Shown: one piece after another, positions 1 to 64,000 of the stretch
Numbering within the stretch: the first letter of the stretch is position 1
Layout: each line of letters begins with the position of its first letter
Virus record (IMG/VR): IMGVR_UViG_3300046167_000825
Coordinates: 225,015-289,014 of that record
Strand: one strand, 5' to 3'
Length of the DNA stretch: 64,000 bases
The notes under the pieces: model-generated
Databases searched by the model: none
Told to the model about the DNA's origin: nothing
The model's input: only the letters and a program-made list of their open reading frames with translations
Position numbers and translations under genes: made by a program

Positions 1-84
1 GATCAAGTGGCATTACAAAGACATTTGAAAGACCACATTCATGCTCAAGGCTCATGTCCTTTATGTGGTAGCACTGTATGTTAG
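1..84 (+). CDS. 3' end of a gene ending in CPLCG; probable N-terminal half of a split SbcC/Rad50 ending at the zinc hook (partial)
   Basis: Frame 1 reads DQVALQRHLKDHIHAQGSCPLCGSTVC*; CPxCG is the Rad50 hook motif; SbcD and a C-terminal-only SbcC lie downstream. Confidence 0.5.
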   Translation, partial: DQVALQRHLKDHIHAQGSCPLCGSTVC

Positions 85-221
85 TCCTCAAGTTTTTTGC
101 TCTAGTTTTTCTGCTGTTTTTTTCGGGTTCTTTGCTTGGGTATCTCTATGCCGATTATCGTTGGAAATCGGGGACTTGCTCCTTATGCAAAGAGAAAGGG
201 AATGATTGTCAATGTTTGTGA
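78..221 (+). CDS. small membrane protein with Cys-rich tail (47 aa)
   Basis: MLVLKFFALVFLLFFSGSLLGYLYADYRWKSGTCSLCKEKGNDCQCL*; overlaps both neighbours; below ORF-track cutoff. Confidence 0.5.
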   Translation: MLVLKFFALVFLLFFSGSLLGYLYADYRWKSGTCSLCKEKGNDCQCL

Positions 222-1123
222 TAACAAATGCAAGGGTGTATAAACCCGTCAATCTCCGAAATGTCTTATCGCTATTCGATGGGATTTCTTGTGGTCAATT
301 GGCTCTCAATCGCTTGGGGCTTTCTTACGGAACTTATTACGCTTCTGAAATAGATAAGACAGCCATATCCATCACTCAGTCGAACTTCCCAGAAACAGTT
401 CAGTTGGGAGATGTTCAGAAAGTGGATTCCAAGAATCTTACAGACATCGATCTGATATTTGCTGGGTCACCATGTCAAGGCTTTTCAAAAGCGGGATACC
501 GTCAGAACTTTGGTGACGAGAGATCAAAGTTGTTTTGGGAGTTCATTCGTTTGAAAGAAGAACTTAACCCCCGTTTTTTCTTGCTTGAAAATGTTGAGAT
601 GGATTCCTTTAGTGAGGGGGTCATCACAAAGACATTGGGAGTCACCCCCATCCGTATTGATTCCGTAGCCTTTTCAGCCCAACAACGAAAACGGATCTAT
701 TGGACGAACCTCCCCGTTCGATTGTTGCCCGTAATTCCTTGCTCTGACACTTTGGGAGATGTCCTTGATATGAGTGCCTCACGAAAGTGGGTGAAGGTGT
801 CCTCCATCAAAGGTTGGAGGTATGGTCGGAATTATCTTCAATATGATTTGACGGGAAAGGGTCATAACTCACAAGATCAGAGAGCCACCTATCTCATTAA
901 GAAATCCCCTACTGTTCTTCATAGCAATGGACACAGCAAAATTAAGTTCCTCAGAGAAGATGGTGAGATAGGGTTATTGACAGTGGAGGAGTTCGAGAAA
1001 CTTCAAACACTTCCCCTACAGTATACAAATATACAAGGGGCTTCTGATGCCAAGAGGATTTCAGCCATTGGTAACGGTTGGACAGTGTCTGTGATTGCTC
1101 ATTTGCTCTCGGGGATAAAATGA
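212..1123 (+). CDS. C5 DNA cytosine methyltransferase 1
   Basis: VLSLFDGISCG (I), GSPCQGFS (IV), ENV (VI), QQRKRIYW (VIII), GNGW (X); start ATG 212 or GTG 218. Confidence 0.92.
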   Translation: MFVITNARVYKPVNLRNVLSLFDGISCGQLALNRLGLSYGTYYASEIDKTAISITQSNFPETVQLGDVQKVDSKNLTDIDLIFAGSPCQGFSKAGYRQNFGDERSKLFWEFIRLKEELNPRFFLLENVEMDSFSEGVITKTLGVTPIRIDSVAFSAQQRKRIYWTNLPVRLLPVIPCSDTLGDVLDMSASRKWVKVSSIKGWRYGRNYLQYDLTGKGHNSQDQRATYLIKKSPTVLHSNGHSKIKFLREDGEIGLLTVEEFEKLQTLPLQYTNIQGASDAKRISAIGNGWTVSVIAHLLSGIK

Positions 1124-2067
1124 ATATCCCCTATGCGATTATCAACACCGACCTAGATGGTTTTCTCTCTGGGTTGCTTCTCCACCATTTTCTCGGGACA
1201 GAGATTGTGGGTTTCACTGACAGTGGTAAGACCGTTTGGAAAAGGGAGGGAGTCGCTTGGGAAGATTGTACTTTCATAGATATGTATGTCGTACCCCCCA
1301 AGATAAAAACACTTTGCAACCACATGGTTGCTGTGGATGAAGACCACGCCAAAGAGTTGTTTTGGAACACCAACAAGAGAAATCCCAACCTAGAAATTGC
1401 CACGAGGTCATTCCTAGATTCTTATACCACCAAGTTCTCCCTTGCGACTGTCCATTACATCATTGCACTTCTTGAGCAGCATGATTACCCAGTTCTAAAA
1501 GACCTCAATCTCCGAAATACCTCTATGGGTTATCGGTGTATTGATATCATTCTCCGTGCAGATGATGTGATGAATAACTCCGTTCATGCCTATCGTGAGA
1601 ACTGTCTTTTTTGGTGGGATAAAATGTACGAGATAGCCTCCGTGAATCTGCAAGGTTTGGTCACCAAATCTTTCATGAATTACACAGATGCTATTCATCG
1701 TGGAGATATTCGATTGGATGTTGAGAGATTCAAGAGGCTTTTTGCGAACTTCGTGAAGAATCGTTTTGGTTGTGATTCCCCAGATGGGGGATACAAGAAT
1801 CTTGGCTTTGGTGACACAGCCATCGGGGATAATGCGGTGCGGTTTATCAGTTGGTTGTCAGAACTAACGGGCTTGAAAGGCTTTCCTCTCCACGAGAGTC
1901 TAGTTCGCTATGAGGGGGAAGCCCACCGAACTAATGTTTCCATTGAGGAACTTCAAGAAATCAAGGGTGGGACATACCGAGGACAGAAGTTATTCTCGTA
2001 TGCGTTTGTGTGTCGTCCATCAAGCGAAAATCATTTCAGTTACACCATCAATTTGGAGAGAAAATGA
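1120..2067 (+). CDS. DHH-phosphoesterase-like protein (degenerate)
   Basis: N-terminal NTDLDG and FIDM motifs; DHH position reads CNH; ATGA overlap with upstream stop. Confidence 0.4.
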   Translation: MNIPYAIINTDLDGFLSGLLLHHFLGTEIVGFTDSGKTVWKREGVAWEDCTFIDMYVVPPKIKTLCNHMVAVDEDHAKELFWNTNKRNPNLEIATRSFLDSYTTKFSLATVHYIIALLEQHDYPVLKDLNLRNTSMGYRCIDIILRADDVMNNSVHAYRENCLFWWDKMYEIASVNLQGLVTKSFMNYTDAIHRGDIRLDVERFKRLFANFVKNRFGCDSPDGGYKNLGFGDTAIGDNAVRFISWLSELTGLKGFPLHESLVRYEGEAHRTNVSIEELQEIKGGTYRGQKLFSYAFVCRPSSENHFSYTINLERK

Positions 2068-2189
2068 TTATTACACGAGGCAAGGTTCGGAAGCCAATGC
2101 GTATTCTCATCGCTTGTGAATACGCTAGAAGTGAAACCTTTGACGGCATCGCCCAAGCGATGGCAGACCAATGGGGTTGGATTCCGTGA
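2064..2189 (+). pseudogene. 41-aa internally deleted remnant of a phage methyltransferase-like gene
   Basis: MIITRGKVRKPMRILIACEY fused directly to ARSETFDGIAQAMADQWG; ATGA and GTGA overlaps with both neighbours. Confidence 0.6.
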
Positions 2190-3134
2190 TTACTGTTTCC
2201 GTCAATAGAAAGGTTGAGCCGATACGGAATGTTCTCTCTTTGTTTGATGGGATTTCATGTGGGCAACTCGCACTCCAAAGAGCCAAAGTTCCCTATGAGA
2301 ACTACTACGCTTCTGAGATAGAAGATGCCTCCATCAAGGTCACCCAAGAGAACTTCCCTAAGACAAGACAACTCGGTGATGTGACCAAGATAACGGATTT
2401 CCCAAAGGTGGATTTACTCATCGCTGGGTCACCGTGTCAAGGCTTTTCAAAATCTGGGAGCAAACTGAACTTCGATGACTCTCGATCAGTTCTGTTTTTT
2501 GAGTTCTTACGGGTTCTGAAACTCACGAAACCGAAGTATTTCTTGCTTGAAAATGTCATTATGGATCAATGGGCTACCAATGTGATTTCATATTTTTTGC
2601 GAACCAGCCCCTACGAACTGAACTCCTCTTTGGTTTCAGCCCAGAACCGTCCTCGATACTACTGGACAAATCTCCCACGCCCCTCCATAACCGAAAAGAG
2701 TTTGTGCCTAGATGACATCGCTGGTCAAAGTTCCAAGAATCTCCTCTCGGATTCTTCTCTGGACTTCATTCCGTGTCCGTCTTCCAACACAGATACGGGG
2801 TTGATTTTTGTAGGGGGGTTCAAGACACGGAATCAGACCATGTGGATAGAGAATGGCAAACTGTTATCACGGAACTTTCGACAAGGCTATCGTGTGTATT
2901 CGAGTAAAGGTAAGTCTAGCACTCTCACAGCCAGTGGTGGGGGTCTAGGGGGGTGCAGTGGCTTTGTACCAGTTCGGAGATGCGATACGCCCTTTGACAC
3001 GATTGGAATGTGAAAGATTGCAGACCGTTCCCGACAACTACACCAAATCTATTTCTGAGGGTCAAGCCAAGAAAGCATTGGGGAATGGCTTCACGGTAGA
3101 TATGATTGCTGAGATTTTTAAGGGGTTGGTTTGA
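2186..3134 (+). CDS. C5 DNA cytosine methyltransferase 2, interrupted by a +1 frameshift at about 2963
   Basis: Motifs I, IV, VI, VIII in the listed ORF; motifs IX-X (RPLTRLECERLQTVPDNYT...ALGNGF) continue in the +1 frame to TGA 3134; GTG start at 2186. Confidence 0.85.
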
Positions 3135-3167
3135 CCCCCACTTTCCGTATACGCATTGGAGGAAGAT

Positions 3168-4124
3168 ATGATTAAACTACTATGGCGAACTGATATACAC
3201 ATGAGTGACAAGACCCCCGTATCTCGAACAGATGATTGGAGGGCGACACTCACAAAAAAATTGAAGAAGGTGGGGGAACTAGCAAAGGACTTCGATGCCG
3301 TTCTCGATGGAGGTGATTTCTTTGATATCAAGTCCCCTACAAGGAACTCCCACTCTTTGGTGAGGGAGATGATTGATATTCATAATGACTATCCCGTTCC
3401 CGTGTATGCCAATGTGGGCAACCACGATTGTGTCTATGGGGATTACACCTTTCTACACCAACAACCTCTTGGGGTTCTTTTTTCAAGTGGGTGCTTCAAG
3501 AGATTGTATGATGAACACGAGGTCATCTTCGAGAAGGATGGCTTGAAGGTTCGTGTGGTTGGTATCCCTTATCATGGTGTTCATTATGATATGGAACGGT
3601 TCAAGAGTATCACCAAAGGGGATGAGGACTATCTTGTGTGTGTCGCCCATGTGCTTGCTTCTGAAAAGGGTGGCTCAATGTTTGAGGGGGAGGATATCGT
3701 CAAGTATTCTGACTTGGAGAACCTCGCCCCCGATGTGTGGTGCTTTGGACACTGGCACAAGGATCAAGGCATCACAGAGATTGCCCCAAACAAATGGGTT
3801 GTGAATATTGGTTCTATGACGAGAGGTTCGCTCACACAAGACAACATCGAACGGATACCTTATCTTGGTTCATTGTGTTTTGACGAGAATGGCATCCACT
3901 TGAAGAAAATCCCACTTGAAGTTCAGCCCTCAGAGGAAGTCTTTGACCTTGCGAAGAGAGAGAAAGAAGAAATCCGAGAGGACACAATGACGACTTTCGT
4001 GGGTTCATTAAAGGAAAGCCTAGCCACTTGTAGCGAAACGGATTTGCGTGAGTCTGTGATGGCTTTGGAAATACCAAACTCCATCAAAGAGAGAGCCTTG
4101 TTGTATTTGGAGCAAGTGCAATAA
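3168..4124 (+). CDS. SbcD/Mre11-like metallophosphoesterase nuclease
   Basis: TDIH, GGDFFD, GNHD and GHWH motifs; GGAGG RBS. Confidence 0.88.
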   Translation: MIKLLWRTDIHMSDKTPVSRTDDWRATLTKKLKKVGELAKDFDAVLDGGDFFDIKSPTRNSHSLVREMIDIHNDYPVPVYANVGNHDCVYGDYTFLHQQPLGVLFSSGCFKRLYDEHEVIFEKDGLKVRVVGIPYHGVHYDMERFKSITKGDEDYLVCVAHVLASEKGGSMFEGEDIVKYSDLENLAPDVWCFGHWHKDQGITEIAPNKWVVNIGSMTRGSLTQDNIERIPYLGSLCFDENGIHLKKIPLEVQPSEEVFDLAKREKEEIREDTMTTFVGSLKESLATCSETDLRESVMALEIPNSIKERALLYLEQVQ

Positions 4125-4194
4125 ACCCCACTCCCTAGATAAAACCTTAACTTTTTCTTTCATGGGTATTGTGTTGTAAAAACGGAGCAACACG

Positions 4195-5124
4195 ATGGGA
4201 AGAAAAGTTAAGGTTCTCTATTGGTCAACAATGGAGAGATATGAGAAATGCCCCCAGATGTTTTTGTGGGGTCGTGGTTGGGAAGGCATCGACTTGGGTT
4301 ACGGTGTGGGTGAGCCTATCCCCCCACCTAAGCCGTCTTCTATGCACCATGCCGTGATGGGCATTGTGATTGCGAAGGCAATGGAGGATCTCTATAACGA
4401 TGAGTTGTGGCGAGACCCCACCAATCTCAAAGAAAATCTTGAGAAGAGCATTAGGAAAGAGTTCAAGTTTCTGACACACACGAAATACATTGATTGGGAA
4501 AAAGCCCCTAGCGAAGAAGAAATGCTCACGGTTTGCTTGGAAGGTATTCGTGGGTTTCTTCCCACGATGAAACACCACAAACTGTTGGGGCAGTATTCAC
4601 GGAGTGAAGTGAATATGATAGCCGAACTAGACGGTGGAGTGAAGGTGGGTGGTAGAGCAGACCTCGTGATTATCCGAAATCAAGAAGTAGGCATCTACGA
4701 TGGGAAGAACTCTTTGAGCAAAGGTAAATACACCTCTCCAGACCAGTTGAGATGGTATGCTATGTTATATCGGGCAACCACTGGTGACACTCCTCACAAA
4801 CTGGGCTTCATCTATTATAGATATCCTTACGGTATGGACAATGAGGGTGAGATGGAACAAGGGGTTGATTTCGTGGAGTTCACCCCCCACCATTTAGATT
4901 CTTTAGAGGAGCGAGCCAAAGAAACAATGATGGGTATGCACTCAAAATCTTTTGACCCCACTCCAAAAGCAAAACATTGTCAGTTCTGTGATTATGAATC
5001 CATCTGTGATGCTCGTAAAGAGCAGAAGGCAGTAAACTCGGAGAAAAGAAAGAAGAACTTCGATAAGAAATTGGGCATTGAAGGGTCGACCGAAAAGTTT
5101 GTTCAATTTAAATTGCCGAAGTAG
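4195..5124 (+). CDS. PD-(D/E)XK nuclease (RecB/Cas4-like)
   Basis: GRADLV...IYDGK, QLRWYA, C-terminal CQFCDYESIC plus N-terminal Cys. Confidence 0.8.
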   Translation: MGRKVKVLYWSTMERYEKCPQMFLWGRGWEGIDLGYGVGEPIPPPKPSSMHHAVMGIVIAKAMEDLYNDELWRDPTNLKENLEKSIRKEFKFLTHTKYIDWEKAPSEEEMLTVCLEGIRGFLPTMKHHKLLGQYSRSEVNMIAELDGGVKVGGRADLVIIRNQEVGIYDGKNSLSKGKYTSPDQLRWYAMLYRATTGDTPHKLGFIYYRYPYGMDNEGEMEQGVDFVEFTPHHLDSLEERAKETMMGMHSKSFDPTPKAKHCQFCDYESICDARKEQKAVNSEKRKKNFDKKLGIEGSTEKFVQFKLPK

Positions 5125-5169
5125 GATCGTTCTTGGGAAGTCTTTTCGTATAGTAAAAAGGAGGTGTAT

Positions 5170-5421
5170 ATGACACTTGATGAAGCATTGAAAAGAAAAC
5201 AAAAACTTGAGAAAACACTCCAGCGATTGCAAGGTCGTTTGGATGTCGCTAAATCAGATAAGCAAAAACTTGATACGGAGATCCGAGATAAGGGTTATGA
5301 CCCAGAAGACCTTGAAAATGTTATTGAGAGGTTATCTTCTCAGAAAACAAAATTACTAGAACAACTCGAAATCCATCTGCACGAAGCAGAAACTAACTTA
5401 CTCACCTATATGGAGAAATAA
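5170..5421 (+). CDS. coiled-coil protein (possible SbcC coiled-coil segment)
   Basis: Heptad-rich 83 aa; AGGAGG RBS. Confidence 0.6.
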   Translation: MTLDEALKRKQKLEKTLQRLQGRLDVAKSDKQKLDTEIRDKGYDPEDLENVIERLSSQKTKLLEQLEIHLHEAETNLLTYMEK

Positions 5422-5423
5422 CT

Positions 5424-6569
5424 ATGAAAATGACTATTGCAAAAACAGACCTTGAAAAAGCCATCGGTATCACGGCTTATTCACTAGGCTCAGACGGCAC
5501 AGCCGATTGGACGAAAAATTACTTCCTTCGTCAAACAGAGACTGGCATGGATGTTCACACCACCAACCATCGTTACTGCTCAAGTACAAGTATAAACACT
5601 TGCACAGTCAATGGTGATATTGTGAATAGTTTCAATCTTCCAGCCTCCCGTTTCAAAGATATGTTCAACTACATGGAAAACAATGTGGTCACCTTGACTG
5701 TCAAAGACAGTATTGTGACTGTCCACAACAGTCGTGGGAATGTTCGTTTCCCGTGTAACAAGCAAGACTTCCCTTACTGGGATAAATCGGTTTCGTCTGC
5801 AAAATCTATGTTGACCATCAAGGCAGAGGCATTGTACGAACTAATCAATCATCACAAAAAGTTTGTGGCAAAGCCAGATGCTAAATCGGTTGTCTATCGC
5901 TATATCTCTTTTCAGAATGGTGGTGTCCTCAGTGGTGACGGTCTTAATATGTGTTTGACTGTTTCGGATGATTTGAATGATGCCGACTTTTACTTGACCA
6001 AACTAGATGTCAATCCTTTGCTTGGCTTTTTGAAATCTTGTGACGGGGATATTGCTATCACCCATTGTGATAAAATGGTTTATTTCAAGTCGAACTCCGA
6101 TGCCGTGTTCGGTATGGTGAAGCCCCCTAAACGAGTGTGTGCTGGTTTAACGGGTATTGATGTTGGGATGATGAAAAACAGCCTTACAGATGTGTTAGCC
6201 GAGTGGTCTACCTCTAAAGCGAACTTGATTAACTCCTTTGGTATGCTTGGTTTCACTATGTCAGAGGACGACAAAGTGGTCAAGTTTGAGTTCAAGGACG
6301 GGTCACTGTTCTTTAATGGTCGTTCTATGGCTGGTGGTGTTGATACTCTTGAGGTAGGTTTGACAACCTTCAAAGATGACACAAAGGTGCTTGAAAATGC
6401 TTCCTACTTCAATCGAGAGGTCTTCACAAAGGTTCTGAAACTCATTGATGGGGATGATATCACTATCAAAACACTGAAGTCCTTGAATAACTCACCCGTA
6501 GTAGATCACACTGTTTCGGGGTATTCCACCTATTCTTTGGTCGTTCCTATCCAATCTGCGAACTTTTAA
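5424..6569 (+). CDS. DNA polymerase III beta-clamp-like protein
   Basis: 381 aa; MKMTIAKTDLEKAI start, DFP motif, C-terminal YSLVVPI; DnaX encoded nearby. Confidence 0.7.
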   Translation: MKMTIAKTDLEKAIGITAYSLGSDGTADWTKNYFLRQTETGMDVHTTNHRYCSSTSINTCTVNGDIVNSFNLPASRFKDMFNYMENNVVTLTVKDSIVTVHNSRGNVRFPCNKQDFPYWDKSVSSAKSMLTIKAEALYELINHHKKFVAKPDAKSVVYRYISFQNGGVLSGDGLNMCLTVSDDLNDADFYLTKLDVNPLLGFLKSCDGDIAITHCDKMVYFKSNSDAVFGMVKPPKRVCAGLTGIDVGMMKNSLTDVLAEWSTSKANLINSFGMLGFTMSEDDKVVKFEFKDGSLFFNGRSMAGGVDTLEVGLTTFKDDTKVLENASYFNREVFTKVLKLIDGDDITIKTLKSLNNSPVVDHTVSGYSTYSLVVPIQSANF

Positions 6570-7198
6570 TGTCTCAAGACCTCCGAAATAAATACCAAAA
6601 ACTGGTAGGGAAACGAGATAGTCTACAAGATAGGCTATCTCAAATCCTTTCTCAAATCTCAAGTTTAGAGAACGAGATAGACACCCTAGATTATGTTTCT
6701 AGTGTGTTTCGCCAGTTATTGGATAGAGAGGTGGTCAGCAGTGTTCAAAGTGTTGAGAGGTTGCTCACAGAAGCCTTACAAGCCGTATTCACAGACCAAG
6801 ACTTAAAGGTTGAATCAGAGGTGGGTGAAAGTCGAGGGAAGGTTTCGGTTAATCTCACCACCGTGCAAGATCATGGTGGTGGGGTTATTGTGGGGGGTGA
6901 TACCACAGAAGGGTTTGGTGGTGCAGTTTGTACTGTTCAAAGTGCTATTCTCCGTATCTTTGTGACTCTCAACAGAGGTCTTCGTCCATTGTTATTGATG
7001 GATGAAAGTCTGCCCGCTTTCGATAACAACTATGTTCAGAATATGGGCAAGTTTTTATCTTTGTTATGTGAACGACTTGACCTAGATATTTTATTGGTCA
7101 CTCACAACCAATCTCTGGTGGACTCGGCAGACAGAGCCTATCGCATAGACAAGAAGAACGGTAAAGCCATTTTCACGGAGATAACTCATGCCAATTAG
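6569..7198 (+). CDS. SbcC/Rad50 ABC-ATPase C-terminal half
   Basis: Coiled coil, variant signature GFGG, Walker B LLLMDE, H-loop LVTH; no Walker A. Confidence 0.8.
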   Translation: MSQDLRNKYQKLVGKRDSLQDRLSQILSQISSLENEIDTLDYVSSVFRQLLDREVVSSVQSVERLLTEALQAVFTDQDLKVESEVGESRGKVSVNLTTVQDHGGGVIVGGDTTEGFGGAVCTVQSAILRIFVTLNRGLRPLLLMDESLPAFDNNYVQNMGKFLSLLCERLDLDILLVTHNQSLVDSADRAYRIDKKNGKAIFTEITHAN

Positions 7199-7418
7199 AC
7201 GAAAACCCAAGAAGCAAGCCATGAGAAAAGTTGAGGTTGAAGTTGGGGGTAAGACCTACACTCTCAAGTTCTCCTCAGATATCGATCAGATTCTCAGTGG
7301 TCTTGGTATAGCCTTGTTAAGTTTGAATGATCCAAAAGTGAACCTCATATTAAAGCAGTTCGGCTTACAGTTTTATGATGTTGAGGGTAACAAGATAGAG
7401 GCGAGCGATGAAAACTAA
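7188..7418 (+). CDS. hypothetical protein
   Basis: ORF with RBS overlapping neighbours. Confidence 0.6.
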   Translation: MPIRRKPKKQAMRKVEVEVGGKTYTLKFSSDIDQILSGLGIALLSLNDPKVNLILKQFGLQFYDVEGNKIEASDEN

Positions 7419-7800
7419 GGGACAATTAATTCAGAAGATAAAACAAGTTCGATTTCGTTATTTGAAAAAGTTCATAGATAAATGTCTAGCGAAATCTTCT
7501 AGCAACTGCGTTTACAATCGCCCCTCTTCTTTTGAAATGTCGGGTGTTCCTAGCGTGGGTCTGTGTGGACACAATATGGAAACACGGGACTGGGTTGCTA
7601 TGCCGTGTGATAAACGAATCAACCCCTTGAAGGCAGATGATTGCCCCCATTTCGTGCCTTTGAATACGAAGGAAGAACTGAAAGAGGAGTTCAACTCTTC
7701 TATTGATGCTCTTCCCATTTCTACCATTGCTTCAAAGTTCCCCGATATGGCAGCCTTGCTTTGGGTTTTATCCGAAGATTTGGAGGATGATAATGGCTGA
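7408..7800 (+). CDS. Cys-rich hypothetical protein
   Basis: Five Cys, overlapping operon arrangement. Confidence 0.6.
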   Translation: MKTKGQLIQKIKQVRFRYLKKFIDKCLAKSSSNCVYNRPSSFEMSGVPSVGLCGHNMETRDWVAMPCDKRINPLKADDCPHFVPLNTKEELKEEFNSSIDALPISTIASKFPDMAALLWVLSEDLEDDNG

Positions 7801-8309
7801 TTTATTGAAGGTTTTGAAGTTTCAGAGTCTTAAAAAAAACCCTTTGCTTTTTGAGTTCAAGGTGAATGGAGAACTAGCCCCCTTTCTTGTCACGAACTCT
7901 AAGTCTATCTTGTGGGTCGATGCCCAAAATGATGTAGTTCGTGCTGGCGTTCGATTAAATACTCATGTGAAAGATTTCTTTATGGAGATTCTTGATGAGG
8001 TGGACAACTGTTGGTTCAGAAGCGGGTTGGGGGAATGTCCATGAGTTTTCAAAAGAGGGTGTCATGTCAGCCATCTCTTATGTTGAGGGTTACGATGTCG
8101 GTGATTTAGAGATTCTCGTTCACCCAAAATCTGCTGACAAACTAGATGTCAAATTGAAAGTTGTCAATACACATTGGCTTCCAGAGAACTGTGCTGTGGT
8201 TGTTCCTCAGAACAGAGATTTTATAGGTTTCATTGGGATGATAGGGAAGAACTTCGTGGGTGTCATTCACAATCCCTCAAGGGGTCTTTCGATTGCGAGG
8301 TCAATGTGA
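7793..8309 (+). CDS. hypothetical protein, probably one gene with a +1 frameshift at about 8002
   Basis: Removing one G from GTGG joins EILDEV to TTVGSEAGWGNVHEF. Confidence 0.5.
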
Positions 8310-9019
8310 ATTGGCTTGAGGAATCCATCTCTTTCAATCTCCCTCCTCAAGGGGAAGATTATCTTTTATCTAGGGGTGTTTCTCGAACCTTGATAAATGA
8401 ACTTCGTTTTGGTTGGTGGGATCAAATTACAGAGCCGACAGACAAGTTGGTTCTAGGACGATACCAATCAATGCTGCGTAAGTTTGATGGTCGTATAATC
8501 GTGCCTATCTTTTCCCCACAAGGTCGTATCGTTGGGGTGGAATCCCGTTGCCTAGAAGGGAAACACCCAAAATCTTTAAGGTTGCTCACGACCCAAGCCC
8601 AGTGGAATCCCTTGTTTGTGGGGCTATCCCCTTACGCTATGGAGCGAATCTGGAATGGGGCAAATGTTTGGATAGTGGAGGGCATCTTTGATGTCACAAC
8701 ACTCCAAAGGCTCTTGGGTAATGGCTCTGTGGTTCTAGGGACAATGCGAGCCTCCGTCACTAGAAAGCACCTAGACTTTTTGAAGAGAACCGTGAAGGGT
8801 TCGGTCTTTGTGGCATACGACAATGATAAGACGGGTCAAGACTCCATGAAGGGGTTCATTGATGATCAAGGTCGGAGTCGTAAAGGTGTTGTCGATAAGA
8901 TATCGGGCTTGGGCTTGTCGTGTTCCCCCGTTTATTATCGTGGTGGGAAAGACCCCAATGAGATTTGGGAGAAGGGTGGCGACCAAGCCTTGAAAAAAGC
9001 CTTCTCTCTTTATGTGTGA
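8306..9019 (+). CDS. DnaG-type primase catalytic core (TOPRIM)
   Basis: GRIIVPI, VEGIFD, YDND..G, KDPNE; GTG start overlapping upstream stop. Confidence 0.82.
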   Translation: MNWLEESISFNLPPQGEDYLLSRGVSRTLINELRFGWWDQITEPTDKLVLGRYQSMLRKFDGRIIVPIFSPQGRIVGVESRCLEGKHPKSLRLLTTQAQWNPLFVGLSPYAMERIWNGANVWIVEGIFDVTTLQRLLGNGSVVLGTMRASVTRKHLDFLKRTVKGSVFVAYDNDKTGQDSMKGFIDDQGRSRKGVVDKISGLGLSCSPVYYRGGKDPNEIWEKGGDQALKKAFSLYV

Positions 9020-9084
9020 GTGCGGTTGTGTCTTTCGATTAGATCCGTATACCTAGCAACAATCACACCCTTCGGAGAATAACA

Positions 9085-9276
9085 ATGAACTACAAAGTAA
9101 TCACACAAAATGTTTCGACAGACCGACCCTATGACAAGGGAGAGTTTGAGAAGAAAGTCCTAGAACACTTACGAGAGGGGTACACTCTTGTTGGTGGTGT
9201 CACTGTCACAGTTGTGGCATTTAGCACAAATCAACCCAAAACATTACAATACACACAAGCCGTTATCAAACAATAG
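9085..9276 (+). CDS. small hypothetical protein (DUF1737-like)
   Basis: YKVI...EGYTLVGGV...YTQAVIK pattern; GGAG RBS. Confidence 0.55.
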   Translation: MNYKVITQNVSTDRPYDKGEFEKKVLEHLREGYTLVGGVTVTVVAFSTNQPKTLQYTQAVIKQ

Positions 9277-9285
9277 GAGGATACA

Positions 9286-9774
9286 ATGGCAGATATCTAC
9301 AAAGCAAACGAGGACATCGTACTGCGAGTGAAAAACATCATCAAGGACAACCACCCAGAGTTGTTCTTGATCCAAGATGAAATAGCAATTCTCATCCGAG
9401 AAAAGGCTGGTAAGCGTGGTGGTCGTATCACTTACGCAAAGACAATGAAAGCCCCCAAGATTCTTGAAATCTTAGGGGACACAGACTACAAGTTTATCCT
9501 TGAGATCGCTGGTGATGAATGGCAAAACTTGTCATCCCCACAACAGACAGCATTATTGGATCATCATCTGTGTGCTATGCGAGCCGAAGAAGAAGAAGAA
9601 ACGGGCGAAGTGAAATACTTTGTTGCTCCACCAGATATTGGGTACTACTATGACGAACTAGACCGTCATGGGAACTGGCGACCCGAACTGGATGGGGAAG
9701 ACCCAGATGAACTAGAGGGGATACCTTCTATTGATATGGCATCTATCGTCACGGGTGCTACCACAGAAGCCTAA
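9286..9774 (+). CDS. putative phage metallopeptidase-family protein (degenerate)
   Basis: FILEIAGDEW...ALLDHHLC...PPDI...RHGNW; the HExxH position reads HHLCA. Confidence 0.6.
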   Translation: MADIYKANEDIVLRVKNIIKDNHPELFLIQDEIAILIREKAGKRGGRITYAKTMKAPKILEILGDTDYKFILEIAGDEWQNLSSPQQTALLDHHLCAMRAEEEEETGEVKYFVAPPDIGYYYDELDRHGNWRPELDGEDPDELEGIPSIDMASIVTGATTEA

Positions 9775-9796
9775 TTTTCATATAGGGTTTCTTGGC

Positions 9797-9833
9797 AAGG
9801 CTTCGTCAGATTTTTGTCGAAGCCTTTTTTTTT
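9797..9833 (+). terminator. intrinsic terminator
   Basis: AAGGCTTCG/CGAAGCCTT stem followed by a T run. Confidence 0.8.
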
Positions 9834-9884
9834 GTTTGCAGTTGAAATCCTTTTCATTTTTCGTATAAGGGTTAGGAGGATATT

Positions 9885-11168
9885 ATGTCACTAGATACAA
9901 AATACAGACCAATGGTATATGCCGATGTGATCGGTCAGCAAAGTAATGTTGAGGTTCTCACCAACATTGTGAAGAAGGAAGCGGGGTTTCATCAATCCTA
10001 TGTCTTCTGTGGCCCACACGGTACGGGGAAAACAACACTGGGGCGAATACTCGCTAGGGCTTTATTGTGTGATTCCCCCGTGAATGGCGAACCATGTGAT
10101 GAATGTTCCTCGTGCAAGACTATCCTTGAACACGGTAATAGCGAATGTTTCATTGAGATCGATGCTGCCACGAACAGTGGGAAAAGTGACATCAAGGATA
10201 TCGTGGACTCCCTTGAGTATGTGGCTGTGAGTGGTCGTAAGAAGATTTACCTTTTTGATGAGGCACATGAACTTTCTCGTCAAGCCCTTGATGGTCTCTT
10301 AAAACCAATGGAAGACACCGTCTATGGAACACAAGAGAAGAAACTCATTTGTATCTTCTGTACCACAGAGCCAGAGAAAATGAGGAAAACGATCTTCTCA
10401 CGATGTGCTCCAGCATTTGTTGTGCGTTCTCCGACACCTCAAGTGATCGCAGATCGCCTTCAGTATATCTGTGAGCAAGAGAAGATTGAGTTTGATTATC
10501 CAGCCCTCACAGCCATAGCAGAATATGGTGAGTGTCATGTCCGTGATGCCATCAAAGCAGTGGAAGGGGTTTCAATGGTTGGGAGGGTGTCCTCTGAATC
10601 CGTGAACCACTATTTAAGGCTAGATACAACCTTCAAAGCCCTAGACATCCTTGAGAACCTACACGGAGATTTCAGCAAGGTTTTGGAAACCCTAGACACT
10701 TTATCCACGATGGCTTCAGCCAGTGCAATGTACGAGATGTTGGCAAAACTTTCAATGACGGCTTTTCGTTATTCAATGGGTTTCCAAAAGTTACCCTCTT
10801 ATTTGAACGAAGAAAGAGTGTCGAAAATTGCAGAGAAGAAAGGGGTTTTACTGCAATTAGTGAAAAGTTTATTGTCACCTCCCTTCAATCCGACATATAA
10901 TATGTTGATTTGCGACTTGGCAAACTATTATCATAACCAACACACTATCAGCACTCCACAAAAAAACGAAGCATTCCCGAACCAAGTCCAGTCTTCAACG
11001 GTATCATACACCGAAGATACGACAAAGGTACTAAATGGGGTCTATCGAGAGCCAAAGGCTGTCAATAATGCCCCAAAAAAAGACATTCCTTCAATGGGGT
11101 TGTCTTTGGATCAATTCCGTTCCTTTGTCCTCACAAGATTAAAGGAACTGGAAACCAATGGCAGATGA
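9885..11168 (+). CDS. dnaX: DNA polymerase III gamma/tau clamp-loader subunit
   Basis: KYRP, GPHGTGKT, Zn motif C..PCDECSSC, EIDAA, DEAH, SRC. Confidence 0.92.
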   Translation: MSLDTKYRPMVYADVIGQQSNVEVLTNIVKKEAGFHQSYVFCGPHGTGKTTLGRILARALLCDSPVNGEPCDECSSCKTILEHGNSECFIEIDAATNSGKSDIKDIVDSLEYVAVSGRKKIYLFDEAHELSRQALDGLLKPMEDTVYGTQEKKLICIFCTTEPEKMRKTIFSRCAPAFVVRSPTPQVIADRLQYICEQEKIEFDYPALTAIAEYGECHVRDAIKAVEGVSMVGRVSSESVNHYLRLDTTFKALDILENLHGDFSKVLETLDTLSTMASASAMYEMLAKLSMTAFRYSMGFQKLPSYLNEERVSKIAEKKGVLLQLVKSLLSPPFNPTYNMLICDLANYYHNQHTISTPQKNEAFPNQVQSSTVSYTEDTTKVLNGVYREPKAVNNAPKKDIPSMGLSLDQFRSFVLTRLKELETNGR

Positions 11169-11691
11169 TAGAGACCAAAAAACTTGGGTTGTCCTAGAAC
11201 TCACTTCAAAAGGTGAATACCTTGTTCGTGAGGGAACACTAGAGAAATATCTCAGAAGACATCTAGGTATAGATGAAGATCACTCCATCTATATTCCTCT
11301 CCATACTTATAAAAAGGGTGGGAGAGAAATCCAACTAGAAGGGATACAAGGATACGCCTTTATAGCCAGTGGTTTGATGGATTATGATTATTTCGCTCTT
11401 GAACAACATGACTACACTCGCAGTGTTCTTTCGATAGATAGAGGTAAATACAGAACAATCACAACACTACCAGATAGTTCCATTCAACATATCCGAGATA
11501 AGATTCGAGAAGAAATCTCGACAGACCTTGATGAGGGTATGTTTATTCGTGTCATTCTAGGGAACTACATCTCCTTAGAAGGTGAAATTATTGGGTTCGA
11601 TGGTGATAAAGCATTGGTGGAAGTCGGTCTGAGATCGATTCACGCTATTGTTCCAATCCCAAGAATCTGTTGTGACCCTATTAAGGAGTGA
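11158..11691 (+). CDS. NusG-family transcription factor (NGN + KOW)
   Basis: TWVVL...IYIP...GYAFI; KOW-like GMFIRVILGNYISLEGEI. Confidence 0.75.
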   Translation: MADDRDQKTWVVLELTSKGEYLVREGTLEKYLRRHLGIDEDHSIYIPLHTYKKGGREIQLEGIQGYAFIASGLMDYDYFALEQHDYTRSVLSIDRGKYRTITTLPDSSIQHIRDKIREEISTDLDEGMFIRVILGNYISLEGEIIGFDGDKALVEVGLRSIHAIVPIPRICCDPIKE

Positions 11692-12296
11692 ATATGTGGT
11701 GGAGTGGACATAAAATACTAGAGCCTCACGAGTTGGAGAATCGCTTTTCTACTGAGGATTGTATCTTCAATAATGGGATTACCTTCACAGAGGTGATGTC
11801 TGAGGAGATGAAAGCACAAGTTGATAAGATTAAATCGTTTTTGGATATGATTCCTAGACGGGAAGCCGATTTTGTTGAGTTGTACTACTTCCAACACATG
11901 AAGCAAACGGATATCGCAAACTTGTTTTGTGTGACCCAACCGACTGTCTGTTATCGTCTTCAAAGGGCTTCTGCTCGGATTAAGTTCCTTGTAGAACTCC
12001 CCGATTTAACCATAGCACAGATTCAGAATGACCTTGAAGAAGTCTTGGTTGACCCTCTCGATGTGAAGATCATGGTGCAAATGTATCAAACGACATGTCA
12101 ATCAGAAGTGGCGAAGAATCTCAATGTTTCTCAAGGGCTAGTTCGACATAGATTTATTAGGTCTATCAAACGATTGGGTTGTGACGGCTACGATGAACTG
12201 GTTGCCGTTTATAAAAAAATCTCCGAAAACTTGAACATCCTCAGAGAAGTGCAACGACCCTCTCTTTCCGAAACTTCTTTCATTGTCTTACACTAA
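11688..12296 (+). CDS. sigma-70 region 4-like protein with two HTH motifs
   Basis: LYYFQHMKQTDIANLFCVTQPTVCYRL and QSEVAKNLNVSQGLVRHR. Confidence 0.7.
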   Translation: MNMWWSGHKILEPHELENRFSTEDCIFNNGITFTEVMSEEMKAQVDKIKSFLDMIPRREADFVELYYFQHMKQTDIANLFCVTQPTVCYRLQRASARIKFLVELPDLTIAQIQNDLEEVLVDPLDVKIMVQMYQTTCQSEVAKNLNVSQGLVRHRFIRSIKRLGCDGYDELVAVYKKISENLNILREVQRPSLSETSFIVLH

Positions 12297-12306
12297 TCCG
12301 TTTATA
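12294..12306 (+). promoter_or_regulatory. putative late promoter (first of 19 copies counted)
   Basis: TAATCCGTTTATA; matches consensus TAWY-N3-YYKATA found at intergenic sites. Confidence 0.6.
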
Positions 12307-12333
12307 GACGGACACATTTATTGAGGGACACAA

Positions 12334-12645
12334 ATGTCAGACAAGAAAGAACATCGTATTTTAATGACCAAGCGACTGGCTAGGCGGTGGGTGTTATCCC
12401 ATATTCGTCCAGAGAGCCGTATTACGGTTTATTATGGTGCAACGGATGTTAGCCGTATCCCTTCTCTTTTGCGTAGTTTCCGAGATGGGAAAGTGAAATT
12501 GACGGGTGTTGATATCAAGATTCCCGATTTGGGTGTTCAAGAACGCTTTGATGCCTTTGAGGTTTGGTCTTCCGATAAAGAGTCTATGATTGTTCTTAAT
12601 AAATGGCTTGAAGATCGTGGATTTCAGACATCGGGAGTTTGGTAA
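12334..12645 (+). CDS. hypothetical late protein with tag-like RLARRWV
   Basis: ORF with RBS after the late motif. Confidence 0.65.
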   Translation: MSDKKEHRILMTKRLARRWVLSHIRPESRITVYYGATDVSRIPSLLRSFRDGKVKLTGVDIKIPDLGVQERFDAFEVWSSDKESMIVLNKWLEDRGFQTSGVW

Positions 12646-13076
12646 TGTCATCACAAAGAATTGAGAGTGCCTTCAAATATAAGTATGTGACGGTAACGGC
12701 AGACACTTATTATTACGAAATTGTGGCAGACACCCAACTTAATATCTCAGTTCGAGATATCGTAGCCCCCAACGGTCAGTTGATAGACTCCATGACACTT
12801 CTCCCAGCAGAAGTTGTTTCTGATATAGCCGCAAGTATTCTTGTGGTGAAAGATTTATTAGGTCTTGCTACTCGTCTTACGGGTGAGGCAGATTTCGTTT
12901 CGGCTACCTCCGTTACGGTGGAGTTCGCAGAAGCCCAGAACTCCACAGATTATTCTGTTCTTCTTGACCCTTCTGTTTTCTTAGATTTTCGTGTCACAGC
13001 GAAAACTACGGTGAGTTTCACTATTGAATCCTCGACAACATATACGGGTTCAGTTCGCTGGTCTTTATTTGTGTAG
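12645..13076 (+). CDS. virion protein with C-terminal beta-sandwich (fibre-tip-like) domain
   Basis: SVTVEF...DYSVLL...VTAKTTVSFTI resembles the C-terminus of the next gene. Confidence 0.5.
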   Translation: MSSQRIESAFKYKYVTVTADTYYYEIVADTQLNISVRDIVAPNGQLIDSMTLLPAEVVSDIAASILVVKDLLGLATRLTGEADFVSATSVTVEFAEAQNSTDYSVLLDPSVFLDFRVTAKTTVSFTIESSTTYTGSVRWSLFV

Positions 13077-13085
13077 GGAGTTGAT

Positions 13086-14282
13086 ATGGGTCAAAGTAAG
13101 TTTTCAAAATTAGATGGGGTGTCGTTCGACCCAGAGAACTACGCCAATACTCAGATAACCATCAATCATGTTGATGGGACATTGGTGTTTCAAGACGAAG
13201 AAATAACCGCTTTGAAACTATCTCAATTGGTGGGCTTCGAGAATATTGATAATGTTTTTCTCGTGGGCAAAACGGGTAGTGGTGCTAGATATAAGACCAT
13301 CCAAGATGCTGTTGATGCAGTTTCCGTGACGAGTTCTTATTTAGAACCGTCTGTTATAATCGTTACGGCTGGTGTTTATCAAGAATCTTTGACTATCCAG
13401 AAGGATGGGCTTCACATTATTGGAATGGGGCGAGTCGCTCTCAAAGGTGACGATGGTTCTCCCTCTGTTTTGATTGATGACTTGGGTGTTGTTATCCCTC
13501 AAGTTCTCCACATAGAAAATCTTATCATTGAGAAAGACCAAGACGGTGAATCTTGTGTCGAAGTATCTGGTTCGTTGGATTCAACTCTCCTTCAAAAAGG
13601 GTTGACTCTTAAAAATTGTTCTTTAGAGGCTACTGGGATTGGGTCATACCCAATCAAAGCCGATAAAGTCAATTCTATCACTGTGCTTGACGGTACTTGG
13701 GGGGCTAGTCGCCTAGACTCCATTTGCTTTATTTCACAAGTGGCATATTTCCATTGTGTTGGTTTGCAACAAGGTACGGCTTTTCAGATGTCTTATGATG
13801 ACTCTGCTGATGCTCCCCTCACAAAAACCTCCGAGTATATTATTTCTAGTATGCTTGGGAGTGGTAACTTCTTGATTTCTTTGTTGGGGACGGGTTCTTT
13901 GACTGTCAACCGTAGCACCATTGGTGATTTATCCATTACGGGAGATAGACTACTGTCAGTGTCGGACAGTAAGACAATGAACCTTACGGTACAAGGGACG
14001 ACAGCGTGTTCTGTGGATGCGACAAAGCATGGGACAATCGGTGGAGATATCACTGCCACTCTTTCCCTCAGTGAACTTAGGGATTCTGTGGATTTAATAG
14101 GAGTGGTCAGCGTTAGCGTGCCGTTGCCTTTGCCTTACCCCAACTCTTTTTATATGGTCAATCTCGATGGCTATGATGGGTCAGCCCCTTATGTCACCAA
14201 TAAGACTACCACGACTTTTGATGTGGTCTTTCCCGATGGGTTGGTTCACACCACAACAGTGCAGTATCAAGTTATTCTTTGA
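13086..14282 (+). CDS. beta-helix (pectinesterase-like) tailspike or virion protein
   Basis: YKTIQDAVDA...IIVTAGVYQESL motif; beta-rich repeats. Confidence 0.6.
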   Translation: MGQSKFSKLDGVSFDPENYANTQITINHVDGTLVFQDEEITALKLSQLVGFENIDNVFLVGKTGSGARYKTIQDAVDAVSVTSSYLEPSVIIVTAGVYQESLTIQKDGLHIIGMGRVALKGDDGSPSVLIDDLGVVIPQVLHIENLIIEKDQDGESCVEVSGSLDSTLLQKGLTLKNCSLEATGIGSYPIKADKVNSITVLDGTWGASRLDSICFISQVAYFHCVGLQQGTAFQMSYDDSADAPLTKTSEYIISSMLGSGNFLISLLGTGSLTVNRSTIGDLSITGDRLLSVSDSKTMNLTVQGTTACSVDATKHGTIGGDITATLSLSELRDSVDLIGVVSVSVPLPLPYPNSFYMVNLDGYDGSAPYVTNKTTTTFDVVFPDGLVHTTTVQYQVIL

Positions 14283-14329
14283 TCGTGGTAATATGCCTAT
14301 ATTTTCAACAAAGATAATAGAGGTGTCTT

Positions 14330-14914
14330 ATGAGTACGGATAAATATGACTTTTGGAACGGCTTGATGTCGGGTGCATACATGAATGTGAAAGGTGCATC
14401 TGACGGGGTCGATATGTTTTTAGAGGAAAGCCTTGATAAAGAAGCAACCGATAGAACCTTATCAGATTTGACTGATAAAGGTAGAGCCAACAATGCTTTG
14501 AGTTTGCCCGTTTCCGATGGAACACGGGTGGCTTTCGTAGCGAACTTGGGTTCGATTCTGTCTTTAGATGACGCTCCCGAAAACAATGCCAAAGGGACAG
14601 TTGTTACTGTTAAGTCTGCTGGAGGGGCTATCACTTCCCACGATGGTCGTGTTTTTGTGAAATGGGATGATGGTCAGTTTCGTGCAGTCCACCAAAATCA
14701 TCTTCGTTTGGCGAGTGGACACTCCAAGACACAAAAAGCCGCTGGTAACACAATGCGAGTTGCTTCTCTTGGTGACTTGACAGACTTCTTGAGAATTAGT
14801 TCGGATACTCTTATCCATAAAGCCACAGAAGATATCTGGTCATTCAAAAAAGATGCTGACGGTTTCGTCATAGAGCGTTTGCTCGGTGAAGACGGTAAGC
14901 CTTTGAAATTATAG
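14330..14914 (+). CDS. probable head-associated protein (SH3-like segment)
   Basis: GTVV...VFVKWDDG; follows late motif at 14289. Confidence 0.55.
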   Translation: MSTDKYDFWNGLMSGAYMNVKGASDGVDMFLEESLDKEATDRTLSDLTDKGRANNALSLPVSDGTRVAFVANLGSILSLDDAPENNAKGTVVTVKSAGGAITSHDGRVFVKWDDGQFRAVHQNHLRLASGHSKTQKAAGNTMRVASLGDLTDFLRISSDTLIHKATEDIWSFKKDADGFVIERLLGEDGKPLKL

Positions 14915-14923
14915 GATTGTATA

Positions 14924-15562
14924 ATGAAGAAAATATCATTTAAGAAGAAGCAACGGTCTTTTCTGGAAGAAAAGTGGGGGGCATCCTTAGAACCGAAAAG
15001 TCAAATGACTAGAACGGCTGGTGAAGTTCGTTTCGTTAAGGATAACTCGAATGATGCTAGTTCGTGGGCTTGGAAACAAGGCCCCTCCGAACGCTCAATG
15101 CAACCCGATTACAACTTTAAGCCAAAGCGAAAGAAAGCATTAGCCAAAGTTCTCAGAAGCACAACTGCTTCTATGGGACACGCTATGAGTGCCTACAACT
15201 CTTTCACGAAAATCAAGAGTGCTGATGTATCCCCCGATGGGGCATTGGGTGGGAAAGGGTACATACAAAAGATTATGGATATGCGAAAGCAGTACATGAA
15301 TGTCGTTGAGGCGTTATCTGCTTTGAGTGACACCATTTATGACGAGATTCAAGCCCCACATTGGGCTGCGATTTCCCGTCAAGAAACGCCCGAAGACAAA
15401 GCAGAGGTCACCCAAATCATACAAGATGCCGAGAGCATTAAAGAAGACCCAGAGAGTTGGGCAGAAGAACAAGAGGAAACAATGGATGAAGATCACACCC
15501 CAATGGGCAAGACTGCTTCTTCAAAATCTATTCCTAAAAAGTATTTAAGAGGTGACAAATGA
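14924..15562 (+). CDS. probable head-associated protein
   Basis: Core bounded by RTA-G and KTA-S sites. Confidence 0.6.
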   Translation: MKKISFKKKQRSFLEEKWGASLEPKSQMTRTAGEVRFVKDNSNDASSWAWKQGPSERSMQPDYNFKPKRKKALAKVLRSTTASMGHAMSAYNSFTKIKSADVSPDGALGGKGYIQKIMDMRKQYMNVVEALSALSDTIYDEIQAPHWAAISRQETPEDKAEVTQIIQDAESIKEDPESWAEEQEETMDEDHTPMGKTASSKSIPKKYLRGDK

Positions 15563-17631
15563 GTTCAAAAATACCATCAGACCATCTAGTTCCTAGAGGT
15601 CTAAACGGCTTGATCGATACCTACCCCGATATGAACTACGGCTTGGGGACATTGGAGAAGACTTTCATGACAGATGGCACAGCCGACTTCACTTCGGGAC
15701 TCCCCGATGGGATAGTTCGTGGTGAGGATGAAGGTCTTGGTGATCTTGGTGATTTTATGAAAGAAGGGAACATTGCTGATATGTCTTTCATTGATATTGA
15801 AGGCGATGCTCACATCCAAAGTCTGCCCGAATATGGTGAAGCAGACAGTTCGCTCGAATCTGCTTGGGGAGAACTACAAACTCCAGCCATATATGCTGAA
15901 CACCAAAAAGATTTGACAGCCATTCCCCGTGCCATAACTCAGACTGAAGTAGAAGAAGATGTCCTAGAAGAAGTCGCCATGAAATGTGCGAGGTTGTTGC
16001 ATAATGGTGCGAGCATGAAGAATCTCCAGCGAATCGCTTTCGACCGATTGGGTTCTGATGTTACGGAACTTCGTGAGGATTTTGAATACCTCACGGAAGA
16101 AAGAGGCTTGATGGGAAATGTTTATGTCCTTGCGAGTGCTTACCCACAAATCGAAACGGGGCATTGGAATAAAGCCATTAAGAAGGCTTCCCCACACGCT
16201 CAGTACTTGTTGATTGATGACGGTCACGCTCTATCAAGCCAAGAGACATTCAATGGAATGAAAGTGGTTTTGGATGTTCCTTACAAGCAAGCCTTTGAGG
16301 TCTATAAGCCTTTACTTGAAGCCTCTGGTCGTAAACTAGCCTCTGGTGATTCAAGGGCTGTCCTCAAACAAGCCTTCCTAACTACGCCTCAGAAGAAAAT
16401 CCAAGAGGTATTCCATGAGAAGGCATACAGAGTCGTTGACACTGTTTCCATGAAGGAAGCCCAACAACAGTTCGGGGAATACACCCCAGAAGAACAAAGA
16501 GTTTATCAAGATAGTGAACGCCAAGATAGAATCGCACTCAAAAAAGCCCACAAGAAACTAGCCAGTGCTTACCGTGCTGGGATGATGAGCCGAGATGAAT
16601 TGAAGAAATTGGCGGGTCTGCGTAGTCACACTCAAATCGAACTAGAACTACATAGGCTGAAACTCAAGAGTCACGCTGCCTCTGAATCTTATTCTGGTGC
16701 AAAAAACTCTATCGCCAATCAAGAATCTTTGAAGCATGAACAAGGAGATATCACTGGGCGAGTTAAGAAAGCGAAAGAAGAAAAACGAGTTGCTTCCGTG
16801 AGGGCAAAAGTTGCTGTTATTAAACAAGCAATCGACAGAGGTGTTCGTGGGAATGAACTAGCCCGTATCATTAAGCAGAAACTCAACAAAGCAGACCTCC
16901 GTATTGCTTCTCCGATATTAAATCCCATCTTGAAAGAAACCAATGCACTCGCTCTCCCTTCTGCTCAGACGGAAGAATATAGTGGTGCTTCTTTCACAGC
17001 CCACCAAGAACATCGAAGAACCGCCCATGTCGAGAAGTTATCTCAAACTGAGATAGCCATCGGTAAAATGGCTCGTTGGACTAGACAACAGATGACAGAA
17101 GGGACAATCGGAAAAACTCTCACGGCTATGCTAAAGACCAAGTTCGCTTCCCCCTTCTTGAAGAAAGCCTCAACCACAATCCAAGAAATCCGAACATCCC
17201 ATGAAGGCTTGTCTGGGCATCTTTATGTGGATGCTGAGGCGTATGCCTCTCCCGTTGGGACAAAAGGTTGTGATGAAGGTGGCTTGAAGCACCGAGCCAA
17301 TCAGTTGCCTTTCGTTATGGGGATGGACAGATGTGGTTCTTGTTCTTTTGCCAGTCGTAAAGCCGATGGTACTTCTGTTTGTCAGAAATACAACAAGCCG
17401 ATTATCACCGAACTCCCTTCTGAGTCTAAAGACTACCAAGCAGAGAATATCCGAATGGCAGATGCCAGTGATGCTGAAATAACGGCTTCTATTTTTGCTT
17501 CTCGATACGAACCCTCAGAGTTCAATCTAGCGAACTCCGAACTAGATAACTTTTCCTTTGAAGAAATGGCGACAGCAGAAACTCTCTCAAATGTCTTTTT
17601 CGGTGGGATGGAGATACACGATGACGAATAA
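15559..17631 (+). CDS. 690-aa probable head or core protein with C-terminal Cys cluster
   Basis: Long ORF in head operon; C..CGSC..C; multiple [KR]xA sites. Confidence 0.65.
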   Translation: MSSKIPSDHLVPRGLNGLIDTYPDMNYGLGTLEKTFMTDGTADFTSGLPDGIVRGEDEGLGDLGDFMKEGNIADMSFIDIEGDAHIQSLPEYGEADSSLESAWGELQTPAIYAEHQKDLTAIPRAITQTEVEEDVLEEVAMKCARLLHNGASMKNLQRIAFDRLGSDVTELREDFEYLTEERGLMGNVYVLASAYPQIETGHWNKAIKKASPHAQYLLIDDGHALSSQETFNGMKVVLDVPYKQAFEVYKPLLEASGRKLASGDSRAVLKQAFLTTPQKKIQEVFHEKAYRVVDTVSMKEAQQQFGEYTPEEQRVYQDSERQDRIALKKAHKKLASAYRAGMMSRDELKKLAGLRSHTQIELELHRLKLKSHAASESYSGAKNSIANQESLKHEQGDITGRVKKAKEEKRVASVRAKVAVIKQAIDRGVRGNELARIIKQKLNKADLRIASPILNPILKETNALALPSAQTEEYSGASFTAHQEHRRTAHVEKLSQTEIAIGKMARWTRQQMTEGTIGKTLTAMLKTKFASPFLKKASTTIQEIRTSHEGLSGHLYVDAEAYASPVGTKGCDEGGLKHRANQLPFVMGMDRCGSCSFASRKADGTSVCQKYNKPIITELPSESKDYQAENIRMADASDAEITASIFASRYEPSEFNLANSELDNFSFEEMATAETLSNVFFGGMEIHDDE

Positions 17632-18397
17632 AGAAGCGGGTATGCCTCAGAACCCAGAAATACTAGGTCAAGTTTTGCATGATGTCCTTTGTACTTTGCG
17701 AACTATGTATGTTCATTATCAGAACTTACATTGGGAGAGTAAAGGCGATTCCTTTTACAGCGACCATCTTTTGTTCCAACGCTTGTATGAAGGCGTGGCA
17801 GAAGAAACAGATGCACTCGCTGAGAAGATTCTTGGCTTGACGGGACAGACCAAATGGGTTTCTGACCTCCATACTTTCCAACACGGTCATGATACTTTAC
17901 AGATATGGTACGAGTTCACTAAAGGTGACGATTCAACTAGCCGTGCTTTCTTCTCTGAGATGTACTTCCAAGAACAACTCGATTATGCTCGTGCTGTCCT
18001 AGAAGAAAGCAACAATATGACTTACGGTTTGGATGACTTTCTAGGAGGTCTGGCTTCAAAACACGAGGAACATGTTTATCTTCTCCGTCAAAGATGGGGC
18101 AAAGTAGAACATGAATCACGAGTGGCAAGTGGTGCTGGACATCATTTCCATGACAACCCCGAAAAGAGAGAGGTTCGTCAACTTCAGCAGAGCAAAGCGA
18201 AAGGCAATGCCATCACAGACAAACCCTCCGATGCACCACCGACTCCCTCTGATATCTTGGAAGATAAGGGTAAAGAGTTCTCTACTCTATCTCGTTATGT
18301 TATTAACACGGCTCAACCGACCAAGAAGCCGATGCCCTCATCTCGTGCCGAACTCCCAAAACAAGCCAAGCGAGTTCGCCTAACAAGGAGTAAGTAA
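17621..18397 (+). CDS. Dps/ferritin-like protein with C-terminal extension
   Basis: NLHW.SKG..FYSDHLLF..LY......D.LAE ferroxidase-centre pattern. Confidence 0.8.
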   Translation: MTNKEAGMPQNPEILGQVLHDVLCTLRTMYVHYQNLHWESKGDSFYSDHLLFQRLYEGVAEETDALAEKILGLTGQTKWVSDLHTFQHGHDTLQIWYEFTKGDDSTSRAFFSEMYFQEQLDYARAVLEESNNMTYGLDDFLGGLASKHEEHVYLLRQRWGKVEHESRVASGAGHHFHDNPEKREVRQLQQSKAKGNAITDKPSDAPPTPSDILEDKGKEFSTLSRYVINTAQPTKKPMPSSRAELPKQAKRVRLTRSK

Positions 18398-18999
18398 TGA
18401 AAATCATTAAACCACCCTTCACACAAGTAGTTGCTGGTGTTGTTAAATCGGGTGACCCTTCTGTTGGTGTGAATCCAACTGTTCAAGGTCAACTGCGAAC
18501 TACCCAATGGATTATGGATGGGGCGAATAAGAACCCTAAGTCTTTCCCTCCAAATGCCAGTCATTTTACGGGTTTCAATACCAATGGGCATGTCGTAGGA
18601 GGATTCAATCCTTCTGTTGCTACATTGACATTTGACCTTGTGACTTACAATAAACTGTTTGAACTACACATCGGAAGTCATGTTTTGAAAGCGGGCAACT
18701 CCCTCACTTACACATCTTCTGCTGTCATCGTGGGTGACTTCTTGAACAATGTGGGGATACTCATAGCAGATATGTTAGATAATCTTGTGGATGCCATCAA
18801 TCGTATCCCAGAGTTCTCAGCCACCAATGACGGTGCTGCTATCATCACTATTGAACATAAAGCCCAAGTGGGAATCAATTCAGATTCTCTTGCCATCTCG
18901 TATCGAAATATCGACCCGACTGTCACAACCTCACCTTTCGTAGAAATAATAGGGTTTGATGGTGGCTCTCCTACTGTTGGTTCGGTACTAATTAACTAG
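18397..18999 (+). CDS. virion structural protein (hypothetical)
   Basis: Beta-rich composition; operon context. Confidence 0.5.
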   Translation: MKIIKPPFTQVVAGVVKSGDPSVGVNPTVQGQLRTTQWIMDGANKNPKSFPPNASHFTGFNTNGHVVGGFNPSVATLTFDLVTYNKLFELHIGSHVLKAGNSLTYTSSAVIVGDFLNNVGILIADMLDNLVDAINRIPEFSATNDGAAIITIEHKAQVGINSDSLAISYRNIDPTVTTSPFVEIIGFDGGSPTVGSVLIN

Positions 19000-19009
19000 G
19001 GGGTGATAA

Positions 19010-19750
19010 ATGAGTTCTGGAATACCTAAACCAAATGTCAACAAACAAGAGATTCTTGAAGCCTTACCTTTGGAGATCAGCCGAATTGCGGTGACGACCA
19101 AAGAAGGGGAAGTCAAGTATCGGAAAGTCGAAGAAGTCGAACTAGAAGACATCTTGATGTTCAACAAGAGCAATCAACCCGTTGTGATGAGAGGCAAGGC
19201 TGGGAGACCCTCCGATCTCCCCACATTGGATTTGCCCTCTCTCCAAGACACAAGCAACTTTGTCCCTCTGCCAAATCGTCTGCAAAAACGAAAAGACTTG
19301 GCTGTTGCACAAACACCTCAGCCAACGGCTCTGAACTATCAAAATGATAGGGTTCTCGCACAAGTGAGTCAAGACCCCGAATCCTTAGATGTCCTCCATT
19401 CCGTGATGATGGGCTTGGCAGAAGAAGCAGCCGCTATGGCTCAAGCGAGAGTTTCACTTGAAGCACAAGGGAAGAACACCTCCAATGTGTCATCAAAGCG
19501 TGTATCGGCATTGCGAGCCATTGGTGATACATGGATGAAGCGAAAGGAACAGTTGGGGGGTAAGGGAATCGACTTGGAGGGTTTGGCTTTCAAGAGAGTT
19601 TTCGGATTCACAATGGAAACTTTTCGTAAAGCACTCACTCAATCCAACATTCGTCCAGAACAGATTGAGGTTATCTTCGCAAAACTAGCGAACTTGATGG
19701 GTGATGATTGGGTAACTGAAGCGAAGAAAAGAGCAGATGGGGATGACTAA
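19010..19750 (+). CDS. putative terminase small subunit
   Basis: Helical protein immediately upstream of and coupled to the large terminase; positional inference only. Confidence 0.4.
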   Translation: MSSGIPKPNVNKQEILEALPLEISRIAVTTKEGEVKYRKVEEVELEDILMFNKSNQPVVMRGKAGRPSDLPTLDLPSLQDTSNFVPLPNRLQKRKDLAVAQTPQPTALNYQNDRVLAQVSQDPESLDVLHSVMMGLAEEAAAMAQARVSLEAQGKNTSNVSSKRVSALRAIGDTWMKRKEQLGGKGIDLEGLAFKRVFGFTMETFRKALTQSNIRPEQIEVIFAKLANLMGDDWVTEAKKRADGDD

Positions 19751-21588
19751 TGTCTGGATTTCTTTCCGACATCGTGATGGGTGCTGGTCGTGTAAAAGGG
19801 ACTGAAAGTCGCTCCGTTGTTGACATCATCACTTTCATCGAAAGTGCATGGGGTTTGCAAATGCGATTATTCCCCGTTCAGAAAATCATACTGAAAGCAC
19901 ATTACGGTATCCCCCTAGATGACACAGAAAAGACAGTCCCTTATTCCGATTGGAGAAGGGAGAATGTCCAGATGCTGACAGAAGCCGAATACCTCCGATT
20001 ATTGCATAAAGAGGGTCGGTGTAATATCTCTGAGGTGACGGAAGGACACGAAAGACGAGAGATGATTTTATCTGTGGGGAGACGGAGTGGGAAGACAACA
20101 ATATCTGCTTGTATCGCTGCCTATGAAACATACAAGTTGATTTCCAAAGGTGACCCACAAGGGTTCTATGGTTTGCCTAGTTCCAACGTTATTCAGTTAA
20201 TAAGTGTTGCGACAGACAAAGACCAAGCGGGATTACTCTACAACGAGGTGAGTGGTCACTTTCGCAATTGCTCTTTCTTCACTCCCTACTCTGCTAACAA
20301 CACCATGTCCTATGCGAGATTTCAAACCCCTATGGACATTGAAAGATATGGCTCTTATTCAGAGGACAACAGTGCCAACGCCAATATCAAAGTGACCTTC
20401 CGTTCTTGTGTTGCGAAGGGGCTTCGTGGGGCTGGTAATATCTGTGTTATCCTTGATGAGGTCGCTCACTTTACAGACAAGGGACAAAGTGGTGCAGAAG
20501 CCGTATATAACGCTGTGACACCTTCTACCTCAGCCTATTCACAGAAAGACCCCAACAATAAATCAAAGCCCATAGGTGAGGTTGAGGGGCGTATTATATC
20601 CATCTCCTCTCCATTGGGGAAACAAGGGTTGTTCTACAAATTGTTTAATACAGCATTTCGTGGTGGAGCAGCCAGTGCTAATATGTTGGCTGTTCAAGCA
20701 CCCACTTGGGAAGTGAATCCCACTGTTCCAGCCACCGAGTTCGCTAAACATTATGTTAAAGACCCTCGTGTGTTTTTCACGGAATATGGGGCTGTGTTCT
20801 CTGACCGAACAAGAGGTTGGATAGAGGATTCCAAAGACCTCTTGGCGTGCGTGGATGACTCCCGAAAAGAAGTTAAAAAAGGCAAAACACGAGTTCCCTA
20901 TTTCATGGGAATCGACTTGGCTCTTGTTGGTGATGGCACGGCTGTGGCTATTGGGCATCTCGAAGAGATTGATGGGGAGAATAAGATAATCCTCGATCTC
21001 ATAGCCCATATTAAGGCTGGAGAAGGGGATTATGCTGATAGGGAACGCTTGGAGTTCGATGATGTGGCTGATTGGATACTCGGTTGGACAAAGAAGTTCT
21101 ATGTGAAAGAAGGTATCTTCGATCAATGGGCTGGGATTCCTTTTGAGCAAGCCCTCGCCAAAAGAGGTTTGAAGAATATCAAGTCTACACACTTCACCAA
21201 GAATCTCACATCACAGATATTTCAGAACTTCAAAGATTTGATGTTCGACAAGAAAATGATTCTCTATAATGACCCAGTACCCAAAGACGGTGAACTGTGT
21301 CCCTACTTAGAGGAAATTATGGAACTCCAAGCCGAGATCCATAGCAAGCACATCATCACGGTGGCTGCCCCTCAAGTCGAAGGAAAGCATGACGATATGT
21401 CGGATGCTTTAGTTCGGATGGTTTGGTCGGCTTCCCAGAATATCACAAAGCAACTGCGTGTTTCTATGGCGAATGGTCGTAATGCCTTCGGTCATCAAAC
21501 CACCACAAGTGACCTAGTTCGTAGGCGAACTAGAGCCTTACAAAAGGGGTCACACCCATCCCGTCAATCACGCAAATGGCGAAAATAG
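19750..21588 (+). CDS. terminase large subunit
   Basis: GRRSGKT Walker A, VILDE Walker B, ISS coupling motif, RNase H-like GIDLA and HDDMSDA. Confidence 0.93.
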   Translation: MSGFLSDIVMGAGRVKGTESRSVVDIITFIESAWGLQMRLFPVQKIILKAHYGIPLDDTEKTVPYSDWRRENVQMLTEAEYLRLLHKEGRCNISEVTEGHERREMILSVGRRSGKTTISACIAAYETYKLISKGDPQGFYGLPSSNVIQLISVATDKDQAGLLYNEVSGHFRNCSFFTPYSANNTMSYARFQTPMDIERYGSYSEDNSANANIKVTFRSCVAKGLRGAGNICVILDEVAHFTDKGQSGAEAVYNAVTPSTSAYSQKDPNNKSKPIGEVEGRIISISSPLGKQGLFYKLFNTAFRGGAASANMLAVQAPTWEVNPTVPATEFAKHYVKDPRVFFTEYGAVFSDRTRGWIEDSKDLLACVDDSRKEVKKGKTRVPYFMGIDLALVGDGTAVAIGHLEEIDGENKIILDLIAHIKAGEGDYADRERLEFDDVADWILGWTKKFYVKEGIFDQWAGIPFEQALAKRGLKNIKSTHFTKNLTSQIFQNFKDLMFDKKMILYNDPVPKDGELCPYLEEIMELQAEIHSKHIITVAAPQVEGKHDDMSDALVRMVWSASQNITKQLRVSMANGRNAFGHQTTTSDLVRRRTRALQKGSHPSRQSRKWRK

Positions 21589-21597
21589 GAGTTTTTT

Positions 21598-21861
21598 ATG
21601 TCATCCCCACACAGAGCAGACTATCGTTTAATTCATCGTTTTATGTTGCAATACTCAAAGAGTAAAGCCTCAAAAAATAACCTCGTGTCACCCACTGATG
21701 CTGACATTGAGAAAGTTCTCCGTGCTTTCCATCATTTTGGGGGTTCTTGGGAGAGATTGTTCAAGGGAAGCATTAAAGATATGGTTGTCTTGAAGAAGAT
21801 TGTCAAAGTTGGGGTCAAAAAGAAACTCTTCAACCTTGCTCCATCTTGGGATAGGGTATAG
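21598..21861 (+). CDS. hypothetical protein
   Basis: RBS; operon position. Confidence 0.6.
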   Translation: MSSPHRADYRLIHRFMLQYSKSKASKNNLVSPTDADIEKVLRAFHHFGGSWERLFKGSIKDMVVLKKIVKVGVKKKLFNLAPSWDRV

Positions 21862-21870
21862 TGATTCACT

Positions 21871-22170
21871 ATGGGAAGATACAGAGCAAGAAACACAGAC
21901 CCCGTTGAAAGGGATGTTCATAAGAACATAGCCGAAGCCGAGCGTTATCTGAAAAGAGCGTTGTCGGTTCTTTCTTCTGTTCGTGGGAATCCCTCTATAC
22001 GGAAAGCACGGTATAATCAACTAGAGCAAATGCTCCAAGAATCCGTGAAGGTTTTATCTTCTCCTCCTCGATTGACACATGCTCATGATAAAAACGACCC
22101 CGACTTGAATCCAAAGGTCGCAGAGGAACAACGGAAAAAACGAATGGAACGGAAAAGAGGTGATAAATGA
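21871..22170 (+). CDS. basic hypothetical protein
   Basis: ATGA overlap with portal. Confidence 0.6.
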   Translation: MGRYRARNTDPVERDVHKNIAEAERYLKRALSVLSSVRGNPSIRKARYNQLEQMLQESVKVLSSPPRLTHAHDKNDPDLNPKVAEEQRKKRMERKRGDK

Positions 22171-23849
22171 CAAAAAAATCTGGTGTGGCAGTCGGTAAAG
22201 TTCCTTCTCGTGCGAAAGTACACACGGGAAAACCTCGTAAAGTTGTGGCTAGTTCAATGAAAGTTGGTGGGTTACAGACCTATTCTGGTGGCGAAGGGTC
22301 TGGTGGGAACTTCTATTCTCCCGAACTGAGTACCGATTTCCTTGAACTCCCACAGAGTATGCACGAGAGATGGAATTACTTCCGTTTCTTCTATCGTTCA
22401 GAACCTTTCGTGGGTCAAGCGATTGATCTTCACACCGAACTTCCCCTTTCAAAAATCCGTCTGGGTTTCCCGAACTACATCAAAGACAGAGAGATGGCGA
22501 AGGAGGCATTGGACTTCTGTCAGAAGTGGTCTAGGAAAATCGGATTACTTCACCGTTTGATTGAGATCGTCCATGAATACAATCTCATTGGTGAAGTGTT
22601 TATCTTCATGGAAGATGTGACTTCAGACCCACCCGATGATCTTAAATATGAAGTCAGACGAGAACTGCTTGATGATGGGACAGTCCAAGAGGAACTTGTA
22701 GAACGAGAGGATGCCAAAGAACTGCAAGTGAAATGGTTGAAAAAGAACTACAAGGGTTGGACAGCCCTCCGAGTTCTCCCCCCAGAGCAAACCCATGTTC
22801 AATCGTTTCCATTCACGGATGAGAAGATTATTGAACTTATCCCCGATTCTAAAACAAAGGACATTATCTCACAAGCAGATAGTGGTGACCCAACAGCAAA
22901 GCGTATTGTGGACTCCATGCCTAGAGGTGTGGTGGAAGCCGTCCTTGAAGGGAAGAATATCCCCTTGAACACCGATCCAGATGCGGGTTCTTTCGTCTGC
23001 TATCTCGCTCGTAAGAAATCACAGTATGAGGACAGAGGGCATTCCATCCTTGAGAGATGTATCCGAACTCTCGTGTTCCGAGATAAACTTCGTCAAGCCA
23101 ACACTTCTATCGCTTCAAGGCACATGACCCCCATCCGTTTGGTCTATGGTGAAGATATGGATCAAGCCGATGTGGAAGCATTGAGAGAGCAAGTGGATTT
23201 GGCTCTTGCTGATCCCGACTTCTCTATCATAGCGAACTTTGAAATCCGATGGGAGGAAATGGGTTCTGACCAACGCCTCCTTGATCTTGGTTCTGAATAT
23301 GACCTCACTGATCGTCAGTTGTATGCTGGTCTTGGTGTGACAGAAGGCTTACTCTCTGGTGAGAGTTCTTATAGTGGTGACCGTATCAACTTGGAAGTCA
23401 TCAACACGAGGTACATGCTTCTCCGAGAAATCCTACAAGACTTGGTTGAGGAGAAAATGCTCAAACCAATGTGTGCTAGGATGGGTTTCATTGAGGAAGA
23501 TGAATACGGAAATGAACATGTGGTTTATCCCACACTTTCTTTCACAAGACTTGCACTCAGAGATAACAATGACACTTTCGATGCCTTGTTCAATCTCTAT
23601 CAGAAGGGTTCATTGGATGTGGATATCATCTTGGAACTCTTGAACATTGACCCAGTAGCAACCAAAGAGAAACTAGAACGAGATATGTTCACACTCAACG
23701 ATAGTCAGTTCAATGAGGTTCTACGAGGTATCTATGGTGAGGCTGGTCGTGCATTAGCCGAGAACTCAGATGCCCTTGAAAAGATAGCCGAGAATCTAGG
23801 TCTGACCTACGAGAAGCCCGAAGAAGAAGGTGGCGGTGGTAGATTCTGA
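22167..23849 (+). CDS. portal protein
   Basis: 560 aa after terminase; EPFVGQAID, GEVFI, RGHSILE, AGLGV motifs typical of portals. Confidence 0.85.
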   Translation: MTKKSGVAVGKVPSRAKVHTGKPRKVVASSMKVGGLQTYSGGEGSGGNFYSPELSTDFLELPQSMHERWNYFRFFYRSEPFVGQAIDLHTELPLSKIRLGFPNYIKDREMAKEALDFCQKWSRKIGLLHRLIEIVHEYNLIGEVFIFMEDVTSDPPDDLKYEVRRELLDDGTVQEELVEREDAKELQVKWLKKNYKGWTALRVLPPEQTHVQSFPFTDEKIIELIPDSKTKDIISQADSGDPTAKRIVDSMPRGVVEAVLEGKNIPLNTDPDAGSFVCYLARKKSQYEDRGHSILERCIRTLVFRDKLRQANTSIASRHMTPIRLVYGEDMDQADVEALREQVDLALADPDFSIIANFEIRWEEMGSDQRLLDLGSEYDLTDRQLYAGLGVTEGLLSGESSYSGDRINLEVINTRYMLLREILQDLVEEKMLKPMCARMGFIEEDEYGNEHVVYPTLSFTRLALRDNNDTFDALFNLYQKGSLDVDIILELLNIDPVATKEKLERDMFTLNDSQFNEVLRGIYGEAGRALAENSDALEKIAENLGLTYEKPEEEGGGGRF

Positions 23850-23907
23850 TAATCTATCTATATCGTCTTATAGATGAATAAGAGAGAAGTCGTCAAAAAC
23901 TTCAACT

Positions 23908-23940
23908 AAAAAAGAAAGGGGAGTCCCTCAACTCCCCTTT
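23908..23940 (-). terminator. intrinsic terminator for the minus-strand island
   Basis: AAAGGGGAGT/ACTCCCCTTT stem with upstream A run. Confidence 0.65.
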
Positions 23941-23964
23941 CAACCACAAACTTGGCTTAATGTA

Positions 23965-24219
23965 CTACTTGGGTTTCCCTCCCCGACAAGGAGTACACCA
24001 ACTTTGTGGAATCGTTTTACCCTTGATAACTCGCAAACCAAAAGACTCTACAACTTTCCCTATCTTTTTACATTTGGGGCATGCCTTGTATTCTAGTTCA
24101 TATTGGTCAATGGCTTCAATGAGCGTGTTTTTCGATATTTTCCCGTTGCCAATTCGGTGATCAAGTACAAGCACCATACCATTGGGTGTGTTTATCCTTT
24201 TACATATTTCGTCACTCAT
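23965..24219 (-). CDS. small zinc-finger protein
   Basis: CPKC...FG.R...QSWCTPCR. Confidence 0.65.
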   Translation of the reverse strand: MSDEICKRINTPNGMVLVLDHRIGNGKISKNTLIEAIDQYELEYKACPKCKKIGKVVESFGLRVIKGKTIPQSWCTPCRGGKPK

Positions 24220-24227
24220 GTCTTCTC

Positions 24228-24611
24228 CTATGCAGATTTGCGTTGTTGTGAAATGATTTGATGAGTACCAACTAGGGAGTTGTTGAGGGCATGCTCTATG
24301 GCTCTTTGGTCTATATCAAGACGGTCATCAAGCCATCGACCTAAAGCGATGGTGTGCTTACATAAGCGACCGAAACCACCAGCCTCACAAGTGCAACGAA
24401 CACTCTTTGTTTTGAGATTCACTCTCGTGGTATAAACTTCCGAGCCAGATATGGGTGTGTGGGTCATCCCCGTAATCAATCCCGCATCGACATCGAATGA
24501 CGGTGACATCACAGCCACCTTTGATGCTTTTATTCGGGTGTCCTTTGACACTTTGCTCTCAAGCCGTTGGATGGTTTCTCGTAATATCGTAGTTTGGTTC
24601 AGTATATTCAT
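24228..24611 (-). CDS. SWIM zinc-finger protein
   Basis: CTC...LCKH. Confidence 0.75.
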   Translation of the reverse strand: MNILNQTTILRETIQRLESKVSKDTRIKASKVAVMSPSFDVDAGLITGMTHTPISGSEVYTTRVNLKTKSVRCTCEAGGFGRLCKHTIALGRWLDDRLDIDQRAIEHALNNSLVGTHQIISQQRKSA

Positions 24612-24682
24612 AGCAATCTCCTTGTGCTTTATATACGGAGAAACCTTTTCGATGCGATCCCTTTACGGCATTATTTTATAAA

Positions 24683-25069
24683 TTAGTTCTCTCGGTTTTC
24701 TAGTTCCATCTCAAAGAGTTCAACGGCTTCTGTCAAGCCATGCTTTTTCAATAGTTCGATGGCGTACTCATCACACATATCTTCATTGAGAGAACGGAAG
24801 TGTATATGCCCTAGTTCGTGTGCTAAGATAATAAAGAGGTGGTCAGCCGAGAACCAGTCACTGCTAAATAATCTCCTATCAAGTAATATCAGAGGCTGAG
24901 GTACATCTTCCCAAGCAGCAAAAGCGTGAGAGGTTTCAAACATCGACATTTCAAAGTGCCACTTGGAATCTTCGGGGAGGACGAAGGTATCAGTGGCTGG
25001 ATCTAGACATAGAACTAGCACCTTTTCGTCAAGGGGGCAGATAAACTGTTGGTATTGTGCTAAATCCAT
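24683..25069 (-). CDS. HExxH zinc metallopeptidase (ImmA/IrrE-like)
   Basis: ILAHELGHIH...E..CD..A. Confidence 0.7.
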   Translation of the reverse strand: MDLAQYQQFICPLDEKVLVLCLDPATDTFVLPEDSKWHFEMSMFETSHAFAAWEDVPQPLILLDRRLFSSDWFSADHLFIILAHELGHIHFRSLNEDMCDEYAIELLKKHGLTEAVELFEMELENREN

Positions 25070-25119
25070 AATCTCTTTATAGAACTCCTATATCAAACGC
25101 CTTATTGAAGGAAAATCGA

Positions 25120-28050
25120 ATGTATGTCTTTTTGAAAAAAACGTGGAATGGTGCAGTTTATAGTCTCTCTCTGAGAGATGATGCTTTCATTCATTTCACA
25201 CCCCAAAGTAGAGCGAGAGAGATACTTGCCTCTGGTCGGTTACTGTTCAACCCTCCTTATAAGAAGTTTGGGATAGATTCCGTCACAGCCATCTCAACCT
25301 CTTTCGGGAGTGCTGTCGCTGGTGTGCAAACAACACACATTAAAGAAACACCCGATGACCCCATCGTTGCCCTTTGGTTCAAAACGAACACCCTCCCCCC
25401 GAAAATAAACTATCCCGAAGAAGTCTATTGGAGTTCGGACGTGGTTTTCACAAAGGTCAAACTTCTCACCAAGCGGGAGGGTCTCTCTATTCTCAGTCGG
25501 TCTAAGCCCCCAACAAAGGACGACTTCTCAGTGGTGTATGAAGGTTCACCTTCTCATAAACAACTACGGACAGCCAAATACAAGAACAAGAAGACCGTCA
25601 AAGACCAAGACGGGAAAGACATGATCGTCTATGAGTATTCAGACCAGCAGATCAATAAGCGACATAAAGAGAAATCCCAAAAGGTCGAGAAAATCCGTCA
25701 GAATATAAACTCTTTGGAAACGCAAGTTCTCAAAGACCTCAAAAAAGAGGATACCCGTCAAGTAGCACTGGCGGTCGCCCTCATCAATCACACATACGAG
25801 CGTGTAGGGAACGATGATAGTGCTTCCAATGGTCACTATGGGGTAACGGGGTGGAAGAAGAAACATTTGTCTTTCAAGGGAAGCAAAGCCTTCCTCTCAT
25901 ACACGGGTAAGAGTGGTGTTCGTCATAATAAAGAGGTCGATGACAAGGTGTTGGTGTCAGCCCTCCGAGAGATATCGAAAGGTTTGAAAGATGACGATGT
26001 TCTTTTGTCAGACATTAAAGCCCCCGATGTCAATGAGTATCTCAACCAGTATGGGATCACAGCGAAAGACATGCGAGGTTACCATGCCAACAGAGAAATG
26101 CAAGAACGCTTGAAAGCCCTCCGAGAGGAAAGGGGCGAACTACCGAAGGACAAGAAAGAGAAGGACAAGATTCTTAAAGAGGAGTTTAAGGAAGCCCTCA
26201 ATGGAGCAGCGAAAGCCGTTGGTCATGAAGAAGCAACATTAAGAGGGCAGTACTTAGTCCCCCATTTGGAAGATACCTTTATGAAAGATGGCACAGTGAT
26301 AACCACTTTGAAGAAAGCACATATATCAAGAATCGCCACGAGAGTCTTCGGTACAAAAACAGAAAATGAAAAGATGGATGAGGAAGCCGATAGATTGGTG
26401 AAGAAACAACCCAAAAGTAAACCACCTCGCAAAGACCGTCAGCGAAGAAGAATCGACATAGGGGATAAGGACACCACTGAGGACAAGGATTTGAACTCAA
26501 AGGATATGTCGATGAACTACAAGGTGATTGGTGGTTCGTTGGGTGGTGTCATAACGAGAGTTGCTTCTCGTTATATGCTGCTCTCTCGGCTATCCGAGAG
26601 ATATCTGTCAGCGACCACTGAAATTGTGGAAACACCCAATCAAAAAGACACCGATAAGAAGGAAAAAGAGGACAAAAAAAAAGAGTTAGTTCGGAAGAAA
26701 GAAACCGAAGCGTGGGATAAGTTCACGGGGGAAAAAATCAAAGACCCCGAATCCAAAAGAGAAGTTTCGTGGGGTACTTTCCAGAAGAAACACCCCAAAG
26801 ATGCTCAGAAAATCCGTAACAAGTTTCGGACAGACTTTGAGGAATCCTTTAAGGAAGACCAAGTCAATAAAGAAAATGAACAAGCCCAGAAACTAGATAG
26901 ACGGCTCACCGAAGAAGAACTGGCAGAAGTTGATAATATGGTGGAGGAGGTGGTTAACCTCAATGGGCGTGAGATACGCCTCCCATTCGACACAGATGAC
27001 CGTGTTCGTAGTGTTTCGATGGCTCTTGAAGAACCAAAAAGAGATGATGAAACTGTTGAGGACTACAACTCTCGTAAGGCAGAAGAGATTTCTAAGTCTA
27101 TTAGAGGGATGGATACCAAAGCCCTCCAGCAGTTGTGGGATAGTGGGATGATTGATAAGAGTGACCCTCGTGTCAATGATGCGATAGATACCATGATGTC
27201 TATGGATGCAATGGGGGATGTTGTGGGTCGTCCTTTATCGGAGTCTGAAGCCAAAGCCATAGAAGATTTCTATTCTGCTATGCTGACGGAAACCATTAAG
27301 GTCGAGCATTTTGGTAGCGATAAAGAGGAAGGGAAGAGTTTCATTGCTGATTTCGTGGAGGGAGCGAAGAACTCAGCAGTGGAGGCTCTTAAAGAATCTG
27401 AGGATGCCGATTTAGGTGCAGTCATGAAAGATTATCTGTCTAATGCTACGACCAACAAGGAAAAGAAGACACTCAAAATCCACCACATCACAAAAGAGTT
27501 CATGTCAAAGGAACAGAAGGAGGCATTGAAAAGCCTAGAAGAATCTCAGAAGAAAGTGGAGTCCATTCGGAAAGAGAAGCAAACCCAAATGGATCAACTA
27601 TCCGAGATTGATAAAACTCTCTCGACTGAAGATATCAGTGATGAGGACAGAGAACAACTAGAAACGGATAAGGCTTCCCTTCAAAAGAGTGTTGATAGCC
27701 AAGAGGGGCTTCTGAAATCTGAGATGGAAAATCAACAATCCCTCACAGAAAAAACACAACCTAGTTCAGAGAACTTACAGAAGGCACTGGATAAAATGAT
27801 TCAGAAACTCCCAAAAGAAATCCAAAAAGAATATAAGGATTTCGGGAACACAGAGGAAATGATTGAAAAGGTCTTTGAACTCACTCAAGCAGAAGCCTTG
27901 AAGAAGTATGAGGAGATAATTGAAAACTCTAGCATGCCCCCCGAAGAAAAAAAGAAAGCCCTAGAAAGAGCCAAAGACCCTAATTTTGATCCAGAGGGAG
28001 CGTTGGCTGGTATGATGTCAGAGAGTGACGACATCGAAAATGAGATATAA
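25120..28050 (+). CDS. multi-domain protein: ART-like N-terminal domain + DNA topoisomerase IB core + tag motifs + charged coiled coil
   Basis: Topo IB catalytic residues ERVGN, GKSG, KDMR, VGH, QYL; N-terminal HFT..RA.EIL.SG.L. Confidence 0.8.
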   Translation: MYVFLKKTWNGAVYSLSLRDDAFIHFTPQSRAREILASGRLLFNPPYKKFGIDSVTAISTSFGSAVAGVQTTHIKETPDDPIVALWFKTNTLPPKINYPEEVYWSSDVVFTKVKLLTKREGLSILSRSKPPTKDDFSVVYEGSPSHKQLRTAKYKNKKTVKDQDGKDMIVYEYSDQQINKRHKEKSQKVEKIRQNINSLETQVLKDLKKEDTRQVALAVALINHTYERVGNDDSASNGHYGVTGWKKKHLSFKGSKAFLSYTGKSGVRHNKEVDDKVLVSALREISKGLKDDDVLLSDIKAPDVNEYLNQYGITAKDMRGYHANREMQERLKALREERGELPKDKKEKDKILKEEFKEALNGAAKAVGHEEATLRGQYLVPHLEDTFMKDGTVITTLKKAHISRIATRVFGTKTENEKMDEEADRLVKKQPKSKPPRKDRQRRRIDIGDKDTTEDKDLNSKDMSMNYKVIGGSLGGVITRVASRYMLLSRLSERYLSATTEIVETPNQKDTDKKEKEDKKKELVRKKETEAWDKFTGEKIKDPESKREVSWGTFQKKHPKDAQKIRNKFRTDFEESFKEDQVNKENEQAQKLDRRLTEEELAEVDNMVEEVVNLNGREIRLPFDTDDRVRSVSMALEEPKRDDETVEDYNSRKAEEISKSIRGMDTKALQQLWDSGMIDKSDPRVNDAIDTMMSMDAMGDVVGRPLSESEAKAIEDFYSAMLTETIKVEHFGSDKEEGKSFIADFVEGAKNSAVEALKESEDADLGAVMKDYLSNATTNKEKKTLKIHHITKEFMSKEQKEALKSLEESQKKVESIRKEKQTQMDQLSEIDKTLSTEDISDEDREQLETDKASLQKSVDSQEGLLKSEMENQQSLTEKTQPSSENLQKALDKMIQKLPKEIQKEYKDFGNTEEMIEKVFELTQAEALKKYEEIIENSSMPPEEKKKALERAKDPNFDPEGALAGMMSESDDIENEI

Positions 28051-28173
28051 TCTCATGTCTCATTCAAAATATATTCAAACAAAATAAATAATCATTCTAT
28101 ATCAAACACTATATTGTCGATAGCCCTCAGAGGGGTTCTTATGACAATTTTATCTTATTGGGAGGCTTATACC

Positions 28174-28839
28174 ATGAAAAAATTCGCTACACGGGCAATT
28201 GTTGCTGATCTAGACAACCTTGCTGATCTTTTCCAAAACGCTGGTTCTGAACTCGGTGTTCCAACTCGTATCGCTATGGATTTCGCATATCGTTGTGACC
28301 TTTTGTCTGATGTCATCGAAAAATTGGCTGGTGACGAAGAAGCAGAAGAGGAAGAGGAAGAAGAAGAAGTAAAAGAAGAAGAAACTGAACTAGAAAAGAA
28401 GGCTTTTGCTGCATTACAAACTTTATCTCGTCTTGCTTCTGAAGAAGAAGAAAAGGAAGAAGAGAAGGAAGAAGAGAAGGAAGAAGAAGCAGAAGAAGAG
28501 GCAAAGGAATCTTCTAAAAAGGCTACTTTGAAAGAACTTTCTCGTTTAATCAATCGTCTTGCTGGCGATGATGAAGAAAGCGAAGAAGAAGAAAAGGAAG
28601 AAGAAGCAGAAGAGGAAAAGGAAGAAGCAAAAAAAGAGGCTCGTCAAATAACAAAACGCCAAGCCCTTGCTACCCTTCTTCGTATTGCTGAAGAAGAAGA
28701 AAAAGAACTGGGACAACAAGAGGATCAAGCCCTTGAAACTGAAACTGATGAGCCTTATATGAAGGGCTTTTCTGAAGGTTCAAAGGATGTAGCCGAGGTT
28801 GCTAAGGCTGCTGCGACTTACCGTAAACGTCTTAAGTAA
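28174..28839 (+). CDS. Glu-rich prohead core or scaffold-like protein
   Basis: Poly-E tracts alternating with amphipathic helices ending in [KR]xA. Confidence 0.65.
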   Translation: MKKFATRAIVADLDNLADLFQNAGSELGVPTRIAMDFAYRCDLLSDVIEKLAGDEEAEEEEEEEEVKEEETELEKKAFAALQTLSRLASEEEEKEEEKEEEKEEEAEEEAKESSKKATLKELSRLINRLAGDDEESEEEEKEEEAEEEKEEAKKEARQITKRQALATLLRIAEEEEKELGQQEDQALETETDEPYMKGFSEGSKDVAEVAKAAATYRKRLK

Positions 28840-28852
28840 AAAGAGGTCTCCC

Positions 28853-29437
28853 TTGAAGAAACAATCTGCAAGATATGATCTTCTCGCTGAGGAGTTGTCC
28901 GTTGGGGATGCTGTCATCCCCATCGGTCAGCCCATTGGTGGTGTTGGTCGAATTACGAAAATCTATGTCGGCATTGGCATGGCAGATGTTCAATTCAATG
29001 GGGGTAATCGTAGGATTCCCGTTGAGGACTTGAAGTTTGTTGCTGAGGAGGGATATTCTTTTGCTCCCGATCACGACACAACTGCTGGTGGAGAGATTGA
29101 TGAAGAACCCTTTGGTTCTCGTGAACTCTCAGTTCAACCACCTCATGAGGCTTTCACACCCGTGTTGAATGATATGTTCTATGAACAGACTCTTCCAACA
29201 AAGGTCGCCCAACGCTTTGTGAAAAAAGCATTGTATTGGGCTGGTCGTGATCGTAAATATCGAGCCACGAGATCCGAGTGTGGTGCTTCCTATCTATGTC
29301 CAAAGTGTGTAGACCCCATTGTGATGAAGAAAGCCATCTACAAACGGTTAGAGGGTGCTTCCGAGCGTCTGTGGGGTTGCCCCTCTTGTATGTTCTTAAT
29401 CAAGGACACTGACATTGTGCGTTGGGGGGGTGAATAA
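28853..29437 (+). CDS. SH3-like + zinc-ribbon protein with KVAQRFV tag
   Basis: TTG start after GAGG; CPKC...CPSC. Confidence 0.6.
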   Translation: MKKQSARYDLLAEELSVGDAVIPIGQPIGGVGRITKIYVGIGMADVQFNGGNRRIPVEDLKFVAEEGYSFAPDHDTTAGGEIDEEPFGSRELSVQPPHEAFTPVLNDMFYEQTLPTKVAQRFVKKALYWAGRDRKYRATRSECGASYLCPKCVDPIVMKKAIYKRLEGASERLWGCPSCMFLIKDTDIVRWGGE

Positions 29438-30849
29438 TGGCATTTATGAAATATGCTTCTGCTCTTGTGGTTTCTCCCGAAGCCAATCAAAGAACTTGGG
29501 GTGGTGTTCGCACTGCCTCTAGTAATACAGCCAATCTGGTTGGTCAAGCCGAGAAGATTTTCGGTGGGAAGTTCAATCCCTCTGATTATCTTTTAACACA
29601 TTGTACTATTGTGGCTTCTGTTGATACAGATGATGCTCCCAATGTAAAACTCGGTTCTGTCACTGAGAATGGTAAGAAGATCAATCGTAAGTATTCTAAC
29701 TATCTCATAACTCCTTCGACATCTAAGTATGTGAATAACAACGGAGATTCTTGGGATCGTGATGTTCTGTTGAAGTCTTATCAAACATTTGTTGGTAGTC
29801 ATAACTTCCAAGAGCATGTTCAGATTGAGGACTTGTCGAAGGGTCGTATCATTGATGCCGTTGCTCGTGATGTCGGGGAATCTATTTATGTGGATATCCT
29901 AGTTGCGACAGACCGTAAGCACGCCCAGTTGGTTGAAGATATCCAGAGTGGTCGTTTAGGCACATTGTCTATGGGATGTACAGTCGATAGCACCATTTGC
30001 ACCAAGTGTGGGAATGTGGCAGTCGATGACACTGAGTTCTGTGACCATGTGAAGTATGAAAAACGAAACACTTTTATTGATAACAGTGGCAAGAAAAGAA
30101 TAGTGGCTGAGTTGTGTGGTCATACCGATATGGGCGACACGGCTGGAGTGACATTCATAGAAGCCTCTTGGGTTGCTGTACCCGCCTTTACTGGTGCAGT
30201 AATGCGAAATATTTTAACGGCAGACGAGGTTAGTTCGGATGTAGTTCGTAAAGCGAACGAGATTCTTTCAGTGCCTCCAGCCGAATGGTCAGACGAAGCC
30301 CAAAAGAAAGTCGCACGGAATGTGGTGTCTTTCGGTTTCGATGACGAAGAAGAAGATGAGGGTGGCGATAGCGAACCCACATCCCCTATTGATGAATTAG
30401 AAGATGAGATGGTATCAATGGTGAAGAAACGAGTTCTTCAACGGCTTAAATCCGAAATGTCCCCCAAAGAGGAGGCAAAGAAAGATGCACCAAAGCCCGA
30501 AGATAGTACCACTTATCAAAATGATACAGTGATCAAAGAAGGCACACTAAGAAAGGCTCACGCTATGGGTCAAAAACTTGGTGTTCTTCAAGGGATCGCA
30601 AAGGTTTCTCACACCAGAGAAGATTTTATTGATGGTATTGCTCTCCTTGATTATGAGAGGGGTTCAAAAACATCGGTATCTGTTTATCGTGCCAGCCTAA
30701 AGGTCGGTTCGGTATCAAAGTACGCCACACTGAAAGGTTTCTTGCTTGCTAGTAAGAAGGCTCTCGGTGGTACGATGACTAAATCTGAGGTTACTCAGAT
30801 GATTCGACTCGCTCGATTGCTTGACTTTTGGTCAGCACAAAAACATTAA
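29437..30849 (+). CDS. prohead maturation protease
   Basis: H(N)FQEH, LSMGC, FIEASWVAVPA motifs; located before scaffold and capsid genes. Confidence 0.75.
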   Translation: MAFMKYASALVVSPEANQRTWGGVRTASSNTANLVGQAEKIFGGKFNPSDYLLTHCTIVASVDTDDAPNVKLGSVTENGKKINRKYSNYLITPSTSKYVNNNGDSWDRDVLLKSYQTFVGSHNFQEHVQIEDLSKGRIIDAVARDVGESIYVDILVATDRKHAQLVEDIQSGRLGTLSMGCTVDSTICTKCGNVAVDDTEFCDHVKYEKRNTFIDNSGKKRIVAELCGHTDMGDTAGVTFIEASWVAVPAFTGAVMRNILTADEVSSDVVRKANEILSVPPAEWSDEAQKKVARNVVSFGFDDEEEDEGGDSEPTSPIDELEDEMVSMVKKRVLQRLKSEMSPKEEAKKDAPKPEDSTTYQNDTVIKEGTLRKAHAMGQKLGVLQGIAKVSHTREDFIDGIALLDYERGSKTSVSVYRASLKVGSVSKYATLKGFLLASKKALGGTMTKSEVTQMIRLARLLDFWSAQKH

Positions 30850-30882
30850 CCCCTTCACACTTAAAACACAAAGGAGAGTATT

Positions 30883-31911
30883 ATGCGTAGAAGCAGACTT
30901 ACTTGGAATAAAAAGGCAGATAATGCCCCCGCTACCCCAAATGAGGGGTATGACCATCCAGCAGATCAAGGACAACAACCCGTTGAGAAATACTTCATTG
31001 ACAACGATGGAAACGGTGTTGGTTCAGAACCTTCAGATTTCGCAGAAGATGTTCACCAACCACCTTATAACAAAGGTGACCACCCAGCGACTCCACACGA
31101 GGGACACGATCACCCAGCGATGAAACAAGCCGCTCGTGATATCCGTGCTTCTGTTGAGCGTAAAGCATCTAAATGTATTCGTATCGCACAAGCAACACTC
31201 GGAAAAGGTGCTTCTATTGAAGACTTAGAAGATCAAGCATTGGCATTCATGAATATGGCTGATGATGATGTTGCTGCAACTTTGGATCGTATGTCAGAAA
31301 TGGAAGCGTACCAAATGGCAGAAGAACCAACTGCTACTTCAATGTTCGCAGAAGAAGATTCTGAACTAGAAGGTTTGATGGCTGAGTTCATGGCAGAAAT
31401 CGAATCAGATGAACACGAAAGTACAGAAGAAGCAATGCTTTCTGAAATGCTTGCTCAAGAAGAAGCCGAAGAAACAATGGGCGAAGAAGAAATAATGCTT
31501 TCTGAAATGCTTGCCGAAGAAGAAATGGCTAACCAAAATGCTCCAGAACACTTTGAAGCAGAAGAAGAAGAAGCAATGGGTGATGAGTTAATGCTTGCCG
31601 AAGAAGGTCTTGATGCTATGGGACTTGATGACGGTATGGGCGATGACGAATTGCTTGCTGGATTGTTCGCTGGTAAGTTCGCTGGTGAAGAAGAAGCCGA
31701 AGAAGAAGAAGCAGAAGAAGAAGCAGAGGAAGAAGAAAAAGAAGCAGAAGAAGCAGCCGCTTCTAAGAAAGCATCTCGCCTTCGTCCCCGTGCTCGTAAA
31801 GCATCAAAGGGAGTTAAGACTCTTGGAAATGTTTCTAAAACAGCCTCTTCAGAAATGAACGAACTGTCAAAGTTGTGGGAAAGTGCTCCTAACATCAGTG
31901 ACTTGTTCTAA
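30883..31911 (+). CDS. scaffolding protein
   Basis: Very acidic, E/M/A-rich, between protease and capsid genes. Confidence 0.7.
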   Translation: MRRSRLTWNKKADNAPATPNEGYDHPADQGQQPVEKYFIDNDGNGVGSEPSDFAEDVHQPPYNKGDHPATPHEGHDHPAMKQAARDIRASVERKASKCIRIAQATLGKGASIEDLEDQALAFMNMADDDVAATLDRMSEMEAYQMAEEPTATSMFAEEDSELEGLMAEFMAEIESDEHESTEEAMLSEMLAQEEAEETMGEEEIMLSEMLAEEEMANQNAPEHFEAEEEEAMGDELMLAEEGLDAMGLDDGMGDDELLAGLFAGKFAGEEEAEEEEAEEEAEEEEKEAEEAAASKKASRLRPRARKASKGVKTLGNVSKTASSEMNELSKLWESAPNISDLF

Positions 31912-31937
31912 TCTTCCCGAAGATTCTTGAATGATTG

Positions 31938-31971
31938 AAATCCATCTAGTTCGCTAGGTGGATTTTTTTTT
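31938..31971 (+). terminator. intrinsic terminator
   Basis: AAATCCATCTAG-TTCG-CTAGGTGGATTT followed by a T run. Confidence 0.85.
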
Positions 31972-32124
31972 GCTTATCTGAGATAAAATCTCAATAATGT
32001 TTCGATAACTTGACCTATTGTATGATTGCCATCTTTGTTTCTGGAGGGGGTAGTCATTTTAACCTAAACTTTCAAACTCTCTCCCTTGTAAACAGGGAGT
32101 ATTGCCTAAAAAAGGAGAAATCTT

Positions 32125-32775
32125 ATGGCTTTACTTGGACAAGCGAGTGGTGCGTTTACAGAAAGTTCTTCATCTTTACGGATTCTACATGTTGGTATCC
32201 GAAACACTGTCGGTGTTATTACAGATGAGGCTTTCGAGCAAACTAACCCTCCCGTACTTTCTGCATCTGGTGCTGGATCTACCATCTCAGATCAAGTATC
32301 TACAACAATCTTCGGAGTTCTCTCTGGATCTGTTGCTTTCACTCGACCAGACATTGACGAAAATGTAATCGGTGGCCCAGCGGCTACTGCTGCTTTGTTG
32401 CTTTCTGCTGGATGTCGACCACTTGGTGTATTCATTAACCACGCTGCTGGATATTCTTTCGAGAACACACCCGCGGCTGCTTCTAACAAGTGTCCTTATG
32501 TTTCTGCACAAGGTTGCTATGCAAACTCTTTGTTTGAAACCAACATTATCACTAATGGTGGAACTACTGGTACTGCCGTTGCTGCTGTTGCTACTGTACC
32601 AGTTACTGCTTATGCTGCTGGACAAAACTTGGTTGCTTCTGTTAATGGTTACTTGACCAACGAAGCCGCTGACGGATATGAAGCGACACAAGGTGGAACT
32701 AATACTATTATCGGAATCGTGAAGATGGCCCCAGATAATACTCAAGATGAACTCGTTTACGACCAACGCATTTAA
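32125..32775 (+). CDS. capsid decoration/cement protein
   Basis: A/G/T-rich, directly upstream of MCP, highly biased codons. Confidence 0.65.
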   Translation: MALLGQASGAFTESSSSLRILHVGIRNTVGVITDEAFEQTNPPVLSASGAGSTISDQVSTTIFGVLSGSVAFTRPDIDENVIGGPAATAALLLSAGCRPLGVFINHAAGYSFENTPAAASNKCPYVSAQGCYANSLFETNIITNGGTTGTAVAAVATVPVTAYAAGQNLVASVNGYLTNEAADGYEATQGGTNTIIGIVKMAPDNTQDELVYDQRI

Positions 32776-32788
32776 GGAGGAGACTACT

Positions 32789-33658
32789 ATGAGCGTATCA
32801 AATGCTGTGAAGCAAAAAATCATTTCTGATTATATCAAGACTCCTCAAGGGCGTGCGAAACTTGCAGCGTCTATGACTCAACCATTACGTTTGCGTAGAG
32901 ATTACGCATCGGTTGGTCGTAAGACATTTCTTGTTGAACAACTGCCAGACGGAGCGTTGCCAATTTATGACAAAGATCCAGATGTAACTGCGTATGTGGT
33001 TGGTGAAGAAGGACAAAACATCCTTGCAATCACTAAGCCAAGACGTGTTATCTTTCCTTTGTTTGAGATTGCATCTAACCCCGAAATCCCTTTGACACAA
33101 ATCAAAGAAAGACGATTCGACCTTATTGAGCGTGCTCAAGATTTGGCTCGTGCCCAAATCCAAGCGGCAGAAGATGAGCGAGTATTCTCTACTCTTGATG
33201 CTGTTGCTCAGAACGGTTTCGATTCTGTTGGAAACCAAAACCCAGACATCCCAGTTGTTGCTCCAGTTACTGGTGCAGTCCTTGCTGATGCTTTTGCGTT
33301 AATCGAACGCCATGACCTTCGTGTTGCACGAATCTTCATGAACGCTCGTGACTATGCAGATTTGCGTAAGTTCGGTCGTGACATCTTGGATATCGAATCT
33401 CAGCGTGACTTGTTGAAGACTGGTCTTATGGCTACTCTTTGGGGTGCTCAGATCATCACTTCTCGTATCGTTCCCGTTGGAACAGTATATGTTGCTTGTG
33501 AGCCAGAGTTCTTTGGTCGCATGCCAGTTCGTACTGAGTTGACTGTATTGTCTGCTGATGATCCAAAGGCTCGTACTATTGGGTTCTCTGTATTCGAGAA
33601 TATCGGTATCGGTTGTTTCAATCCTCGTGGATTGGTTCGATTGTCTATCACTCGATAA
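32789..33658 (+). CDS. major capsid protein (HK97 fold)
   Basis: AGGAGG RBS, strong codon bias; IQAAEDERVF, IFMNARDYADL, LWGAQII motifs; followed by a terminator. Confidence 0.88.
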   Translation: MSVSNAVKQKIISDYIKTPQGRAKLAASMTQPLRLRRDYASVGRKTFLVEQLPDGALPIYDKDPDVTAYVVGEEGQNILAITKPRRVIFPLFEIASNPEIPLTQIKERRFDLIERAQDLARAQIQAAEDERVFSTLDAVAQNGFDSVGNQNPDIPVVAPVTGAVLADAFALIERHDLRVARIFMNARDYADLRKFGRDILDIESQRDLLKTGLMATLWGAQIITSRIVPVGTVYVACEPEFFGRMPVRTELTVLSADDPKARTIGFSVFENIGIGCFNPRGLVRLSITR

Positions 33659-33684
33659 TTGACTTAGAAACTTAGGTTTCATTG

Positions 33685-33718
33685 AAAGCCTCTTTCCGAA
33701 AGGAAGGGGGCTTTTTTT
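33685..33718 (+). terminator. intrinsic terminator
   Basis: AAAGCCTCTTTCC-GAAA-GGAAGGGGGCTTT followed by a T run. Confidence 0.88.
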
Positions 33719-34243
33719 GTGTCCCCACATGGGGTAAAAAGTCATTATTTTCGGTCGCCTCCCCTAATGTTTTGAACATCACCCCAAAAATGAAAGGGGA
33801 AACAACCGAAAATGGAGAGCAAGGAAGAACTAGGGGAGGCTATACTATGTGGTATCGGGATGGTTTGAGAGGGCAAGTACCCACCGAACACTTAAAAGTG
33901 CCTCCTATGGCTGTTTTTGAGAGCCTCAGTGACCGTCCTTTGATGGGGGCTGTTCTTTATACGATTTCCGATTTGATATATAATTTTCCGACAGAGTTTC
34001 ATGACAAGATAGAGGGGCATTGGTCTTCCCACCTAACAATGAAAAGGATGAATTGTTGTCTTCTATAAACCGTAGTTCGTTGAAGGAGATTTTGATAAAA
34101 AATCTCTATTCTCTGTGGCACAAGCAAATAGCCTATTGCCCTAGTTCAAACTGGCATATTGGTTTTTCTTTGCTTTTCTGTTCCACTTTTTTTCCCGATA
34201 ACTGCTCTATATTCTCATACTTAAGGTACAAGAGAGGTGTTGA

Positions 34244-34477
34244 ATGGTAGTAGAACTAACAGATTTTAGATTGGCTGGATACTTGGTGGCAAGAGGCGTG
34301 AAGTTTCTAGGCACTTCAAAGAATGACAGACGGGAAGTTGTCTTTTCATTTGATGACAGTGATGGTGAAGCCACAAGAGTCTTGACGGCATACCCAACTT
34401 CTCCAGAGCAGAGATATGACTCATCATGTAAGACAATGTATGACTTGGTTAAGGTCGAACTAAAAAAACGAGGCTAG
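34244..34477 (+). CDS. DUF5659-like small winged-helix protein, copy 1
   Basis: TDFRLAGYL..RG.....VVFSF. Confidence 0.65.
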   Translation: MVVELTDFRLAGYLVARGVKFLGTSKNDRREVVFSFDDSDGEATRVLTAYPTSPEQRYDSSCKTMYDLVKVELKKRG

Positions 34478-34479
34478 AT

Positions 34480-34734
34480 ATGGACTTACCATTGACGGAT
34501 TTCCGTCTTGCTGGTTTTCTATTGTCGAGGGGAATCACTTTTATCCGAACGGAAGAGCAACCTAACGGTGAAATACTCTTTCTATTTGATAATACAGATA
34601 ACCTCGCACAGAACACTTTGAATGAATACCCCAACTCGCCAGAGCAACGGTATGATACATCTTGTAAGACAATGCACAATTTCATCTCTGCTATCAAACG
34701 CAGTAAATCTTATCAAAAAAGGAGGACTCAATGA
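34480..34734 (+). CDS. DUF5659-like small winged-helix protein, copy 2
   Basis: Tandem paralog sharing LTDFRLAG and YP.SPEQRYD.SCKTM. Confidence 0.65.
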   Translation: MDLPLTDFRLAGFLLSRGITFIRTEEQPNGEILFLFDNTDNLAQNTLNEYPNSPEQRYDTSCKTMHNFISAIKRSKSYQKRRTQ

Positions 34735-35168
34735 GTACCGAAGAAACAGAAACCCCAGAAACACCTACTGAAGAGGTCACAGAAGAAGCATCAGAAATGA
34801 CAATCTTGGAAACCAAGATTCTTCGATTCGCTAAACTGCGTGATGTCCTCTTAATGAAAGACAAAGATTGGGTGGATGAACACAATCAAACACGCAAAGA
34901 CCTTTTGGAAGAAGCGGGTCTCCTAGAGAAGTTCATGGAACTCGATAAAGAGTTGCAAGAACACCGTGTCCAGTTGAAAGCCAATGTAGAGCCTATCAAT
35001 GCTTGTGTTCAAGTTCTCGCTAAATATCGTCAATCTAAGATTGATGGTGTTGAGTTTGAAGGCATGGAAACTCTTGAAAAGGTTTGGATCTTTGAAGAAC
35101 AAATCTTCAAAGGTGTGGAAAAGACGGCAGAAAAAGAAGAAAAAGAAGAAGAAAACTCAGAGGAGTAA
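34731..35168 (+). CDS. acidic helical hypothetical protein
   Basis: AGGAGG RBS. Confidence 0.65.
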   Translation: MSTEETETPETPTEEVTEEASEMTILETKILRFAKLRDVLLMKDKDWVDEHNQTRKDLLEEAGLLEKFMELDKELQEHRVQLKANVEPINACVQVLAKYRQSKIDGVEFEGMETLEKVWIFEEQIFKGVEKTAEKEEKEEENSEE

Positions 35169-35202
35169 TCCCTAGATTATTTCTGAGAGGCTAGTTCGAT
35201 TG

Positions 35203-35236
35203 AACGACAAGGTGAGAAATCCCTTGTCGTTTTTTT
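35203..35236 (+). terminator. intrinsic terminator
   Basis: AACGACAAGG/CCTTGTCGTT stem followed by a T run. Confidence 0.75.
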
Positions 35237-35400
35237 CGTTTATGGGTTTATACCAAAGCCTATATAAGTCACAAAGCCCACGCATAAATATTGTTCGATT
35301 GTTGTGAAGGCGTGGCTCATATCTATTGTTATTATTGTCGATACAACTGTTTTCTCAACGGGTTTTATACCCAATCTAATCTTTAATTAAGGAGTGAATT

Positions 35401-38121
35401 ATGCCTAATTCTGGTGTATTTTACAAAAGTGGTAAGTTCCACATTTCAAAACTTTCAACTGACCTCGTAGAGTTTGCTGGTAAGGTTGAAGCAACTGGTA
35501 TCACACTCATTGACGAGATGAAAACCAACTCTCCTCTCACTGGTGCTGCTACCTCTATCGTTCTTCCTACTGCAACTCAAGTAGTAGATTACGTACAACA
35601 AGTATCTAGTGGTGCTACTACTTACCAACTGGATGCTGGTTCTGCTAGTTCTGGTGAAGGAGAAGCATTTGCTTACACATTGAAGCCAGACACAGATTCT
35701 GAAAAGAAACGCCTTGACGATATGTTCGATGATTTTGCTGGACTGATCGCACAAGCGGCTTCTTCTTCTGAAGTTCGTGACAATGTAATCGAAGCATCTG
35801 CTGGACTTGAAACAGACGGTTCATATGCACAACACAGTGGTTCTAACTACATTGATAGTGGAACAACTCTGAAAGCAGTTGATCTTCTTCTTGACGTTCA
35901 AGCAAAAGCAAACGCTGATGCAATCGTTACTGAAAGAAGTCGTGCAATGGGTGTTGAATCTGCAATTCAAGCAGAACTTGACGCTACTCAAACTGGTGCT
36001 GGTTTGGGAACGGCTGGTGCTTACGCTGCACATACTGGTGCGAACTACATCGCTGGTGCTAGTGATCTTCATGGGGCTGACTTGCTTCTTGATACACAAG
36101 CAAAAACAAACGCTGACGGTATCGCTCAAGAAATCGTTGATCGTTCAAATGCTGATGCTCTTTTGCGTTCTGATGTAGATTCTGCTCTTGGGACTTCTGT
36201 TCCAAACTTTTCTGTAACTGCTAGTGGTCTTTCTACTGCCAATGGTTACAACACTGCATTTAATGGTGCTGGTGATGTTGTAACTGCTCTTGAAGCATTG
36301 GATTCTGCAATCTTCGCTATGCTTGACGGTTCTACTGTCAATCTTGACAACTTGGCACAGTTGGTTTCGGCATACGAGAATATGGATGATGATGTCTTCG
36401 CTATGGTCAATGGGATTTTCGGATTCACTGGTATGACTGCATCACCAACTTTGAATGCTGACGGTGTTGCTAATGAAGTAATTGCTTTCAGTTATTCTGG
36501 AACAAACTACATGGACAGTGCTGTTACTTTGAAAGCGGCTGATATCCTTTTGGATTCTGCACTTAAAGCAGAAGAAACTGCTCGTATCGCTTCTGATGGT
36601 AACTTGAGTTTCACTTATGTGGATTCAAATGGTGCGGCTGCAAGTGCTACTGATTTGACTGCTGCTATCAATGAACTTGGTGCTGCTGTTGCTTCTAGTA
36701 ACACAACTGTTCAAGCAGAATTGGATGCTACTCAGTCGGCTCTTGGTATGATTGCTGATGCTTCTGCTTCTGCTGGAAACGGTGGATACTACATGCCATC
36801 AGTTACTGCTCCAGCGGCTTCTGGGGCATACTTCAAGGTTGGATCTGACATCAATGCTGGTTCTTCTTTGGTTGCTATGTTTGGTTCAGTTCAATCTGAC
36901 ATGCAATCAATGTCTGAGGCTTTCGAGCAAGAAGATATTGATATCAACGCTGAGTTGACTGCCACACAATTGGGTGCTGGCTTAAACGCTGACGGTACTT
37001 ACAGTGCGAACGCTAGTGCGGACTACATCTCTGCTGCTACTTCATTGCAAGATGCTGACGACAAGTTGGATGCGGCTCTTAAAGCAGAAGAAGTTCGTGC
37101 AACGGGTGTAGAAGCAGCGATTCAAGCAGAACTTGATGCAACTCAATCTGCTCTTGGTGCAAGTATTTCTGGATTGGGTGTTTATGCTCCTCATTCTGGA
37201 AAGAACTACATCAATGGTAACGCTGACTTGACAGAAGACATTATTGATCTTGATGCTAAGTTGAAGGTTGAAGAAGATTCTTTGGATGCTTCTCAAGCCG
37301 ACATTTTTGCTTCTGGTGAAACTCTTGCTGCTGACTTCTCAATCAATGGTAACCAATATTCTACTATTGAAGGTGCAATCATCGCTATTGGTTCTTCATT
37401 GGGTGACTCTGATATGGACTTCAGTGCTGATTCTGGTGCTGGATCTGTTGATTTGGCTTCCGAAGTTATGGCTATTACTAGTGCTGCTACTGGTAATACC
37501 TTGCAAGCCCCAGCGACTAACCTTGTCACTGCTGCATCTGCTCAGTCTTTGACAATCAAGTTGAAGCCAGAGATTCAAGTTGATGAAGTTCGTGCTCAGT
37601 TTGTACAAAGTGCCGTTGTTGGTTCTAGTATTTCTGTACAACATGCTCCTTTCGTTGCTGATGAAGCAATGGATTCTGGTGCTATCGTTTGTGTTCAGAA
37701 AGGTGGAACTCGTAAGTACGGAATCGAGAATGCAGACATTGGAGACAGTGCTAAAATCGAGATTCTTGGAATGGCGTTCGATCCAGCATCTACTTCTGGT
37801 GGAATCACTGCTCACACTTTCGCTGCTGGAGATGCTGTTGCAATCGTCAAGAGTGGACAGAATGTTGAAGGTGTTTCTTTCGGTGTGAAAGATCAAGGTG
37901 GAAATACTTTGACCTACGCTGTCGGAGATGCTTTGTACATGGGTGTTGATGATCAAGGGAACTCTTGTATCACTAAGGCTATCCCATCTGATGATAGTAA
38001 CTTTGGTTTCGATGCTAAGGCAGTTATCTCTCTTGGTTTCGTTTCTGCTCTGAGTGGGACAAATGGTGCTACTGCTGATGCGATGTGGTTTGAAGTCAAA
38101 CTTGTTGCTATGGAAGCATAA
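35401..38121 (+). CDS. long fibre protein with internal repeats
   Basis: Repeated QAELDATQ..GL...Y...G.NYI..A..L..AD..LD units; A/S/D/G-rich. Confidence 0.75.
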   Translation: MPNSGVFYKSGKFHISKLSTDLVEFAGKVEATGITLIDEMKTNSPLTGAATSIVLPTATQVVDYVQQVSSGATTYQLDAGSASSGEGEAFAYTLKPDTDSEKKRLDDMFDDFAGLIAQAASSSEVRDNVIEASAGLETDGSYAQHSGSNYIDSGTTLKAVDLLLDVQAKANADAIVTERSRAMGVESAIQAELDATQTGAGLGTAGAYAAHTGANYIAGASDLHGADLLLDTQAKTNADGIAQEIVDRSNADALLRSDVDSALGTSVPNFSVTASGLSTANGYNTAFNGAGDVVTALEALDSAIFAMLDGSTVNLDNLAQLVSAYENMDDDVFAMVNGIFGFTGMTASPTLNADGVANEVIAFSYSGTNYMDSAVTLKAADILLDSALKAEETARIASDGNLSFTYVDSNGAAASATDLTAAINELGAAVASSNTTVQAELDATQSALGMIADASASAGNGGYYMPSVTAPAASGAYFKVGSDINAGSSLVAMFGSVQSDMQSMSEAFEQEDIDINAELTATQLGAGLNADGTYSANASADYISAATSLQDADDKLDAALKAEEVRATGVEAAIQAELDATQSALGASISGLGVYAPHSGKNYINGNADLTEDIIDLDAKLKVEEDSLDASQADIFASGETLAADFSINGNQYSTIEGAIIAIGSSLGDSDMDFSADSGAGSVDLASEVMAITSAATGNTLQAPATNLVTAASAQSLTIKLKPEIQVDEVRAQFVQSAVVGSSISVQHAPFVADEAMDSGAIVCVQKGGTRKYGIENADIGDSAKIEILGMAFDPASTSGGITAHTFAAGDAVAIVKSGQNVEGVSFGVKDQGGNTLTYAVGDALYMGVDDQGNSCITKAIPSDDSNFGFDAKAVISLGFVSALSGTNGATADAMWFEVKLVAMEA

Positions 38122-38234
38122 TCTTATAACTTGTAGGGTAGACTCTCTTTGAGGGTCTGCTCTCTTGTGAGAGATTTCCCTAGCCCTCGTATTGAGTATT
38201 TTCTCTATACGAGGGCTTTTTATATGGAGGTTCT

Positions 38235-38573
38235 ATGGAATTAGCAAATCGTAAAGAAATGAAACTTGGTTTGGGTGAAGCCATTCGGAGGATTATTAAG
38301 TTGCACGCAAGGAGTGTGCAAGGGGCAGTAACGCCAGCACAAAAAGAGGAACTGACACTCTTGATGGAGGCACTCAATGAGATTGAAATCGATCTTGGTT
38401 TCGATTGTAACGATGACGGAGTGGCTGACACCATCGAGATTTTTGCACAGACGGCAAAGACATCATGTTGTCGCTTGACCCCCACCAAAGGGAAATCGTC
38501 TAGTCGGTCAGATTTCACAGAAGAACGGAAGACTTCTTCCCGAAGAAAATCATCACGAAAGAAAACTAAATAA
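38235..38573 (+). CDS. hypothetical protein (DxDxDG-like motif, basic tail)
   Basis: DCNDDGVAD; GGAGG RBS. Confidence 0.6.
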   Translation: MELANRKEMKLGLGEAIRRIIKLHARSVQGAVTPAQKEELTLLMEALNEIEIDLGFDCNDDGVADTIEIFAQTAKTSCCRLTPTKGKSSSRSDFTEERKTSSRRKSSRKKTK

Positions 38574-38584
38574 GGAGTTTTATC

Positions 38585-38863
38585 ATGGAAATGTTCATCA
38601 TTCTTTTAACGGCATCTGGAATCTGTTTCGGTATGCAACATAAGGTCAAGTTCTTACACGGGAAAACTGAGTTCACGGACTCCCTTCTTGCTTGCACTTA
38701 CTGTTCGGGTTTCCACGCTGGGTGGTTGTCGTACCTCCTTTGGTCGTTGCCAATATTCAACCCACAACACATGGTGGGGTTCGCCCTCGCTAGTGCTATG
38801 TTCTGTTATGCTTTAGACGAGGTCACCAAGTATCTCGAAGAAGCACGCTTTGAGGAAGAGTGA
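38585..38863 (+). CDS. small membrane protein (DUF1360-like)
   Basis: Hydrophobic segments and CTYCSGFH motif. Confidence 0.6.
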   Translation: MEMFIILLTASGICFGMQHKVKFLHGKTEFTDSLLACTYCSGFHAGWLSYLLWSLPIFNPQHMVGFALASAMFCYALDEVTKYLEEARFEEE

Positions 38864-38866
38864 ACT

Positions 38867-39271
38867 ATGCCTATCGCTAGAAAGAACACAGCGATTCTCA
38901 CAGAGGAGTTCCCATTCTCGTTACCAGCGAGTGAGGATATTCCTCTTGGGGCATTAGTGTCCCTCACCCGAAACGATCAAGATATCGTTGAAGTGGTTCT
39001 CACAAATCCACAGAACGCAGACCGTTTGTTAGGCTTTGCCAAGTTTGGTGTGGTTTCGGGTAATGAAGGGAAGTATCTCGTGACACGGGGTTCTCGTGTC
39101 ACACCCCTTACGGATGCCCCTCTCGTACCGAACACAGCCGTTTATGCCATAGATGGGGGTAAGGTGTCCAACACGCCACCAAACAGTGGTGTGGTTGTAT
39201 CTGTCGGCTTTGCTGTCTCTCCCACTCAGATGGTGTTTATTACGGATCAACAGATTTTCAATGGTGTTTGA
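38867..39271 (+). CDS. capsid cement or fibre-tip-like beta protein
   Basis: ASEDIPLGALV...LLGFA...G.VSNTPP..VGFA. Confidence 0.5.
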   Translation: MPIARKNTAILTEEFPFSLPASEDIPLGALVSLTRNDQDIVEVVLTNPQNADRLLGFAKFGVVSGNEGKYLVTRGSRVTPLTDAPLVPNTAVYAIDGGKVSNTPPNSGVVVSVGFAVSPTQMVFITDQQIFNGV

Positions 39272-39318
39272 CTTTGATGGGTATATTGCATTGTACAACA
39301 CTCGCATAGGAGAAAACA

Positions 39319-40071
39319 ATGCAATTCATGAAAGGAAACTTTATATCTTTGCGTGCCACCACCAAAATCCATCTCGGTCAAATCGGAGAGGATGTTTTAG
39401 AAGATGATGTCATTGAGTTCGATGGTCAGACTCTAAAACTAGGTGGACACGAACATCAGTTGAGTGCTTTGAAAGGAGCAATTCGTGCTGGTTGGTTTGT
39501 CGTGGCTACGGACACCACTTCAAAATACGCCCCAAAGCCCTCGGGAGTTCGAATTAAGACAGCCCTCACACAAGAGGAAGATTCAGATAGAACTGAAATG
39601 GTTGTTCAGACAATCGCTGACGAAGAACGGGTGGTTGGGACAGTGCAGAGTAGCACCCAGACCGCCAATCGGAATGTTGAGGCACAAGAAGCCATCTCTG
39701 TTGGGACAATCAAAACCCAAGCCAAGCAGAAGGTCAATCTTGCTGACACTCAAGCCGTTCAAGAACAACTCTCTCGTTTGGAGAAACCTCTCCCGAAAGC
39801 CGATATCAAGAAAATCGCCACGCCCGTAGCCACTGGTGATGTTCAAGAGGCAATCGTAGGTGAGAAACTCACTGAATTACTCCCCAATGCCGCTACCCCA
39901 GAGACCCCAGTTCAAGAATCTTCTGCTTTGAACTGGGATAAGAAACTCCATTACACCAAGCGAGTCAAGTTGGCTCTCGAACTAGCGACAACCAATCCCA
40001 CCAAGTTCGCTAAAGTCATGGATATCGAAACTGACTCCGTCAAAAAACGCATCAACGATGCTCTTGCATAG
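39319..40071 (+). CDS. hypothetical protein
   Basis: RBS; 250-aa ORF. Confidence 0.65.
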   Translation: MQFMKGNFISLRATTKIHLGQIGEDVLEDDVIEFDGQTLKLGGHEHQLSALKGAIRAGWFVVATDTTSKYAPKPSGVRIKTALTQEEDSDRTEMVVQTIADEERVVGTVQSSTQTANRNVEAQEAISVGTIKTQAKQKVNLADTQAVQEQLSRLEKPLPKADIKKIATPVATGDVQEAIVGEKLTELLPNAATPETPVQESSALNWDKKLHYTKRVKLALELATTNPTKFAKVMDIETDSVKKRINDALA

Positions 40072-40137
40072 AACCTCTCGTTATTCATTCGATATATTCC
40101 TCTCATTGAGTATTATCTTGATGAGGGGTTTTTTATT

Positions 40138-40524
40138 ATGAAGAAAAAAGCAACAAGTTCCTACGCTTCTTGGGCGTTATTAAGTGAGGGTGTTTCCTCT
40201 GCGAGAGTTGAAGCCTATCGGTTAAGACACCTCGTCAATCGTGCTATGGCTCTCATTGAGCAATCTGTTGCCAAAGACCATCTGTATCAAGTGGCTGGAG
40301 ATATCATTATGGGTGTGCCTTCCCGTCTTGATAGGATAGAACAAACACTTGATAGAACTTCTTACGCTTTAGCGAAGATGGGGGATGCTCATCTCAAACA
40401 ACGCCTTCCTATCCACGATAGAGAAATGGTGGAAGAAAGTATCCAACGGGCTGACTTATTGAATCCGTCTTTTTCAAAGATGTCTTCTAATGTCGCTCAA
40501 AGATTCTTGGATACCGATAAATGA
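40138..40524 (+). CDS. probable internal head protein (C-terminal NVAQRFL tag)
   Basis: MKKKA start; late motif at 40082. Confidence 0.65.
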   Translation: MKKKATSSYASWALLSEGVSSARVEAYRLRHLVNRAMALIEQSVAKDHLYQVAGDIIMGVPSRLDRIEQTLDRTSYALAKMGDAHLKQRLPIHDREMVEESIQRADLLNPSFSKMSSNVAQRFLDTDK

Positions 40525-41537
40525 AAAAAGAAGCCCTTTCTAAATTACCCAGCGAACTGTCGGGTCAGAGAACCTTTGTACGGGATGAATCTAGTCGTGG
40601 GACACCCACAGACACAGATAGAACCCCTCAGAGTGTCTTGCCTCCCGATAAGGCGACACCTCGTTCTCCTTCTCGTGAAGATAGTAATAAGAAAGACAAT
40701 GTTTCTCATCTCGGCCCCACTTATTTCAATGTTCCCGATGGGACAGCCAAAGAAATCAAGCATAGGACTGTTCCAGCAGAGGGTGAGCAGTATGGGCATC
40801 CTTATCAGAATGGAGTGAATACTCTCAGACATCGTGTCGATCAGCGAACTGGCTCAGAGGAACTAGCCGAATCTATTGAAGCCATCTCCGATGTTTATCT
40901 CGGAGAGTTTGACGAACTAGATGACGACTTTGATGATGAAGGACTCACAGCCGAAGAAATAGAGGCGACTTCTCGGAGATGGAAAGGGAAACGCAGACCA
41001 TCAAAAGGTCGTGTGAGAACACGCCCTAGAAATGTCCGAACTAGATCAAAAAGATTGAGAAATCGTTCGAGAGGCAACAAAAGAAACAAGTATCAATACA
41101 ACTCCAAAACTAAGAAAGTAGAGAGAGTTAAACGGAAGCCGAAAGAGATACTCAATCGTCAGAAATATGACAGAGATTATAATCGAAGACAACGGAAACG
41201 GAATCCATCCACTCGAAAAAGACAGAGAGGATATTACAAAAAGAGAGCCACTGATATGAACTTGGAAGCAATACAAAGTGTGATGGCAGACATGGGTTTG
41301 TACGAAATCCGACCACCGAAGACAGACGAGTTGTATGTCCCAAGTGGTGTGCCTTACTCCCCCTCTGGTGGGAATGGCTATTGGAAAAGAGACCTCCCCA
41401 ATAGAAACCGAAAGCCCAGTGAGAGGCAAGACACCTCAAGAGAGCCGTCAGACATCGGAAACTCATCGAGAGTCGTACCTCAAGGGCAGTATGTCAAAGC
41501 GAGTATACGAGTGGCTTATCGCTTCTTGAATGGGTGA
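40521..41537 (+). CDS. probable internal head protein with acidic and Arg/Lys-rich blocks (C-terminal RVAYRFL tag)
   Basis: MKKEA start; protamine-like block. Confidence 0.7.
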   Translation: MKKEALSKLPSELSGQRTFVRDESSRGTPTDTDRTPQSVLPPDKATPRSPSREDSNKKDNVSHLGPTYFNVPDGTAKEIKHRTVPAEGEQYGHPYQNGVNTLRHRVDQRTGSEELAESIEAISDVYLGEFDELDDDFDDEGLTAEEIEATSRRWKGKRRPSKGRVRTRPRNVRTRSKRLRNRSRGNKRNKYQYNSKTKKVERVKRKPKEILNRQKYDRDYNRRQRKRNPSTRKRQRGYYKKRATDMNLEAIQSVMADMGLYEIRPPKTDELYVPSGVPYSPSGGNGYWKRDLPNRNRKPSERQDTSREPSDIGNSSRVVPQGQYVKASIRVAYRFLNG

Positions 41538-41560
41538 ATAACCCCAACAAGGAAGAAACA

Positions 41561-41896
41561 ATGGGTACTAATTTTTATATGAAAGTTGCCATTGATACTC
41601 CACACAATTGTGAGTTGCACCACATTGGGAAGAGATCCTATGGTTGGTGTTTCTCGCTACACGCAAATGCAAAGTATGCCCTTATGGATCTAGGGAGATG
41701 GACTGCTTTCCTAATGGGGGATAGCGTGGTGCGTATCTTCGATGAGTATGGGAATGATTACACTTGGACTGAGATGGTGCAGATAATCATTGATGATAAG
41801 ACTTGGGAGGGGAAAGAGCCACAAAGACACAACAGAGAAGAGGTTCTATTCAATGGTGAAGAACACTATGATGTTATCACTGGGCATTTTCGCTAA
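41561..41896 (+). CDS. hypothetical phage protein
   Basis: MGTNFY...HIGKRSYGW.F...IFDEYG. Confidence 0.65.
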   Translation: MGTNFYMKVAIDTPHNCELHHIGKRSYGWCFSLHANAKYALMDLGRWTAFLMGDSVVRIFDEYGNDYTWTEMVQIIIDDKTWEGKEPQRHNREEVLFNGEEHYDVITGHFR

Positions 41897-41963
41897 GAAT
41901 CTCAAGGTAGCCTTTTTACCACGAACGGTATAGTAGAATATATCTTTGAAACTCGGTGGAAGA

Positions 41964-43163
41964 ATGATTATCACTCACGCAAAAAAACCAACGGATAAAA
42001 AAGCCTATAAATATCTCTCTTTGTTTAGTGGTATTGAGGCAGCAAGTGTCGCTTGGAAGGACTTCGGATGGTCTTGTGTCGGTGTCAGTGAAATTGACCC
42101 CTTCCCTTGCGAGGTCTTAAAGAATCGTTTCCCCAATGTACCTAATTTGGGTGACATCACAAAAATCACAGAGGAGCAATTAAATGATCTCAAACATAGA
42201 CACGGAGGAATTGACATCGTGGTTGGCGGAAGTCCTTGTCAATCCTTCTCTCTCGCTGGAAAACGACTTGGACTCAAAGATCCGAGAGGCAATCTTATGT
42301 TTGAATATTGCCGAGTTGTTCGAGCCGTACTCCCGAAGTACTTCATCTGGGAAAATGTCATTGGAGCACTTTCAAGCAACGGAGGAAAAGACTTTTCTTC
42401 CCTCATCGGGGAAATGGTTGACATCGGGTATAGTTTGTGCTGGAGAGTGTTGGATGCACAACACTTCGGAGTCCCCCAAAGAAGGCGTAGAGTCTTCCTT
42501 GTCGGAAGTCTTGGAGAAAACAACCGTGCCTTCGACATATTATTTGAGCAAGAGGGCATCACAAGGGATCTTGTCTCGTGCCGAAAAGCGAGGGAAAACA
42601 ATCCCCACCCAGTTGAAGGAAGCATTGGAAACGATAGCCCACAAATAGCCTACAATATCACATTCAATGATGCGAACGGCAGAAGGAAAGATAGACCACA
42701 CGGTGGCTGTTATATCAATGAAACAAATACAAGTAATGCCATAACAACTGGTGGTGTGTCTGACACTCGCATTGTAGAGAGTGTTGGTGAATACTATGAG
42801 CATCACCAACAAGATAGTAGAATTAAGGGGCCAAAAAATATTGGTAGCACTGTCACGGCAATGTATGGGACTGGTGGTGGGAATACCCCCCTTGTACTAG
42901 AATCTCAATCAGAGATGGCTGGCATTGCTCCTTCCGTGAATGAAATGAGGGGTTCTGATGCTGTTCGTCTAACCGCAAAAGTTCGCAGACTCACCCCCCT
43001 AGAATGTGAAAGACTTCAAGGCTTCCCCGATAACTGGACTGAGATTTCTTATCGGGGCAAGAGCAAAGAGAAATGCCCCATGAGTTCTCGATACAAAGCA
43101 TTGGGAAACAGCATGGCAGTTCCCGTGATGAGGTTTATCGGCTTGGGGATAATGGGGCAGTGA
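41964..43163 (+). CDS. C5 DNA cytosine methyltransferase 3
   Basis: SLFSGIE, GGSPCQSFS, ENV, PQRRRRVF, RRLTPLECERLQGFPD, GNSM. Confidence 0.93.
   Translation: MIITHAKKPTDKKAYKYLSLFSGIEAASVAWKDFGWSCVGVSEIDPFPCEVLKNRFPNVPNLGDITKITEEQLNDLKHRHGGIDIVVGGSPCQSFSLAGKRLGLKDPRGNLMFEYCRVVRAVLPKYFIWENVIGALSSNGGKDFSSLIGEMVDIGYSLCWRVLDAQHFGVPQRRRRVFLVGSLGENNRAFDILFEQEGITRDLVSCRKARENNPHPVEGSIGNDSPQIAYNITFNDANGRRKDRPHGGCYINETNTSNAITTGGVSDTRIVESVGEYYEHHQQDSRIKGPKNIGSTVTAMYGTGGGNTPLVLESQSEMAGIAPSVNEMRGSDAVRLTAKVRRLTPLECERLQGFPDNWTEISYRGKSKEKCPMSSRYKALGNSMAVPVMRFIGLGIMGQ
42184..42648 (+). CDS. nested alternative-frame ORF inside methyltransferase 3 (beta-subunit-like)
   Basis: 154 codons open across motifs IV-VIII; SSLSEVLE...YYLS.RA..GIL.RAEKRGK. 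Confidence 0.55.
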   Translation: MISNIDTEELTSWLAEVLVNPSLSLENDLDSKIREAILCLNIAELFEPYSRSTSSGKMSLEHFQATEEKTFLPSSGKWLTSGIVCAGECWMHNTSESPKEGVESSLSEVLEKTTVPSTYYLSKRASQGILSRAEKRGKTIPTQLKEALETIAHK

Positions 43164-43251
43164 TCGATCTTCAGTCGTTCTTTTATATGACGACCCAATA
43201 TGGAGAGAGAGGGGTTTGCCCAAATCTTTTTTATTCCATACAGAGGTGTTT

Positions 43252-43785
43252 ATGATCAGCAAGATTGAGAAAGACTGTTTGAACTGTGGTGAGAAGTTCA
43301 TGGCAGTTAAGACCGAAGTTAAACGAGGCAACGGAAAGTTCTGTTCCCGTAGTTGTTGTTCGCAACATCGTGTAGCCCAAAGAGAAAAACCCCAGCCCAA
43401 TGTTTCTTGTGCCAACTGTGGGAAAGAGTTCTATAAAAATGCTAGTAAGAAACGGAACTCAAAATCGGGTTTGTTCTTCTGTGAACGAAAGTGTAAAGAT
43501 GAAGCACAGCGTATGGGTGGGATCAAAGAGATTATGCCAGACCATTATGGCAAGGGTACAAGAACTTATGTTTCTATTTGCAAAGCACACCACGATATGA
43601 TTTGTGTGGTCTGTGGTGAGGACAAAATTGTAGCCGTTCATCATTATGATAGAAATCACCACAATGACGACCCAAAGAACCTTGTGCCTCTTTGCCCTAC
43701 ACACCATTATTATGTTCATAGTCGATACGAGTATTTGGTCGCTGATGTGATTGATGATTATGTTAAGACCAAGTGGTCTGAATAG
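43252..43785 (+). CDS. HNH endonuclease with N-terminal Zn-finger repeats
   Basis: Two C..CG..F...FC...C units; CVVCG...VHH.D.N..N....NL..LC..HH...H. Confidence 0.85.
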   Translation: MISKIEKDCLNCGEKFMAVKTEVKRGNGKFCSRSCCSQHRVAQREKPQPNVSCANCGKEFYKNASKKRNSKSGLFFCERKCKDEAQRMGGIKEIMPDHYGKGTRTYVSICKAHHDMICVVCGEDKIVAVHHYDRNHHNDDPKNLVPLCPTHHYYVHSRYEYLVADVIDDYVKTKWSE

Positions 43786-43816
43786 TTCGTCTATAATCAT
43801 ATATAGAGAAGAATAT

Positions 43817-43889
43817 GGGGGCATAACTCAGTTGGGAGAGTGTCACCCTTGCAAGGTGAAAGTCGTGAGTTCGAATCTCACTGTCTCCA
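43817..43889 (+). tRNA. tRNA-Ala(UGC)
   Basis: Cloverleaf: GGGGGCA/TGTCTCC acceptor stem with G3:U70, anticodon arm TCACC-CTTGCAA-GGTGA, TTCGAAT loop, discriminator A; CCA not encoded. Confidence 0.93.
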
Positions 43890-43921
43890 TTTTCTTCTAT
43901 CTTTTCAAGGACTTACACTGT

Positions 43922-44566
43922 ATGTTAACGGCTATGGGCGATGTAATGAGGACTGCTTACGAGCGTGGTTGGATAACCACCCGTGATGGCAATATCTCAG
44001 TGATGATGAAAGAGAGAGATACTTTATACATCACACCGTCTGGTTGGAGAAAGACTATTCTTCATCCCGAACATATTGTTCGTATCAAGACCAATGGTGA
44101 CCTTCTGAATCTGTCTGAGTCACAGAACGCAAGTGGCGAACTAGAGATGCACTGGCTTCTCCAAAAGTCTTACGCCAAGACCAGATCAGTAGTCCATCTT
44201 CATCCGACATATACAATTGCGGCTATGTTGAGGGGTTTCGATCTCCAAAAACTTTCAAATCATTTCCCAGAACTATCAAGATATACGAGGGTTGGTCGGA
44301 CAGTGCCTATTCTTCCCGTGATATCCCCCGAACTAGCCGTTGCGACAGCCCAAGCCTTTAGGGTGACCGACAAAGGGGGTGTTTCTTACGACATCGTTGG
44401 TCAGAGGGGTCATGGTGTTTGTGCAGTGGCGAAGAATCCTTGGGATGCCTTTGAACACATTGAGAGATTGGAACACATTTGTCAGATTACATTGGCGAGT
44501 GGGGTCGAACCTAGTTTTTTTGAACCCATCCCTCCTCAGAGAAATGCCACGAGTACCTTCTTATGA
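43922..44566 (+). CDS. class II aldolase/adducin-family protein
   Basis: DGNIS, ITPSG, SGELEMH, VHLHP and GHG Zn-binding motifs. Confidence 0.85.
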   Translation: MLTAMGDVMRTAYERGWITTRDGNISVMMKERDTLYITPSGWRKTILHPEHIVRIKTNGDLLNLSESQNASGELEMHWLLQKSYAKTRSVVHLHPTYTIAAMLRGFDLQKLSNHFPELSRYTRVGRTVPILPVISPELAVATAQAFRVTDKGGVSYDIVGQRGHGVCAVAKNPWDAFEHIERLEHICQITLASGVEPSFFEPIPPQRNATSTFL

Positions 44567-44958
44567 AAATCGCTAAAACCATCCCAGAAATCCTATCTCA
44601 AACCGACAAGAAGATTCTTGGTCGTGCTAGGGGTGTGAATCCAACACTCAAGGGTCAAGAGGGGAAAGTGGTTCAGTATGAGGTGAAGGGTTCAAAGGCT
44701 TACACTATTGATGTGGAGTTTCGAGGAAATCATGTGAAGGTTCGGTGTTCGTGTGATGCTTTTGTTTTTCAAGGGAGTGAATATCACGCCAACAAGCAAA
44801 AGTTTCTGTATGGCAAAGCGAAGGGGAACTTAGCCGAACCCACTAAGCGTGACCCAGAGGGAAAGAACTTGGTATGTAAGCATATCGTGGCAGTATTTGA
44901 TAACATTGTGGGTAGTAGTATACAGCGAGTCGCTTCTCGTTATTTGTTTGATACTTAA
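44563..44958 (+). CDS. SWIM-type zinc-finger protein with C-terminal RVASRYL tag
   Basis: CSC.AF...CKH. Confidence 0.72.
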   Translation: MKIAKTIPEILSQTDKKILGRARGVNPTLKGQEGKVVQYEVKGSKAYTIDVEFRGNHVKVRCSCDAFVFQGSEYHANKQKFLYGKAKGNLAEPTKRDPEGKNLVCKHIVAVFDNIVGSSIQRVASRYLFDT

Positions 44959-44978
44959 ATACTCATAGGAGAACCTTA

Positions 44979-45368
44979 ATGCCCACATATACATTTCATT
45001 GTAAATCTTGTGATACCGACTTCGATTTGAAACTCCGAATGGGTGACCGAACGACACACCCTTGTACTTCGTGTCAAAGTTTGGATAACACAAGGGTCTT
45101 TTCACCTATGAGTGTTGTCCTAGAGGGTGACGGTTGGACTGGCAAGAACATCAAGATTCGTGGGCAGATGAAAAGAAAGAATGCTCGCATTGCTCCTAAA
45201 GAGCGTGAGTTCGTTCGTGATTCTAATGAAATGAAAACAATGACAATCCAACCCAATGTAGATGGGGAACGGACTGACACTTGGGTTGAGGCGAGAGAAC
45301 TTGCTCGGTCGAAGGGCAAGGACACATCTGGTTATGACACTTATGTCAGAAAGGAGAAAAGCAAATGA
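44979..45368 (+). CDS. FmdB-family zinc-ribbon protein
   Basis: MPTYTFHCKSC...CTSC...G.GW. Confidence 0.78.
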   Translation: MPTYTFHCKSCDTDFDLKLRMGDRTTHPCTSCQSLDNTRVFSPMSVVLEGDGWTGKNIKIRGQMKRKNARIAPKEREFVRDSNEMKTMTIQPNVDGERTDTWVEARELARSKGKDTSGYDTYVRKEKSK

Positions 45369-46072
45369 TTACATTATCCGAAAGAAAGAAAAACTATATC
45401 AATGTGGTGATCCCTCTCCGTGAAGGGGTTGGCTCGTACAAGGTGTTCCTAGCAAACACATTGGATAATGCCTATGACCCAACAGCCCTCGTTGAGATAT
45501 TTGAAGTTCGGCACAACAAAACCTTCTTGTCGCCCAGTATCAAGAAGTCTCGTAATCCTAATTACGAACTAGGGGTCAATAGTAAGATCACTCGGTTCGT
45601 CTTTGACCCAATGGATTATTATGACCCAACTACGAACACAGCCACCGATGAACAACAGATGTATGTCCGAGTGCAAGAAGTAGATAAATCTGGCACGGCT
45701 CTATCTTTATCTGAGATTCTTATCATCCCTCCCCCGAACTTTTTTATGTATCCAAGTGGGGCGATCACCGTGACATCTGACACAGTGGATAATCACGGGA
45801 GTGTATCCGTTGGTTCTCTCCCCCACCCGACAGACATGACCTTCGTAGTTCCGAACTATCTGAACTTCTTCCGATTGCATGTCCCTTCAGCAGCAACACA
45901 CGATTTACTGTATTCCCCCAATAAAGGGATGCCTTATGTCCTAGTTCCAAAGGGACAGATATTCAATCTCTTTTCTATCGCCAACAATCAGTTGTACTTC
46001 GCTTCGGCTGGTGCTGGTGCAACGGAGTTCAATCTGTTCCTCACTTGTTCGCTTGACCCCATAGATGGATAA
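45365..46072 (+). CDS. beta-rich hypothetical (virion?) protein
   Basis: ATGA overlap; Ig/FN3-like composition. Confidence 0.55.
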   Translation: MITLSERKKNYINVVIPLREGVGSYKVFLANTLDNAYDPTALVEIFEVRHNKTFLSPSIKKSRNPNYELGVNSKITRFVFDPMDYYDPTTNTATDEQQMYVRVQEVDKSGTALSLSEILIIPPPNFFMYPSGAITVTSDTVDNHGSVSVGSLPHPTDMTFVVPNYLNFFRLHVPSAATHDLLYSPNKGMPYVLVPKGQIFNLFSIANNQLYFASAGAGATEFNLFLTCSLDPIDG

Positions 46073-46196
46073 TCTTTCTATATTCCTTTTTAATTGCCTC
46101 CTTGTTTGATGGGGGCGAAATCTTAATCTCGTTATTCGTTCGATAAAGTACTCTTATTAACGAATACCCCTATCAAAAATATTCTAGGAGAAAAAA

Positions 46197-46680
46197 ATGG
46201 CTGAAATCTTTGTTGTAAATAAATCAGCGGGACTTAATGGAGCGTTGGTTTCTGACCTTCCCGTAACCAATTCTGCCCCCGTTGCTCGTCAAATCCAATT
46301 CTATATCGCTTCTTTGTACAGTGGTTACGAAGCAGAAATCACTGAGTATCTGACTGCTGTCGGTGCGACTGCTGTTTATGCAGACATCGCTGGTGCAGTT
46401 GCTGCTGGAACTGCTCTTGATGCTGCTTCAATTGGTAAGGAACTACGGAACTGGTTCTGTTGAAGATGTTCTTCGTATCCTTGTTGGTGCTAACAGTTCT
46501 GATGGTATGATTGAAGAATCTGCAAATCTTGGTAACCACCGAATCTTGGGTGGAACTACTCGCAGAATCTATACCCGTGACCGTGTTGATGCTTCAATTC
46601 ATGAAGGCTTCCTTCGTGCTCAATTGGATGCTGGATCAATCATTATCTATTCACTTGACGGCTCTGTCGCTCACTCATAA
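46197..46680 (+). CDS. virion protein paralog A (+1 frameshift at about 46439)
   Basis: Two ORF halves that together align end to end with the intact paralog at 46694. Confidence 0.75.
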
Positions 46681-46693
46681 TTAGGAGAATCCA

Positions 46694-47203
46694 ATGGCTG
46701 AGATTTTTGTAGTAAATAATAGTTCTGCTCTTGTAGGGCAATATGTGTCTGACCTTCCAGTTGTCAATGAGACACCCGTATCTCGCCAGATTGGGTTCTA
46801 CTTGCCAGCAGTGGCTTCATCTTATCAAGCGACTTTGAGTGCATATCTTACTGATACTGCTGCTGTTTTCGGTGCTGATGCTGCTGATGCAGACGCTGGT
46901 GCGACTGCTATCATCGGATTGATTGGTGGGGATATCACGGAAGCCACAATCAACACTGCGTTCGGTCTTGGTGGGGATGTTCTTAACGGAACAGCAAGCA
47001 TTGAAGAGATCATTCGTATCCTTGTGGGAACAGACAGTGCTTTCACTGAAACTGGTATTGTTGGGAATCACCGTTTACTCGGTGGGAAACGCAGAATATA
47101 CTTGCGTGACCGTGTTGAGGCTTCTCTTGGAGAAGGTTTCCTCCGTACATTCTCGGATGCTGGTGACTTGGTAGTGTATCTTGCAGACGGTACTGTTGTG
47201 TAA
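46694..47203 (+). CDS. virion protein paralog B
   Basis: MAEIFVVN...VSDLPV...RILVG...GNHR.LGG..RIY.RDRV.AS shared with paralog A. Confidence 0.75.
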   Translation: MAEIFVVNNSSALVGQYVSDLPVVNETPVSRQIGFYLPAVASSYQATLSAYLTDTAAVFGADAADADAGATAIIGLIGGDITEATINTAFGLGGDVLNGTASIEEIIRILVGTDSAFTETGIVGNHRLLGGKRRIYLRDRVEASLGEGFLRTFSDAGDLVVYLADGTVV

Positions 47204-47270
47204 GGTTCAATAACCATTCGATAAACAAAGGGTGTTGAGAAATCAACGCCCTTTTTTGTGGAGAAAATAC

Positions 47271-47534
47271 ATGTACCCCAACAAACGACAACAAGTACAA
47301 GACGGACGATATCGAACAAGTGACCTATACTATGCAGCCTACTTGAAGGTGGCTGGTGTTCAATTGATAGACACCGAGAGGGAAGGTCATCGTGTTTTCT
47401 TTGTGTTTGAACACACCCCCACAATCAAAGACCTCAAAACCGAATACTTCAATCGCACCTCGAAAGTTCCAGCCCTCACATACGCTGACGAAATCCGAAC
47501 GATGAAATCATTAACCCACATGGGTTCTCGTTGA
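47271..47534 (+). CDS. DUF5659-like small winged-helix protein, copy 3
   Basis: TSDLYYAAYL..AG......RVFFVF. Confidence 0.7.
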   Translation: MYPNKRQQVQDGRYRTSDLYYAAYLKVAGVQLIDTEREGHRVFFVFEHTPTIKDLKTEYFNRTSKVPALTYADEIRTMKSLTHMGSR

Positions 47535-47645
47535 ATCCTTTGTCGCAGACGGGTATCCAGTGGAGTTGAAACGCTAGACCCACTATCCCCCTACCAAGAA
47601 TCTAGGAATTAAGTCTTAAAAAAGACCCTTGATATTCTAGTTCGC

Positions 47646-47685
47646 AAAAAACCCTTTCTGGCTCATCAGAAGGGGTTTCTTTTTT
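47646..47685 (+). terminator. intrinsic terminator (possibly bidirectional)
   Basis: AAACCCTTTCTG/CAGAAGGGGTTT stem with A run before and T run after. Confidence 0.75.
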
Positions 47686-47927
47686 GTGGGAAATCTTAAA
47701 TGCACATGGACAGTTTTTGACCTTGAGAAAAACCTCGCAACAATGCCGATTCTTTCGTGGTAACCTCAGATTCCAGATGGAAACAATGTCTTTCGGTTGG
47801 GACTTTAGTTCGCACCCCCTTCAGACACTCTAGGAGGCAGATATCTCTCGTGGATAGTTCGAGGATTCACCTCAAATAAATATCAGAACTGACACTGGGA
47901 ACTTGGAAGATAAACTCTGAGGAACAT

Positions 47928-47962
47928 AAAAAAAAGGTGGGAACTAGAAGCCCCACCTTTTT
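47928..47962 (-). terminator. intrinsic terminator (possibly bidirectional)
   Basis: A8-GGTGGG...CCCACC-T5. Confidence 0.7.
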
Positions 47963-48137
47963 AGAAAATCAATCAACCTTTTCTCGCTCTAATTATTTCA
48001 ATCAAAATAATCAAAATGAGCATTGTGGTGAAGGGGTGCTTATGGAAGCACCACCCCACCACTGAAACCACAAGGAAAGTCACTATTAGCAACACTAGGA
48101 GAATAACATACATCACCTAGTGTGGGAAATAAAATAA

Positions 48138-48719
48138 TCATTGAAGTCCTTTAATAAAATCTTTCAATGCCGTGAGGTCTCCTCCTTCGACCCCCGTCCA
48201 AAGGAAACCATGCCCCCCAGCCTTGTTCCATTCTTTTATGGTGGTGTGGTGATCATCAATCAATACGGCATTGGGCTTACAGAAAGAAACCTTCTCAGAA
48301 CGAGGAACGACATTAACAACAGCCTCCGACCCCAACACCTCACGGACATATCTCGTCTTGTCCTCCTCAGCATACATACCAATGGGAGCAGTGAGAAACT
48401 CATAATAGAAGCCACTGTTCCTCACCCAATCCCATAGCCCATTGTGTTCCATTGTTGGGAGGTCGTAGAACCACCCCTCTTGACACCCTATCTTATAGAG
48501 TAGGGGTAAGACTACTTTATGATTTAACTCGTCTTTCTGGAGGGGGTAAGCCTTTCCGAAGACCTCAATGTATTTCCGTAATCCTTTCTTGAGGCTCTTG
48601 CTTTCAAGGGCTTCCATCTCTGTGTCGGTAAGGGTCGCCAGTCGTTTAATCTCTGTGACCATAGCCAAGCCAAAGTCACAGACACAGCCATCCATATCTT
48701 GATAAATTGTGATAGACAT
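48138..48719 (-). CDS. HAD-family 5'(3')-deoxyribonucleotidase-like protein
   Basis: DMDGCVCDF, FLTAP, K, LIDD motifs; AGGAGG RBS. Confidence 0.82.
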   Translation of the reverse strand: MSITIYQDMDGCVCDFGLAMVTEIKRLATLTDTEMEALESKSLKKGLRKYIEVFGKAYPLQKDELNHKVVLPLLYKIGCQEGWFYDLPTMEHNGLWDWVRNSGFYYEFLTAPIGMYAEEDKTRYVREVLGSEAVVNVVPRSEKVSFCKPNAVLIDDHHTTIKEWNKAGGHGFLWTGVEGGDLTALKDFIKGLQ

Positions 48720-48877
48720 AAAAAATCCTCCTTTGTTTGTCCAAATCATATACGGAAAAAACTACTTCAATCAACCGTAATCTAAAACACTTTACCACCC
48801 CCATTAAAATAGGAATCTCTTCCCAATTCCCATGAATCCTTTTATATTCCTATTTCAATAGGAACAAGGAGATAGAC

Positions 48878-49318
48878 ATGGGGAACTCAAGCATTCGTGT
48901 GGCATATAGATATTTGACAGCACGAGGGAAAGCCAAGAAAGATGTTGGACACGGTGGGTTAGACGAATGGTTTTCTGGTCATGGCACTGGGAAGAACAAG
49001 AGTGAGGGTGAAGCCACTTGGGGTGATTGGGTGTCAATATCTCCCGTAGATAAAACCATAGAGAAAGAAGACGGCACAAAGAAGAAGATACAGAAAGGGG
49101 ATATCGTGGGGGACTGTGGTATCAGCAAAGACCCCGAATGGAAAGACACCACCAACAATGGCAAATCACCCTTGAAGTGTATGCCTCGTCAGAAAGCCCA
49201 CAAGATGGATAAGAAGGAAAGAGCCGAACTAGCCAAAGGGAAGCAGAAAGCAGAGAAGGGGAGCAAAGGGAAGAAACCCGTGAACACCCCCACTTTCAAG
49301 AAAGAAGATAAGAAGTAA
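48878..49318 (+). CDS. basic probable internal head protein with N-terminal RVAYRYL tag
   Basis: GGLDEWF...WVSI...CG...KCMP. Confidence 0.7.
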   Translation: MGNSSIRVAYRYLTARGKAKKDVGHGGLDEWFSGHGTGKNKSEGEATWGDWVSISPVDKTIEKEDGTKKKIQKGDIVGDCGISKDPEWKDTTNNGKSPLKCMPRQKAHKMDKKERAELAKGKQKAEKGSKGKKPVNTPTFKKEDKK

Positions 49319-49321
49319 ATA

Positions 49322-50257
49322 TTACTTCCACCCCCCACCGAGTTCTTTGTATTTCGCCAAAGCCCACCCATTGGCGTAGGCTGAAGGATACTTGTTGAAG
49401 CCTTTACCCTCATTGGGGGCATTGACGGTTTTCCCACCTTCAGTGACCGACTTCAGTTCGCCCTTCGCCATCTGAATCATTTTATCCCACAGTTTCTGAT
49501 TGGTCGCTTCTGGTTTCTTTTCTTTCGACACCAAGAATCTGTAAGCAACTCGGACAGAGGCTTGTTTAACTTTGGGAGTGGCTTCCTTTGCGACCTTCTC
49601 TCTTGTTTTCAACCACTTGACTCCTTGTTGGAGATCCGTGAAGAAAATCCTATCCTTTCGCAGTAAACCTCTCGATTTTTTTGCTCTTATCTCAACATTC
49701 TCAAACTTCCGACCCGTCCATTCCCAAAGGTATTGGTTGCTCACAACAAGTTGGCGGGTGACCCTTCCATTCTCCCACACGGGGAGGCGAATAGATATGC
49801 TCCCTCCAGTTTTCTTGGCTTTCGCTTTGGATTTCATGATGGCATCTTTGTTGGATTTCTTCCATGCTTTGTACTTGGAGTTCGCTGAAGAAGAACTAAG
49901 TGCTGGATCATGACCCCAGTTCCGTAAAGATATCTCCCATTTGGACATCCCCGTGCTACCAACGGGTTGTCCGATTTTCCCACCGAGCATTCTCCCATTG
50001 AAACCATTCTCTTGGGCTGCATTATCAAAGTCGACATCTGACCACTCTTTAACGGGCTTTGATTTCCGTCTCTTGATACGATGAAGGGAATCCAAACCAC
50101 TTTGAATACCACCCTCATCTTTCGCTTTCGCTCTATTGAGAGAAGCCTCCAAACGGGCTGGGTTCTTCGCCCACTCATCGAGAGCATCTTGACTCATATT
50201 GATAAGCCCTTTCCATTTGTCGTATATCTCTTTTTTCTCTTTGTCAGATCGTGCCAT
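49322..50257 (-). CDS. multi-domain basic protein: DUF3140-like + RVAYRFL tag + DUF5872-like
   Basis: INMS...SLRNWGHDP; C-terminal PSAYANGWALAKYKELGGGW. Confidence 0.65.
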   Translation of the reverse strand: MARSDKEKKEIYDKWKGLINMSQDALDEWAKNPARLEASLNRAKAKDEGGIQSGLDSLHRIKRRKSKPVKEWSDVDFDNAAQENGFNGRMLGGKIGQPVGSTGMSKWEISLRNWGHDPALSSSSANSKYKAWKKSNKDAIMKSKAKAKKTGGSISIRLPVWENGRVTRQLVVSNQYLWEWTGRKFENVEIRAKKSRGLLRKDRIFFTDLQQGVKWLKTREKVAKEATPKVKQASVRVAYRFLVSKEKKPEATNQKLWDKMIQMAKGELKSVTEGGKTVNAPNEGKGFNKYPSAYANGWALAKYKELGGGWK

Positions 50258-50325
50258 TTCGGTATTCTCCCTTTATCTAAAACACAGATATAGAATGGTT
50301 ATTATCCTATAAGGTGAGGGTAGAT

Positions 50326-50628
50326 ATGACAGACAAAGAAAAACACAAGATTATGAAGGAAGCCTTCAATGCTCAGAACATTCGTGTCTATGAATATATA
50401 GATGACGAAGGTCGTGTTTTTTGGTCATTCGTGGAAACAAAGAAGCGTGTCGATATGTATCGCCTCCGTCTAGTTGATCGTGTGGGATTACAGTTCGTTC
50501 GTTGGGTCTTTGAACTCCGAAACCTCATCAAGAAAAAAGTCGAAATACAAAAGGACGACTCACTCGGTGAGGAACAGTTGGTACGTGAGTTCAACTGGGG
50601 TACAACCAACAAATTGAAGAAAAAATAA
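50326..50628 (+). CDS. hypothetical protein
   Basis: ORF with GAGG RBS. Confidence 0.55.
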   Translation: MTDKEKHKIMKEAFNAQNIRVYEYIDDEGRVFWSFVETKKRVDMYRLRLVDRVGLQFVRWVFELRNLIKKKVEIQKDDSLGEEQLVREFNWGTTNKLKKK

Positions 50629-50696
50629 CTCCTCCCCTGCCCCTTTGAGAGAATGGTGGGTATCATACAACGCAACAGATAACTAAGGAGTCAACC

Positions 50697-50969
50697 ATGT
50701 CTGAAACTACTGTAATAGGTGATGTTGAAGAAACCACAATCACACAACTTAACTCTCTCCGTCAAGCAGCGAAGGATATCACTGCCGAGATCGGAAGCCT
50801 CGAAATCCGTAAAGCCCGTATTATTGGGTCAATGGGTGAAATCGAAACGAAAGCACAAGAACTGCTCGCCAATGAAGCAAAGCGTTTGAACATCCCAGAA
50901 GGTACTGCTTGGCAAGTCACTCCAGAAGGGAAAGCCATTGCTCTCTCAACAGAAGCCAACAACGGATAA
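50697..50969 (+). CDS. small coiled-coil protein
   Basis: AAGGAG RBS; heptad pattern. Confidence 0.65.
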   Translation: MSETTVIGDVEETTITQLNSLRQAAKDITAEIGSLEIRKARIIGSMGEIETKAQELLANEAKRLNIPEGTAWQVTPEGKAIALSTEANNG

Positions 50970-51035
50970 GCCTCCCAATAATAGGTTTATATTCAGAGGG
51001 CTGTGAATACACAGTCCTTTTTTTATGGAGATTCT

Positions 51036-51614
51036 ATGTCTAACTTACGGAATAAAGTCATTCGTTTGGCACATCAAAACCCCGATTTACGCCCTCATCT
51101 TCTTCCTTTGCTTAAAGAAGCCTCAAAAGGACAAGCAAAAGCCGTTATCCAAAGCATCTTGAAAAGTCTTGACTTGAACGGTCTTGACCTTGAGGACTGT
51201 GTAGATGCTGTTCAACTCGACTCTCAGTGGCAAGCCTTCCTAGAAAGTCAGTACAAAATCGAGTTCAAGAAATCATACAAACTCTTGTCAAATGCTTATT
51301 CAAGAGATAATATAAGGGCTTTTCAAGAAACCTTCCCTCGCTCTAAGTTTTTCCAAAATGTGGATAGCACCAAAACGAGTAAATATGCTCTGGCTATCGT
51401 CAAGACGATGAAAGAAATCCTTCGGAGCAAAAAATCGTGGGAGTTCGGTGTTATGTTCGATGATATCGTTAAATATTGGCAAGGAGATGCTGCTGGGCGA
51501 ACTGCGTTGGTACAATCCGATGGTTTTCGTACAGATGTGATGTTCTTAACCACCGAGAAGAACTACGAGTCTCTTATCTGGGAAGAAACAGAGAGGTATT
51601 TACGTTCTCTCTAG
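51036..51614 (+). CDS. probable internal head protein with N-terminal leader LRNKVIRLAHQNPDLRPHLLPLLKEA
   Basis: Late motif at 50979; leader ends in KEA. Confidence 0.7.
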   Translation: MSNLRNKVIRLAHQNPDLRPHLLPLLKEASKGQAKAVIQSILKSLDLNGLDLEDCVDAVQLDSQWQAFLESQYKIEFKKSYKLLSNAYSRDNIRAFQETFPRSKFFQNVDSTKTSKYALAIVKTMKEILRSKKSWEFGVMFDDIVKYWQGDAAGRTALVQSDGFRTDVMFLTTEKNYESLIWEETERYLRSL

Positions 51615-51669
51615 TCGCATCAATAAAAATCTTATATTTGAACCTCCTATGTACATAGGGGGTTTTTTT

Positions 51670-52566
51670 ATGTCTGTTGCTTTCAAACAAGGGGACACTA
51701 TCGGGAGAGGGGATCTAGATATCTTCCTCTCAAACTCAAACGGAAATGTCGCTAATGCCTACGAGATTTTCTTCGGACTATATTATGTCGACCCAATAAC
51801 GACAGCAGAAGTTCTCATTGGGGGAGATAAACGACAACCAATGAACCCCTCTGTCGGGGAATACTATGCCGCACTCGCTATACCTATGGGTAGTACAGTA
51901 GGCGATTATCGCATCCGATGGACTTTCAAAGAGTTCTCTAGTTCCCCCTACCAACAAGTTGTACAAGAGTTCAATGTCGTGGGAGAAGCACTCATCACAA
52001 CCACAACCAAATACACTCAGTGCGAACAAGACATGATTCACAAACTAAGAATCTTACTCCGTGACCAAAACCCCGACAAGTTCTACCACTTCAGACCACC
52101 CGAACACGAAGGAAGCATCGGAAGATACAACCAAGTCTTCGGTTACATCTGGGAAGACGAAGAACTCCTAGAATACCTCGAACGCTCTCTCGACTGGTGG
52201 AACATGATGCCACCCGAAACCGAAATGCTCTCCGATATCGACAAACTCGTCCGTTCAAAACCAGCATGGCGTACTGCAATCCTATGGGGAGCAATCGTCC
52301 ACGCTGCAACTGCTCTCGCCTTCAACTGGGTCGCTGATGAGTTCGACTACTCCATCGGAGGTGTTTCACTCTCCATCGAAAAATCATCCAAGTACGAAGG
52401 ACTCAAATCCAACGCTGAAGGACAACTCCAAATCGCAACTGAAGCCAAACAAAGAACAACTAAGTACATGAGGTCTTTACAGCAGCCCCGCTTTGGAAGA
52501 GGTGTGCGGTCAGCCTTCGGCCCACATGTTGGTTCTGGTGTTCTTTCTCCCAGAAAGTTCGTTTAG
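51670..52566 (+). CDS. putative head-completion or neck protein
   Basis: Ig-like N-terminus then helical domain with YSIGGVSLS; late motif at 51624. Confidence 0.55.
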   Translation: MSVAFKQGDTIGRGDLDIFLSNSNGNVANAYEIFFGLYYVDPITTAEVLIGGDKRQPMNPSVGEYYAALAIPMGSTVGDYRIRWTFKEFSSSPYQQVVQEFNVVGEALITTTTKYTQCEQDMIHKLRILLRDQNPDKFYHFRPPEHEGSIGRYNQVFGYIWEDEELLEYLERSLDWWNMMPPETEMLSDIDKLVRSKPAWRTAILWGAIVHAATALAFNWVADEFDYSIGGVSLSIEKSSKYEGLKSNAEGQLQIATEAKQRTTKYMRSLQQPRFGRGVRSAFGPHVGSGVLSPRKFV

Positions 52567-52734
52567 CAAGGTTAAAACTGGCTTTTCGACTAGTTCGCTC
52601 ACTCTGTAGTTCGCTACTCGGTGGGCGAGTTTTGTTTTTAGTGCATCTACTGGGTTTGTGGGTTTTTCTCCCTTTACGAACCACGAAGTTTGTGCTATTC
52701 TATTCAAGAACACCTAGAAAGGAGATTCTTGGAT

Positions 52735-53973
52735 ATGAAAGTTTGTCAGCATTGTGGTCAGTCGTTTAAGGGAAGAATAAGTCGGGAGCATAAGGTCAAG
52801 TGTGCTGGTTGGGAGAACCCACCACCGTTGATGTGCTTGTGTGGTTTTTACACAGAGAGCCAGAGGGAGGACAAAGCCCACAAGAAGACTTGCTATGTTT
52901 GGCAGACGAGGGATAAGAAAGCGATAGCCCAAGCAAGGAGGAAACAACGAGCATTGGAGGTCTATGGTACGACCTCTCCCGTGAGCAAGTCAGCCTTAGC
53001 CCAGCAAGGAGTCAAGTCTGGTCGAAAGGGTTTGGATACTAGCACGGTGATAGAACGCTTCAAGGCGAAGCACGGGGGTGCGTATGATTATTCCAATGTG
53101 GTGTATGTTAATGCTCACACGAAGGTTGAGATAACTTGTCTTGCTCATGATTATACATTCAAGCAGAGGGCGAGGGATCATTGGGATGGGAATGGTTGTT
53201 CTTTGTGTGCTAGGGAGGCTATCTCTATTAGTCGTTTGGTTTCTTTTGATGAGTGGGAGGCATCGTGTGTGGCACGGCATGGTGCTATCTATGATTATTC
53301 CAAGATTGTTTTCTGGCTTGGCACTAACGAAAAGTATGTGATTGGTTGTAAGACTTGTGGTTCAGACTTTGAGCAGAGGGCGAGTAGTCATTATCAGCAT
53401 GGTTGCCCCAAGTGTGGTCAGAAACAACGAGAGATTTCTTGCACCAAGACTCACGATCAGTTCCTTTCCGAAGCAGAGATGGCACACGGGAGTGATAAGT
53501 ATGAATATCTGTCAGAGTACAACCATTCCAAAGAAAAGGTGACCATTCGTTGTATCCCTTGTGATTATGTCTTTGAGCAAGAGGCGAGTGAGCATACTAG
53601 GGGTAGTGGTTGTCCGAACTGTTGTAAGGGGAAGTCCGAAAGATTGTTCGGTGAGTGTCTGGCTGAGTTGCTTCCCGATGTGGAGATATGGGATGCACGG
53701 AAGTACGATTGGTTGATGAACTCCAACACGGGATATCCTCTTGAACTAGATTTCTTTATCCCTTCCTTGAAGATTGCTTTCGAGGTACAAGGCAGACAAC
53801 ACTATGAAGAAATTGAAAAGTGGGGTGGTTCAGACAAACTGTCCTCCCAGCAAGATCGAGATGACATCAAGCGAACCCTTTGTGAATCGGAGGGGGTTAC
53901 CTTGTATGAGTATGACTTGCGAGAGGGTCGTGACAAATCTTCTATGGAGTCATGGCTTAAAGGAGTGCTTTGA
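52735..53973 (+). CDS. Zn-ribbon-repeat endonuclease 1 (putative homing endonuclease)
   Basis: Three HG..YDYS...C...F.Q....H..G.GC..C repeats plus C-terminal LELDFFIPSLKIAFEVQGRQHY. Confidence 0.8.
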   Translation: MKVCQHCGQSFKGRISREHKVKCAGWENPPPLMCLCGFYTESQREDKAHKKTCYVWQTRDKKAIAQARRKQRALEVYGTTSPVSKSALAQQGVKSGRKGLDTSTVIERFKAKHGGAYDYSNVVYVNAHTKVEITCLAHDYTFKQRARDHWDGNGCSLCAREAISISRLVSFDEWEASCVARHGAIYDYSKIVFWLGTNEKYVIGCKTCGSDFEQRASSHYQHGCPKCGQKQREISCTKTHDQFLSEAEMAHGSDKYEYLSEYNHSKEKVTIRCIPCDYVFEQEASEHTRGSGCPNCCKGKSERLFGECLAELLPDVEIWDARKYDWLMNSNTGYPLELDFFIPSLKIAFEVQGRQHYEEIEKWGGSDKLSSQQDRDDIKRTLCESEGVTLYEYDLREGRDKSSMESWLKGVL

Positions 53974-55469
53974 TGGTGAGGTTGACAACACAAGATATAA
54001 TAGATCAATTGGTCGCTTTGAATGGTGAGGCACACTTTGATTATTCGAGAGTGTTGTGGCGAGGGAAATCCGTGAAGGTCACTATTGGTTGTAAGGCTTG
54101 TGGTGGTTGGTTTGATATGTTGACTCGCTATCACAAGCAAGGGAAGGGTTGTCCCTCGTGTGAACTTGATACTTTTGTTCAGACCAAACTGATCCCAAAG
54201 TTCCGAGAGGTTCATGGGGATAACTACGACTATTCTGCTATGGTTTATATGGGCTTAAACACAAAGGTTTCTATAATCTGTTCAGAGCATGGGGTGTTCC
54301 ATCAAAAACCAAATAAGCACCTCAAAGGTCAAGGGTGTGTTCGATGTGCTGGGACTCACCGACACACAACAGTCGAGTTTATATCCAAAGCCCAGCAAGC
54401 ACATCAATTTCGTTATACTTATGATGTCTGCAATTATGTGTCAGCCCACAAAAAAGTCCAAATAACGTGTCCCACACACGGGGTGTTCTCACAAACTCCA
54501 AGTAAGCATCTCAGAGGTGCTGGTTGCCCCTCTTGTGCAAACAATGTGAGGCTTTCTCACGCTGTGATCTTATCTCGGATTGAGCGATGGCATCCCAATA
54601 AGTTTGAGGTATTGCCCTTTTCTTATGAGAATACCAAAAGCAAGATATCTCTTGTTTGCCGAGATTGTACTTTGGTGGCTTCAAAAACTCTCTGTGGTTG
54701 GGAGTTGGGTTGTGTTTCATGTAATAGGAAAACACAGTCAGAGGCTTATTCTAATAGGAAACTGACAGAGTTCAAGGCTTTTTGGGGTGATCTATTTGAT
54801 TACACAGACACCAAAATCCTAGATAGTTCATCCCGAATGATTGTTCGTTGTCGGAAACACGACTATGTCTTTGAACAAGATGTGAGTCTTCATTTGCTTT
54901 ACAATGGTTGTTCTCTTTGTCGGGGGGAGAAGATTTCTCTGTCTAAGATGAAAACCCGAGAGGAAGCCCTACATGAGATGTCGGAAACTCATAAGGATTC
55001 TTATGATTACACTCATTTTGAGTATCTTGGTGTGACCATTCCTTCTTGGATTGGTTGTAGGACTTGTGGGGGTAGATTTAAGCAAAGCCTAGATAATCAT
55101 AAGAGAGGACACGGTTGCCCCAAGTGTTCAACGGGGAAATCCGAAAGATTGTTTGGAGAGTGCCTCAAAGAACTAGGGTACAAGGCGAACAAGGTGCGAC
55201 CACAGTGGCTACGCAACCACGAAACTGGCTATCCCCTCGAACTGGACTTTTACATCCCAGAACTCAAGATTGCCTTTGAAGTGCAAGGACTCCAACATTA
55301 TGAACCCGTTGAATATTTTGGTGGTGTAGAGAACTTCAAGAAAGTGCAGAAGAGGGACAAACTCAAGAGGTTCTTATGTTACATGAGTGGGGTTATTCTC
55401 CATGAATATGATCTACGGGATGGAAAGGATAAAGAATCCATCAAGAACTATCTGAACAGCATCCTTTGA
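53973..55469 (+). CDS. Zn-ribbon-repeat endonuclease 2 (putative homing endonuclease)
   Basis: About six repeats plus LELDFYIPELKIAFEVQGLQHY. Confidence 0.8.
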   Translation: MVRLTTQDIIDQLVALNGEAHFDYSRVLWRGKSVKVTIGCKACGGWFDMLTRYHKQGKGCPSCELDTFVQTKLIPKFREVHGDNYDYSAMVYMGLNTKVSIICSEHGVFHQKPNKHLKGQGCVRCAGTHRHTTVEFISKAQQAHQFRYTYDVCNYVSAHKKVQITCPTHGVFSQTPSKHLRGAGCPSCANNVRLSHAVILSRIERWHPNKFEVLPFSYENTKSKISLVCRDCTLVASKTLCGWELGCVSCNRKTQSEAYSNRKLTEFKAFWGDLFDYTDTKILDSSSRMIVRCRKHDYVFEQDVSLHLLYNGCSLCRGEKISLSKMKTREEALHEMSETHKDSYDYTHFEYLGVTIPSWIGCRTCGGRFKQSLDNHKRGHGCPKCSTGKSERLFGECLKELGYKANKVRPQWLRNHETGYPLELDFYIPELKIAFEVQGLQHYEPVEYFGGVENFKKVQKRDKLKRFLCYMSGVILHEYDLRDGKDKESIKNYLNSIL

Positions 55470-55603
55470 ACGAACTAGAACTAGAGATACACAAACTAGA
55501 CAGTCCAAAAACAAAAAAACCACCCTGAGACTAATCTACAATTTCGGATGAAAATCTTTCTTAAAGTTCTTTCGGTATAGTCTTTCGTAACTAAGGAGGT
55601 TGT

Positions 55604-55843
55604 ATGCCAGCGAAGAAGATATCTCAAGAAGTTGTCATTGCGAGATTTAAGGCAGCCCACGCTCACGAACCCGACCGTTATGACTATTCGAGAGTGGTTT
55701 ATGATAGGGCAATTGGTAAAGTGGAAATCAAATGTAATAAGTGTGGGAACTGGTTTTTCCAAAAGGCTAGATGGCATTGGAGAGGGCATGGCTGTGCGAA
55801 GTGTAACTTAGGCACGGAGCATCTTCGGAAGCCGAAGCGATAA
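55604..55843 (+). CDS. single Zn-ribbon-repeat protein (nuclease-less relative)
   Basis: RF..AH...YDYSRVVY...C.KC...F.Q....H..GHGCAKC; AAGGAGG RBS. Confidence 0.7.
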   Translation: MPAKKISQEVVIARFKAAHAHEPDRYDYSRVVYDRAIGKVEIKCNKCGNWFFQKARWHWRGHGCAKCNLGTEHLRKPKR

Positions 55844-55920
55844 GTTCTCTATATCTTTGTGGTATTGATAACCTATCTATATCTATGTATAGTCAGACCG
55901 TATTTGAAAGGGTGGATAAT

Positions 55921-58900
55921 ATGAGTAAAAAGTATTGGGATAAGAAAGTCAGCACATCAGACAAGAAAGATTCTTGGCAAGAACCGTTCAGTAGGGATTC
56001 CAATGTCTCTGCGAAGGCAATCCAAGCGATTGATACTTTGCTGGGTTTTTCTGGTTCGTGGATGGGTGCTTACGGTGAGCCGTATGTTTCGACAGAAGAT
56101 CAGAGGAGAACCAATGACGCTCCTAGTTCTAATCCCAACTGGCGAGTAAGCAATCTTGGTCGTTTTGGTTACCCCGAACTGAACTTCATCCCTTACAATT
56201 ATCGTACGAATACGATGGGTTCAAAGGGTGGTTCACTTGTAGGTCATCCGATTTCTTTTTCGATTGTGGGTTCGACTGTAAAGAACTCCGATCATTATTG
56301 GTCAATAGGGAATCCCACGACACTTGTTTTGACTAGTACTTCCACACTGACAGATATCTATGGTGATTTGTCCTTGTTGGTTGCAGAGGGGCTTTATTTT
56401 GTCGTTTCTGAGACTGGTGCAGAAAGAGGTGGGAAAGAGTTTGTTATAGACAGCATCTTCCCGAAGGAAGAATACGGTCAGAGTGCCAAGTTTGAAGTTT
56501 TCCGTGTGACGGGAGTGGACAATGCTCTCGGTCGTATCACTTTCGATAAGCCCATCGACAAGTTCTTTGAACTCCCAGCCAAGCCTCAGTTGGAGGGCAT
56601 CACTCTTTTCAAGCCTTATGTTTCTCGTGTTGTGGCTGTTCCAGAGAGTGGTGACAAAGGTGCAGAGAAGACCTTCGTGGTCATTACCCCCGAACAATCA
56701 GCCCATAATGACTTGAACCCAAGCAGTGACAATGTGGCTTTCGATTCATTGGCAAATGTTGGTGCAGCGAACGATAGAGGTTTCTTACTTCCCATTCCCA
56801 TCCCTCTCAAGAATCTTAATGGTCGCCTCGAAAGAGTTGCCGCGAAGACAGACGGTCGTGGTGTTTGGCGAATAGACAATGTTCCGACTGGTCATGGTCT
56901 ATCTGGTGGTGAGATCATTCATATCACATCTGTTGATATCACGGGTTTCACATCTGAAGCCCCTTTCAAAGCCAACTCTATGTTGGGGTGGTTTGAGGTC
57001 ATTGAGAATATTGGGGCTACGGGTCTTATTTTATCTCGTGCAATAGAGATCAATGCCAACACGGGTGAGATTGTTGACGACAGTGTTTTGTTCGTGGATT
57101 CAGTTGCCGAGCCAACGGCTAGTGTCTTGCTTGAGTTCAGTGTCCATGAAGCCGTTTCTGAGATTTTTAAGGGTGATTACAATGCCGACAAAGTGTCAGC
57201 GTGTCGTTTAACGAATCTCATTGACCCGAATTGGGTTGACCGAACTACCAAGCAAGTCAATGACGATGTGTCTGGGACTTTATTTGGTGGTTCTCCAGCG
57301 AAAGCAGACCGTTCGATTATCACAACGAACAAAGATGGTAGTTCGTATGCCGATGCTGGAAATCTTTTAGATTTGGGCTTCCGAATGGTTGTCTTCCCCG
57401 CCAAAGAAGTGGGTGGTAATGCCGTACCCGATTTTGAGAAGCCAATCACTTCCAATGAGGTGATTATAGACCCTAGCCTTTCTGAGAAACAGACTCTCGA
57501 TATTGATTACAGTGCTGGTACAATCACATTGTCCCACGCTCCCGTTAGTGGTGGTCAAATCGCTCCCAATGGCATTGTCGGTACATCTGTTGGTGGTAAC
57601 AACCCTCGTGGTGAGGTTGTCTTATTTGTTTCTTGTGTTCCTTATTCAATGGAGAGAGGTCAGACTGGTGCTGGGGTATCCATAACGGGTGGTGATTTAC
57701 GCTTTGCTGATCATGGCGTTGAGCAAATCTCTTACGCATCGACATTGGGTCAGACTGTCACGATGGAACTCGTACACGATTCTGGTGGTGGTGTTTACGC
57801 TGTTGAGACCAACGAGAAGATTCCGAGTAGTGGTTATTTCTCAGTGGTGGAGAAGGATGAAACCAATCCCCTAGAGAGTTCTTCTTGGTCATCTCGTCCA
57901 GAACGCCTTGATTTAACCATTTTGGGTGAAGGTCTTTTCAAGTCCATTGAGTTTCTAGGTTCATCTGCCACTCCCAATGGTTACCGTCACACTTACCGTC
58001 TTGTGGGTACAAGTTCTCTCACACCATTGATTTTGAATGACCACAACTTAATATTGCGTAAGCAGAACATCCATTTTGTAGCCCCAAAGGGGGATAACAC
58101 CTATGGTTCGGCTTGGAGAAGTGATAATGTTCGTTTTGCCTTCGCTGACATTGAGGTCAATGTCGATGGGAGTACCACTGTTTTCCCGACAGCCGTTAAA
58201 GGCCCAGCCCAAGAACTCCGTTCGCAGTTCCCACTCGGAAGCGAACTAGACTGGGGTCGTGTTGCTTTCAATCGAACTTCTCAGAGATGGACAATCAGTT
58301 CTCCCACTCACAAAGACACCGATGAGTACCAAATAGGCTTGGAAGTTTTACGAGGTAAGGCATTTATCACGGATTATTTAGAAGGCGACACAGACATTAA
58401 GACTGTGACTTTCGGTATTGATACCATCACCCCTCAATTGAGTCACACTCTCGATGTGTTGGATGTGAATATCGCTGAGAGTGATGGAAGTAAAGCATTG
58501 CAGATGGTGAAACTTTTCCTAGTGTTCCCTCATTTGCGAACACTTTGTTTTGGTGAATCCCTTGTGTCTCAAGATAAGACTTGGACGGCAGAAACCTTTG
58601 GGGATAATCGTTTGGTTCTCGCCTTGCGTTCTTATGAGGGAGGCATCCTTAAAAATGATTCAAACAACCCCGTGAACTGGTTGTCTGTCGGTGTCCCCGA
58701 CAATCAACCCCTTGCTACGACAGTGTTAGCCATAAATACAATGGCATCGGGATTAGGCTTTGGTGCTATCGCTCAAGAGATGACTGGTACAAACGAGGGA
58801 CGTATTCTCCTCACAGAGCGTTGTGTTGAGGTCATGCCTTCAAACCCAATGTTGTTCTCTGATGAAATCACCGTTGGTTCTCCTTTCATTGCTGGGGATA

Positions 58901-61900
58901 ATGCAAGATTCTTTATCACAGTTCGGTCAGCCAGCCCTAACTATCCAGACCGTTGGGTCACTTTCCCAATCCAAACAGAAAGTCTTACGACATCTGACCC
59001 CTTAGAAGCAGCCGCATTTCTGACTCGTAGCCTCTGTGACAGAAACTACGACAATTGGGTGGGTGACTCTTTAACTCAAGCGGGCTTTTACCGTGCAGAC
59101 GATACCATCAATCCTTATATTGCTGGTAGCACCTCTTACGCCTCAGCCCCCCTTCTTGACCCCAATGACCGTTTTGAGTTCCCCATTCTTTTTGCTGGAC
59201 ATGATGACCCTCGTCACCCAGCCAATGGGAATCCAGCCCACCCCGATTACAACAAGGTCATGCTTATTTGTGGTGGTCGTGGTTTCGGTGATATCGCAAA
59301 TGACAATATCGTAAATAGTCGTACTGATTATATGGGCGAGTCGACACCTCTCACAGATGGTGAGGGGAATGTTATTGGTTACAACTCCTTACATAATGTG
59401 TTGGTTGAAGTAGCCGAGGATAATGGTGATAATAACCCGAATCTCGTTGATGTTCTTGGTGGGGACTTCAAAGGTCTTCCCAATGATGTAGTTCGCTGTG
59501 GTCTTTTCTATCATGCTAGTGGAACTGGAATCAGTTCTGACCCTAATGCAAAGGTCTTGATTGCTCCCACCCCTCTTGACGAGCGTTGGTATGCGAAGGT
59601 GGGAGAAGTTTTCGAGAGTTCTGGTTACGGGACTATCACGACCTCAAGATTCTTGGGTTCTTCAAAGGTTGCCAATGTAACACCTTTGGGTACGGGTTTC
59701 TCAGCAGAACTCACATCTGATAAAATTAGCCCTATTTTTGGTGCTTCTTCTGTCAATGAGCGTTTTCTTTCAAAACCATCCACCGATTTCTCAAGGCGAA
59801 CTAGTCACCAGAAGAACTATGTTGGGGCAGACTTAACAGATCCCAACTCTCTAGGGTTCTATCGTCTTTGGTTCAATGTCTGTGCCAAAACCATTGAGGC
59901 ACATGAGTTCTCACAGAATCTCTCCCAAACACAAAAGATCATGACACCCATCTTGTATTCATTTACGGGGCTTCCCTCTCAACCAATGCGTGACCGAGAG
60001 TCCATAAGTGGTTCTTCCTTAAAGATTAACGAAAAGACGGGGCCGAACTGGTTCGTGGGGTCTGTTGTTGCTGCTGACACTGCCCTTTTGATGGGTCTAG
60101 CCTATCCTAATGTCTTTGACCCTCTTGATCTTGACCCAGTGACGGCTGATCTTTCTTATGAGATTTACCCAAAAACCTCAGCGTCTCATGAGAGTCATAA
60201 AATGACTTTATCCTTGATGCGTGCTAGAGGTCTTTTAACCCGTGAGGATTCAAGGATTCCAAGTGCCACTTATGTTTCTGGTGGTCACATTGATCTATTT
60301 TCTTCGACTCACAGAGATGCCCCTTCGGGGATATCCTTTGGGACTACTGTCGAGGATGGGTCTAATAAGACACATACCTTTTTGACACACATGGAACACG
60401 GTATTTTCCGAACTAAACTTTTGGGCGATACCTCCGAGTTGTATTGGGGTCTTGACACTTACGACACCCTCACTCAAGAGAATAAAGATTATAAATTATC
60501 CAATGGAGTTTATTCTTCTGACAACACATCTCTTATTGGTGGTGTGGCTGGAGTTCGGTTTTCGGGTGACACTCAGATTTGGATGAAGGATGCGAAAGTT
60601 CTTTCTTCCAACGGGCAATACACTGCCGCCATCATGAAAGAAATAGACAAAGATATCCTAGCCTCTCTTCCTCCAATCGCTGATTTCGGGCTAGGCTTTT
60701 CTAGTTCGATGACGGATAAAAGTGCTGTTTATGCTGATCCTTCTTATGGTGGACATTCTCCGTACAATGTACGAGGCAGTCAGAATCCCGATGGGGATGT
60801 GCTTCAAGAGACAGTCGTCTTTCTTGGGCTGACCAACAAAGACTTCTCTGCTTGGGAGAACTTCATCTTGGCTACCGATGGTGGTTTTGACCCCGCTTTC
60901 GATCTTGTGGGGACATCTCTCAATGAGAAAGAACAGTTTAATTATGCTCAATCACTCTCTGAAACGAATCTAGTCAAGAATCTTCAAGGTAAATGGCTCG
61001 ATTTACGCTTGCCTTCAAAAGGTGCTACTATTTTTGAAGAGCCTCCTTATACCTTCGAGGAAAATGTTGGTCGATGGCGTATTGTGGCATCCCCCGTGTT
61101 GCACTCTGGTTTGACTTTAATTGGTCAGACACAGTTACAACAAGTTCTAGGTTCTCAGAGTCGTTCTTTCGTTGCTGTCGTTGCCGTGAAAGTAGAACGC
61201 TGGGTCAAGCCTAGTGTTGGTTTCACAGCCTCAAGGGTTTCTTGGGTTGATACTTCTGGTGATGGTCTTCGTGATAGAAATGGTTACTCGTGGGCAGTCT
61301 ATGATTCACCCACTGGAAATGACCTTGTCTATACCGCCACTGTCCTTGAAACGGGTGGAGTTCCAACGGGAGTTCCCTCTAGTATTCGTGGTATGACAAT
61401 TGACCCCGTAGCCCTCAGACGGGAATACCTCCCGATGACTCTAGTTCGGGAGTCCAATGGTGATACTTCAGAAGGAAAACTCTGGGGTGTCTTCCCCCAC
61501 TCGGATTCGGCTGGGATACCTAAGACAGTTGCTTTCTTCACTTTGCCCGTGACTGATGAGACTGTCATCACAAGTTCGTTCAGAGGTGTTATTCAATCTT
61601 GGGAAGAGGAATATTTCTTATCTGAGGTATCCGATGACTTCCCTTACGATTTCACCGTAGACCAACAAGGGAAGACTTCTTACAAAATGAAGAAGCGATT
61701 GGGTCTTGGTGTTGTTATTGATGGTGGTTTGGGTGTAGTTCACGCAACGGGTTTCCGTTCCAACCCTAGACCTATCCAGCAAGAGTCTATCGGTGGTCTT
61801 CAAGTCTTCGGAACTGGTGGTTATCCTTACACTCAGACAAACAACAGAAAAGCCTCTGTTCTTGTCACGAATATCTTAGACACCACCGAGTTCGTTGATG

Positions 61901-64000
61901 ATGTCTATGTGATATCCCCGAAAGGTCGGATGGTATTCGAGGATGCGAGAGCCATAAGTGGTCTTGCTTCTCGTATGAAGGAAAACGCTTGGGTTTCTGA
62001 GTTCGGTTCAGACAAGGACTTCACAGCCTACGATACTTTACTGCCATACAACATGGGTGGAGTTGTCTTTAAGGGTTCGGGTGGAGTTGTTTATGCTCGT
62101 CCTTTCAGTCCTCTCAATTCGGTTGCTTCCAAAGCAAGGAAACTGATGGGTAAGCCCTTAGATTCTGGTTTGAAAGGTATGGGTGTTCCGAACTACGGTG
62201 GCTGTCTTCTTTTACCGAAAGGCCCCCCAACACCAGAGGGAACTGGAACTCCAAACTGGAACAATGGTGTTCCCTCGCTATCGGGAAAAACACCTTTGGA
62301 TGTTCCTTTGTATGAGTTCGTACAAGGAATTAATATCACTCTCTCTGCTACGGGTACAAATGAGAACTCTCTTATTGGTATTCAAGGTATCCACTCCTCT
62401 GCTTTCACACCCGTTGCTGGTGATGCCATTCAAGGAACTACTGATACTCACGAAGCCAACAGTGGTTCTATTATGCAAAGTAATGTTCCTCCCTATTCTC
62501 GTATGTCAGCCCCATACTCAGCCTCCGAACTTGTTAATCTCTTGGAGGGGATGATTGTTGAGGATATCACCAATGGGACTTTCTATACGATAGGGGAGAT
62601 CGGTCGAAACTGGATCGAATCTGCTTATCAAACATCGGGTATTCCCTCAACGGGTTCGACTGGTATTGGCTCAAGAACTTCTGTTCAAGGTTCAGTTATT
62701 GTTTATTCTGGGGCGGGTTATGAATCTATTAACTTTGACCTCAACCCTCTTGTTGGGTACAAGAACTCATTGGGCGACCCTTGTCACGGTTTCGGTGATA
62801 GAACGGACACCTTCACAGCCGATGACCCAACAACCACTTACAATGCCTTGTATTATGGCACTGAAAGAACTCATGTGAGAAATGTGGCTCTAGGTCACAA
62901 ACTTCGTATCACACCTAATGTGGAGTTTGTTCCTATTCTAGGAGAACACGGTGTGGATGGTGGACTTCTCCCTCCTAGAAGTGCTACGGGTGGCATTATC
63001 AATGATGCTGATGCTATATTCTATTCTTTATCACACCAATTCAAAAAGGCTGGCTTGGAACACGGTGCTGGAGATATTGGGAAGTTCCTTTATCTTTGTG
63101 GTACAGATTCCTATCAATACACGGGTTGGTGGGTTATCATGGATGTCTTTGAGGATTATCTTGTTCAAGGAGGTGACCCTAATCATCCCGATTACACTGC
63201 GATATATCGGAATGTGGCTGTTCTCCGTAAAATGAAACGAGGTACTGGTCGTGTTGGTGACTCCGATACGAACATGAACGCCTTGCCATTACAAGATCGA
63301 TCCCCGATTCTTCGTATGACGGGTTCTCCACATCTTAAAGATATCACGGGAGGTCTTCCTACATGGTTTGATAATGCCAACTGCTCGGATTTGATTTTGA
63401 CAATCACAAATCGAGTGGGTGCTCAAACAGTCCTCACTGTTCCAGCCGCTTTTTTCGCTGGGAAAACCTTACAGACTGCCGTGACTGCCTTGAACGCTGA
63501 CCCCTTATATAACGGTCAAGCAACTTTTGGTTCTGTTGGTTTTCTGAAATGGGGCTTTGAAGGAACTTCTGATTTTTCGGGTGCTATCACGGTCACTTAC
63601 GATAAAAGCGTGAACCCCGTTTCGATCATTGCATGGGAACAGTTTGTTGGGAATCATGCCACACTTCATGGTTATTTCCAACCAAACAACTCGGTGACCA
63701 ACCCCACCACCAATGACCCCCTAGCCGATTCGCAAGTTCTCGGTCAATCGGGCTTCTTTTCATTCCCTGGCGTCAACTCAGCCGTAGATAGAGGGGCGGG
63801 TGACCGAAATAACGCTGCTGTTATGGTTGGGAAGGGTGAGTTCAAATCGTATTCTGCTTCTCGTGGTCTTCGATGGGTGTTCTCACATCCTCTCACAGAA
63901 GAAAACACTGGTTCGTATCTCCATTTGACTCGACCTCAAACAAGATTCTTTGATAGAGATGTCGAAGGCTTCACAAAACCGACAGACGATGCAGCACCTC
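55921..64000 (+). CDS. giant (>2,690 aa) probable virion protein, runs off the window end
   Basis: ATG 55921 after two late motifs; no stop seen in this frame where checked, and no terminated ORF in this frame appears in the track; G/S/T/V-rich. Confidence 0.85.
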   Translation, partial: MSKKYWDKKVSTSDKKDSWQEPFSRDSNVSAKAIQAIDTLLGFSGSWMGAYGEPYVSTEDQRRTNDAPSSNPNWRVSNLGRFGYPELNFIPYNYRTNTMGSKGGSLVGHPISFSIVGSTVKNSDHYWSIGNPTTLVLTSTSTLTDIYGDLSLLVAEGLYFVVSETGAERGGKEFVIDSIFPKEEYGQSAKFEVFRVTGVDNALGRITFDKPIDKFFELPAKPQLEGITLFKPYVSRVVAVPESGDKGAEKTFVVITPEQSAHNDLNPSSDNVAFDSLANVGAANDRGFLLPIPIPLKNLNGRLERVAAKTDGRGVWRIDNVPTGHGLSGGEIIHITSVDITGFTSEAPFKANSMLGWFEVIENIGATGLILSRAIEINANTGEIVDDSVLFVDSVAEPTASVLLEFSVHEAVSEIFKGDYNADKVSACRLTNLIDPNWVDRTTKQVNDDVSGTLFGGSPAKADRSIITTNKDGSSYADAGNLLDLGFRMVVFPAKEVGGNAVPDFEKPITSNEVIIDPSLSEKQTLDIDYSAGTITLSHAPVSGGQIAPNGIVGTSVGGNNPRGEVVLFVSCVPYSMERGQTGAGVSITGGDLRFADHGVEQISYASTLGQTVTMELVHDSGGGVYAVETNEKIPSSGYFSVVEKDETNPLESSSWSSRPERLDLTILGEGLFKSIEFLGSSATPNGYRHTYRLVGTSSLTPLILNDHNLILRKQNIHFVAPKGDNTYGSAWRSDNVRFAFADIEVNVDGSTTVFPTAVKGPAQELRSQFPLGSELDWGRVAFNRTSQRWTISSPTHKDTDEYQIGLEVLRGKAFITDYLEGDTDIKTVTFGIDTITPQLSHTLDVLDVNIAESDGSKALQMVKLFLVFPHLRTLCFGESLVSQDKTWTAETFGDNRLVLALRSYEGGILKNDSNNPVNWLSVGVPDNQPLATTVLAINTMASGLGFGAIAQEMTGTNEGRILLTERCVEVMPSNPMLFSDEITVGSPFIAGDNARFFITVRSASPNYPDRWVTFPIQTESLTTSDPLEAAAFLTRSLCDRNYDNWVGDSLTQAGFYRADDTINPYIAGSTSYASAPLLDPNDRFEFPILFAGHDDPRHPANGNPAHPDYNKVMLICGGRGFGDIANDNIVNSRTDYMGESTPLTDGEGNVIGYNSLHNVLVEVAEDNGDNNPNLVDVLGGDFKGLPNDVVRCGLFYHASGTGISSDPNAKVLIAPTPLDERWYAKVGEVFESSGYGTITTSRFLGSSKVANVTPLGTGFSAELTSDKISPIFGASSVNERFLSKPSTDFSRRTSHQKNYVGADLTDPNSLGFYRLWFNVCAKTIEAHEFSQNLSQTQKIMTPILYSFTGLPSQPMRDRESISGSSLKINEKTGPNWFVGSVVAADTALLMGLAYPNVFDPLDLDPVTADLSYEIYPKTSASHESHKMTLSLMRARGLLTREDSRIPSATYVSGGHIDLFSSTHRDAPSGISFGTTVEDGSNKTHTFLTHMEHGIFRTKLLGDTSELYWGLDTYDTLTQENKDYKLSNGVYSSDNTSLIGGVAGVRFSGDTQIWMKDAKVLSSNGQYTAAIMKEIDKDILASLPPIADFGLGFSSSMTDKSAVYADPSYGGHSPYNVRGSQNPDGDVLQETVVFLGLTNKDFSAWENFILATDGGFDPAFDLVGTSLNEKEQFNYAQSLSETNLVKNLQGKWLDLRLPSKGATIFEEPPYTFEENVGRWRIVASPVLHSGLTLIGQTQLQQVLGSQSRSFVAVVAVKVERWVKPSVGFTASRVSWVDTSGDGLRDRNGYSWAVYDSPTGNDLVYTATVLETGGVPTGVPSSIRGMTIDPVALRREYLPMTLVRESNGDTSEGKLWGVFPHSDSAGIPKTVAFFTLPVTDETVITSSFRGVIQSWEEEYFLSEVSDDFPYDFTVDQQGKTSYKMKKRLGLGVVIDGGLGVVHATGFRSNPRPIQQESIGGLQVFGTGGYPYTQTNNRKASVLVTNILDTTEFVDDVYVISPKGRMVFEDARAISGLASRMKENAWVSEFGSDKDFTAYDTLLPYNMGGVVFKGSGGVVYARPFSPLNSVASKARKLMGKPLDSGLKGMGVPNYGGCLLLPKGPPTPEGTGTPNWNNGVPSLSGKTPLDVPLYEFVQGINITLSATGTNENSLIGIQGIHSSAFTPVAGDAIQGTTDTHEANSGSIMQSNVPPYSRMSAPYSASELVNLLEGMIVEDITNGTFYTIGEIGRNWIESAYQTSGIPSTGSTGIGSRTSVQGSVIVYSGAGYESINFDLNPLVGYKNSLGDPCHGFGDRTDTFTADDPTTTYNALYYGTERTHVRNVALGHKLRITPNVEFVPILGEHGVDGGLLPPRSATGGIINDADAIFYSLSHQFKKAGLEHGAGDIGKFLYLCGTDSYQYTGWWVIMDVFEDYLVQGGDPNHPDYTAIYRNVAVLRKMKRGTGRVGDSDTNMNALPLQDRSPILRMTGSPHLKDITGGLPTWFDNANCSDLILTITNRVGAQTVLTVPAAFFAGKTLQTAVTALNADPLYNGQATFGSVGFLKWGFEGTSDFSGAITVTYDKSVNPVSIIAWEQFVGNHATLHGYFQPNNSVTNPTTNDPLADSQVLGQSGFFSFPGVNSAVDRGAGDRNNAAVMVGKGEFKSYSASRGLRWVFSHPLTEENTGSYLHLTRPQTRFFDRDVEGFTKPTDDAAP

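Follow-up and report, generated by a model that had tools for sequence, protein, structure and literature searches.

Why does a huge phage carry a type IB topoisomerase (Topo IB) among its head genes, and with what is the enzyme combined there? The gene that raises this question lies in a 64,000-nucleotide stretch of DNA (the window, meaning the whole stretch analysed) from a 289-kb huge-phage record estimated to be 66% complete. The original prediction was of a virion-packaged, proteolytically processed topoisomerase with a possible ADP-ribosyltransferase (ART)-like effector at its N-terminus. A single intact ORF spans 25105–28050 (+), and its likely start is the ATG at 25120, which is preceded by GAAGGA and corresponds to the Met at which the homologues start. 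The parts of the 976-aa product and the surrounding genes are collected in Table 1.

Table 1. Parts of the topoisomerase gene and neighbouring features, in window positions
Feature	Position	Strand	Basis or remark
TerL (context)	19750-21588		
Portal protein (context)	22167..23849	+	phrog_16240, E 4e-32
11-mer CTATATCAAAC	25088..25098	+	22 nt upstream of the ATG; second exact copy at 28097-28107
Whole gene, 976 aa + stop	25120..28050	+	ORF and translation
Order of parts in the gene	25120..28050	+	ART-fold domain, Topo IB, TAIL, tags, helical C-terminal region
Predicted ART-superfamily-fold domain, aa 1-142	25120..25545	+	AF2 model, fold searches, conservation; family without Pfam model
Degenerate border tag LRTAKYK, aa 149-155	25564..25584	+	N-edge of Topo module; consensus LRVAARYK
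Type IB topoisomerase catalytic domain, aa 150-412	25567..26355	+	PF01028, PDB phmmer alignments, invariant pentad
Degenerate tag RIATRVF, aa 404-410	26329..26349	+	C-edge of Topo
TAIL motif, aa 411-472	26350..26535	+	Hallmark of post-portal head gene; alignments, co-occurrence
Two tag helices RVASRYM + RLSERYL, aa 480-497	26557..26610	+	Alignments, tag statistics
C-terminal region, highly charged, all-helical, aa 498-976	26611..28047	+	Alignment A5, AF2 model
Zn-ribbon head-module protein d212, conserved	28799..29437	+	Internal tag-like helix KVAQRFVKKALYW
Prohead protease-like protein (context)	29437..30849	+	phrog_18299 head maturation protease, E 1.7e-13
Major head protein (context)	32747..33658	+	phrog_2522, E 1.4e-55

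Pfam and PHROGs gave no match for the full-length 976-aa query, and only the excised topoisomerase segment scores: aa 160–420 matched PF01028 with an E of 4.4e-25 and 88.8 bits (cut-off 23.7), the family for which homologues of the gene are also precomputed. In a phmmer search against solved Topo IB structures, the matches were 6z01 (1.5e-10), the variola enzyme 2h7f (2.6e-6) and the D. radiodurans enzyme 2f4q (4.9e-5). The full R-K-R-H-Y pattern that had been predicted was borne out, the catalytic pentad being R228, K264, R319, H369 and Y378. R228, K264 and R319 align to R130, K167 and R223 of the vaccinia/variola enzyme, and H369 and Y378 to N280 and Y289 of the D. radiodurans enzyme, the equivalent His and Tyr positions; all five residues are invariant across 35 diverse homologous domains (alignment A2). 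Judged from these residues, the head gene cluster holds a complete and apparently active-site-competent Topo IB.

The same pentad and fold family are found in the poxvirus Topo IB (vaccinia/variola; PDB 1a41, 2h7f), which is carried in the virion and helps early transcription. In contrast to the poxvirus enzyme, with which it has only ~30% local similarity, the phage enzyme, a putative virion component, is fused to other modules and lacks most of the N-terminal DNA-binding domain, the alignment beginning at vaccinia residue 63. Topo IB-type enzymes with 32–34% similarity over ~150 aa occur in other jumbo phages (phiRSL1, Lu11, PaBG, Motura; Xanthomonas phages PhiXhv-12/15/16), but they are not described as head-module fusions and have neither the TAIL nor the tag introduced below; the 'phage-specific topoisomerase I' of phiRSL1, Lu11, PaBG and Motura has been described under DNA topology and repair (Iyer et al. 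2021, PMC7824862). In the literature searched, no description of a head-module Topo IB polyprotein was found.

As predicted, the gene sits between portal and protease, following TerL and portal and preceding protease and major head protein. The portal has a mean column identity of 66% over 31 loci, and the prohead protease-like protein is homologous to phage G gp19. Here and in many other loci, the scaffold-like, protease and capsid genes lie close by on the same strand. The order is kept in distant relatives too: TerL, portal, the gene with its enzymes, Topo and TAIL, an acidic protein, the Zn-ribbon protein, the protease and, at a greater distance, the major capsid protein. Among cultured phages the relatives by portal similarity are Tunturi_5 (gp8) and Bacillus phage G (gp15), in which these genes and their neighbours show no TAIL, Topo, ART-fold domain or tag, so the virion data of these two phages are not transferable to the present protein.

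What ties the gene to the head cluster is a motif of ~50 aa, newly recognised here and called TAIL, which reads G/A-TK..E.EDEEAERL...PK.KPPR.D..R.R....D.D....KD.S.NYK.(V/I)GG and is present in a single copy in its own genome. Counted over non-identical loci with at least 6 kb of downstream sequence, TAIL and the head module were both present in 43 and both absent in 8, with no discordant locus. A second layout was seen in 8 loci: Topo is encoded separately, with a tag, in the interval from TerL to portal, and TAIL opens the post-portal gene; the proteins that follow TAIL there gave no Pfam domains. Where the Topo gene lies elsewhere, the genome still has a single TAIL gene right after the portal with TAIL at its N-terminus (5 of 5 such genomes). 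TAIL thus marks the post-portal head gene across the clade, and this TAIL-bearing gene is the conserved host of the enzyme fusions. Topo polyproteins outside head modules and without TAIL were found in 8 loci, hence the linkage of the enzyme to the head module is common and not obligatory. A complex prediction for portal and TAIL scored 0.00 with a partner pLDDT below 40, a result that bears neither for nor against contact.

Nearly all fusions in the family share a single enzyme, Topo, and what surrounds it varies. A swap of the N-domain, which the original prediction had named as a check, was found: the domain is missing in the nearest relatives, lies on either side of Topo in others and is often replaced by other enzymes. 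The fusion modules of the homologues include 2H/LigT, cREC, HAD_SAK_1, PolyA_pol, RNA ligase, NUDIX and PAP2, as well as GNAT, ParB_N, LPD1, SOD, carbonic anhydrase, GGACT and Ham1. At least two unrelated enzyme domains (ART-fold and Topo IB), shuffled combinatorially among homologues and encoded in a portal/terminase head context, are the marks of a polyvalent protein, and we class the present protein with the phage 'polyvalent' or ejection proteins. Packaging and injection have been argued for polyvalent proteins of phages and conjugative elements (Iyer, Burroughs, Anand, de Souza, Aravind 2017, PMC5512222). Like them, the protein family here is long, with interchangeable enzyme modules (ART, 2H, NUDIX, GNAT, ParB and others) and genes beside portal/terminase, and one homologue has an LPD1 'large polyvalent protein-associated' domain. 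Unlike them, its constant module is Topo IB (the word 'topoisomerase' occurs once in PMC5512222), its anchor is the new 50-aa TAIL instead of MuF or portal, a recurrent RVAxRYL helix marks its module borders, and its ART-fold family has no Pfam model.

The residues from which an ART-like N-domain had been predicted are present: H25-F26-T27, R31-A32, I35-L36, G39..L41, S59 and E100-E101-V102 show little or no variation across 19 homologues and 154 family representatives. H25, S59, G63, E100/E101 and W104 are near-invariant in the family, H25, S59 and E101 among them over all 154. In the AF2 model of aa 1–142 (pLDDT 88.6), H25 lies within predicted strand 23–28 and E101 opens strand 101–104. When this model was compared with 48,161 chains by VIA-align, the best 50 were almost all ART-fold chains (KptA, TreTu, Tpt1, DarT1, CopC, Arr, CC0527, Tne2, PARPs, DT, PT and LT) at modest Z values of 6.6–3.3. 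Foldseek matches to ART proteins had E values of 0.02 or worse, Thermus DarT being the best in the PDB (E 0.07), and in BFVD the fold match was the PaBG putative RNA 2′-phosphotransferase (probability 0.97). N-terminal domains of ice-nucleation proteins head the Swiss-Prot Foldseek list (E 0.05–0.25), followed by KptA and DarT; they were taken as uninformative.

With E values up to 10 allowed, the N-domain hit neither a Pfam family nor, as a 19-sequence profile, any PDB chain; Pfam likewise placed none of ten other family members in an ART family, so the ART assignment is a structural one. An ART-superfamily fold with its split β-sheet core is supported by structure prediction and fold search, and the domain is probably an NAD+-using one. 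The specifically DarT-like identity that had been suggested was not supported: neither the DarT nor the KptA Pfam model matches, and the NAD lobe of KptA/Tpt1 ranks first among the structural matches. The family, previously unnamed, comprises 332 clusters at 50% identity.

Does the domain then act on proteins at all? A tentative alternative, which we think possible, is that it does not modify proteins. It would then be an NAD+ enzyme of the KptA/Tpt1 or DarT kind directed at the ends or bases of nucleic acids, or an NADase, or else a binding module without activity, and its partners would be Topo and the RNA-repair modules of the homologues. Its best matches point this way: the NAD lobe of KptA/Tpt1 leads (Z 6.6 and 5.3), then comes DarT (Z 5.2), and the PaBG protein is a putative 2′-phosphotransferase. 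The domain also almost always directly adjoins Topo, on either side, and homologues bear 2H, cREC, HAD_SAK_1 and RNA ligase modules, which are KptA partners in RNA repair (PMC9503650). With KptA/Tpt1 and DarT the domain shares the ART-fold NAD lobe, in which a helix comes after the H-x-T first strand, but it matches neither sequence model: KptA/Tpt1 (PF01885) had no match in the genome, while controls matched in 3 genomes, and DarT (PF14487) had none in the genome or in the control genomes. Moreover, KptA/Tpt1 aligns through the NAD lobe only (chain residues 86–180), the KptA N-terminal lobe being absent here, and no DarG-like partner was found, Macro, ARH and NADAR domains all being missing from the 289-kb record at its estimated 66% completeness. 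Also against this alternative, the conserved E101 sits at the Glu position in a pattern typical of transferases, and KptA is not known to have a Glu equivalent to it. TreTu, Arr and toxin ARTs also score nearly as high as KptA/Tpt1 in VIA-align.

The modules are separated by a short helix, RVAxRYL, which is newly recognised here as a tag and lies at module borders and protein termini, 164 copies being seen against 4 expected (~40-fold enriched). The 'RTA' and 'KKA' from which the borders of the Topo module had been predicted are both present (R150-T151-A152 and K398-K399-A400), and RTA is a degenerate copy of the recurrent RVAxRY motif; the border consensus given in Table 1 comes from an alignment of the sequence before Topo at ~60 loci. 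The three tag-like helices of the original prediction are RIATRVF (404–410), RVASRYM (480–486) and RLSERYL (490–496). The nearest relatives have three clean copies, and at the position of RIATRVF homologues read RVAARYL, RVAALYL or RVASLYL. For cleavage between modules no motif could be established, and processing at RTA/KKA was not supported, both sites falling at module-border tags. Stand-alone homologues naturally begin or end at such border tags, which fits either a fusion of tagged modules or processing. Tagged stand-alone genes of the window recur as modules within Topo polyproteins of other phages, and the tagged stand-alone proteins of the genome have no informative Pfam or PHROG match.

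The long charged coiled coil described for the remainder of the protein corresponds to a highly charged region whose AF2 model is all-helical (pLDDT 70). It includes a long helical hairpin (~aa 790–910) and a conserved C-terminal end, with conservation among near relatives only. Fold searches with this half gave generic helical, coiled-coil hairpins only (CHMP4B, SMC, IpaB), and Pfam gave no match.

Taken as a whole, we propose, with a probability of about 0.55, that the gene encodes a 'polyvalent' cargo protein, built of modules and associated with the head of a huge phage, in which enzymes are fused to the N-terminus of a post-portal head protein. The Topo IB and ART-fold enzymes are probably loaded into the capsid, because the gene to which they are fused invariably comes next after the portal in this clade and TAIL coincides without exception with a head-module location. 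From what was observed, namely which domains are present, how their active sites are conserved, how modules are swapped and genes ordered, and the statistics of TAIL and tag, we infer packaging, ejection, substrates and timing as follows. The C-terminal half (TAIL and the charged helical region) would be the clade's universal post-portal head-module protein, to whose N-terminus the two enzyme modules, ART-fold and Topo IB, have presumably been joined, with every module flanked by a short RVAxRYL-type helix. TAIL, the tags or both would bring the protein into the assembling prohead beside the portal, and it would exit with the DNA at infection. Topo IB could then relieve torsional stress in the very long genome as it enters, ahead of all phage gene expression, in the manner of the poxvirus enzyme carried in the virion. 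The ART-fold domain may modify a host or nucleic-acid target.

If packaged, the enzyme would be for bacterial viruses what the virion topoisomerase is for poxviruses. Its presence would suggest that phages with very large genomes depend on a swivel at entry, a testable explanation of how DNA of half a megabase is managed ahead of gene expression. TAIL and the RVAxRYL tag would serve as sequence handles for predicting capsid cargo in uncultured huge phages and could also be used to load foreign proteins into capsids. The ART-fold family is a candidate family of NAD+-using enzymes in phage–host conflict.

A more elaborate version of this scheme, which we regard as doubtful, is a modular capsid-cargo system in which the ~50-aa TAIL would hold the post-portal protein in place, either at the portal or at the core, and the portable, Arg-rich RVAxRYL helix would be a sorting or docking tag that loads enzyme modules singly or in polyproteins and may imitate the conserved helix of d212. 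Topo IB would be the near-universal cargo, needed for the entry of a 300–500 kb genome, and the ART-fold enzyme would act on DNA or RNA ends or bases, not on proteins.

We consider it unlikely that the protein is an assembly or packaging helper, with Topo IB swivelling 300–500 kb DNA at the portal during packaging or ejection, TAIL tethering it to the portal vertex, and the ART-fold domain and other modules as passengers. The sharing of Topo by nearly all fusions, the frequent position of the unfused enzyme between TerL and portal, and clade contigs of up to 536 kb would fit such a role. However, the Topo gene is far from the head genes in 8 loci, beside anti-defence-like or replication genes, and the enzymes fused to it, which belong to RNA repair or act on nucleotides, have no role in packaging; nor is any phage known to require a topoisomerase at the portal. 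That the protein is no virion component, and is instead a late or otherwise timed cytoplasmic multifunctional enzyme (e.g. for concatemer processing or pre-packaging relaxation) with TAIL as a regulatory or interaction peptide, is quite improbable: tags do occur on genes beside a DNA methyltransferase and other non-structural genes, but TAIL is strictly one per genome right after the portal, the architecture is typical of polyvalent proteins, and strand and spacing are shared with the head genes in many loci.

The proposed head-cargo protein can be compared with known contents of phage heads. T4 Alt is a head-packaged ADP-ribosyltransferase, and T4 internal proteins carry an N-terminal capsid-targeting sequence that gp21 cleaves off. 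As with Alt and the T4 internal proteins, an ART-fold enzyme is proposed here as head cargo and a short terminal peptide is common to several cargo proteins, but there is no sequence similarity, and the tag here, a helix rich in Arg, is found at the N- or C-terminus or between modules. SPN3US and phiKZ are also giant phages that load many head proteins and have a prohead protease gene in the cluster, and their ejection proteins are processed by that protease; they belong to another lineage, their A-X-E type cleavage motif is not evident here, and no Topo IB is reported among their ejection proteins in the literature found (PMC5694885, PMC7411985, PMC10052503).

Three smaller observations concern the surroundings of the gene. 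A small HExxH gene upstream (24683–25069, minus) was considered as a processing peptidase and set aside; it is conserved in the closest relatives only and so is not a family feature. The putative late motif of the original prediction is present as an exact 11-mer that precedes both this gene (25088) and the next (28097), its sole two copies in the window, but it is not conserved in the closest relative, L003, and a sigma-70 scan gave background level only. This ORF is also present on two further IMG/VR contigs, L007 and L008, and the protein cluster of the gene has 10 members.

Membership of the 976-residue protein in the topoisomerase IB (Topo IB) family is secure. Searched against Pfam at full length the protein gave no match, and the excised residues 160–420 matched PF01028 with an E value of 4.4e-25; phmmer aligned the protein with the solved Topo IB chains 6z01 (1.5e-10), variola 2h7f (2.6e-6) and D. 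radiodurans 2f4q (4.9e-5). The pentad R228, K264, R319, H369 and Y378, as read from the phmmer alignments, is invariant among 35 diverse homologous domains with a mean column identity of 62%, which agrees with the full R-K-R-H-Y set claimed in the original prediction. Since the alignment with the poxvirus enzyme begins at residue 63, most of the poxvirus-type N-terminal domain is absent from the phage enzyme.

The window is the final 64 kb of a 289-kb IMG/VR virus record with a completeness of 66% as estimated by CheckV, so the source is a huge phage. The protein is encoded by a single ORF (25105–28050, +), in which the ATG at 25120, with GAAGGA ahead of it, is the likely start and gives 976 residues; the same Met begins the homologues. 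The same ORF is found on two further contigs (loci L007 and L008) from different samples, which rules out an assembly artefact as the source of the fusion. Residue 162 (25603–25605) is Asp in the window and Asn in P0002, the cluster representative taken for alignment and modelling; both variants occur across L007 and L008, and the difference leaves the conclusions unaffected.

The Topo IB domain is followed by a motif of about 50 residues, here termed TAIL (residues 411–472), which occurs once per protein, is often the extreme C-terminus and has the consensus ATKT.AEREDEEAERLVR.SPK.KPPR.D.KR.R..V.DPD....DKDLSLNYKD.G. Homologues of the head genes of the window were sought in 80 IMG/VR loci. Counting only loci that differ in their Topo DNA and extend 6 kb or more downstream, TAIL occurs together with two or more head genes in 43, both are missing from 8, and no locus is discordant; the loci are not phylogenetically independent. 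In eight loci a stand-alone Topo of about 350 residues lies between TerL and portal, and the gene directly after portal starts with TAIL. Five genomes, two of them 100% complete, carry Topo away from the head module, and all five nevertheless have one TAIL gene after portal, whose N-terminus is TAIL. On these three observations, TAIL is the conserved core of a head gene that universally follows portal, and the ART-fold (see below) and Topo modules are N-terminal additions to that gene in the lineage of the window. The linkage to TAIL is the strongest, though indirect, argument for the enzymes being brought into the head.

Residues 1–142 (the N-domain) form a separate mobile module. They are absent from the nearest relatives, P0005–P0011 (85% identical in Topo), which start directly at 'MTKRIAKYK', and among other homologues the domain precedes Topo in some and follows it in the rest; the swapping among homologues that the original prediction had proposed to look for was thus found. 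An AF2 model based on 19 homologues (pLDDT 88.6) was compared exhaustively with 48,161 PDB chains, and almost all of the best 50 matches belong to the ADP-ribosyltransferase (ART) superfamily: KptA (Z 6.6), TreTu (6.4), Tpt1 (5.3), DarT1 (5.2), CopC (5.1) and Arr (4.9), and at lower Z CC0527/DUF952, Tne2, PARPs, and diphtheria, pertussis and cholera-like toxins. Foldseek and the ESM Atlas agreed weakly, with DarT, KptA, DUF952, Arr and a putative 2′-phosphotransferase of PaBG. The model places H25-F-T on a strand that precedes a helix, and E100-E101 at the start of a later strand; this predicted layout is the usual ART arrangement. The ART-superfamily fold is thereby supported by the model, an assignment resting on the uniformity of the match list, given that the Z-scores are modest. 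Every sequence model tried missed the relationship, and it is by structure that the ART-like fold first proposed was supported; the more specific DarT-like label was not supported, and neither was membership of the KptA family. Searching 1.84 billion representatives with a profile gave an N-domain family of 332 clusters, with many stand-alone members of 140–200 residues, and H25, S59, G63, F87, E101 and W104 are essentially invariant in 154 aligned members. The partial genome (the 289-kb record) yielded no Macro, ARH, NADAR, DarT or KptA.

A search restricted to residues 1–430 found 373 proteins, nearly all of which are long phage proteins of several domains, Topo IB being the constant one. 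The modules combined around it include PAP2, LigT/2H, PolyA_pol, RNA ligase, NUDIX, cREC_REC, HAD_SAK_1 and GNAT, as well as SOD, carbonic anhydrase, GGACT, Ham1, ParB_N, DUF5661 and LPD1, a repertoire and logic that match the 'polyvalent proteins' described by Iyer et al. 2017 (PMC5512222). By its architecture and context, the protein fits a polyvalent or ejection protein, from which it differs by its Topo IB core, TAIL anchor and border tags; a literature search found no description of these three features, and the Topo I of jumbo phages has been mentioned solely as an enzyme of DNA topology (PMC7824862). Residues 498–976, kept only among near relatives, are predicted to be all-helical (pLDDT 70) and matched generic coiled-coil hairpins only. 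The Topo polyproteins of loci L006 and L005, outside head modules, have AcrVA2-like, patatin, Acb5, EAD1, DNA methyltransferase and RNase HII neighbours, and these surroundings look like anti-defence or replication neighbourhoods.

The module borders are marked by a short helical tag. The form '..LRVA-ARYK..' stands directly ahead of Topo in most loci, which extends to the N-termini of Topo genes that stand alone, and the degenerate LRTAKYK of the window is the 'RTA' border of the original prediction. The pattern R[VIL]A..[aromatic][hydrophobic], with the expectation taken from shuffles, occurs 164 times in 120 Topo polyproteins (expected 4.3 ± 2.1), 14 times in the 339 ORFs of the phage's own genome (1.4 ± 1.4) and 59 times in 964 non-Topo genes of 62 loci (5.6 ± 2.2). 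In polyproteins the sites flank Topo closely on both sides, follow TAIL and occupy the protein ends; in the phage's own ORFs they lie mostly within a few residues of either terminus ('...IRVAYRFLNG*', '...QRVASRYLFDT*', 'MGNSSIRVAYRYL...'). These tagged proteins are otherwise unrelated, and Pfam and PHROGs were uninformative about those of the phage's own genome. The convergent tagged pair of the window has homologues side by side inside the Topo polyproteins of other phages (P0050, residues 405–475 and 481–622; also P0026 and P0127). Most simply, each module would bring its own tag, and the polyproteins would be chains of tagged modules. The Zn-ribbon head-module protein d212 has, throughout the clade, an internal helix RVAxAFVKKALYW (here KVAQRFVKKALYW, from residue 135) that resembles the tag, and the cargo tags might imitate it. 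In one homologue (L035, ~9900–10000) a tandem 'AAKY AAKY AAKY' lies exactly at the tag/Topo junction.

Prediction of a portal–TAIL complex gave no answer. The cultured relatives reached via portal, Tunturi_5 (37%) and phage G (28%), have no TAIL, tags or Topo in the corresponding region. No cleavage motif for processing emerged. TAIL-terminal proteins end in '...NYKDNG', '...NYKDVGG' or '...NYKDTGG' and longer ones run on as '...NYK(V/I)GGS...' (residues 466–476, 26515–26547); this Gly-rich edge may serve as a flexible hinge or as a site of Gly-Gly processing. G, GG or NG also closes several tagged proteins. As to expression timing, an exact 11-mer, CTATATCAAAC, the candidate for the late motif of the original prediction, lies upstream of two adjacent head genes (25088–25098 and 28097–28107) and nowhere else in the window; it is absent from related loci except copies of the same phage, and the closest relative (L003) does not share it.

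Features around the Topo gene and tagged proteins (window positions unless the 289-kb record, G000:C1, is named)
Feature	Position	Strand	Remark
TerL	19750–21588		
Portal	22167–23849		
Three small genes	between portal and Topo gene (next two rows among them)	−	
Small divergent gene	24228–24611	−	upstream of Topo gene; pair with next
Small divergent gene	24683–25069	−	upstream of Topo gene
Acidic protein	28114–28839		extremely acidic; TTG start 28114, probable true start ATG ~28174 by comparison with L003
Zn-ribbon protein d212	28799–29437		CxxC...CxxC; directly upstream of protease gene
Prohead-protease-like protein	29437–30849		
Second acidic protein	30883–31911		
Major head protein	32747–33658		
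Tagged protein	40521–41537		
DNA methyltransferase	41946–43163		phrog_116, E 2e-93; downstream of head module
Tagged protein	44563–44958		
Tagged protein	48878–49318	+	convergent with next
Tagged protein	49322–50257	−	
HNH endonucleases, adjacent paralogues	52690–53973, 53970–55469		phrog_559; downstream of head module
Tagged proteins, G000:C1	74648–76771, 76819–79140, 133897–139215, 142220–142492		
Tagged protein, G000:C1	200567–201571	−	

The two acidic proteins, with Glu runs and on either side of the protease gene, look scaffold-like. The pair of small divergent genes is kept in the closest relatives only; one has a HELGH zincin motif with a weak Peptidase_M48 match, and the other a weak SWIM zinc finger. 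In six related loci (L012, L015, L019, L046, L054 and L072) the protease homologue is broken into 2–4 separated matches over 3–4 kb, which points to insertions (inteins, introns or homing elements) within that gene; TerL and portal are split likewise in some related loci.
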